A stretch of DNA of 24,000 nt from Fidelibacterota bacterium (GTDB lineage: Bacteria; Fidelibacterota; Marinisomatia; Marinisomatales; TCS55): positions 64,871 to 88,870 of the forward strand of contig JAAZYX010000033.1 of NCBI GenBank assembly GCA_014239435.1. The letters are read 5' to 3'. The notes beneath the pieces were generated by a model. That model worked only from the letters and a program-made list of their open reading frames with translations, was not told where the DNA came from and ran no database searches. The translations under genes and the position numbers were made by a program. This document shows positions 1 to 24,000 of the stretch, one piece after another (position 1 is the stretch's first letter; each line of letters opens with the position of its first letter).

Positions 1-879
1 AAGCCGCATGACTACCTTTTCTCCATGAATTGTCGGCAGAATTGAAACTCGAACATCAATATCCTTTGTTGTCGTTTTTATTCCGAATCGCCCATCCTGA
101 GATAAGCGACGTTCTGCAATATTGAGCTTGGATAGAATCTTTATTCTAGTAACCAAACCGCTAAGTGAAGATTTTGGGGGTGTCATTATCATTTGCAGGA
201 CACCATCAATTCGAATCCTGACTTCTACTGAATCCTGCTGAGGTTCAATATGAATATCTGTGGCGCGTTCTTTAATGGCTTCTTGTAAAATAAGATTTAC
301 TAATTTAACGATGGGAGCATCTTCGCTCGATGCTTTGTCCGGAGAAAGATCCACCTCTTCCTGATGGTCTTCATCCCCAGAAATGACTCTGATTCCTTCA
401 ATTGCTTCTTCTACCTCGCCAGATTTCTGAATTTTTCCATAAATTTCTTTCAGTGCTTTTGCAAGCGCAGACGGCGGCGCTACGTAAATTTCCGGATTAA
501 GGTCTGTATGCCGTTTTAATGCATCCACACCTATAAGGTTTTCGGGATCTTCCATTGCTACAATCAGAGATCCGCCATTTTTCCTGAGCGCAAGTATTCG
601 GTTCTGCATCGCAAAATCTTCCGGGATCAATCGTACCGCTTCCGGATCTGCTTTGAATAATTCATCCTCCGAAACAGACTTATATCCCAATTGGAGGGAG
701 TACACTTGTATCAATTCATCCTCAGTGATGTAGCCGGCTTTTACGAGAAGTGTCCCCAATTTATCGCTACTGTTTCTCTGGGATGACAGAGTTTTTTCCA
801 GATCAGATTCAGATATTTTCCCCTCATGAATAAGGATTTCACCGATCTTTTTGAACTGCGGATTAAATTCAGCGGACAT
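1..879 (-). CDS. pilB: Type IV pilus extension ATPase, PilB/GspE family. Only the N-terminal 293 codons are present; the 3' end runs off the left edge.
   Basis: Absent from the ORF track because there is no stop in the window. Manual reverse translation from the ATG at 879-877 gives MSAEFNPQFKKIGEILIHEGKISESDLEKTL...LGTLLVKAGYITEDELIQVYSLQLGY...DAPIVKLVNLILQEAIKERATDIHIEP...RLSQDGRF...ILPTIHGEKVVMRL. The frame stays open to position 1 (879 nt = 293 codons). This is a T2SSE_N/MshEN-type N-domain plus the start of the GspE ATPase core. The start overlaps the upstream gene by 11 nt. Confidence 0.85.
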   Translation of the reverse strand, partial: MSAEFNPQFKKIGEILIHEGKISESDLEKTLSSQRNSSDKLGTLLVKAGYITEDELIQVYSLQLGYKSVSEDELFKADPEAVRLIPEDFAMQNRILALRKNGGSLIVAMEDPENLIGVDALKRHTDLNPEIYVAPPSALAKALKEIYGKIQKSGEVEEAIEGIRVISGDEDHQEEVDLSPDKASSEDAPIVKLVNLILQEAIKERATDIHIEPQQDSVEVRIRIDGVLQMIMTPPKSSLSGLVTRIKILSKLNIAERRLSQDGRFGIKTTTKDIDVRVSILPTIHGEKVVMRL

Positions 880-3073
880 CGTTAACACTTTCTGCTTTGG
901 GATTACCATCCCAAGAACGAATGAATTCTATAGAAACCGGATCACTGGAAATACCAACCGGGTCCAAAAGCGTTGCTCCAACCGTAGACGTAAAATCATT
1001 ATACTGTGTTGGATCGCTATTTGGAATCGGTGTGCACAGTGTTTGAGCAAATGACATTACCACGCGTGTATACCCATCATCATCTGTCCGGACGATTGGA
1101 TTTCCGCACTCCACAATGTGCGGATATCCCGTCCATTTTTTATCATCATCAGCATCCGTATATGTTTCTGTCCATGCCTCACTTGTATCATGCCAAGTGT
1201 TTTCATTTGCGTCAAGCCAGCTGAAGCATCCATCTCCTACACCTGTATTTTGCGGTCCCCATCCATCGTCATCATGAGCCTCGCCGTATTCTGTGTATGC
1301 ACTCGCACCGGCAGCAGAAAACATGATTCTAGCATCCTTGATCGGATTTGCATAATGATCCAAAATCCGCGCTGTGGCGGTAATACTTGCCGGTGTCCCA
1401 CCGACAGTAAAGTCATGGTAAGTTGAACTTACAAATAAGGTCAGCGAGCCATTCATTCCTTCGTAAAAAGGCATGACAACATTATCCTCGATGCTTGCCA
1501 TCACCGTATCCCCATAGACACCGTCACCATTGACATCACCTCCAAAACACAATGCGCTGACTACCGCATTGCTCAGCATATCATGGCTTGGAAAAATGAT
1601 AGTTGAAAATGCCATTCCCGGGAAAAATTCTTCATTCTTGTTCATATTCCCGGTAAAACTTACACCTTCAATTTGCGCTGCAAGCACATCATCAAGATCA
1701 TCATCGGCGATGCGCATAGACCAATATACATAGGTGCTGTCTGCCACAGGATTGTTCCAAAGATCGTACACCATTGCAGCAACCTGCATTTCATAAAACC
1801 CGGCACCGATGGGCGTAACATCGTTCAAATCGTAATCCGGAAAAATACTCATGGCAGGACCGGTTGCGATAATGACCGGAACTGCATTTGATGAAATAAA
1901 AGATGTATCATAAGATACAGTTGCCGTTACTCGAACCGGACCGGGCCCTGTGCCACTGTTCAGGGAAACGGTAGCAACACCATTTATGGTATAGGTTGTA
2001 TCTGAAATTCCGGCATTGTTTATATTTGCGTCTGTCGGGATATTCGGCCCAAGTGTAAAAGTGACAAGAGTCGGTTCATTGACCAATACTCCGTTTTCAT
2101 CATATACATTTGCGTTAAGATTCGTTGATTCAATTCCGCCGCCACCCACAATGATTAATTCATCAGGATTACACGGAGGAATTTCGATGTACGCCGGAAC
2201 GCCGCTGTAAGCAGTATCTACAATCGTAATACTTACGGAATCCCACACGGTGCCAAAACTCGGATGATTGAAGGCAGCTCTTAATGTGATCACTCCTTCT
2301 TCTTCCGGATTTCCGGTATCTTCAAACGTAGTGGATGCAATACCCGTTGAATCGGTTGCCTTAAAATTTTCGCCGAATAGACCTTTATCATCTTTGGAAT
2401 AGAAAAAGATATCCGCTCCCTGTACAGGTGTGTTACTTCGTTTAGCCAAAACCTTGGCTTCCAAAGTGGCTTTTGCATTTCCGCCGAGATTGATGGATTC
2501 TTTATCAGAACTGAATTGGAGGCTGTAGGGCCATAAGGTAACTGCCGCTGTATCGAATACGTCAAATTGTGCAGTTGCTGTTACAATATCATCCGTACTT
2601 CCTTCTGTTGCTGTAAAGGTTGCAGTGACTTTTACTCCTTCAAACGTTTGAGTGGATGAATTGTCATAGGCAGAAACACTACCGTCGTAAAATTTGACAT
2701 TTACCATCCCTGTTGAATTTGTATAATCAGACGAAAGATCAAAACTTCCAAACTCAGATCCGCTGACTTCGGCAGCAAAACTGATAAGTTTTTCTGTAAC
2801 GGCAGATCCTGCAGTATCTGTTAAAGTAGCCGATATATAAGTAAACGGAGAACTTGCCTGAGTTCCTGCAAAATCTTCTCCAACACTCACGCTATTATTG
2901 AGGGAATCAATCGCCATGGGTTGAGCAACAACTGAGAGGTTATATTTTGCCGCCTCCGATCCGGATGACGATCCATTGGAATCTACCGGAGTTTGTTCAT
3001 CGCAAGTGATAAACAATAAGAGTCCTGTTAAAACGGGAGTTAAAAAATTGAAATTATTCTTCATCAGATTCAT
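869..3073 (-). CDS. Large secreted, possibly lipidated protein with several bacterial Ig-like (Big_1/invasin-type) repeats and acidic Ca-binding-like motifs. Function unknown; embedded in the pilus operon.
   Basis: 734-aa ORF with an ATG start. The N-terminus MNLMKNNFNFLTPVLTGLLLFITCDEQ is a signal peptide with Cys after the hydrophobic core (non-canonical lipobox FITC). It has repeated Big_1-like segments (ATLEAKVLAKRSNTPVQGADIFFYS...TDSTGIASTTF; LNANVYDENGVLVNEPTLVTFTL...NGVATVSLNSG; ISATLTDTAGSAVTEKLISFAAEV). It also has D/N/G-rich motifs (GGDVNGDGVYGD, DDDGWGP, TDDDGY). It overlaps the pilQ stop by 20 nt and the pilB start by 11 nt. Confidence 0.75.
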   Translation of the reverse strand: MNLMKNNFNFLTPVLTGLLLFITCDEQTPVDSNGSSSGSEAAKYNLSVVAQPMAIDSLNNSVSVGEDFAGTQASSPFTYISATLTDTAGSAVTEKLISFAAEVSGSEFGSFDLSSDYTNSTGMVNVKFYDGSVSAYDNSSTQTFEGVKVTATFTATEGSTDDIVTATAQFDVFDTAAVTLWPYSLQFSSDKESINLGGNAKATLEAKVLAKRSNTPVQGADIFFYSKDDKGLFGENFKATDSTGIASTTFEDTGNPEEEGVITLRAAFNHPSFGTVWDSVSITIVDTAYSGVPAYIEIPPCNPDELIIVGGGGIESTNLNANVYDENGVLVNEPTLVTFTLGPNIPTDANINNAGISDTTYTINGVATVSLNSGTGPGPVRVTATVSYDTSFISSNAVPVIIATGPAMSIFPDYDLNDVTPIGAGFYEMQVAAMVYDLWNNPVADSTYVYWSMRIADDDLDDVLAAQIEGVSFTGNMNKNEEFFPGMAFSTIIFPSHDMLSNAVVSALCFGGDVNGDGVYGDTVMASIEDNVVMPFYEGMNGSLTLFVSSTYHDFTVGGTPASITATARILDHYANPIKDARIMFSAAGASAYTEYGEAHDDDGWGPQNTGVGDGCFSWLDANENTWHDTSEAWTETYTDADDDKKWTGYPHIVECGNPIVRTDDDGYTRVVMSFAQTLCTPIPNSDPTQYNDFTSTVGATLLDPVGISSDPVSIEFIRSWDGNPKAESVNDVR

Positions 3074-4580
3074 CCTTTTCCTGGGTTTCTGATTTTGGTT
3101 CGGTTTCAGTTTCCGATTCCGTTACTGATTCTTCCGAATCCGCTTCTTTTAATTGAATGATTGTTCCCTCAAGCTCTATCATTTCTTCACGCTTAAGGAT
3201 GCCGGTGTAGTTGTCTTTGACGACGGTCGGTGTAATTTGAATAATGAGATCGGTTGTTCTGTCTGCAACCGTAGTCCCTGTAAAAAGTTTATTTCCAAGA
3301 AGTGGAATCTTATTTAAATAAGGTACTTTATATTCAGTGACCGTTTTGTCTTTGCTAATCAATCCGCCAATAATAATAGATTCCCCATCCCGTACTCTAA
3401 TCGTCGTTGAAGATAGTCTGCTTTTGACTCGGGGAATGTTATTGTCCGGCCCAATGAATTCAAAAATGGAGGATACTTCAGGCTCAACCCTAACCGTAAT
3501 GTAGCCATCCGTATTTACTTTTGGATTGATAGTCAGTTTAATTCCGACTTCTTCCCGCTGCACCTGAACCTGACCTCCGACACCGCCTGAACTCAAGATA
3601 TACGGAACAATGTCAATCATTTTGATATAGGCTTCTCTTCCATTTAAAGTAACCAATTTAGAATTCGCTAAAACCTGCGCCTTATTTTCCTTCATCAGGA
3701 AATCAAGCGTCACATCGAAAGCAGTAAGCTGGCGACTGAATTTTGTTGGCAAAACGCTTTGATCACTTTCATCGGTAAAGTACAGCCGATTAAACGGCAT
3801 ATCCGAAGGGAGCTGCTCAAACGGCATGCCGGAATATTCTTCCACAACCCCCGTACCGTCCTCATTTGCAGATTGGCCTAATCCGGGCACCACACTTCCG
3901 GCCCCGGTTACACCGTGCGGCGGTTTTCCGCTTTCCGCGAGAATGCTTGTGTATTTTGCCAGTTTGGACCAATCAATGCCTGCCTTTTCTTCTTCATCCA
4001 AGGCCACTTCAATCAGCCGGGTTTCTAGCATGATTTGAATCGCGGGAATATCAATTTCACGGATCACTTCTTCAATTTCTGCTATCTTTTTGGGTGACGC
4101 GTTCACCAAAAGTTTATTACCAGATACGTCTACCTGAATTTTATCCGTTAAATCCTTTAGCAATTCTTTTATTTCTATGGCGTCGGCATATTTCAGTTCA
4201 ACTACATGGGATGTTATTCCGACCTCTTCCACTAATTTTTTTGGATCCGCGATCAAAAAGGAATTTCCCACAACTTCGTAACTAAGCCCTACTGCTCGAA
4301 CTACTAAGTTTATCGCCTGTTCAATCGGCACATCATCCAAATGGATTGTAATTTTATCCTGCCGGTTTACATTCGGGCCGGTAACAATATTGTACCCGCT
4401 TTCATTCGCGAGGATAGCAAGAATGCTCGGTAAAAATGCATCTTCTGCATGGATAGTAACCAATGTGGGTTCCAAGGCCTCCTTTGCGGAAACGGTACCA
4501 ATCGTTTTATCTGTCTTCTCCTGAGCCGCTAAACAGCTAACCAGCATGCAAGCTAGCAGTATCGTCATCAACCATTTCAT
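3054..4580 (-). CDS. pilQ: Type IV pilus secretin PilQ (short form, no obvious AMIN domains) with an acidic C-terminal tail.
   Basis: The secretin C-domain is recognisable: LVTLNGREAYIKMIDIVPY, STTIRVRDGESIIIGGLISKDKTVTEYKVPYLNKIPLLGNKLFTG...DRTTDLIIQITPTVV. I prefer the ATG at 4580 (MKWLMTILLACMLVSCLAAQ signal peptide). It has GAGGAGAG about 9 nt upstream and abuts the upstream stop at 4582. The track start at 4619 would add 13 non-signal residues. The gene sits directly after pilMNOP. Confidence 0.85.
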   Translation of the reverse strand: MKWLMTILLACMLVSCLAAQEKTDKTIGTVSAKEALEPTLVTIHAEDAFLPSILAILANESGYNIVTGPNVNRQDKITIHLDDVPIEQAINLVVRAVGLSYEVVGNSFLIADPKKLVEEVGITSHVVELKYADAIEIKELLKDLTDKIQVDVSGNKLLVNASPKKIAEIEEVIREIDIPAIQIMLETRLIEVALDEEEKAGIDWSKLAKYTSILAESGKPPHGVTGAGSVVPGLGQSANEDGTGVVEEYSGMPFEQLPSDMPFNRLYFTDESDQSVLPTKFSRQLTAFDVTLDFLMKENKAQVLANSKLVTLNGREAYIKMIDIVPYILSSGGVGGQVQVQREEVGIKLTINPKVNTDGYITVRVEPEVSSIFEFIGPDNNIPRVKSRLSSTTIRVRDGESIIIGGLISKDKTVTEYKVPYLNKIPLLGNKLFTGTTVADRTTDLIIQITPTVVKDNYTGILKREEMIELEGTIIQLKEADSEESVTESETETEPKSETQEKDESDEE

Positions 4581-4581
4581 A

Positions 4582-5112
4582 TCAATATTCTCTCCTCTGC
4601 CCGTTTTTTGAGGTGACATCCTCTTCTACACTAAGTCCAGAAACCTGATAATGTATTTCTTTATTTTCTGAGATAATGACGACTTCCTCAGAATCAATCC
4701 AAACGACTTCTCCATTAGCAACAGAATCACCAACCGTAACCACAAAATTCTTATCTCGATAATTCACGATGGCTCTTTGGGTGGATCCGTCGATAATTGC
4801 GGTTATGCGAAGTTTCCCGCTTTTGCGATACCGCATCGGCCTTCCATATGCATCCGTAAGGTACAATACATTTGTAAGGCGCATCGGCTCTTCTTCCAGA
4901 GCAAATTGAAATTCACTTCTGTTTAACAGCCGTGTTTCTAAAAATTCAATCACCTGTTCCAGTTCTTCATCCGTTCCGAATTGAATCTGTTCCGCCCGTT
5001 CCTTTGCACCGGTCCATTTTTTATTCAACGGATATACTTTGGAAGCCATAATTCCAAGAGAAAGCGTGCTCATAATCAGGAGTATAACCCAGACTGTTCT
5101 GTCCCTGCTCAC
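4582..5112 (-). CDS. pilP: PilP-like pilus assembly protein: an N-terminal membrane anchor plus a C-terminal beta domain.
   Basis: 176 aa with a GTG start in a GTGA overlap with the pilO stop. The TM segment is VWVILLIMSTLSLGIMA. The C-terminal motif TVGDSVANGEVVWIDSEEVVI is typical of PilP/GspC HR-type domains. Its position between pilO and pilQ supports the call. The assignment rests mostly on position. Confidence 0.6.
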   Translation of the reverse strand: MSRDRTVWVILLIMSTLSLGIMASKVYPLNKKWTGAKERAEQIQFGTDEELEQVIEFLETRLLNRSEFQFALEEEPMRLTNVLYLTDAYGRPMRYRKSGKLRITAIIDGSTQRAIVNYRDKNFVVTVGDSVANGEVVWIDSEEVVIISENKEIHYQVSGLSVEEDVTSKNGQRREY

Positions 5113-5678
5113 GATGATATTCCTTTTGATTTCACCAATGTTAAAGTTGACAGATGCAGTTCAACAATCTGCTCTTTAAGATCGCCTTCATCGGTAGTCG
5201 TTTTTACACGTTCTATTCCGTTTTTCACCAGAAATTCATCAATCGTAATTAATCTGGGAGACCGTTCAATTTCAGCGATAAATTTCCCCAATTGATCAAA
5301 ATCACACTTTAATAGCAATTCATACGGAGCACTATAATAGTTGCCTTTTTTCTCACGCGGCTTTGGTTTGATATTCATAAGCGTTACGCCAAGATTATTC
5401 ATCATTTCCGTCAAATTCTGTAAAAAAGGCATGGATGCATCTTCAGCAATAGAATCTGCCATACTAATTGCCAAATTTTCATCAAACAAGGTGTACACTC
5501 TGTCAAGCTTGCTGGCTAAAATCTGAGCGCTGATTAGCTGTTCGTTCAATTCTTCCTGTTCATCTTCCAAGTCCATCATGGTTACGGGATGGTTTCCAAT
5601 CGAAAACTTGAAATTGAGCCAGAAAGCAATGGATAATCCAATAAGCCCGAAGAATAGAATGGTGTTTCTTTGCTTCAT
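5109..5678 (-). CDS. pilO: PilO-like type IV pilus biogenesis protein.
   Basis: 189 aa with an ATGA overlap with the pilN stop. It has one N-terminal TM (ILFFGLIGLSIAFWL), a coiled-coil-like segment, then a GspM/PilO-like ferredoxin-type C-domain. The gene order is pilM-N-O. Confidence 0.65.
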   Translation of the reverse strand: MKQRNTILFFGLIGLSIAFWLNFKFSIGNHPVTMMDLEDEQEELNEQLISAQILASKLDRVYTLFDENLAISMADSIAEDASMPFLQNLTEMMNNLGVTLMNIKPKPREKKGNYYSAPYELLLKCDFDQLGKFIAEIERSPRLITIDEFLVKNGIERVKTTTDEGDLKEQIVELHLSTLTLVKSKGISS

Positions 5679-6271
5679 GATGACTTCGGCTTTCCGCCGC
5701 CGGGCTTTAATTTGGCTTCAATTCTGAATTCATAAATATCTTGTCCCCGCACTTGTTTACGCGATCCCTGATCAAATTTAATCCTGCTGAAATTATTTGA
5801 AAATTCACGGTTATTTTTTAGTGTATTAATAAAATTGTACACAATTCCAAACTTTTGCTGTTCATCCTGATAAATAACGCCAATCCCTTCAATAATCATT
5901 TTATTATTGCGGTATTTAAGTCCGGTTATCGCCATATCCTCGGGAGTCATTTCACCTAATAACTCAAGATAGCGAGCCCACAAGTACCGGTTTCTTTCTA
6001 AATCCGCTAACGCAATAATGTCATCCTTTGAAAGGTTTTTACCCTTTTTCCGAAGATTATTGATGTCTTCTTTTACCAGAGCTATTTCGGATTTTTTCTG
6101 ATCAATCAGGGCACGGTATCCATGTCCTATCATCCAAACACCGATGTTCGAACCCAGCAAAAGAATAACAATGATTCCAAACATGCTCCACCTTACACGG
6201 TCTCGCCAGACTTCAATCCGAGCCTCTTTCGTTTCGGACTGGTTTAGGTTGATGGTGATAAACTTATTCAC
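5675..6271 (-). CDS. pilN: PilN-like fimbrial assembly protein.
   Basis: 198 aa with a GTG start in a GTGA overlap with the pilM stop. The N-terminal ITINL motif resembles the PilM-binding INLLP peptide of PilN. One TM follows (MFGIIVILLLGSNIGVWMI), then a periplasmic domain. Confidence 0.7.
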   Translation of the reverse strand: MNKFITINLNQSETKEARIEVWRDRVRWSMFGIIVILLLGSNIGVWMIGHGYRALIDQKKSEIALVKEDINNLRKKGKNLSKDDIIALADLERNRYLWARYLELLGEMTPEDMAITGLKYRNNKMIIEGIGVIYQDEQQKFGIVYNFINTLKNNREFSNNFSRIKFDQGSRKQVRGQDIYEFRIEAKLKPGGGKPKSS

Positions 6272-7323
6272 GCAACTATTCCTCCCCGAATGGCAAGCCC
6301 AACCGCAACACAGTATTGGCCGGGATTAGGAATGTCCTGCCCTTCTGTGCCTTCCAGAGCCGCCAAGGGATTAAATACTTCCACATCAATATTCAGCTTA
6401 CTTTGAATATAGTCGCCAATGCCGGGAGTGCCGGCGCCACCTCCGGTGAGATAGATCTTTTGAAAGAAGCTTTGGTTGGTTGTTTTGGCATAATATCTAA
6501 GGGATCTCCGAACATCTTCCACCAAATTGTCAAAGACCGTTCTCTGTGCTTCCGCCAAGCCAATTTCCTGAGATCCATTCGATTGGTTGAACGCATCAAC
6601 CCCGTCTTTGTACAGTTCATCCTGTGCCGTTACATAATCCATTTTTCGGGCATCGGATAATCCCTTTACAAAATGGTGCCCGCCCACTGGAATGTCTCTT
6701 GTAAAGAAAGAATCCTTTTTTCCCCAGACCACCAAGGAACTGGAAACAGCGCCAATGTCCAACAAAACAATTACGCCATCTTCGGGAAAATCCTGATCGA
6801 GTGCAAATGAATTTGAAAGTGCAATTGGATCGGTATCCACTATGCCGGGCTTGAATCCTGCCTCCTTTAATAAATCTAAATGGCCATTCAGCACGCGCTT
6901 GGTACATGCCACCATTCCAACATCAATTTTGTCCACTTCTTTCGGATTCTGTCCAAAAATCTGAAAATCAATAACCGCATCTGTGCCATCCATTGGAATG
7001 TGTTTCCTCGCTTCAAATGTAAGCGCCGAATGCAGCTCCTCAGTTGCCATGTCCATCGTCATAATTTGGCGGACACTCACATTGGTGCCATTAATATTGC
7101 TCACAAGATTTCGCGCCCGTTTAGGATTGACCTTTTGCTGCTTCAGGATTTCCTTAATCGCCATCACAACGATAGGCCGGCTTACTTCCTCCGGATCAAA
7201 TGCTTTATGTTGTTCAGGGATGAGTCGTTGCGAAGCGTTAATCAGTTTATATCCGCCGGACCGCAATTTTTCAACGGTTACTGTTTTGATATACTGTCTG
7301 CCTACATCCAATCCAAGAATCAT
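6268..7323 (-). CDS. pilM: PilM, the actin-like ATPase-fold type IV pilus assembly protein.
   Basis: 351 aa. It shows MILGLDVGRQYIKTVTVEK (phosphate-1-like), VLLDIGAVSSSLVVW and IYLTGGGAGTPGIGDYI, the typical FtsA/PilM actin-fold motifs. The start overlaps the upstream stop by 1 nt. Confidence 0.9.
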   Translation of the reverse strand: MILGLDVGRQYIKTVTVEKLRSGGYKLINASQRLIPEQHKAFDPEEVSRPIVVMAIKEILKQQKVNPKRARNLVSNINGTNVSVRQIMTMDMATEELHSALTFEARKHIPMDGTDAVIDFQIFGQNPKEVDKIDVGMVACTKRVLNGHLDLLKEAGFKPGIVDTDPIALSNSFALDQDFPEDGVIVLLDIGAVSSSLVVWGKKDSFFTRDIPVGGHHFVKGLSDARKMDYVTAQDELYKDGVDAFNQSNGSQEIGLAEAQRTVFDNLVEDVRRSLRYYAKTTNQSFFQKIYLTGGGAGTPGIGDYIQSKLNIDVEVFNPLAALEGTEGQDIPNPGQYCVAVGLAIRGGIVA

Positions 7324-9440
7324 TAGTCCGACTCCCCGCTTCGTGTGGGAACTTCGCTGTAACTTTTCAAAACCAATTTCATTCCTCCGTCAGCACCGGT
7401 CGTGTTGGGGAAATTTGGCGGAGGATAAAAATCACTGAAATTGAAATCATAATGATAACTCTTATCGTATCCGATCCAGTAATTCGCATAGCTTCCAGGA
7501 GGATTCCGTTTCATGAAGCCCCGTAAATTTTGTGTAACGGAACCGTATAACTTTATCGTTCCTCGTAAGTCATTGGATGTGGATTGCTGGGTGGTTGAAG
7601 TCGGATTTCTAAAAGTCCCGCGGCCGTCTGCTTTTGAGGTGGCCGGACTTGAGGCGTAATACGGCGCTTGAGTTGCCGTATAGTATCCATTTTCTGCCGC
7701 CCCCGGAACTGAGTTCTGCCAGTAATGCGCTACAAAGGAATCATGCATTGCAATAATACCAGCATTGATAATGATATCTTGACCATATGCCCGATTTTTT
7801 GCACCATTCTCTGAGGTATTTGCGATGATTACATTTCCGCCTGAAACAAGTCCAAGGCGATTGGGCGTACCGTACACAACCTCTCCTGTGTTTTGATTTG
7901 AATCCGTATAAATAATATCATCTATCAACCAAATATTATTCCAAACTCTGTCAATAATTGTATGATCGTCCTGCCGTCTGTATTCCGTATAATTATCCGT
8001 TACAATCGTAAACTGTCCATCAACTTCTCCATGCACTCTCACCTGTCCATCCTTTACAAAAATCACAGCGCGGTCTTTATGGAATGTCGTCCAATTCATG
8101 ATATAATCTGTTCCATTCGGAGGTTCAAAATCGAAATGGTGAAATCCGGTTGACTGGCACACACTTGTTCCATCATCTGCGTGATTATGAAAAAACCCGA
8201 AATGATTAAATTGTTCAGATGCCATTCCGGTCCGATGAGATAACTGGACAGATTCACCCTCCACAAAACCGCCGGTAAAAAACCCACCCTGTTCCTGATA
8301 GTCCACTTTAAAAATATAATCACCGCTGCTGGTGGATTTTCCGGTTATGACTGAAATCCAATATTTATAACTCGTGTCCACAGAGGATATGACAATGGTG
8401 TCGCCGATACTGTATCCGTTGAGAACGTCGTCAACGCCATCGCCGTCGGAATCGTAATCGCTTAAAAATACCGAATCCACAAATCCGTATCCGGTGGTAT
8501 TGCTAAACGGCAAATCAACACCGATTTTCCCATCATTCAATCCGCTCACGGTATTGTCCTCATCCCACGTGTACGACAAGGTCGGCTGTCCATCTTCGGT
8601 CACTGGAGGAATGGCATACGCCCATTGAGCCACTTTAAATCCACCGGTGATAAACTCAATCTCAGTCATGATAAGCGAATCCTTAATGGCGCCTCTCCAC
8701 AGCAGCTCATCCGCTGTGAATACATAATCCGCAGAATTTTTAACACGCTCAACAGTATTGGTAGGTGGATATGAAATTACATCTGCTGAGTCGTCGTAGG
8801 TTGCATTCGCGAACGATGTTTCTTCACAGTTGCCCATATTAATTCCAAGGGAAGCATTCACTTGTCCGTTAAATTTCGGGCAGCCGTAAGCACTCATGGT
8901 TATTTCGCCGTTTGTATGGACAACACCCTCAAGGGTGTCAGATGCGCCAAATGTTACTGTACCGCTCGTGTACGGTCCGCCGCCGGGTTCTTCTGAATTG
9001 GTGAAATACATAAATTTTGAAAAATCCTCCGCAACAAGATTCACTTCCGCCTTCCGTTCAATTTCGACGGATTTCCCCTCACTATTTTGAAATTCTGCGG
9101 TACCCCATGCGCTTGCGTAAAAATAGGTCTTCCCATAATCATCTACATATGAAGAACACACTACATCATGGTAAAAACCGTCAAATTCAGGGCTTTCACT
9201 AAACTTCACTTTTTGCGTAGCCAACACCATGACCTGATCATATAAATACGGTAATTGCGGCATGCCTACTTTATTGATTCCTGTCTCTGCTAGCAGCAGT
9301 GCAGACGATTCCGCAAAACGATATTTTTCGACAACCGATGCCGAAAGTGAATACCGTAAATAGGCAATGGTTAGAAGAAGGCTGATCATGGTAAAAATGA
9401 CAGCCGTAATGGTGGCTGTACCTTTTTGAAACTGTTTCAT
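7323..9440 (-). CDS. Large PilX_N-type (pseudopilin-like anchor) pilus-associated protein; candidate tip or adhesin component.
   Basis: 705 aa with an ATGA overlap with the upstream minor pilin. The N-terminus MKQFQKGTATITAVIFTMISLLLTIAYL resembles the PilX N-terminal hydrophobic helix but lacks a G/F-T-L-I-E cleavage motif. The body is rich in G/N/T/Y strand-like repeats (GNVIIANTSENG, DIIINAGIIAM, VFVKDGQVRVHGEVDGQFTIV). It also has an EF-hand-like acidic loop, SDYDSDGDGVDDVLNG. Confidence 0.7.
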   Translation of the reverse strand: MKQFQKGTATITAVIFTMISLLLTIAYLRYSLSASVVEKYRFAESSALLLAETGINKVGMPQLPYLYDQVMVLATQKVKFSESPEFDGFYHDVVCSSYVDDYGKTYFYASAWGTAEFQNSEGKSVEIERKAEVNLVAEDFSKFMYFTNSEEPGGGPYTSGTVTFGASDTLEGVVHTNGEITMSAYGCPKFNGQVNASLGINMGNCEETSFANATYDDSADVISYPPTNTVERVKNSADYVFTADELLWRGAIKDSLIMTEIEFITGGFKVAQWAYAIPPVTEDGQPTLSYTWDEDNTVSGLNDGKIGVDLPFSNTTGYGFVDSVFLSDYDSDGDGVDDVLNGYSIGDTIVISSVDTSYKYWISVITGKSTSSGDYIFKVDYQEQGGFFTGGFVEGESVQLSHRTGMASEQFNHFGFFHNHADDGTSVCQSTGFHHFDFEPPNGTDYIMNWTTFHKDRAVIFVKDGQVRVHGEVDGQFTIVTDNYTEYRRQDDHTIIDRVWNNIWLIDDIIYTDSNQNTGEVVYGTPNRLGLVSGGNVIIANTSENGAKNRAYGQDIIINAGIIAMHDSFVAHYWQNSVPGAAENGYYTATQAPYYASSPATSKADGRGTFRNPTSTTQQSTSNDLRGTIKLYGSVTQNLRGFMKRNPPGSYANYWIGYDKSYHYDFNFSDFYPPPNFPNTTGADGGMKLVLKSYSEVPTRSGESD

Positions 9441-10063
9441 GATTCCATCCCCTGTTTTGTTACTTCAAAAAGAGAAATATATTTATTCGGCATAAAAACA
9501 GACCTCCTTACCCTGATTTTCGTATCCATCGGATTTTGATCGCTCACGTCCGTTTCCACAGAAAAAATTAATTCCAAATTCCAGGTAGCTTCGGCATATC
9601 GTTGAAGCTCAGGTCTTTCTTCCATTCTTTGATCTGCCTTAAATGTTTCAAGCCTTACAATCCGCTGGCCGTTATCACGAAAGCGGCCTTTCCGGGGAAA
9701 TCCGAGCGTACCTCCAACAGGATTTCTTCCATCAAACTGAATCCCATCTAGCGCATGTCCGGAAATGACGATATTGGATTCATTACCAAGTTTATCATAC
9801 TGGTAAAGACGAAGCCGAGCATAGCCATTGGCAAAATCTCTCTCGATAAATCTTGATGTACTAATTTCGTGCATTATTTCCCGCATCACCGCCTGCCCAT
9901 ACTGGCGGACTTCGAGCAAAACCGAATCATTCTGATAATGAAATAGAATAGCCCGCACGCCCATTGAAAGACCCACCACCATTATTCCAATCACTGTGAT
10001 GGATGTAACCAATTCAATGAGAGTCAATCCAGAAGAGCTGCGTTTCACCCAAGAAAACTTCAT
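9437..10063 (-). CDS. Minor (pseudo)pilin with a prepilin-type N-terminal cleavage/methylation motif.
   Basis: 208 aa. MKFSWVKRSSSG|LTLIELVTSITVIGIMVV matches the G-[FL]-T-L-I-E class III signal. It has an ATGA overlap with the upstream gene. Confidence 0.8.
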   Translation of the reverse strand: MKFSWVKRSSSGLTLIELVTSITVIGIMVVGLSMGVRAILFHYQNDSVLLEVRQYGQAVMREIMHEISTSRFIERDFANGYARLRLYQYDKLGNESNIVISGHALDGIQFDGRNPVGGTLGFPRKGRFRDNGQRIVRLETFKADQRMEERPELQRYAEATWNLELIFSVETDVSDQNPMDTKIRVRRSVFMPNKYISLFEVTKQGMES

Positions 10064-10512
10064 AGTGGAAACTCCAGCATCACCATTTCAACTTCGCGCG
10101 TTTTCGTAACGTTATGTCTCGCAGATGTAAAATCTTGCCAGGTAATCCATGCTTTAAATCTATACCGATCCATTCCGCCGGTCGAATCAGCTGGTTCTTT
10201 GTGAATAGGGTCGTAGAAAATTTTCGCTTCGATTCTATCCGGATTTTCATCGTCCCCTAAAAGGAAAACCTTTTCACCATCTAAATTTCCGCCCCTCTCA
10301 ATACCGGATAAGCGTCCGTCGGCAATGCGGCCTTTCATGCCTTCCACAAAACTTAGTAATTCTTCAGTGGCGCGCTCCCGAATCTCAAGTGCCTGCAGTT
10401 CTCCTCTGGCATGCACAGCGCCAAGCATCAATCCGAATGCCGCCACACTTACAATTATAACAGCAATCAGCACCTCGATGAAAGTAAACCCGGTTGAAGT
10501 TTTCAATTTCAT
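10060..10512 (-). CDS. Minor (pseudo)pilin with a prepilin-type N-terminal cleavage/methylation motif.
   Basis: 150 aa. MKLKTSTG|FTFIEVLIAVIIVSVAAFGL is a class III signal peptide. The start abuts the pilT stop. Confidence 0.8.
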   Translation of the reverse strand: MKLKTSTGFTFIEVLIAVIIVSVAAFGLMLGAVHARGELQALEIRERATEELLSFVEGMKGRIADGRLSGIERGGNLDGEKVFLLGDDENPDRIEAKIFYDPIHKEPADSTGGMDRYRFKAWITWQDFTSARHNVTKTREVEMVMLEFPL

Positions 10513-11565
10513 TTACAGAACTTTAGATTCAAACAGTTTAGGATTTTCGGCCAATCCAGCAGCCTGAGACCGATCAATCAGCGCCTGCGTTACAAGCCTT
10601 TGCAAATCCTGATCCAGTGTTTGCATCCCATCTACGCCTCCGGACTGCATTACAGATGGAATTTGGTAAATCCTATCCTCGCGAATCAGGTTTCGAATCG
10701 CAGTTGTCGCTATCAGGATTTCCAGCGCAGGGACTCTACTTTTGCCATCTTTTGACGGCAATAATTTTTGAGAAATAACGGCTTCTAAACTTTCGGACAG
10801 CATTGAACGAATTTGGCTTTTCTGACTTGCCGGAAAAATATCAATAATCCTATCCACCGCTTTTACCGAGCTGGATGTATGCAAAGTAGACAATACAAGG
10901 TGGCCCGTTTCAGCGGCTGTAAGCGCGAGTGAAATGGTATCGAGGTCACGCATTTCACCCACCAAAATCACATCCGGATCTTCACGAAGGGCCGCTCTTA
11001 ACGCATTTGCAAAACTGTGTGTCGTTAGTCCTAACTCTCTCTGGTTGATGAGGCATTGGCTTGAACGATGAAAATATTCAACCGGGTCTTCGATCGTAAT
11101 AATATGCTTTGATTTATTTTGATTGACATGATCCACCATGGCGGCAAGCGTCGTACTCTTTCCCGATCCGGTTGGACCCGTAAGGAGGACCAAGCCATTT
11201 TCAAGCATTGCTAAATTCGCAAGAACTGGCGGAAGACCGAGCTCTTCAAATCCTTTTGGGACTTCAGAAATTGTCCTGAATACGCCTGCAAGACCGCTGA
11301 TTTGGTGAAAGAAATTCACACGGAATCTTCCCTGACCATCTAATTTATAAGACAGGTCAATTTCCTTGTCTTCCCGGTAGCGGCTGATTTGATCTTCTTC
11401 CATTACTTGAGGAAGAATAGTTTCCATATCCGTTTCTTCTAAGGCTGGCATGTTCAACGGTTTCATTGTACCGTTAATCCGAACCATGGGTATGGACCCC
11501 GTACTTAAATGCAAATCCGACGCACCGCTATCGAGCGCGTACGTTAGTAATTCATTAATGTTCAT
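10513..11565 (-). CDS. pilT: Twitching-motility retraction ATPase PilT.
   Basis: 350 aa. It shows ASDLHLSTGSIPMVRINGTM, Walker A GPTGSGKSTT, IITIEDPVE, the Asp box LREDPDVILVGEMRD, and TGHLVLSTLHT (His box). Length and motifs are classic PilT. Confidence 0.95.
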   Translation of the reverse strand: MNINELLTYALDSGASDLHLSTGSIPMVRINGTMKPLNMPALEETDMETILPQVMEEDQISRYREDKEIDLSYKLDGQGRFRVNFFHQISGLAGVFRTISEVPKGFEELGLPPVLANLAMLENGLVLLTGPTGSGKSTTLAAMVDHVNQNKSKHIITIEDPVEYFHRSSQCLINQRELGLTTHSFANALRAALREDPDVILVGEMRDLDTISLALTAAETGHLVLSTLHTSSSVKAVDRIIDIFPASQKSQIRSMLSESLEAVISQKLLPSKDGKSRVPALEILIATTAIRNLIREDRIYQIPSVMQSGGVDGMQTLDQDLQRLVTQALIDRSQAAGLAENPKLFESKVL

Positions 11566-11571
11566 AAAATT

Positions 11572-11979
11572 CTATTCGCGTTTCTTGGTTCCGTAACCCG
11601 TGTATTGGCCCGTCTCCGCATTGTATTCAACAACCTTACCCTCTCCGCCTTCCATTTCGCTGGTGCTGGTGGCGAGGACGCGTTCCGGCATTTGGATTTC
11701 GAAGATCCATTGCCGTTTCGTTGCGCGGTCAATATTGAGCTGTCCCGCACGCTCAATTTCTTCAACATCCCCCGGCCATTCACCATACGTCTGGCGGTAC
11801 ATTTTGGCTCCGTTCGTAATACTACCGATGACTGATTTCGCTTCCGATGCACGGGCACTTTCGACATAATCAATATAAATCGGCACAGCCACTGCGGCCA
11901 AGATAGCAACAATAACAACCACTACCATTATCTCGATCATAGTGAAACCTTTGGTACAATATTTTTTCATCTTATTCAT
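11572..11979 (-). CDS. pilA: Major type IV pilin (PilA-like).
   Basis: I prefer the ATG at 11979, with AGGA about 9 nt upstream. This gives MNKMKKYCTKG|FTMIEIMVVVVIVAILAAVAVPIYIDYVESARASEAK, a short leader, G-F-T-M-I-E and a hydrophobic alpha1 helix. The track ORF starting at 12090 adds 37 non-pilin residues. An alternative start is the ATG at 11970. Confidence 0.85.
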   Translation of the reverse strand: MNKMKKYCTKGFTMIEIMVVVVIVAILAAVAVPIYIDYVESARASEAKSVIGSITNGAKMYRQTYGEWPGDVEEIERAGQLNIDRATKRQWIFEIQMPERVLATSTSEMEGGEGKVVEYNAETGQYTGYGTKKRE

Positions 11980-12127
11980 GGTCTTTTTCCTGTTCGTTGG
12001 TGAATGAGTTTTATTTGGTTCAAATAAAGTCGAGAAATTTACAAAATTTTCCTGACTTCTACTAACGAGTGCCCTGCTGGACTTTTGCATTGGTTTTTCT
12101 CCCTAATTCAAAGGACATTAACGAGCG

Positions 12128-12143
12128 GACAATTGAGATGCCA
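12128..12143 (-). promoter_or_regulatory. Candidate sigma54 (-24/-12) promoter for the pilin operon.
   Basis: The minus strand reads TGGCAT-CTCAA-TTGTC against the consensus TGGCAC-N5-TTGCW. The GG and TTG are correctly spaced, but the conserved -12 C is T. It lies about 150 nt upstream of the pilA ATG. pilA is sigma54-dependent in several studied bacteria. This is a pattern match only. Confidence 0.3.
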
Positions 12144-12158
12144 ACAGTATTTTACTCG

Positions 12159-12418
12159 TCAATAATAGACGGTGAATTTCTTAACCGTAATCGCAAGCTG
12201 ATGTTCGTCCGGTGAACTCGCCTTTGAATAAGCTCGGGGTGGTTCTTTCTTCCCCTTTTCATCTTCAAGAAATGCCGTCCATCTATCCAGCGCATGAAAC
12301 TGATGCGGATCTATGGTCAAAAAATGTCCGGGCTCATAATCGAGATGGTCGTTTCCTGTATTACATCTGCGACCATGACTTCCAGTGTTTTGGTTTTCTT
12401 GCTCGCTTTATTGTCCAT
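12159..12418 (-). pseudogene. Remnant of the C-terminus of an alpha/beta-hydrolase; no usable start in the main frame.
   Basis: An 82-codon minus-strand frame (12159-12407) is open and contains no ATG, GTG or TTG before its catalytic-His motif. It reads ...GNDHLDYEPGHFLTIDPHQFHALDRWTAFLEDEKG..., which resembles the G-x-H-F/Y-[LI]-x-x-D-x-P...F-L C-terminus of the haloalkane-dehalogenase/epoxide-hydrolase type. A 33-codon ATG ORF in another frame (12317-12418, MDNKASKKTKTLEVMVADVIQ...) starts 3 nt after the pip stop. It may be the frameshifted upstream part. Confidence 0.3.
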
Positions 12419-12421
12419 GAT

Positions 12422-13387
12422 TTATAGTGCGGAAAATTTCTCGGTTGCTTCGATCAATTTTGATTTGATTCCCGGTTCTGTCATGGAATGGCCTGCATCC
12501 TGAATGATATGGAAATCCGCCTCCGGCCATGCTGTGTGGAGATCCCAAGCCGAGGTCATAGGGCAAACAACATCATACCTCCCCTGAATAATTACAGCTG
12601 GAATGTGCCGAATTTTTTCGATATCCTGAAGAAGTTGATCTTCCGGATTAAACCAGCCGCCATTCACAAAAAAGTGGCATTCGATACGAGCAAATGCCTC
12701 CGCAAATTCATCCTGCCCAAATCGTTCTACTAAATTTGGATCGGAATATAATTTGCTGGTTGCACCTTCCCAAATTGCCCATGCTCGTGCCGCTTCCAGC
12801 CTTTGCTTCGAATCTTCCGATGTCAGTCTTGTGTAAAATGCGGATAACAAATCACCTCGTTCTGCGCTGGGAATCGGTTTGATATAATGCTCAAATGCAT
12901 CCGGATAAATTTCACTGGCACCTTTCTGATAAAACCATTCAAGTTCCTTTTTCCTCAGCATGAAAATTCCTCTTAAAATTAGTCCTTTCACGCGATTAGG
13001 ATGGGCTTGGGAATAGGCCAATGCCAATGTACTTCCCCAACTCCCTCCAAATACCACCCAGGAATTTATTCCCAGTTTTTCTCTGACTTTTTCAATATCA
13101 GCCACAAGGTCCCATGTTGTGTTTTCTTTCAGTTCGGCAAATGGAGTACTTTCCCCGCATCCACGCTGATCAATCAGAATCAACCGCCATTTCTCAGGAT
13201 GGAAATATTGGCTGTAAAAAGGTTCAATTCCCCCTCCCGGCCCGCCATGGAGAAAAACCACAGGTTTTCCGTTTGCATTACCGGTTTCTGACACATGAAT
13301 CGTATGTAATTCCGAAACATCCAGATTAAAAGTATTCAAAGAATCAATAGGCGGAAATAATTCCAATCCTTTAGAATTTGAGGTCAT
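12422..13387 (-). CDS. pip: Proline iminopeptidase (prolyl aminopeptidase, S33 alpha/beta-hydrolase).
   Basis: 321 aa. It shows VVFLHGGPGGG, the nucleophile elbow VVFGGSWGSTLALAY, and the C-terminal IIQDAGHS catalytic His. Length and motif order match Pip. It has an ATGA overlap with the upstream gene. Confidence 0.9.
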   Translation of the reverse strand: MTSNSKGLELFPPIDSLNTFNLDVSELHTIHVSETGNANGKPVVFLHGGPGGGIEPFYSQYFHPEKWRLILIDQRGCGESTPFAELKENTTWDLVADIEKVREKLGINSWVVFGGSWGSTLALAYSQAHPNRVKGLILRGIFMLRKKELEWFYQKGASEIYPDAFEHYIKPIPSAERGDLLSAFYTRLTSEDSKQRLEAARAWAIWEGATSKLYSDPNLVERFGQDEFAEAFARIECHFFVNGGWFNPEDQLLQDIEKIRHIPAVIIQGRYDVVCPMTSAWDLHTAWPEADFHIIQDAGHSMTEPGIKSKLIEATEKFSAL

Positions 13388-13905
13388 GAGGCATTTCCTT
13401 CTTCAGCGAGTATCAATTCATCGGATAATTCTAAAATTCTGTTTTTCAAATTTACATCTGAGATTGTGTCATCCGTAAAACCGGCTTTTGTCGTATAAAC
13501 ATACCGCGGGATTATCCGGCATCTGAAATCAAGCATTAAACTGTTTAGAAACGGCATAGGACTCATATAGCTTCCTTGTCCGCCGGCGGAACACGCCAAG
13601 CCGATGGACTTTCCTTCCCACGCTTTTCCGGTTAATTCAACTAGATTTTTCAAAACGGCATTAACATCATAATTGTACACAGGCGACGCGCATAGGATTG
13701 TGTCCGCTGCGAGAATCTTTTTCTTGATATCCAGTACGTTTTGATCTGAATAGCAAGCATCGCCATCGCAAAATGGAAGAGAAATATCCTGTAAATCGAG
13801 AAATTCTGTTTCTTGTTTTTTCCCCGTCAGAATGTTAAAAACAGATAGCGCAACAATTCGGCTGCTGCTGTTTGGATTTAGGCTGGCACTAATAATGAGT
13901 ATCAT
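13384..13905 (-). CDS. NAD(P)H-dependent FMN reductase / flavodoxin-like fold protein.
   Basis: 173 aa. MILIISASLNPNSSSRIVA...ADTILCASPVYNYDVNAVLKNLVE fits the FMN_red family pattern (SxR phosphate loop, PxYN). AGGAAA lies 4 nt upstream of the ATG. Confidence 0.7.
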   Translation of the reverse strand: MILIISASLNPNSSSRIVALSVFNILTGKKQETEFLDLQDISLPFCDGDACYSDQNVLDIKKKILAADTILCASPVYNYDVNAVLKNLVELTGKAWEGKSIGLACSAGGQGSYMSPMPFLNSLMLDFRCRIIPRYVYTTKAGFTDDTISDVNLKNRILELSDELILAEEGNAS

Positions 13906-13932
13906 AAATTTCCTTTCAAATCTGTGAAAACT

Positions 13933-14157
13933 TTAATTTTTCCAGTAAGATTCTATCCACCCGTAATAATGATTCAATTTCACACTATCATTGTTTTCTT
14001 TAAACCAATTTCCAATTTGATGGATTGGATCGGATGTACTCTGTAATTCTCTCGAATGCAGATTCGTTCCGAACGATGTGTTCATAATAATTTCTTTGCT
14101 AAACCATTGTAGAGGCGCGATATTTATCCATCCTACATTTGTATTCACGACAACCAC
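13933..14157 (-). CDS. Hypothetical small protein; start uncertain.
   Basis: A 74-codon ORF with a GTG start that overlaps the yifB 3' end by 13 nt. An internal ATG at 14085 would give 50 aa. I recognise no motif and see no clear RBS. Confidence 0.3.
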
Positions 14158-15686
14158 AATTTTCGATCAAGGCTGCGGTACTGAATCGCTTCGCTTACAT
14201 GTTGTGGACTGATTTTTTCGGAAGATTCTAAATCTGCGATGGTCCGGGATACTTTTAATATCCGATCGTATGCCCGTGCTGAAAGTCCCAGTTTTTCCAT
14301 GGCCGTTTTCAGCAAATCTGATGCTTCTTTCCCGAGTTTGCAGTCATCAGCGATATCCTTGGATTCCATCTGCGCATTGGAAAAAATGGATTCTCTTCCC
14401 TCAAACCTTTTGAGCTGAACATTGCGCGTACTCTGCACTCTTTTTTGCACAAATTTGGATGCTTCTCCGCTTTCTTTTTCTGATAATTCATCAAAGGAAA
14501 TTGCAGGCACTTCAATGTGAATATCAATGCGGTCCATCAGCGGGCCCGAAATTCTGCTCATGTATTTTTGAATCAATTGCGGATTGCAGGTGCATTCGTT
14601 CTTCGGATCGGTGGCATAGCCGCACGGACACGGATTCATAGCCGCGACCAGCATAAAATTGGATGGATAGGTTAATGACATGGTTGCGCGCGCAATGGTT
14701 ACCGACCCGTCCTCCAGCGGCTGTCGCATAACCTCCAGAACATTTTTCTTAAATTCCGGAAGTTCATCTAAAAATAAAACGCCATTGTGCGCAAGGCTGA
14801 CTTCGCCCGGTTTCGGAACCGTTCCGCCGCCAATCAGGCCTGCGTCCGAAATGGTGTGATGCGGCGAGCGGTAGGGACGCGTCGCAATCAATCCCTGTCC
14901 ATCGGGAAGCAATCCGGACACCGAATGGATTTTTGTTGTCTGCAGGGCTTCTTCAAGCGCAAGGTCAGGGAGAATAGTCGGAAGCCGTTTTGCGAGCATT
15001 GTTTTTCCGCTTCCGGGAGGACCAATCATGATGACGTTATGTCCTCCGGCTGCCGCCACTTCCACCGCTCGCTTCACATGTTCCTGTCCTTTTACATCCG
15101 CAAAATCCAGATCGTATTTCTTCTGCTCATTAAACAATTTCTGCCGGTCTACTTTGACGGGATCCATCGTCATTTTTCCATTTAACAGCGCCGCCACTTC
15201 CGCGAGCGAATCCACACCTGCCACTTTGATTCCATCCACTATTCCGGCTTCCTGTGCATTTTCATTCGGAAGAATGATTCCCTTAATTCTCTCTTTGACA
15301 GCATTGATGGCTATGGGTAAGGCGCCTTTGATTGGGCGCAGAGAACCATCTAACGCAAGCTCACCGAGCAACAGTAAATTGTTGAGGAAATTCCCTTTTA
15401 CGGCGCCGGTTGCAGCGAGAATTCCCACGGCAATTGGAAGGTCAAATGCGGAGCCTTCTTTCCGGATGTCCGCCGGTGCGAGGTTGATGGTAATATGTTT
15501 GTGCGGCAATATAAAATCGCTGTTGCGAATAGCCGCCGTTACGCGTTCTTTGCTTTCTTTCACTGCGCCTTCCGGCAAGCCAACGGTAATGAATTTGGGT
15601 AATTGCGCGCCGCTCAGGTTTGCTTCAACTTCTACAATATATGCATTAATTCCGAGGACAGCGCTGCTGAGAACCTTGGATACCAT
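14145..15686 (-). CDS. yifB: YifB/ComM family Mg-chelatase-like AAA+ ATPase.
   Basis: 513 aa. It has an N-terminal Lon-protease-like ChlI domain ([34 protein letters not shown]), Walker [14 protein letters not shown], Walker [11 protein letters not shown] and a CPCG...C..C zinc-ribbon-like insert. The C-terminal domain is typical of ComM/YifB. Confidence 0.92.
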
Positions 15687-15878
15687 CTAGTTGCAGGTGA
15701 AGAATCCTTTGATGGCTAGGTACGGAATCAGGATGTACAAAATAGAATCTCTAATGAGGTAATAGAGGAAAAAGGCAGCGAGCACCACCCAGCCTTTTTG
15801 TTTGATCAGAAATTTATAGCCGCCCTCCCGCCGAATTGCACCCCATTCTTCCAGGAATCGAGGCCGGTAAAATGACAT
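15687..15878 (-). CDS. Small hypothetical membrane protein.
   Basis: 63 aa with two hydrophobic segments (WVVLAAFFLYYLI, ILYILIPYLAI). The start overlaps the upstream stop (TGATG) and the stop abuts the yifB start, which suggests co-translation in the operon. Confidence 0.5.
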   Translation of the reverse strand: MSFYRPRFLEEWGAIRREGGYKFLIKQKGWVVLAAFFLYYLIRDSILYILIPYLAIKGFFTCN

Positions 15879-16321
15879 CAGTCGTCGTCCGGTTTTATTT
15901 TATCGAATTTCATTTTTTCGTACTTGTCCCAGAGCGTTTCGCCGGAAGTTTGCTGAAAGCGGAACGCAAATGACATGGCCTCAAAAAATGGACGGTTCAC
16001 ATATTCTTCGTGACTGTAATATTCATCAATCCACACAACAAACTGGCTGATTTCTTCTTCTTTGAGCTTGTCAAAAATACCGTAAACAAGTTCGGCCCTG
16101 TTCTCGTAATACCACGTTGTTACTTCATCATATCCGCGCTGCTTGATAAGATCCTGATGCGTTTCATACACTTGAGTCAAATAAGAAAAAAGGTAGAGTT
16201 CCTTTTCTCCCGGCGTCAGTGTTTTCCAGTATGCTACCGCTGGGGACAGTGTTTCGGGTACCGGTTTGTCCTGAGAAAATGCACACGTTGAGATCAACAA
16301 TAAACTTATGAGAATTCTCAT
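15878..16321 (-). CDS. Hypothetical secreted protein.
   Basis: 147 aa. It has a signal peptide MRILISLLLISTCAFSQ and an ATGA overlap with the ispG stop. I recognise no family. Confidence 0.65.
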   Translation of the reverse strand: MRILISLLLISTCAFSQDKPVPETLSPAVAYWKTLTPGEKELYLFSYLTQVYETHQDLIKQRGYDEVTTWYYENRAELVYGIFDKLKEEEISQFVVWIDEYYSHEEYVNRPFFEAMSFAFRFQQTSGETLWDKYEKMKFDKIKPDDD

Positions 16322-17403
16322 GATTCTTCTCCTTCTTCCGCGACCTCTTTTTCATAATCTGAGATCATTTCTTCCAATTTTTCCATGGCCGCCTCTTCGC
16401 TGACCTTTCCGATGTTTTCGCCTTTATAATACAAATGTCCCGCGCCTTTCCCAAAAGCAATTCCAAGATCGGTGTGTTCCGCCTCGCCTGGCCCGTTTAC
16501 CGCACAGCCCATCAGCGCAACACTCATGGGGGTTTTCACTTTTTTGAATCTTTCTTCCATGTCACCGGCAATCTTGAAGAGATCCACTTCGAGCCGTCCG
16601 CAGGTCGGGCAGGCAACGACTGTAACGCCTTTGGTCGCGAGCCCAAGTGATTTCAATATTTCATAACCGCAATGCACTTCTTCCACGGGATCGTCCGTAA
16701 GGCTTACGCGAATTGTGTCGCCAATCCCTTCCTTTAAAAGTGTTCCCAATCCAACGGCAGATTTGATGCTGCCTGCTTTGGTCGGCCCAGCTTCGGTCAC
16801 GCCCAAGTGTGTGGGATAATCAAATTCTTTGGCGAATAATCGGTAGGCATCAATCATCAGATTTACGTCCGATGCTTTCAGGGAAACAATAATATCTTCA
16901 AAATCGTGCTCTTTACAAATATCTATATGGCGCCTTGCGCTTTCCACCATTGCCTCCGCAGTTGGATAGCCGTATTTCTCGATTAAATCCCGCTCAAGAC
17001 TGCCGGCATTTACGCCGATACGAATCGGAAGATTGGCGCCTTTTACTTTTTCGAGCACTTCCTTCACGCGCGCCTTTCCACCGATATTCCCGGGATTGAT
17101 TCGAATCTTATCCGCGCCGGCATCCACGGCCTCGAGTGCCATACGATAATTAAAATGAATATCGGCGACTAGGGGAACGGTCATGTGTTTTTTGATTTCC
17201 GGCAGCGCCTTGGCAGCTTTTTCATCGGGAACCGTGATCCGGATAATTTGGCAGTCTGCTGCTTCCAAACGATCCACTTCCTTCAGCGTCGCCTTGATGT
17301 CATGCGTCTTGGTGGTTGTCATGGACTGCACCGGAATCGCAGCGCCACCGCCGATAGGAACATCGCCTACCATTACTTTTCGTGTTTCGTGCCGTTCAAT
17401 CAT
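16318..17403 (-). CDS. ispG: 4-hydroxy-3-methylbut-2-en-1-yl diphosphate synthase (MEP pathway).
   Basis: 361 aa. It shows VGDVPIGGGAPIPVQSMT-like (VGDVPIGGGAAIPVQSMTTT), IRINPGNIG, VACPTCGR and MGCAVNGPGE. These are the [4Fe-4S] Cys motifs characteristic of GcpE/IspG. Confidence 0.95.
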   Translation of the reverse strand: MIERHETRKVMVGDVPIGGGAAIPVQSMTTTKTHDIKATLKEVDRLEAADCQIIRITVPDEKAAKALPEIKKHMTVPLVADIHFNYRMALEAVDAGADKIRINPGNIGGKARVKEVLEKVKGANLPIRIGVNAGSLERDLIEKYGYPTAEAMVESARRHIDICKEHDFEDIIVSLKASDVNLMIDAYRLFAKEFDYPTHLGVTEAGPTKAGSIKSAVGLGTLLKEGIGDTIRVSLTDDPVEEVHCGYEILKSLGLATKGVTVVACPTCGRLEVDLFKIAGDMEERFKKVKTPMSVALMGCAVNGPGEAEHTDLGIAFGKGAGHLYYKGENIGKVSEEAAMEKLEEMISDYEKEVAEEGEES

Positions 17404-17441
17404 AGACTATAAAGTTACCGGTGACAGAACACAACCTCCAA

Positions 17442-18560
17442 TCACTTCGCATAGGTAAATGGTTTTTGAATAAACGCTTCCGCATCGCGCATGGCCTGCG
17501 TCATGTTATCCAATTCCATGCAGCTCCGGTAGGATTGAACTGCACCTTTTCGCTCTCCTCTTAAGTCGAGTAATTTCCCTTTTAACAGAAACGTTTCGCC
17601 CAGAATAATATCCAATTCCGCTCTGTAAGATGAAATAGTTTGATTCGCATATCGCAACGAAACATCTTGATTTCCGGAATGAAAATGATACAGCGCCCAT
17701 TCAAAATTCAGATATCCTGTAAACCACTCTTGCTGAATTTCGGTAAGTGATTCGATGGATGCATTAAGGATTGTTAAAGAAGTAAATGCTTCATCCAGTT
17801 TCCCGTTGCGAATTAGGCTTTCGGTAAACATAATTCTGTAATAAAAATTTTTGGGATACGCCTGTACCAATTTGCGAGATATTATTTCCGCTTCTTCAGG
17901 ATTTCTGTCAGACCATAAATAGATAAAAGAAAGTATTGCGCTCGCTTCTGTCCAAGCCCACGGTCCTTCTTCTGCCGCTTTACGAATTTTTATTAGTCCT
18001 GATTCGCGTGATGCATCCAGCCCAAACAAGCCAGCGGCAAACTGAATAAGTCCATGGCTCATGCCGGCAAAATATTCCACGATGCCGATCGGAAGATTTG
18101 CATCCACAAGCGTCGAATCTTTCTCAGCCACATCTTGAATTATCCTGAAACCACGGTATGCGTTAGATAAGGTATTTACCCATTCCTTTTTTCCCAGACT
18201 AATGCGCGCCTTTAAACCCAGCGCAGACCCGTAATACAGGCGTATTTCCTGATTGTCAGGATTCATTTCCATCAGCAATTCATACACCGGAATGATTTCG
18301 TTTAAATCTGTTTCAAGCGTTTGGTAGGCGATTTCGGTCGAACTATTATATTGAGAGTCCAGCCATTTTGATGCTGCCCAAATCAGATGAATTCCGGGGT
18401 GATCTGAAAATTCTTCGCGTGCATTTCCCAATTTTTCAACTGCCAAATCTGTTTCATAATTATAAAAAGCACGAACGCCTTCACGGACTTTTTCATCGGC
18501 AGGATGCACTGCAAAAAGAATGGAAAAATACAGCAGCAAGAAAATGGATTTCTGTTTCAT
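17442..18560 (-). CDS. Secreted TPR-like helical-repeat protein, function unknown.
   Basis: 372 aa with a signal peptide MKQKSIFLLLYFSILFAV. The composition is alpha-helical repeats with TPR-like A/Y/L spacing (FLLKGKLLDLRGERKGAVQSYRSCMELD). Confidence 0.7.
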   Translation of the reverse strand: MKQKSIFLLLYFSILFAVHPADEKVREGVRAFYNYETDLAVEKLGNAREEFSDHPGIHLIWAASKWLDSQYNSSTEIAYQTLETDLNEIIPVYELLMEMNPDNQEIRLYYGSALGLKARISLGKKEWVNTLSNAYRGFRIIQDVAEKDSTLVDANLPIGIVEYFAGMSHGLIQFAAGLFGLDASRESGLIKIRKAAEEGPWAWTEASAILSFIYLWSDRNPEEAEIISRKLVQAYPKNFYYRIMFTESLIRNGKLDEAFTSLTILNASIESLTEIQQEWFTGYLNFEWALYHFHSGNQDVSLRYANQTISSYRAELDIILGETFLLKGKLLDLRGERKGAVQSYRSCMELDNMTQAMRDAEAFIQKPFTYAK

Positions 18561-18595
18561 GGAATTATACTAAAAAAGTTGTAAAAGAAATGCGC

Positions 18596-20182
18596 TCAGG
18601 AACCTGCCTGATGCGCAATAATCAGCCAGCCTTTGGCTTCATTATCTTCCGGGTTCAACTCAAGGCTACGGTTCCACGCCGCTTTGGCAAGCTGCGTTTC
18701 CTGCATTTTCCAATACGTTACTCCCATGCCGAGATACGCTTTAGAATCGGATGGTTTGAGTTCCACCACTTCTTGAAATGCAGCCAGCGATTCTTTATAC
18801 ATGCTACGCTCGCGATAGGTTTTCCCAAGCGTTCGCATCGCGCCTGAAAGCCATGCGCTTGTATTAGAATTGATGCTCATTGCTTTGTCAAAAGCAGACC
18901 TTCCCTGCGCTGACTTGCCAATCCTGTTGTATTCTACTGCCAGCACATAATACGTCTGCGGTAGCAGCATGCGCACCAGCGGATGGTGCGGATCGTAGTG
19001 TAGCAAATCTTCCCACGCATTGGCGGCGCGACCCCATTCGGAGGCATTAAAATAGCTGAGTCCCTGCATGTACCGCGCATCCACATTGTAGGGATCCAGA
19101 TAAACGACATCGCTGTAGCCGAGAGCCGAATACACATATTTCCCCTGATTATAATAGAGGTTTGCCAGCGCCATATGGGATTCCTTGTTTTTTGGATCCA
19201 TATGGATAGCGTTCTGGTACGAAGTTTTTGCGTCGTCAATATCACCGAGGTCTTCGTGTCCTTTTCCCTGAAGATATACAAATCCGCTATGGTCAGGATG
19301 CTGTTCGGACGCTGATTTGGCGAGCATGATGGCTTGTTGTGTGTCGCCTGATTTCAATTTACTTCGGATTGCCATCATCTGTTGCGCGGGACCATCCGGA
19401 TGTTTTGTAGCTGAGCGTGACAACACTTCGCTGCTCATATTTTTCCCGCGGGATGATCCTAAAAAGGATGCCATTGCGTTCAATGTTTGATAATGGTCCG
19501 GATTGAGATCGAGCGCTTCTTCGTAAGAATGCTGCGCTTTCCCGAGATCGCCGACACGCGCATACAGCGAACCGAGAAAATAATGGTAATCCGGATTCAG
19601 CGGTTGTTTGACCAAGAGCCGAAAATACACATCTTTCGCTTGTTCAAATTCCTGTACCGATTCGTAATGCAGTCCAAGTTGACGCTGGAGGCGGATATTC
19701 TGCGGTTCTTTGTCCGCAGCTTTTTCATAATCCGCAGTGGTAAATGCTTGTCGGGAATCGAGCCGAACAAGTCGGCGTTCTTCCGGGCCTTTCAAGTACG
19801 ATGTTGCGCGGGTTAATTGATCAGAACTAACATTGAGCGCTTCCGTGATCGTGAATAATTCATCTGTAAATTCCGTAACACTAATTTTTGGCGGACGTGC
19901 ACGGTCAAGCGCTTCTTTTTTGGGTGCGGATTTCTTTTTCTTTGCTTTTTTCTTTTTGGTCGGTCGTTTCTTCTTCTTCTTTTTCGCTTTGCCCTTTTTC
20001 TTTTTCTTTGAAGATTTTTTCTTGGACGATTTCTTTTTCTTAGAGGATTTTTTCTTCTTTTTCTTCTTCTTCTTTTTGGTAGTTTGGGCAGATACGGCAG
20101 TGCTGAACATCGGCAAAACTCCGCCGATAATTACGGTTCCGATTAGGATTCGGATGAGCCAGGCTGTGAGTAGTCGCTTCAT
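18596..20182 (-). CDS. TPR-repeat protein with an N-terminal signal or anchor and a poly-lysine tract.
   Basis: 528 aa. The N-terminus MKRLLTAWLIRILIGTVIIGGVLPMFSTAVSA|Q is followed by residues 36-89, which hold 39 Lys in 54 residues. Many TPR units follow (AKDVYFRLLVKQPLNPDYHYFLGSLYARVGDLGKAQHSYEEALDLNPDH and others). Confidence 0.85.
   Translation of the reverse strand: MKRLLTAWLIRILIGTVIIGGVLPMFSTAVSAQTTKKKKKKKKKKSSKKKKSSKKKSSKKKKKGKAKKKKKKRPTKKKKAKKKKSAPKKEALDRARPPKISVTEFTDELFTITEALNVSSDQLTRATSYLKGPEERRLVRLDSRQAFTTADYEKAADKEPQNIRLQRQLGLHYESVQEFEQAKDVYFRLLVKQPLNPDYHYFLGSLYARVGDLGKAQHSYEEALDLNPDHYQTLNAMASFLGSSRGKNMSSEVLSRSATKHPDGPAQQMMAIRSKLKSGDTQQAIMLAKSASEQHPDHSGFVYLQGKGHEDLGDIDDAKTSYQNAIHMDPKNKESHMALANLYYNQGKYVYSALGYSDVVYLDPYNVDARYMQGLSYFNASEWGRAANAWEDLLHYDPHHPLVRMLLPQTYYVLAVEYNRIGKSAQGRSAFDKAMSINSNTSAWLSGAMRTLGKTYRERSMYKESLAAFQEVVELKPSDSKAYLGMGVTYWKMQETQLAKAAWNRSLELNPEDNEAKGWLIIAHQAGS
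19916..20077 (-). repeat. Low-complexity AAA/AAG (Lys) codon tract inside the TPR gene.
   Basis: The plus strand is an almost pure pyrimidine T/C run (ttcttcttctttttc...). It encodes KKKKKKKKKKSSKKKKSSKKKSSKKKKKGKAKKKKKKRPTKKKKAKKKKSAPKK on the minus strand. Confidence 0.9.
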
Positions 20183-20201
20183 TGTAGGAAAATGAATTTA
20201 C

Positions 20202-20231
20202 AAAAACCTCCTTTTAGAAAAAGGGGTTTTT
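20202..20231 (-). terminator. Rho-independent terminator closing the metal-handling operon.
   Basis: The minus-strand RNA AAAAACCCCUUUUUCUAAAAGGAGGUUUUU forms a long stem (the A-tract pairs with the U-tract; the CCCC/GGAGG core has one wobble) and ends in a U-run. It lies 25 nt after the BNR gene stop. Confidence 0.6.
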
Positions 20232-20255
20232 ACTCCCAAAAATTGCTCGAGTAAA

Positions 20256-21443
20256 TTACAATTTAGATACCGGAATCCATTTCGATTCCACTTTCCCGGA
20301 TTCGCCGCTGCTCGTCCATGCCAGAAAAATCTTTCTTCCGCTGCGTGCAATAACCGGGTAACCGCTGGCCCTTCCAGCATCAATTTCTGCCGCAATAAAC
20401 GGCTTTCCCAAACGACCATTAATCGAAACGGTCCGGAATACAATATGGGTATTTTCTTCCCCATATTCCATCCAGCTAGCCAATGCTCTACGTCCATCCA
20501 GCCACATGAGGTCCGTCCTGCCGATCGGCATTCCGCCGTCCAGCCGCTTCGGTTCCTGAAAAGTTTTTCCGTTATCATTCGATAAAGCAAACAGAACCTG
20601 CGGTGTTTCATTTGGTGATGTAAACCAGACAGATGCCAGCGAGTTTCCTCTTGAAGCGAGTTTCGGACCATTCACCGGACAGCCGGCAATCTTCCAATTG
20701 TCAGCATGAATCGGCGCCGGTTTTGTCCATTCTTTTTCGTTCAGCCGCACAACATACATATCTCGGATTTCCGTATCAGATCTGTCCCTGTACGCCAACA
20801 CAATTCCGTCTTTAGTTTCGACCGCCGATGTCGGGCAGCATTCGCAAACCTTGTCATCGAGCAGCGTTTCCGGCCCGAGTTTTCCGGATGCATCCAACGT
20901 TGTCGAAAACAAATTCATGGCGCCGTAATCGTGATCACCGTGGCCGGCGGTCATATTTCGCCCGTCCAGCCAAGCCAAAGCTAAAGAACCGTCAGGATTT
21001 GTGAAAAATGATACAAATCCGTGTTCTCCCTTTTTCCCGTCTCTGTGCGCCGTTATGGAAGACGTCCATGTGTGCCCGCGGTCAAATGACTGAGACACTT
21101 TCACATCGTAATCGTAAGGTCCGGTTCCGCTTTTTTGGGGCCAGTGCGCCGCAAAATTGTTTTCCCCGAAAAAGTAAATAGACGGAAAATCAGCCCAGTT
21201 TACAAAATAGTCTTCGCCTGAAGTAATCGTAACCGGCTCAGTCCATTGGGATCCTGCGTATTCAGACATTTTCAGGCTGAATTTTTCTCCCAACGGCTCA
21301 AACCAGCACACAGCAAATCCGCGGTCGGTTTCCGTGATATTCGGATACCGGCTGCCGGCACCTGTCGGAGCATCGGTTGAAGACCCGGCCAAAAGAATTT
21401 GGAAAAGTACCGGGATCAGAATGAGCCTCCGACCCCGATTCAA
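20256..21443 (-). CDS. Secreted BNR/Asp-box (sialidase-like) beta-propeller protein with conserved-looking Cys clusters.
   Basis: 395 aa. The first codon is TTG (no in-frame ATG until about residue 59), giving the signal peptide MNRGRRLILIPVLFQILLAGSS. Asp-box motifs are SFDRGHTW and SNDNGKTF. Cys clusters are DDKVCECCPTS and IAGCPVNGP. Confidence 0.8.
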   Translation of the reverse strand: MNRGRRLILIPVLFQILLAGSSTDAPTGAGSRYPNITETDRGFAVCWFEPLGEKFSLKMSEYAGSQWTEPVTITSGEDYFVNWADFPSIYFFGENNFAAHWPQKSGTGPYDYDVKVSQSFDRGHTWTSSITAHRDGKKGEHGFVSFFTNPDGSLALAWLDGRNMTAGHGDHDYGAMNLFSTTLDASGKLGPETLLDDKVCECCPTSAVETKDGIVLAYRDRSDTEIRDMYVVRLNEKEWTKPAPIHADNWKIAGCPVNGPKLASRGNSLASVWFTSPNETPQVLFALSNDNGKTFQEPKRLDGGMPIGRTDLMWLDGRRALASWMEYGEENTHIVFRTVSINGRLGKPFIAAEIDAGRASGYPVIARSGRKIFLAWTSSGESGKVESKWIPVSKL

Positions 21444-21458
21444 GTTTACAATAATGGC

Positions 21459-21794
21459 TTACTCCTTGCCGGGGATTTTACAACACATGTCCAGCTTGGC
21501 ATATGCCTCTTTGTTTGCCGGAGTATCGTTCGCATCATATCCGGCGCCGGCAATGGCCTTTTCAATTGCCGCCATATCAAGCACGCCTGCTTCATATACA
21601 ACTTTGCCGACTTTCTTATCGTCATCAATTTCGATGCTTACAAAACCTTTCAGCCCTGACAATGCATTTTCAATATTCATGGAACACATGCCGCACTGCA
21701 TTGTGCTTAGTGCTACATCGGCTGTTTTATTTTTCTCTCCGCATGCAGAAATTATCATGGCCGCTGCTGCAATTAGAATTAGGGATTTTTTCAT
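21459..21794 (-). CDS. Heavy-metal-associated (HMA) domain lipoprotein, MerP/CopZ-like and periplasmic.
   Basis: I prefer the ATG at 21794, with AGGAAA upstream. This gives MKKSLILIAAAAMIISAC (lipobox ISAC), then the HMA motif STMQCGMCSMNIENAL (M-x-C-x-x-C) on a ferredoxin-like fold. A C-terminal MCC pair is also present. The track ORF start at 21833 is a TTG that overlaps the upstream gene. Confidence 0.85.
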   Translation of the reverse strand: MKKSLILIAAAAMIISACGEKNKTADVALSTMQCGMCSMNIENALSGLKGFVSIEIDDDKKVGKVVYEAGVLDMAAIEKAIAGAGYDANDTPANKEAYAKLDMCCKIPGKE

Positions 21795-21822
21795 GGTATT
21801 TCCTTTCATTATTTTGGTGATA

Positions 21823-22812
21823 TCACTCCTCAAATTTAAAAAGAGTGAATGATTTTCGAACGCTTAGAGATCCACCCCAAACATCCGTTTTACTCGTTAC
21901 TTCTATTTCTTCCTGGCTCGTTACGCTCGTATTGAAATACACCGGAGAACGAGTAGAAACTGTTGCAAAATATCCGTTCTTCGTGAAGGTCAGACCGCCT
22001 CCGAGTTGCAAAACACTTCCACCGGAATTCGGCGCCTCTTCTCCATCCCAAATAGCCGGGTTTCGATATTGGCCAAGCAATTGGAAAAATGGAATCCCGC
22101 CCCAAAAGGATTTTGTCTGAATATAAACCAGCATCGCTCCGGAAAATTGTATTCCGGGCTTAAATCCGTACTCATTTGTTTCCAAAGGCACATCCACTTT
22201 CAACACGCCGCCCGGGAATATGGAACCGTCAGTCCGTCTGAAGTACTGGAATTCCGCATGACCTTTGACCACGCCTTCGCTCAAATTGAAATGCGTGTGG
22301 GATTCCCCGGCTTTCCCAAGTTTAAATGGATTTTCAGTCAAAGTATTGCTCGATGGAATAACGATTCCGCCGCCAATGAAAATCCGCTGGCCGGGGCCGA
22401 AAGTCGTATTCTCAAATAAATACCGAAGCGTAATTCGGGTATCCCCAAAACCAATTTTGTTTTCATCGCGGTGATGAATATTCGCGGCACGATAAAAATC
22501 CATGGATCTGTTTCCTGTCATAACATCTGCGCTCAAATTCCAATTATCGGAAAACCCGTAGGTTGCATTTATTTCCGCTAAACTTGAATTCAGATTTCCT
22601 TCGTGGTCGCCGCCGGATGCTTCCAGTTCGCTGTGCCACCATTCGATATTTTGCACCGTCATATTTGCACCAATGATAAGTTTTCCCTTATCTAAACCAA
22701 CTCCAGAATTGGCCGTCCCGACCGGGAGGCTTGGATTCGTTCAAAGAGGTCATTGGCCCCACAACAAAACAGACATAAAAAAAGGTATCAGATTTTTCAG
22801 CACACTTTTCAT
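21823..22812 (-). CDS. Predicted outer-membrane beta-barrel protein with two in-frame TGA codons (22750-22752 and 22741-22743). Candidate U-x-x-U selenoprotein; a nonsense-disrupted pseudogene is the alternative.
   Basis: The ATG at 22812-22810 overlaps the YdjM-like gene stop (ATGA) and has GAAGGGA 8 nt upstream. The reading is MKSVLKNLIPFFMSVLLWGQ-TGA-PL-TGA-TNPSLPVGTANSGVGLDKGKLIIGAN-MTVQNIEWW.... This is the same frame as the 279-aa track ORF (150 nt = 50 codons upstream). The track ORF alone has no signal peptide. The body has alternating aromatic and hydrophobic strands and a C-terminal FTLFKFEE, consistent with a roughly 300-aa OM barrel. Confidence 0.5.
22712..22730 (-). promoter_or_regulatory. 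SECIS-like RNA hairpin downstream of the two UGA codons.
   Basis: The mRNA GCCUCCC-GGUC-GGGA(C)GGC forms 7 bp (6 of them G:C) with one bulged C and an apical loop GGUC. The loop begins 17 nt after the second UGA and 26 nt after the first. The E. coli fdhF SECIS also presents a GGUC sequence at its apex, with essential G and U. I identified this by eye, not with a scoring model. Confidence 0.4.
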
Positions 22813-23345
22813 GCTGATAATCCCTTCAATTTATTTTTCCCTAACAAGATGAAAGCAATACCATTCATGGCGATTTCAAACCACAGCAATACTATGTTCT
22901 CAATGTAAAATGAGAAATATGGATCTCGAATCATTTCCCACACCGGTATCTGCCCTTTTTCCGGCTGAACCGGATACACATCAAAATTGATCGAGCTGAA
23001 CGGATACAGCCATTGAATTCCAACCGTGCGTGCCGTAATCCAATCGGTAACCAGATGAAGCATGGCACCCAGGAAAATTGCGAGTGAAACGGGTTTCATC
23101 CAGCTGAAGTTTGAAAACATTCCCAATCCCGTCATTCCTGAAAAAATGAATAACCAAAAAATTGGTGTATGCAAAATCGAATGATGCCCCGCCACCGTTG
23201 TAGACCAAATTCCATCCACATCCGGCAGAATAGATGCAATCAGTAACACAGGTAAAAACGGTGCAGCGGTCTGAGAGGAATTTTCCTTTTGATGAAGGGC
23301 ATTTCCCAATAGGTATCCGGACGCTATATGTGATGGAAGAAACAT
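22809..23345 (-). CDS. YdjM/DUF457-family membrane-bound metal-dependent hydrolase-like protein.
   Basis: 178 aa, polytopic. It has the family pattern H...ILPDVDGIW...GHHSILHTP plus a later HLVTDW. It starts 4 nt after the DUF4396 gene stop. Confidence 0.75.
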   Translation of the reverse strand: MFLPSHIASGYLLGNALHQKENSSQTAAPFLPVLLIASILPDVDGIWSTTVAGHHSILHTPIFWLFIFSGMTGLGMFSNFSWMKPVSLAIFLGAMLHLVTDWITARTVGIQWLYPFSSINFDVYPVQPEKGQIPVWEMIRDPYFSFYIENIVLLWFEIAMNGIAFILLGKNKLKGLSA

Positions 23346-23348
23346 GAT

Positions 23349-23873
23349 TTAATGGATGTGCCGGTATCCTTTTTTCACCATCATCAAATTAATCGGCCAT
23401 GCGGCAACAAATCCTGCCGTAAGCGCAAATGCCATTCCAATCCAAAGAATAGGGTCAAACAATCCTGCCTGCATGAATCCTGGTGTGTACACTTCCACCA
23501 GCACTTCCGCCGTTTCCATGAATACTATGCTCAATCCTTCGGCCAACAGCACCTGCTTGAAAGCATTGTTGAAAGAATATCCGTGTTTCAGGAGGGGTTT
23601 CATTCCGAGGATAAATCCAAATACAAACCCAAGAGAAACCGCCAACGCAATGGATGGTATGATAGCCAAGCCGAGCTTCATGGCAATTAGCATTCCTACT
23701 ATTTCGCCGAGCCCGCAGCCCATCAGACAGTGCAGCGTCGCTGATGTGGCAAGTTTTGCGTCTGAAATCTCTTCGCCTCCGTTGTGATGCTCATGATGTT
23801 CATGCCCTTCATGGTCATGATCGTTTTTGTCGTGATCATGATGATCGTGACTATGGTCGTGTTCTGATGTCAT
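23349..23873 (-). CDS. DUF4396-family membrane protein with an extremely His-rich N-terminal tail.
   Basis: 174 aa. MTSEHDHSHDHHDHDKNDHDHEGHEHHEHH has 13 His within residues 5-30. It is followed by TLHCLMGCGLGEIVGM (the HC-x2-GC-x-GE motif typical of DUF4396) and TM helices. AGGGA lies upstream of the ATG. Confidence 0.75.
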   Translation of the reverse strand: MTSEHDHSHDHHDHDKNDHDHEGHEHHEHHNGGEEISDAKLATSATLHCLMGCGLGEIVGMLIAMKLGLAIIPSIALAVSLGFVFGFILGMKPLLKHGYSFNNAFKQVLLAEGLSIVFMETAEVLVEVYTPGFMQAGLFDPILWIGMAFALTAGFVAAWPINLMMVKKGYRHIH

Positions 23874-23900
23874 AATATCGTTTTCCCTTTGAGATATTGA

Positions 23901-23929
23901 ATTAAAAAATTATTGCATTATAATTTCAA
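23901..23929 (-). promoter_or_regulatory. Candidate sigma70-type promoter of the metal operon.
   Basis: The minus strand reads TTGAAA-N17-TTTAAT, ending about 27 nt upstream of the DUF4396 ATG. A perfect TATAAT (23917-23922) also lies in this region as an alternative -10. This is a pattern match only. Confidence 0.35.
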
Positions 23930-23936
23930 ATTTTAT

Positions 23937-23971
23937 GAGAGTCTTTCGAGAAAATTCCCCGAAAGACTCTC
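23937..23971. repeat. Perfect 12-bp inverted repeat with an 11-nt spacer. It is either an operator for the metal operon or the terminator of the upstream gene.
   Basis: GAGAGTCTTTCG (23937-23948) and CGAAAGACTCTC (23960-23971) are exact reverse complements. The repeat ends 7 nt upstream of the candidate -35. The minus-strand tail AUAAAAUUU is only weakly U-rich. Confidence 0.5.
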
Positions 23972-24000
23972 TTCCATTTTCTATGTTTTCTTACAACAGG

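Follow-up and report, generated by a model that had tools for sequence, protein, structure and literature searches.

Gene content and boundaries of the locus

Five co-directional genes occupy the minus strand at 20256-23873 of the window (the whole 24,000-nt stretch of Fidelibacterota DNA that was analyzed). In gene order they are separated by gaps of 3 nt, -4 nt (an ATGA overlap), 28 nt and 15 nt, and the features are as follows.

23937..23971, minus strand: inverted repeat, with a perfect 12-bp core (23971-23960 / 23948-23937), that folds as a 16-bp hairpin
23349..23873, minus strand: DUF4396 membrane protein, 174 aa (Pfam PF14342, 6e-33)
22809..23345, minus strand: YdjM/DUF457-family inner-membrane protein, 178 aa (Pfam PF04307, 1e-18)
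21823..22812, minus strand: barrel protein, 329 codons, read through TGA at 22752-22750 and 22743-22741
22741..22752, minus strand: UxxU motif, UGA-CCU-CUU-UGA (Sec-Pro-Leu-Sec)
22712..22730, minus strand: SECIS hairpin, GCCUCCC-GGUC-GGGACGGC
21459..21794, minus strand: HMA lipoprotein, 111 aa, with lipobox IISAC, MQCGMC and a C-terminal MCCK (Pfam HMA, 8e-9)
20256..21443, minus strand: BNR-like propeller, 395 aa, exported, TTG start, with four invariant Cys
20202..20231, no strand assigned: A/U-rich hairpin followed by UUUUUG, between the BNR gene and a Lys-rich TPR gene

Open reading frame positions agree with the five-gene layout and gap sizes described in an earlier, sequence-only reading, and all of the His and Cys motifs that it listed are present in the translations, namely 13 His within residues 5-30 plus HCLMGC in DUF4396, MQCGMC and the terminal MCCK in the HMA lipoprotein, and VCECC and AGCPVNGP in the propeller. 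The same reading had treated the five genes as a bounded unit, which they are not: they constitute the 3′ half of a cluster of 11 genes, the 5′ part of which lies beyond the window. The set is neither universal nor self-contained, since DUF4396 and the barrel are optional in other genomes and six further metal-type genes are located immediately upstream of the DUF4396 end; the products of this upstream half include a Cys-rich protein, a MerT-like protein, another HMA protein and another barrel, which has HQPVMDM at its N-terminus. No metal-sensing regulator, efflux pump or cuproenzyme was detected in the window or its upstream flank.

Of the elements proposed to delimit the operon at its 5′ end, the perfect inverted repeat is real (-24.3 kcal/mol, z = -5.3), but the promoter-like hexamers are no more frequent than chance (7 found versus 6.8 expected). 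The hairpin has no U-tract on its 3′ side. Because it begins 9 nt past the stop codon of a gene for a Cys-rich secreted protein, located beyond the window end, it more probably represents a terminator or processing hairpin of that gene than an operator. At the other end, what had been called a strong terminator is only a modest fold (-12 kcal/mol, z = -0.9), with the next gene beginning ∼20 nt further on, and is a weak candidate for an intrinsic terminator.

The HMA lipoprotein scores about equally on the MerP and CopZ models and falls under both equivalog cut-offs (37.7 bits versus 92.6 for MerP); it also weakly matches the NF041115, NF045683 and SO_0444-type selenoprotein models. Across 21 distinct orthologues the lipobox, the CxxC and the CC at the C-terminus are retained. 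In DUF4396 the N-terminal tail has 13 His among 26 residues, and HCLMGC lies inside the first membrane segment; orthologues at two loci (L027 and L034) keep the tail and the motif FHCL(M/L)GCGLGE, and relatives occur in copper islands on Streptomyces and haloarchaeal plasmids. The YdjM protein contains the conserved motifs PSHxASGY, PDxDG, TVAGHHSxLHTP and HLxTDWxTARTVGI, and its gene adjoins HMA-BNR throughout Marinimicrobia. A YdjM+HMA read-through form (P0299) retains the internal lipobox, and this apparent fusion may be no more than a lost stop codon.

The barrel selenoprotein

The barrel gene has two in-frame UGA codons directly after the region encoding the signal peptide, giving the layout signal peptide, Q-U-P-L-U, barrel domain. 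More than 40 loci, belonging to marine and soil lineages, keep both UGAs together with a signal peptide upstream. Distant homologues carry CxxC or CxxU at the UxxU position, including Cys forms (P0220 and P0251) and a mixed form with CAGU. Elsewhere in the window TGA serves as a stop codon more often than any other triplet, and no other gene contains one in frame. The GGUC loop of the SECIS hairpin starts 17 nt past the second UGA; 86% of cells in the alignment are paired, compared with at most 61% in slid controls, and double (compensatory) changes are found at four of the seven pairs, a degree of covariation reached by none of 500 shuffles. On sequence grounds the barrel is a genuine two-Sec selenoprotein with a functional-looking SECIS, because the UGAs are conserved, Cys forms exist, the SECIS covaries and TGA elsewhere acts as a stop. 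A pseudogene, or a shorter barrel initiated at ATG 22662, is made very improbable by coding conservation upstream, the signal peptide, both UGAs, the Cys replacements and the covarying hairpin. All gene callers place the start of the barrel gene 3′ of the TGAs.

An AF2 model (pLDDT 85) contains 12 strands, and its best Foldseek matches are FapF and a COG4313 channel (TM 0.6-0.74); the protein is predicted to be a 12-strand outer-membrane channel. Its His cluster (H, HHRxE, HxH) is invariant even at 21% identity. Neither Pfam nor NCBIfam contains a match to the barrel, nor did its sequence profile match any PDB sequence, and neither the 2022 nor the 2026 table of selenoprotein families lists it. 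The COG4313 protein Pput2725 (PDB 4rl8) and FapF are of similar size to this predicted 12-strand barrel and likewise have an internal helix or loop insert; however, at TM 0.60-0.74 they share only 10-12% identity with it, they carry hydrophobic molecules or amyloid subunits, and they have neither the UxxU arm nor the His cluster. In PcoB, an outer-membrane barrel, the N-terminal arm is disordered and rich in Met and His. The window barrel resembles PcoB/CopB in being a predicted outer-membrane barrel with a flexible periplasmic N-terminal arm that is putatively metal-binding, as does the second barrel, located upstream, in starting with HQPVMDM, but the window barrel has no sequence match to CopB, its arm presents two selenocysteines rather than Met/His, and, unlike PcoB, its top structural matches are the FapF and COG4313 channels. 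With the NF041115 UxxU, NF045683 MerT/CopZ fusion-like and SO_0444 Cu/Zn efflux selenoproteins it would share a U/CxxU/C motif in which Sec serves as ligand to a soft metal; those proteins are small HMA-fold or inner-membrane proteins, whereas here the motif lies at the mature N-terminus of a predicted outer-membrane protein.

Neighbors of the barrel in other loci include MerT-HMA, zf_CopZ, ArsR, HMA and BNR genes. MerTP-fusion genes adjoin it in two loci (L004 and L006); in a third (L001) the gene found upstream is MerT-like. One barrel::HMA protein, whose barrel is a Cys form, is encoded next to an HMA::DUF4396 protein, and soil lineages contain barrel::thioredoxin fusions as well as thioredoxin lipoprotein genes adjoining the barrel; these fusions tie the families together. 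UxxU or CxxC combined with thioredoxin partners is also a signature of redox enzymes, a counterpoint to a metal-binding role.

The four-Cys propeller and its gene neighborhoods

The propeller is entered in databases as "sialidase family protein" or "exo-alpha-sialidase." Its match to Pfam BNR_2 (3e-6, 27.2 bits) is below the gathering score of 31.4, and its TTG start is supported by homologues that align upstream of the ATG chosen by the gene caller. The AF2 model (pLDDT 87) yields generic propeller matches only in Foldseek, with TM 0.48-0.63 to sialidases and lectins. It shares with GH33 sialidases and BNR propellers the β-propeller fold and one Asp-box-like motif (SNDNGKTF), but identity is at most 16%, the RIP-like Arg is not invariant, and the four invariant Cys and copper-island context are not known from sialidases. 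Homologues number more than 7000, matched stretches in species-representative genomes being at least 596, and CxCC (CECCPT in this protein) and GCPVNGP are invariant among them.

Outside Marinimicrobia, 32 of 73 BNR loci contain a multicopper oxidase (MCO), CusA, CusB, HMBD-ATPase or HMA gene within 10 kb, and a TlpA-type redoxin gene abuts BNR in 21 of the 73; a Chitinophagaceae locus has a tight ATPase-TlpA-BNR operon. On Roseobacter conjugative plasmids, BNR ends a TolC-copper oxidase-cupredoxin-cytochrome c operon that adjoins CusAB and P-type ATPases, and these propellers keep CTCC and GCPVNGP.

Within Marinimicrobia, YdjM-HMA-BNR is a conserved core while the barrel and DUF4396 come and go. 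At one locus the order is CusB-CusA-HMBD-YdjM-HMA-BNR, at another (L161) a TonB-dependent receptor and HMA stand in place of the barrels, and alternative orders (barrel-BNR-DUF4396 and HMA-YdjM-BNR) are also found. The core synteny extends to YdjM-HMA-BNR-TPR-TPR-GcpE, so part of the conservation could reflect inherited order rather than functional coupling. The sequence-only reading had made its proposal depend on conservation of gene order and of the Cys/His clusters; the core recurs throughout the phylum with alternative orders elsewhere, and the clusters, including that with Sec, are conserved in orthologues. Its view that this is not a described system also stands, as none of the family models or publications consulted describes the barrel, the propeller or the five-family combination.

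A probable soft-metal module of the envelope and its alternatives

In other lineages, each of the five families recurs beside, or fused to, genes for HMA proteins, thioredoxins or copper efflux. From this context, which includes Cu-ATPase, CusAB, multicopper oxidase, HMBD, MerT-HMA, zf_CopZ and ArsR neighbors and the HMA fusions, we favor, with a probability of about 0.6, an envelope module, with the five genes as its 3′ half, for binding and moving a soft (thiophilic) metal, most probably Cu(I), through the periplasm of this uncultured marine Marinimicrobia bacterium. The sequence-only reading had envisaged a relay for Hg, Cu, Ag or a chalcogen oxyanion; gene context upholds the thiophilic metal and not the oxyanion. 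Evidence on function is by association throughout, and both the direction of transport and the identity of the metal are inferred from gene context; Cu(I) appears more likely than Hg, buffering and export, in homeostasis or detoxification, seem somewhat more likely than uptake, and an outer-to-inner-membrane relay is plausible. Import instead of export is what the MerT-like genes point to, as does the TonB-dependent receptor found beside the module in one lineage.

In such a module, the HMA lipoprotein, with its CxxC and C-terminal CC, would act as the periplasmic hub chaperone. The mature N-terminus of the barrel would form a flexible periplasmic Q-U-P-L-U arm whose two selenols capture metal at very high affinity and hand it to the conserved His/Glu cluster of the channel, in its loops or lumen. 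The putative four-Cys site of the propeller (CxCC plus C) could accept or buffer Cu(I), and in other phyla a TlpA-type thioredoxin may keep this site reduced. DUF4396 would be an inner-membrane permease whose cytosolic His-rich tail, elsewhere apparently replaced by an HMA domain, collects or releases metal, and YdjM an inner-membrane protein with a putative His/Asp metal site.

Like the MerP/MerT and CopZ/CopA relays, the operon is centered on an HMA-fold CxxC protein, with MerT-like genes nearby and HMA domains fused to membrane partners in other lineages. Unlike MerP and CopZ, that protein is a lipoprotein with an additional C-terminal CC; the window has no MerA, MerR or P-type ATPase, and the protein is instead accompanied by DUF4396, YdjM, a Cys4 propeller and a selenoprotein barrel, none of them known as a mer or cop component. 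Co-occurrence of the propeller family with CusAB, MCO and Cu-ATPase genes recalls the Cus/Pco setting. TlpA-ScoI/PCuAC is a periplasmic pathway of copper-chaperone maturation; similarly, a TlpA-type thioredoxin lipoprotein gene adjoins the gene for a periplasmic Cys-site protein in Cu-ATPase operons, although the client would be a 400-aa propeller with CxCC plus C rather than a Sco/PCuAC fold, and the window has no TlpA gene.

The same families could instead serve copper acquisition and cuproenzyme supply, a possible but rather doubtful role in which the barrel would admit scarce copper, the UxxU arm and HMA lipoprotein would capture it, the propeller would be a periplasmic chaperone loading oxidases or NosZ-type enzymes, and DUF4396 or MerT-like proteins would import. 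The housekeeping-like core synteny in a phylum that lives where free Cu is picomolar, the substitution of the barrels at L161, the adjacent MerT-type importer genes, the cuproproteins and cytochromes c of the Roseobacter operon, uptake channels of COG4313 type among the closest folds, and TlpA-type reductases, known from CuA/ScoI maturation, are all consistent with it. However, the propeller in other phyla accompanies efflux and resistance genes (CusCBA, HMBD-type P-type ATPases, MCO) and is found on conjugative plasmids, DUF4396 occurs in resistance islands, and ArsR/SmtB regulators, as found beside the barrel, usually derepress detoxification genes. Mer-like handling of mercury, with the UxxU arm and HMA lipoprotein playing the part of MerP and delivering Hg(II) to MerT-like or DUF4396 importers, so that it is detoxified in the cytoplasm, is unlikely: MerA, MerB and MerR are absent from all loci inspected, the HMA score lies far under the MerP cut-off, and the context of the propeller and DUF4396 across phyla is copper, not mercury. 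It would nevertheless accord with the similar MerP and CopZ scores, the MerTP fusions and MerT-like gene near barrels, the annotation of known UxxU and MerT/CopZ selenoprotein families as Hg or heavy-metal related, and the extremely tight binding of Hg by selenols.

Similarly improbable is an envelope thiol/selenol redox system (a disulfide, peroxide or Cu(II)/Fe(III) reductase) in which UxxU would be a catalytic center recycled by thioredoxin-like partners and not a metal carrier. Most known bacterial UxxC/UxxU selenoproteins are redox enzymes, and the barrel::thioredoxin fusions, adjoining thioredoxin lipoproteins and 21 TlpA-BNR loci fit such a role; yet the window operon has no thioredoxin gene, the HMA fusions and adjacency, His-rich tails and barrel His cluster argue for metal coordination, and one would equally expect a thioredoxin partner where metal-binding thiols have to stay reduced. 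That the genes have no common function, the propeller being a sialidase-like glycan hydrolase, YdjM a hydrolase, the synteny inherited and the TGAs a sign of a pseudogene or shorter barrel, follows the database names and the gene callers' starts, but is largely refuted by the UGA conservation, SECIS covariation and fusions and is very improbable. The sialidase RIP-like Arg is not conserved and the propeller is under the BNR_2 threshold, a glycosidase role leaves the four invariant Cys and copper-island context unexplained, sequence 5′ of ATG 22662 is conserved as coding, and the families recur in varied orders and as fusions. Handling of selenite or tellurite is just as remote, having in its favor Sec and many thiols and nothing else; TerC, TehA, YedE and selenium-metabolism genes are absent from every locus inspected, and the recurrent neighbors are all cation-metal genes.

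For the soft-metal module favored here, the barrel is predicted to be an outer-membrane channel of a kind not described before, with two selenocysteines at its start, and, judged from gene context, the four-Cys propeller sits unnoticed in the copper-resistance islands of many phyla.

Operon anatomy and the adjoining upstream genes

The minus-strand operon at 20202-23971 comprises five genes, given here from its 5′ end with their family scores (bits against the gathering threshold).

23349-23873, minus strand: DUF4396 protein, Pfam PF14342, 6e-33, 114.6 bits against 27
22809-23345, minus strand: YdjM/DUF457 protein, Pfam PF04307, 1e-18, 67.6 bits against 29
21823-22812, minus strand: barrel, in a frame running from ATG 22812 through two TGA codons, no match to any Pfam or NCBIfam family
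21459-21794, minus strand: HMA lipoprotein, Pfam PF00403, 8e-9, 36.2 bits against 24.8
20256-21443, minus strand: BNR-like propeller, BNR_2 PF13088, sub-threshold at 27.2 bits against 31.4

The HMA protein falls below the equivalog cut-offs of both MerP (TIGR02052; 37.7 against 92.55) and CopZ (36.5 against 91). An identical copy of the DUF4396 protein is found on ENA metagenome scaffolds, and homologues carry the label Candidatus Marinimicrobia, Neomarinimicrobiota or Fidelibacterota. The spacing described in the sequence-only reading (gaps of 3 nt, an ATGA overlap, 28 nt and 15 nt) was recovered, as were all of the His and Cys motifs that it had quoted. Its account of the operon boundaries required revision. 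The inverted repeat that had been placed at the 5′ boundary does form a strong hairpin (−24.3 kcal/mol, z = −5.3), which begins 9 nt 3′ of the stop codon of an upstream gene; a role as operator or boundary was therefore dropped, and the repeat is most simply the terminator or processing hairpin of that gene, which lies beyond the window end. The accompanying promoter-like hexamers are no more numerous in a sigma-70 scan than expected by chance, and the downstream hairpin, taken to be a strong terminator, is present with a stability of only −12 kcal/mol (z = −0.9). An Rfam scan of window 20000-24000 gave no meaningful match and no bacterial SECIS family.

The 14.8-kb scaffold L001 extends past the window end and encodes six more exported or membrane proteins there.

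L001 1834-4688, adjoining window position 24000 directly on its upstream side: six exported/membrane genes, as follows
Cys-rich protein, 117 aa
second HMA protein, with CSFC
MerT-like protein, with LLCCVLP (1.2e-5 to the MerTP model, weak)
second barrel, mature N-terminus HQPVMDM
SnoaL-like lipoprotein
Cys-rich secreted protein, 90 aa

The same six-gene set is found in four further loci (L012, L019, L077, and L083). The five-gene operon is thus the 3′ half of an eleven-gene cluster. Homology between the window barrel and the second, upstream barrel was not detectable. L001 also carries a strain-level variant of the HMA lipoprotein (6875-7210), which ends in MFCK in place of the otherwise conserved MCCK.

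The remainder of the window holds type IV pilus/T2SS-like genes, IspG, a ComM-like ATPase and TPR proteins. The pilus/T2SS-like set (869-12090; secretin, PilM/N/O, a T2SSE ATPase, three prepilin-type proteins and a 734-aa Big_1 protein) is unrelated to the operon finding. The TPR protein encoded at 18596-20182, which is always located 3′ of the propeller gene in Marinimicrobia, carries a Lys/Ser tract of ∼70 residues straight after its signal peptide (e.g., KKKKKKKKKKSSKKKKSSKKKSSKKKKKGKAKKKKKKRPTKKKKAKKKK).

The barrel as a predicted selenoprotein

ATG 22662 is the barrel start chosen by gene callers, and the frame remains open in the 5′ direction to ATG 22812 through two TGA codons, the translation from the latter start being MKSVLKNLIPFFMSVLLWGQ-U-PL-U-TNPSLPVG. 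All 23 close homologues have been called at 275-293 aa, which represents truncation at the same site, and the DNA 5′ of the annotated start retains a hydrophobic signal segment followed by GQ-TGA-CCN-YTN-TGA-(T/A/S)NPSLPVG. This arrangement is kept in homologues at 66%, 45%, and 44% identity and in more than 40 metagenomic loci, in which (at 22-88% identity) both UGA codons are flanked by a signal peptide on the 5′ side and xNPxLPVG on the 3′ side. High-GC soil lineages among these loci carry the form A-UAGU-SNP(N/T)LPVG, and one locus (L055) has a mixed CAGU form. An exhaustive profile search additionally yielded distant homologues with Cys at both positions, namely P0220 (AQ-CPAC-SNPSL) and P0251 (A-CAAC-SNPNL), together with many others called from "MPVGN", i.e., truncated just 3′ of the motif.

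Bacterial SECIS elements are stem-loops that lie shortly 3′ of a UGA codon and have G/U at their apex. A candidate hairpin in the barrel gene, GCCUCCC-GGUC-GGGACGGC, has a 7-bp stem and a GGUC loop located 17 nt past the second UGA and 26 nt past the first, a loop and spacing similar to those of the Escherichia coli fdhF SECIS. Across 20 diverse sequences, compensatory double changes occur in four of the seven stem pairs; pairing is retained in 86% of cells, compared with at most 61% when the partner strand is slid, and the observed covariation was reached by none of 500 shuffles. A reassigned genetic code is ruled out by stop usage, since TGA is the commonest stop in the window, ending 15 of its 23 genes, and occurs in frame in the barrel only. 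The window contains no tRNA-Sec gene; coverage of the source genome comprised this 24-kb stretch and ∼5 kb of flank. A search over the 2.1 Mb of fetched loci detected a single one, at 18002-18091 of a Chitinophagaceae metagenome-assembled genome (L147), 7 kb 3′ of an ATPase-TlpA-propeller operon; the intervening genes (peptidase M14, gamma-glutamyltranspeptidase, DinB-like, and aminotransferase) look unrelated, so that this proximity is probably coincidental. The barrel is best described as a predicted selenoprotein. With the predicted cleavage sites (AxA|U in soil forms, G|Q-U or A|Q-C in FCB-type forms), the U/CxxU/C motif would stand at the very start of the mature chain.

The family is absent from reviews of prokaryotic selenoproteins of 2022 and May 2026, in which the sole outer-membrane barrel is GSU2204, an unrelated protein of MtrB/PioB type; it appears to be a new selenoprotein family. 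Two DUF3179 genes lie ∼3 kb from the barrel gene in locus L006 (11418-13569); DUF3179, counted among selenoprotein families (UxxC/T) by the 2026 review, may represent another Sec/Cys metal-site family in the neighborhood.

The AlphaFold2 model of the barrel has 12 strands (pLDDT 85), and its nearest solved structures are FapF and COG4313 outer-membrane channels (TM 0.60-0.74, 10-12% sequence identity); a profile search against PDB sequences returned nothing significant. Distant members possess the C-terminal outer-membrane-protein-type ending ...IPWLYW. Residues H46, HHRxE (89-93), HxH (148-150), W231, and NS (238-239) vary little or not at all among homologues as distant as 21% identity and, judged from the strand pattern of the model, would lie in loops on the extracellular side.

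Genomic context of the propeller and its partners

The propeller has more than 7000 homologous proteins, and at least 596 stretches of species-representative genomes encode a relative. The best 80 of these loci, which were inspected, derive from Marinimicrobia, Acidobacteriota, Gemmatimonadota, Bacteroidota, Rhodothermales, and Ignavibacteria and include the cultured carriers Lacibacter cauensis and Roseivirga sp. E12. The motifs CECCPT, GCPVNGP, EHGF, and NWAD are invariant among 28 sequences with identity down to 41%; the four Cys of the window propeller are C200, C202, C203, and C255. Membership of the sialidases (GH33/BNR_2) is not supported, since homologues have K or A in place of the Arg of the RIP-like SRYP segment; furthermore, the BNR_2 score is sub-threshold, only one Asp-box-like segment is present, and the confident predicted model (pLDDT 87) matches generic sialidase and lectin propellers only (TM 0.48-0.63), with at most 16% identity to solved sialidases. 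A profile search against PDB sequences gave nothing significant, and plasmid matches to a Ralstonia "exo-alpha-sialidase" were set aside at only 23% identity.

Marinimicrobia maintain the order [barrel]-YdjM-HMA-BNR-TPR-TPR at 43-80% identity. HMA abuts BNR in 10 of the 11 distinct Marinimicrobia loci with sufficient flank, the eleventh being ordered HMA-YdjM-BNR. YdjM and the barrel are each present in six of seven such loci, the figure for the barrel being biased because many loci were fetched through it, and DUF4396 is present in only one of the seven, as well as in L027, L034, and L083. Alternative arrangements include barrel-YdjM-HMA-BNR (L014 and others), barrel-BNR-DUF4396 with a 4-nt overlap (L034-37), Cys117-barrel-HMA (L028) and, in one Marinimicrobia locus, CusB-CusA-HMBD-YdjM-HMA-BNR. 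The barrel is also found, without the other operon genes, in MerT::HMA - zf_CopZ - barrel - ArsR clusters. In one Marinimicrobia lineage (L161 3016-5813), an HMA protein and a TonB-dependent receptor are encoded just 5′ of YdjM(+HMA)-BNR, in the usual place of the barrels, which hints at metal import.

Outside the Marinimicrobia, a TlpA/Redoxin-type thioredoxin lipoprotein gene abuts the propeller gene in 21 of 73 loci (median distance 7 nt), and a multicopper oxidase, CusA, CusB, HMBD-P-type ATPase or HMA gene lies within 10 kb in 32 of the 73. A Chitinophagaceae locus has the tight operon HMBDx5 - Usp - DUF326 - Cu-type ATPase - TlpA - propeller. Cultured Roseobacters, among them Phaeobacter, Leisingera, and Sulfitobacter, also carry a propeller on approximately 60 conjugative plasmids. 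It is 35-42% identical, retains CTCC and GCPVNGP, and is encoded as the final gene after TolC - copper oxidase - copper-binding protein - plastocyanin/azurin - ABC TMD - cytochrome c, flanked by CusAB, P-type ATPase, and HMA genes; it is annotated only as "sialidase family protein". The barrel has no matches among plasmids. Neither a multicopper oxidase nor CopB/PcoB, CopC/D or CusCBA is encoded in the window, and such genes adjoin the homologues in other genomes.

Domain fusions join several of the families. The Cys-form barrel P0220 has a C-terminal HMA domain, and in L159 (295-2274) and L160 a barrel::HMA gene of this type stands tail-to-tail with an HMA::DUF4396 gene (HCEGC ... NCLIGC), a pair that links three of the five families in a distant lineage. 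Certain soil barrels (P0212, L067, and L068) carry a C-terminal thioredoxin domain (Pfam Thioredoxin, residues 333-408); other soil barrels have a thioredoxin lipoprotein directly adjacent (seven loci), and a HAMP-HisKA sensor kinase is encoded nearby in six loci. The high-GC soil loci L053-L073 (e.g., L068 9875-11146 and L059 2230-2898) combine UAGU-SNPxLPVG with a thioredoxin domain or lipoprotein, which bears extra Cys/His motifs. A read-through form of YdjM and HMA (P0299) was discounted as weak evidence of fusion because a separate lipobox persists at its HMA part. DUF4396 occurs in copper islands on plasmids of haloarchaea (HMA, P-type ATPase, plastocyanin, and DUF302) and of Streptomyces (CopC, ArsR, cation transporter, DUF305, and an Asp-box "glycosylhydrolase"), and at the flank of a metal island in Acidihalobacter. 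In the CopC/ArsR/DUF305 copper island of a Streptomyces liliifuscus plasmid (L157 4894-6417), the gene directly 5′ of DUF4396 encodes a Cys-less Asp-box propeller annotated as "F510_1955 family glycosylhydrolase"; this actinobacterial protein, unrelated to the window propeller and sharing the Asp-box alone with it, is the second propeller of Asp-box type to be found beside DUF4396.

Ligand motifs are kept in orthologues of three of the products: the lipobox, (M/I)QCxMC, and C-terminal CCK in 21 HMA proteins, the His-rich N-terminus and FHCLxGC in DUF4396 proteins, and the His/Asp motifs of YdjM.

A possible periplasmic copper pathway

All five families are consistently tied to soft-metal genes, chiefly those for copper, with the HMA domain as the common partner, and the operon is therefore read, from its context, as an envelope module for Cu(I)-type trafficking. 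The HMA lipoprotein would act as the hub and the barrel as an outer-membrane gate, its periplasmic diselenol arm passing metal to a His-lined channel. The propeller may serve as a Cys4 acceptor or buffer, which TlpA would keep reduced in other phyla, DUF4396 as a permease of the inner membrane whose cytosolic tail binds metal, and YdjM as a further inner-membrane partner. We assign a probability of about 0.4 to the full reading, that the barrel is an undescribed outer-membrane selenoprotein family whose mature N-terminus is a UxxU diselenol metal hook serviced by HMA or thioredoxin partners, and that together with the Cys4 propeller (labeled "sialidase family protein" and found in copper islands across at least six phyla) it constitutes an unrecognized, widespread periplasmic Cu(I) pathway.

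On the direction of transport in such a module, the context points both ways. Efflux-type neighbors, ArsR regulators, and plasmid resistance islands favor buffering and export, whereas MerT-like genes, the TonB-dependent receptor of L161, and the core-genome-like status of the module among Marinimicrobia favor acquisition or cuproenzyme supply. As to the metal, the sequence-only reading had proposed a relay for Hg, Cu, Ag or a chalcogen oxyanion. A mercury-specific role is unlikely given that the window and L001 encode neither MerA nor a MerR/ArsR-type regulator, the weak MerT-like gene upstream being the sole mer-type component, and nothing was found to support the handling of chalcogen oxyanions. 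A pure redox role is possible, although it provides a poorer fit to the HMA and His evidence than Cu(I) trafficking does, and readings that invoke a glycosidase or a pseudogene are all but excluded.

A periplasmic soft-metal cluster organized around an HMA chaperone is of a known kind, and four of the five parts here are without a described role. Literature searches on a propeller-copper link, DUF4396, UxxU, and Marinimicrobia with selenocysteine found no description of this system. Although bacterial copper homeostasis is regarded as a largely mapped field, the propeller represents a large family with no assigned role, encoded in hundreds of species-representative genomes and on the conjugative plasmids of culturable Roseobacters, and homologues are available in tractable isolates (Phaeobacter inhibens plasmids, such as pP66_b with PhaeoP66_RS20145, L. 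cauensis, and Roseivirga sp. E12). The barrel, which every gene caller truncates and which is thus systematically mis-annotated, would bring a metal-binding protein of the outer membrane, with two Sec residues, into a bacterial selenoproteome that consists mostly of soluble redox enzymes. For ocean biogeochemistry, the cluster is a pointer to copper handling by the abundant Marinimicrobia and to selenium use coupled to trace-metal handling.

Follow-up and report, generated by a model that had tools for sequence, protein, structure and literature searches.

A probable UxxU selenoprotein family of outer-membrane beta-barrels in marine bacteria, with Cys-x-x-Cys counterparts in Myxococcota

The window, by which we mean the whole 24-kb stretch of DNA that was analysed, carries on its minus strand, as do all the features described below, a complete gene of 329 codons and a TGA stop (21823-22812), which encodes a predicted outer-membrane beta-barrel and contains two in-frame UGA codons that are very probably read as selenocysteine (Sec). 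The ATG start (22812-22810) shares the tetranucleotide ATGA with the TGA stop of the upstream gene (22811-22809), and a Shine-Dalgarno-like GAAGGGA (22821-22827) lies 8 nt 5' of it. From there the frame runs through the signal peptide MKSVLKNLIPFFMSVLLWGQ (codons 1-20, 22753-22812), TGA at 22752-22750 (UGA1, codon 21), CCT, CTT, TGA at 22743-22741 (UGA2, codon 24), TNPSLPVGTANSGVGLDKGKLIIGAN and a methionine at 22662 that is exactly 50 codons 3' of the ATG, and it terminates at the TGA at 21825-21823; the remaining two reading frames are closed. The segment after UGA2, TNPSLPVGTANSGVGLDKG (22684-22740), is predicted with low confidence to form a flexible tether at the N terminus of the mature protein, and the rest (21826-22683) is a predicted 12-strand barrel in which the motifs NIHHR[DN]E and H-x-H are invariant. 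A first-pass annotation of this DNA had described the barrel ORF with its methionine, the in-frame ATG 50 codons upstream with its ATGA overlap and GAAGGGA, the signal peptide followed by TGA-CCT-CTT-TGA in frame with the barrel, and a 7-bp GGUC hairpin with its distances from both UGAs, and when coordinates, frame and hairpin were re-derived that description proved correct in all details. Gene calls in public databases retain only 21823-22662, and because every call for a Sec form is N-terminally truncated, and named hypothetical, the databases do not show the part of the protein that carries its function. Many 50%-cluster representatives of the family likewise lack their N terminus.

The upstream gene encodes a YdjM-family inner-membrane protein (22809-23345), and most marine loci have a gene of this family next to the barrel gene, on its upstream or downstream side; beyond it, a gene for a DUF4396 membrane protein with a His-rich N terminus (23349-23873) is part of the same string. 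Downstream lie the genes for an HMA-domain (MerP/CopZ-like) lipoprotein (21459-21794), whose place beside the barrel gene on the same strand is conserved in many marine loci, and for a BNR/sialidase-like protein with a CECCP motif (20256-21443), in the conserved order barrel-HMA-BNR-TPR. Genes for MerTP-like, CopZ-N Fe-S, ArsR and HMA-lipoprotein products flank the barrel in marine lineages that are mutually just 29-66% identical. The soft-metal operon of the earlier proposal is therefore only mer- and cop-like: the MerTP-like neighbours score 122-131 bits against an NCBIfam equivalog cut-off of 180, and neither MerA nor MerR was seen in the barrel loci examined, which do not qualify as canonical mer operons. 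In the high-GC half of the family the only conserved neighbour is a thioredoxin-domain lipoprotein (WCxxC), whose gene immediately precedes that of the barrel in 14 loci (12 from metagenomes and the Myxococcota genome loci L080 and L081), and in three high-GC loci a thioredoxin domain is fused to the C terminus of the barrel. The Myxococcota thioredoxin partner contains two Cys/His motifs of the CxxCHP type that are metal-binding in look, and in marine locus L044 a Trx-like selenoprotein (WUFPC) is encoded directly downstream of the barrel.

A common layout of signal peptide, TGA-x-x-TGA, x-N-P-x-L-P-V-G and barrel is found in 36 of 36 distinct TGA-bearing homologue sequences and persists down to 22-29% protein identity; 35 of these are UxxU forms, and the one from locus L061 has TGC-x-x-TGA (CxxU), with its sole Sec at the position of UGA2. 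The marine loci (11 loci from GTDB species genomes, eight titled Ca. Marinimicrobia/Neomarinimicrobiota and three "uncultured bacterium", together with marine metagenome loci) follow the consensus signal peptide-GQ-TGA-P-[LM]-TGA-xN[PL][ST]LPVG. The Pro and Leu codons between both TGAs vary synonymously, and outside the hairpin the per-column entropy is 0.42, 0.20 and 1.19 bits at codon positions 1, 2 and 3, which therefore indicates purifying selection in the frame of the barrel gene, so that in-frame UGAs are retained in orthologues of an intact and selected frame. When distinct sequences are counted at the DNA level there are 35 UxxU, one CxxU (L061) and nine CxxC forms, with Cys or TGA in all, and more distant homologues, mostly from Myxococcota (>600 proteins), have Cys-x-x-Cys at exactly the two TGA positions; CxxC is present in 118 of the 120 best Myxococcota matches, with the motif C-[AP]-G-C-S-N-P. 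The marine and Myxococcota families align in register by hhalign (98.6% probability, E = 8.6e-16), and the profile-profile alignment sets residue +1 past U2 opposite residue +1 past Cys26, so that UGA1 and UGA2 align to the first and second Cys, respectively, of the CxxC homologues. The Sec/Cys correspondence that the first-pass annotation had proposed to look for at both sites is therefore present. Counterparts of the signal peptide precede the motif in all homologues, and in the high-GC forms an AxA cleavage site abuts the first Cys/Sec. A reading of this Sec/Cys as part of a lipobox was considered and judged unlikely, as the marine "[WFKR]-G-Q-U" misfits a lipobox and signal-peptidase I sites of the AxA type are present in most high-GC forms, although one Myxococcota member bears the UniRef name "Lipoprotein".

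Just 3' of the UGAs, and overlapping the codons for S-L-P-V-G-T-A, is a SECIS-type hairpin, GCCUCCC-GGUC-GGGA(C)GGC (22712-22730). Its 5' arm GCCUCCC (22730-22724) pairs over 7 bp with the 3' arm GGGA(C)GGC (22719-22712), which has one bulged C, and the GGUC loop (22723-22720) begins 17 nt past UGA2 and 26 nt past UGA1, the latter distance exceeding the E. coli optimum. A hairpin with an invariant GGUC loop 17 nt after UGA2 occurs in all 36 TGA forms and in none of nine Cys forms, with compensatory changes at four of the seven stem pairs, and the conservation that had been anticipated for TGA-carrying orthologues, a stem-loop with G/U in the apical loop shortly after the UGA, is accordingly found. 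The folding energy of single sequences is no better than that of shuffles (z = -0.29 for the hairpin of the window; range -0.47 to +0.58), and covariation was therefore used as evidence for the hairpin; the observed score of 0.257, compared with 0.098 for shuffles, is reached by 0 of 500 shuffles, and slid controls give at most 0.086. Because the hairpin is conserved, covarying and strictly co-occurring with TGA across homologues, it is not a product of chance. The peptide encoded by the loop, "PVG", is present in 100% of Sec forms and in only 8 of 118 Cys forms, and the hairpin imposes the peptide "LPVG" on the Sec-form protein. No Rfam family matched the hairpin or the rest of the window; Rfam gave no SECIS match at either threshold, which makes this result uninformative. 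The coexistence of CxxC, CxxU and UxxU forms, with the hairpin solely alongside TGA, makes the family a natural experiment in SECIS evolution.

TGA is an ordinary stop in genes of the window, including the barrel gene itself and its upstream neighbour, and reassignment of the codon is ruled out because many window genes terminate with it. Machinery for Sec insertion is found in the lineage on a Marinimicrobia MAG contig with a 62%-identical homologue (L012), where selA and selB lie ~6 kb from a UPMU barrel gene (SelA 512 bits, cut-off 268; SelB 370 bits, cut-off 242), and SelD is present in SAR406 single-cell genomes (PMC5029168). Within the ~29 kb covered of the window's own genome (the 24-kb window and about 5 kb) none of selA, selB, selC and selD was seen, and the search that the first-pass annotation had suggested finds selA and selB on the homologue contig and no sel gene in this interval. 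ARAGORN and the Rfam tRNA models detected no tRNA-Sec in the window or the scanned loci, and selD was not found in any homologue locus examined. Homologue-bearing contigs carry four other TGA-interrupted genes that belong to recognised (seleno)protein families, which are DsrE-like, YciW/AhpD-like, Rcas_1661/DsbG-like and DsbD-C-like. Three other candidate Sec sites were rejected: TAG is the stop codon of a MerT-like gene in L001, an SQR-like gene in L004 is uninterrupted and falls under the selenoprotein-subtype cut-off, and the TGA at 4111 in L026 looks like a TGG-to-TGA change, the paralogue having Trp.

Two AlphaFold2 models (pLDDT 79.8 and 82.8) have 12 strands, with the tether lacking a confident position (pLDDT below 50). 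The best PDB matches of both models in Foldseek are FapF (5O65/5O67) and the COG4313 channel 4rl8 (E 4e-10 to 5e-11), with TM-scores of 0.6-0.73 that refer to predicted models and not to solved structures, and as modelled the 12-strand barrel is superimposable on 4RL8 and 5O65. No Pfam-A family, PF13557 (Phenol_MetA_deg) included, matches the marine or Myxococcota barrel forms at E ≤ 0.01, and no NCBIfam family matches the barrel at E ≤ 1, the Cys form likewise being without a family. Nothing resembling a UxxU barrel is found in a 2026 inventory of 119 selenoprotein families, in Pfam or in NCBIfam.

The alignment of Sec with Cys and the co-occurrence of the SECIS-type hairpin with TGA support the earlier claim of a UxxU selenoprotein at the mature N terminus of an envelope protein, and from these sequence comparisons we estimate a probability of roughly 0.85-0.9 that the barrel gene encodes a genuine UxxU selenoprotein. 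A pseudogene or assembly error, in which a decaying gene acquired two nonsense changes, would be consistent with the two in-frame stops and with nothing further; the first-pass annotation had doubted it, and it is effectively refuted by the recurrence of both TGAs in 35 distinct sequences from independent assemblies, both of marine Marinimicrobia and of high-GC lineages from soil or freshwater, with flanks under purifying selection. It is also very improbable that the locus comprises two units, namely a short leader ORF ending at the TGAs with a regulatory or terminator-like hairpin, and a barrel translated from Met 22662. All public gene callers do begin at or near this internal methionine, and a hairpin after a short ORF could be an attenuator, but the barrel would then have no signal peptide, Met51 is not conserved (homologues carry Leu, Thr or Phe there), the 26 codons from UGA2 to Met51 are conserved as protein in frame with third-position variation, and the Cys homologues run uninterrupted through the motif. 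No homologue has an internal-Met start with its own signal peptide, an arrangement that the earlier annotation had considered. Recoding of the UGAs as a residue other than Sec, with a non-canonical tRNA inserting Cys or Trp, or with SECIS-independent read-through, would fit the lack of tRNA-Sec and selD in the loci examined and of Sec machinery in ~29 kb of the window's own genome. We regard it as improbable given an fdhF-type GGUC hairpin at fdhF-type spacing solely where TGA is present, selA and selB near the homologue on L012, the termination of the barrel gene and its neighbours by TGA, and SelD in SAR406 single-cell genomes.

A further alternative accepts a real selenoprotein and assigns its UxxU/CxxC pair to redox chemistry, as a diselenide/disulfide cycled by a thioredoxin-type partner and not as a metal site; the pair might then reduce or oxidise an outer-membrane substrate (peroxides, chalcogen oxyanions or envelope protein disulfides), or possibly gate the channel. 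The thioredoxin-domain lipoprotein upstream of, or the domain fused to, the high-GC barrels makes the Myxococcota context one of thioredoxin rather than mer, the Trx-like selenoprotein beside the L044 barrel points the same way, and redox proteins that have UxxC or CxxU motifs make up the majority of the bacterial selenoproteins known (PMC13188914). On the other hand, marine barrels are repeatedly paired with HMA, MerTP-like, CopZ-like and ArsR genes and not with thioredoxin, the Myxococcota thioredoxin partner has its two metal-binding-looking CxxCHP-type motifs, and the barrel contains invariant His pairs. The two roles are in addition compatible, as thioredoxin may merely keep a metal site reduced, and we consider the redox assignment a realistic possibility, albeit a somewhat doubtful one.

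The explanation that we favour with considerable confidence is that of a Sec-decoded outer-membrane barrel precursor whose N-terminal pair is proposed to be a soft-metal site; taken by itself, the metal-handling role of the Sec pair is a tentative suggestion drawn from the gene neighbourhood. According to this proposal, both UGAs of a 329-residue precursor would be decoded as Sec through the single fdhF-like hairpin (GGUC loop) within the coding sequence just 3' of them, and export and signal-peptide cleavage would yield a mature protein starting (Q)-U-P-L-U, in which a flexible tether of ~20 residues would connect the Sec pair to a COG4313/FapF-type 12-strand barrel. Even-stranded outer-membrane barrels have both termini facing the periplasm, and in Pput2725 (4RL8) and FapF the N-terminal segments interact with the barrel lumen. 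The diselenol (a dithiol in the Myxococcota homologues) would probably bind a soft metal, for instance Hg(II), Cu(I) or Cd(II), with very high affinity at the periplasmic mouth of the channel; the HMA lipoprotein and the MerTP-like transporter encoded nearby may exchange metal with this site, and a thioredoxin-type partner may keep the diselenol/dithiol reduced.

More speculatively, and in our view unlikely as a specific scheme, the diselenol tether could be the point at which metal is captured and handed off at the outer membrane in a mer-like import route for soft metals, leading from the barrel to the HMA lipoprotein and on to MerTP. Such a route might use selenium because, at the trace concentrations of the ocean, selenolates compete for Hg(II)/methylmercury more successfully than the thiols of the environment do. 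We know of no outer-membrane component in canonical mer operons, and if the route is real it would be the first such component of mercury uptake and would form a direct link between selenium and mercury cycling in Marinimicrobia, for which carriage of hgcAB and mercury methylation in low-oxygen seawater have been reported (PMC8163782). The barrel adds a previously unlisted, well-supported family to the ~119 known prokaryotic selenoprotein families, and it is among the very few with two Sec residues and the very few in the outer membrane. In abundant ocean Marinimicrobia the mer/cop-like context connects the use of selenium with the handling of soft metals in the marine water column, and the function is testable because Cys forms occur in culturable Myxococcota (e.g., Melittangium boletus).

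The marine barrel resembles mer-type transport systems (MerT, MerP and the MerTP fusion) in its context, as it adjoins genes for a MerTP-like fusion, a CopZ-N-like protein, ArsR/SmtB and an HMA lipoprotein, and Sec variants of mercury-handling proteins are known (the NF045683 MerT/CopZ fusion selenoprotein and MerT with C/SxxU), though the barrel itself is not homologous to any Mer protein. The 12-strand barrels of its best structural matches, Pput2725 and FapF, share only 10-15% sequence identity with it, and both lack a CxxC or UxxU N terminus, the NIHHR[DN]E and HxH motifs that are invariant here, and neighbouring metal or thioredoxin genes. Two outer-membrane beta-barrels likewise have predicted Sec, the GSU2204/MtrB-PioB barrel NF041027 and the TonB-dependent receptor of FCYXU type NF049945, with one each (PMC13188914); these belong to other barrel families, whose NCBIfam models do not match the two-Sec protein described here. 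UxxU selenoproteins on record are the Prx-like/SelL thiol:disulfide oxidoreductase, the metal-binding (seleno)protein NF041115 and an FmdB-family protein (PMC13188914 Table 1), and a UxxU pair on one SECIS, which had been called unusual, is rare yet precedented by these three. They have in common with the barrel two Sec residues two positions apart and the existence of Cys homologues, whereas their folds are thioredoxin-like, HMA and zinc-ribbon, respectively; the motif here is at the extreme N terminus of an exported protein that has no NCBIfam match and shares with SelL and NF041115 the motif alone. Shchedrina et al. are said to have found in 2007 that a single SECIS serves both UGAs of SelL. 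The E. coli fdhF SECIS is similar in following its UGA directly within coding sequence, in presenting the same GGUC loop, and in its UGA-to-loop distance of 18 nt, compared with 17 nt here from UGA2. It differs in that here a single hairpin would serve two UGAs 9 nt apart, in that the stem is just 7 bp, with a bulged C or bulge-free, and in that the residues encoded by the hairpin (S-L-P-V-G) belong to a flexible tether and not to a folded active site.

The outer-membrane barrel gene of the window (21823-22812, minus strand) opens at an ATG (22812-22810) that shares the sequence ATGA with the stop codon (TGA) of the YdjM-family gene upstream and has the motif GAAGGGA 8 nt upstream. Its frame translates as MKSVLKNLIPFFMSVLLWGQ up to an in-frame TGA (UGA1, 22752-22750), passes through CCT and CTT to a second in-frame TGA (UGA2, 22743-22741), and then reads TNPSLPVGTANSGVGLDKGKLIIGAN as far as an internal Met at 22662, which opens the 279-residue ORF ending at the terminal TGA stop (21825-21823); the remaining two frames across the region are closed. 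The overlapping start, the upstream motif and the two TGAs ahead of this ORF had been described in the first-pass annotation, and all are confirmed on the sequence. That annotation interpreted the gene as a UxxU selenoprotein, a reading that the homologues support through Sec/Cys pairs, a covarying SECIS (the hairpin directing Sec insertion) and a selected frame, and we place the probability that it is a genuine UxxU selenoprotein at about 0.85-0.9. Reassignment of TGA in the genetic code is ruled out, since many genes in the window, the barrel gene and its upstream neighbor included, use TGA as an ordinary stop.

A search of 5.8 billion proteins returned 23 homologue clusters at 44-100% identity, all of them called from or near the internal Met, without a signal peptide, and labelled "hypothetical." Upstream DNA was read for these calls and for 11 loci from GTDB species genomes (eight titled Candidatus Marinimicrobia or Neomarinimicrobiota, three "uncultured bacterium"), and every one encodes in the barrel frame a signal peptide followed by G-Q-TGA-P-[L/M]-TGA-x-N-[P/L]-[S/T]-L-P-V-G, the motif stops being TGA without exception. 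Synonymous variation is present between the TGAs (Pro as CCT, CCC, CCG or CCA; Leu as CTT, CTC or TTG), and per-column entropy outside the hairpin is 0.42, 0.20 and 1.19 bits at codon positions 1, 2 and 3, the pattern expected of a frame that is translated and under selection. Met 22662 is not conserved among the homologues, which tells against a family that begins at the internal start. Among about 107 family protein representatives with the HHRxE motif (P0148-P0296), only about 19 keep an N-terminal CxxC and the rest are mostly internal-start calls, two of which open at "NPNLPVG" or "LPVG," suggesting from the protein calls that Sec forms may make up most of the family.

A further 60 loci came from a scan of metagenomes. 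The distant ones among them, with barrels 22-29% identical and located on high-GC soil or freshwater contigs, carry at the motif positions Cys-x-x-Cys (L060, L066, L067, L069, L072, L075, L077-L079), Cys-x-x-TGA (L061) or TGA-x-x-TGA (L059, L062, L064, L065, L068, L070, L071, L073, L074, L076), and most of these loci have an AxA signal-peptidase site immediately ahead of the first Cys or Sec. The Cys form is a large family: a single search gave more than 619 proteins, and at 50% identity there are 605 representatives. It occurs in Myxococcota, among them Melittangium boletus, Archangium, Labilithrix and Polyangiaceae, and C-[A/P]-G-C-S-N-P-x-L is found in 118 of its 120 best matches. Aligned profile against profile, the marine and Myxococcota families match with a probability of 98.6% (E = 8.6e-16, 286 columns), in a register that places the residue following the second Sec opposite the residue following Cys26. 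The expected Cys or TGA is therefore found at both positions, as CxxC, CxxU or UxxU in distant loci and as UxxU in marine ones, and by alignment both are classical Sec/Cys pairs.

The candidate SECIS consists of a 5' arm GCCUCCC (22730-22724), a GGUC loop (22723-22720) and a 3' arm GGGA(C)GGC (22719-22712), all on the minus strand, and its loop starts 17 nt past UGA2 and 26 nt past UGA1, as first proposed. By folding energy alone the hairpin does not stand out from shuffled sequence (z = -0.29), so the case for a SECIS rests on comparative evidence. The GGUC loop is present in 36/36 distinct TGA-bearing sequences, all of which also form the four loop-proximal pairs, with compensated stem variants (CUCCC/GGGAG, CUUCC/GGAAG, UUACC/GGUGA, UUGCC/GGUAA, CUGCC/GGCAG) and double changes at four of the seven stem pairs. 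Paired cells make up 81.7% of the hairpin alignment versus 72.5% in shuffles, and the covariation score is 0.257 versus 0.098, each observed value being reached by 0/500 shuffles; slid controls score at most 0.086. Loop and stem are both absent from 9/9 Cys-form DNA sequences, so that conservation of the hairpin follows the TGA. Third-position entropy falls from 1.19 outside the hairpin to 0.54 inside it, and the peptide P-V-G (codons CCG-GUC-GGN) occurs in all Sec forms versus 8/118 Cys forms, the others having PTA, PSA, PVA and the like, so the RNA dictates this protein stretch. These comparisons identify the hairpin as the predicted SECIS. In E. coli fdhF (MG1655 record), 18 nt separate UGA(140) from a GGUC loop, compared with 17 nt from UGA2 here, and in the lone CxxU variant (L061) Sec occupies the position with fdhF-like spacing; together with the lack of any UxxC form among the homologue sequences examined, this suggests the evolutionary order CxxC, CxxU, UxxU.

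The E. coli SelA, SelB and SelD proteins were used as tblastn queries against 733 kb of homologue loci. A Marinimicrobia MAG contig (L012, CAJXWT010000003.1) carries selA (456 aa) and selB (620 aa) next to each other at L012:12379-15611, about 6 kb downstream of its own U-P-M-U barrel gene, and both products pass the cut-offs of the NCBIfam equivalog models (SelA, 512.5 bits versus 267.9; SelB, 370.5 bits versus 242.25). Neither tRNA-Sec nor selD was found in the window or homologue loci searched; SelD has been reported in SAR406 single-cell genomes (PMC5029168). Four more genes of established (seleno)protein families on homologue-bearing contigs are interrupted by TGA, each time at the family's redox Cys: a DsrE/TusD-like gene (VYT-U-GTC, L004:3655-4000), a YciW/AhpD-like gene (CPF-U, L010:872-1456) on a contig whose barrel shares 86% identity with that of the window, an Rcas_1661/DsbG-like gene (YQ-U-PYC, L016:12435-13244), and a DsbD-C/Trx-like gene (W-U-FPC, L044:2475-2897) directly downstream of a barrel gene. 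A further TGA, at L026:4111 in an SgcJ/EcaC (NTF2-like) gene, was rejected as Sec because the 151-aa paralogue on L001, a sibling contig of the window, has Trp (FA-W-AVV); the TGA appears to have come from TGG or to be an error.

AlphaFold2 models of the marine mature part (pLDDT 79.8, pTM 0.78) and the Melittangium Cys form (pLDDT 82.8, pTM 0.81) are both 12-strand barrels, and in both the first ~20 mature residues, including the CxxC, have low confidence and are thus likely flexible. FapF and the COG4313 channel 4RL8 are the best PDB matches of both models (E 4e-10 to 5e-11, TM-score ≤0.73), and the invariant motifs common to both family halves include NIHHR[D/N]E and H-x-H.

Marine loci encode, on the same strand as the barrel, YdjM-family, HMA (MerP/CopZ-like) lipoprotein, BNR-like and TPR proteins, and four deeply separated marine lineages, with barrels 29-66% identical to the window's, add a MerTP-like fusion, a CopZ-N-type Fe-S metallochaperone-like protein and an ArsR/SmtB regulator; the window additionally has a His-rich DUF4396 protein near the barrel. 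High-GC loci have as their conserved partner a lipoprotein in which two CxxCHP-type Cys/His motifs precede a WCxxC thioredoxin domain. The partner gene lies directly upstream of the barrel, with a 4-nt overlap of the barrel start (L080:6372-7004, L081:6351-7004, L062:5171-5926) that reads ATGA in Melittangium and Labilithrix, and in L070, L073 and L074 the thioredoxin domain forms a C-terminal fusion with the barrel. From this neighborhood we tentatively suggest a soft-metal role, in which the N-terminal diselenol or dithiol, on a periplasm-facing tether, would bind a soft metal and swap it with the HMA/MerTP proteins, and the thioredoxin-type partner would hold it reduced. The main rival to the soft-metal role is that the UxxU/CxxC pair is purely redox in function.

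Further along the minus strand, a BNR/sialidase-like propeller protein (20256-21443), which contains the motif VCECCP, is of a type that many marine loci conserve immediately downstream of the gene for the HMA lipoprotein, and a TPR protein (18596-20182), a conserved neighbor of the barrel-HMA-BNR string, has a ~70-residue Lys/Ser low-complexity stretch (KKKKKKKKKKSSKKKK...) just past its signal peptide. In the window's lineage, L001:1834-4688, upstream of the window's end and just outside it, holds more metal-type genes, encoding proteins of 117 aa (Cys-rich), 126 aa (MerT-like, with a CC motif and a TAG end), 270 aa (resembling another outer-membrane barrel) and 90 aa (Cys-rich). Elsewhere on the minus strand are a type IV pilus/type II secretion-like cluster (3054-11565; secretin, PilO, PilN, PilM, T2SSE ATPase and several unannotated ORFs) and IspG/GcpE (361 aa) followed by an overlapping 147-aa ORF (15878-17403), where the sibling contig has a single 502-aa gene call (L001:11266-12774).

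The barrel represents a clean selenoprotein family in an abundant ocean phylum, undescribed as far as the inventory and family libraries show, and its Cys homologues are tractable. No model in Pfam-A or NCBIfam (June 2026) matches the marine or the Myxococcota form. Of the 119 prokaryotic selenoprotein families inventoried in 2026, UxxU is listed only for Prx-like/SelL, the NF041115 metal-binding protein and an FmdB-family protein, and the sole outer-membrane entries are the family GSU2204/MtrB-PioB and one type of TonB-dependent receptor (PMC13188914); none of the models of these UxxU and outer-membrane families matches the barrel protein. Decoding follows the standard bacterial mechanism, already understood, and what is new is the family, the double Sec and its location at the first residues of an exported outer-membrane barrel.
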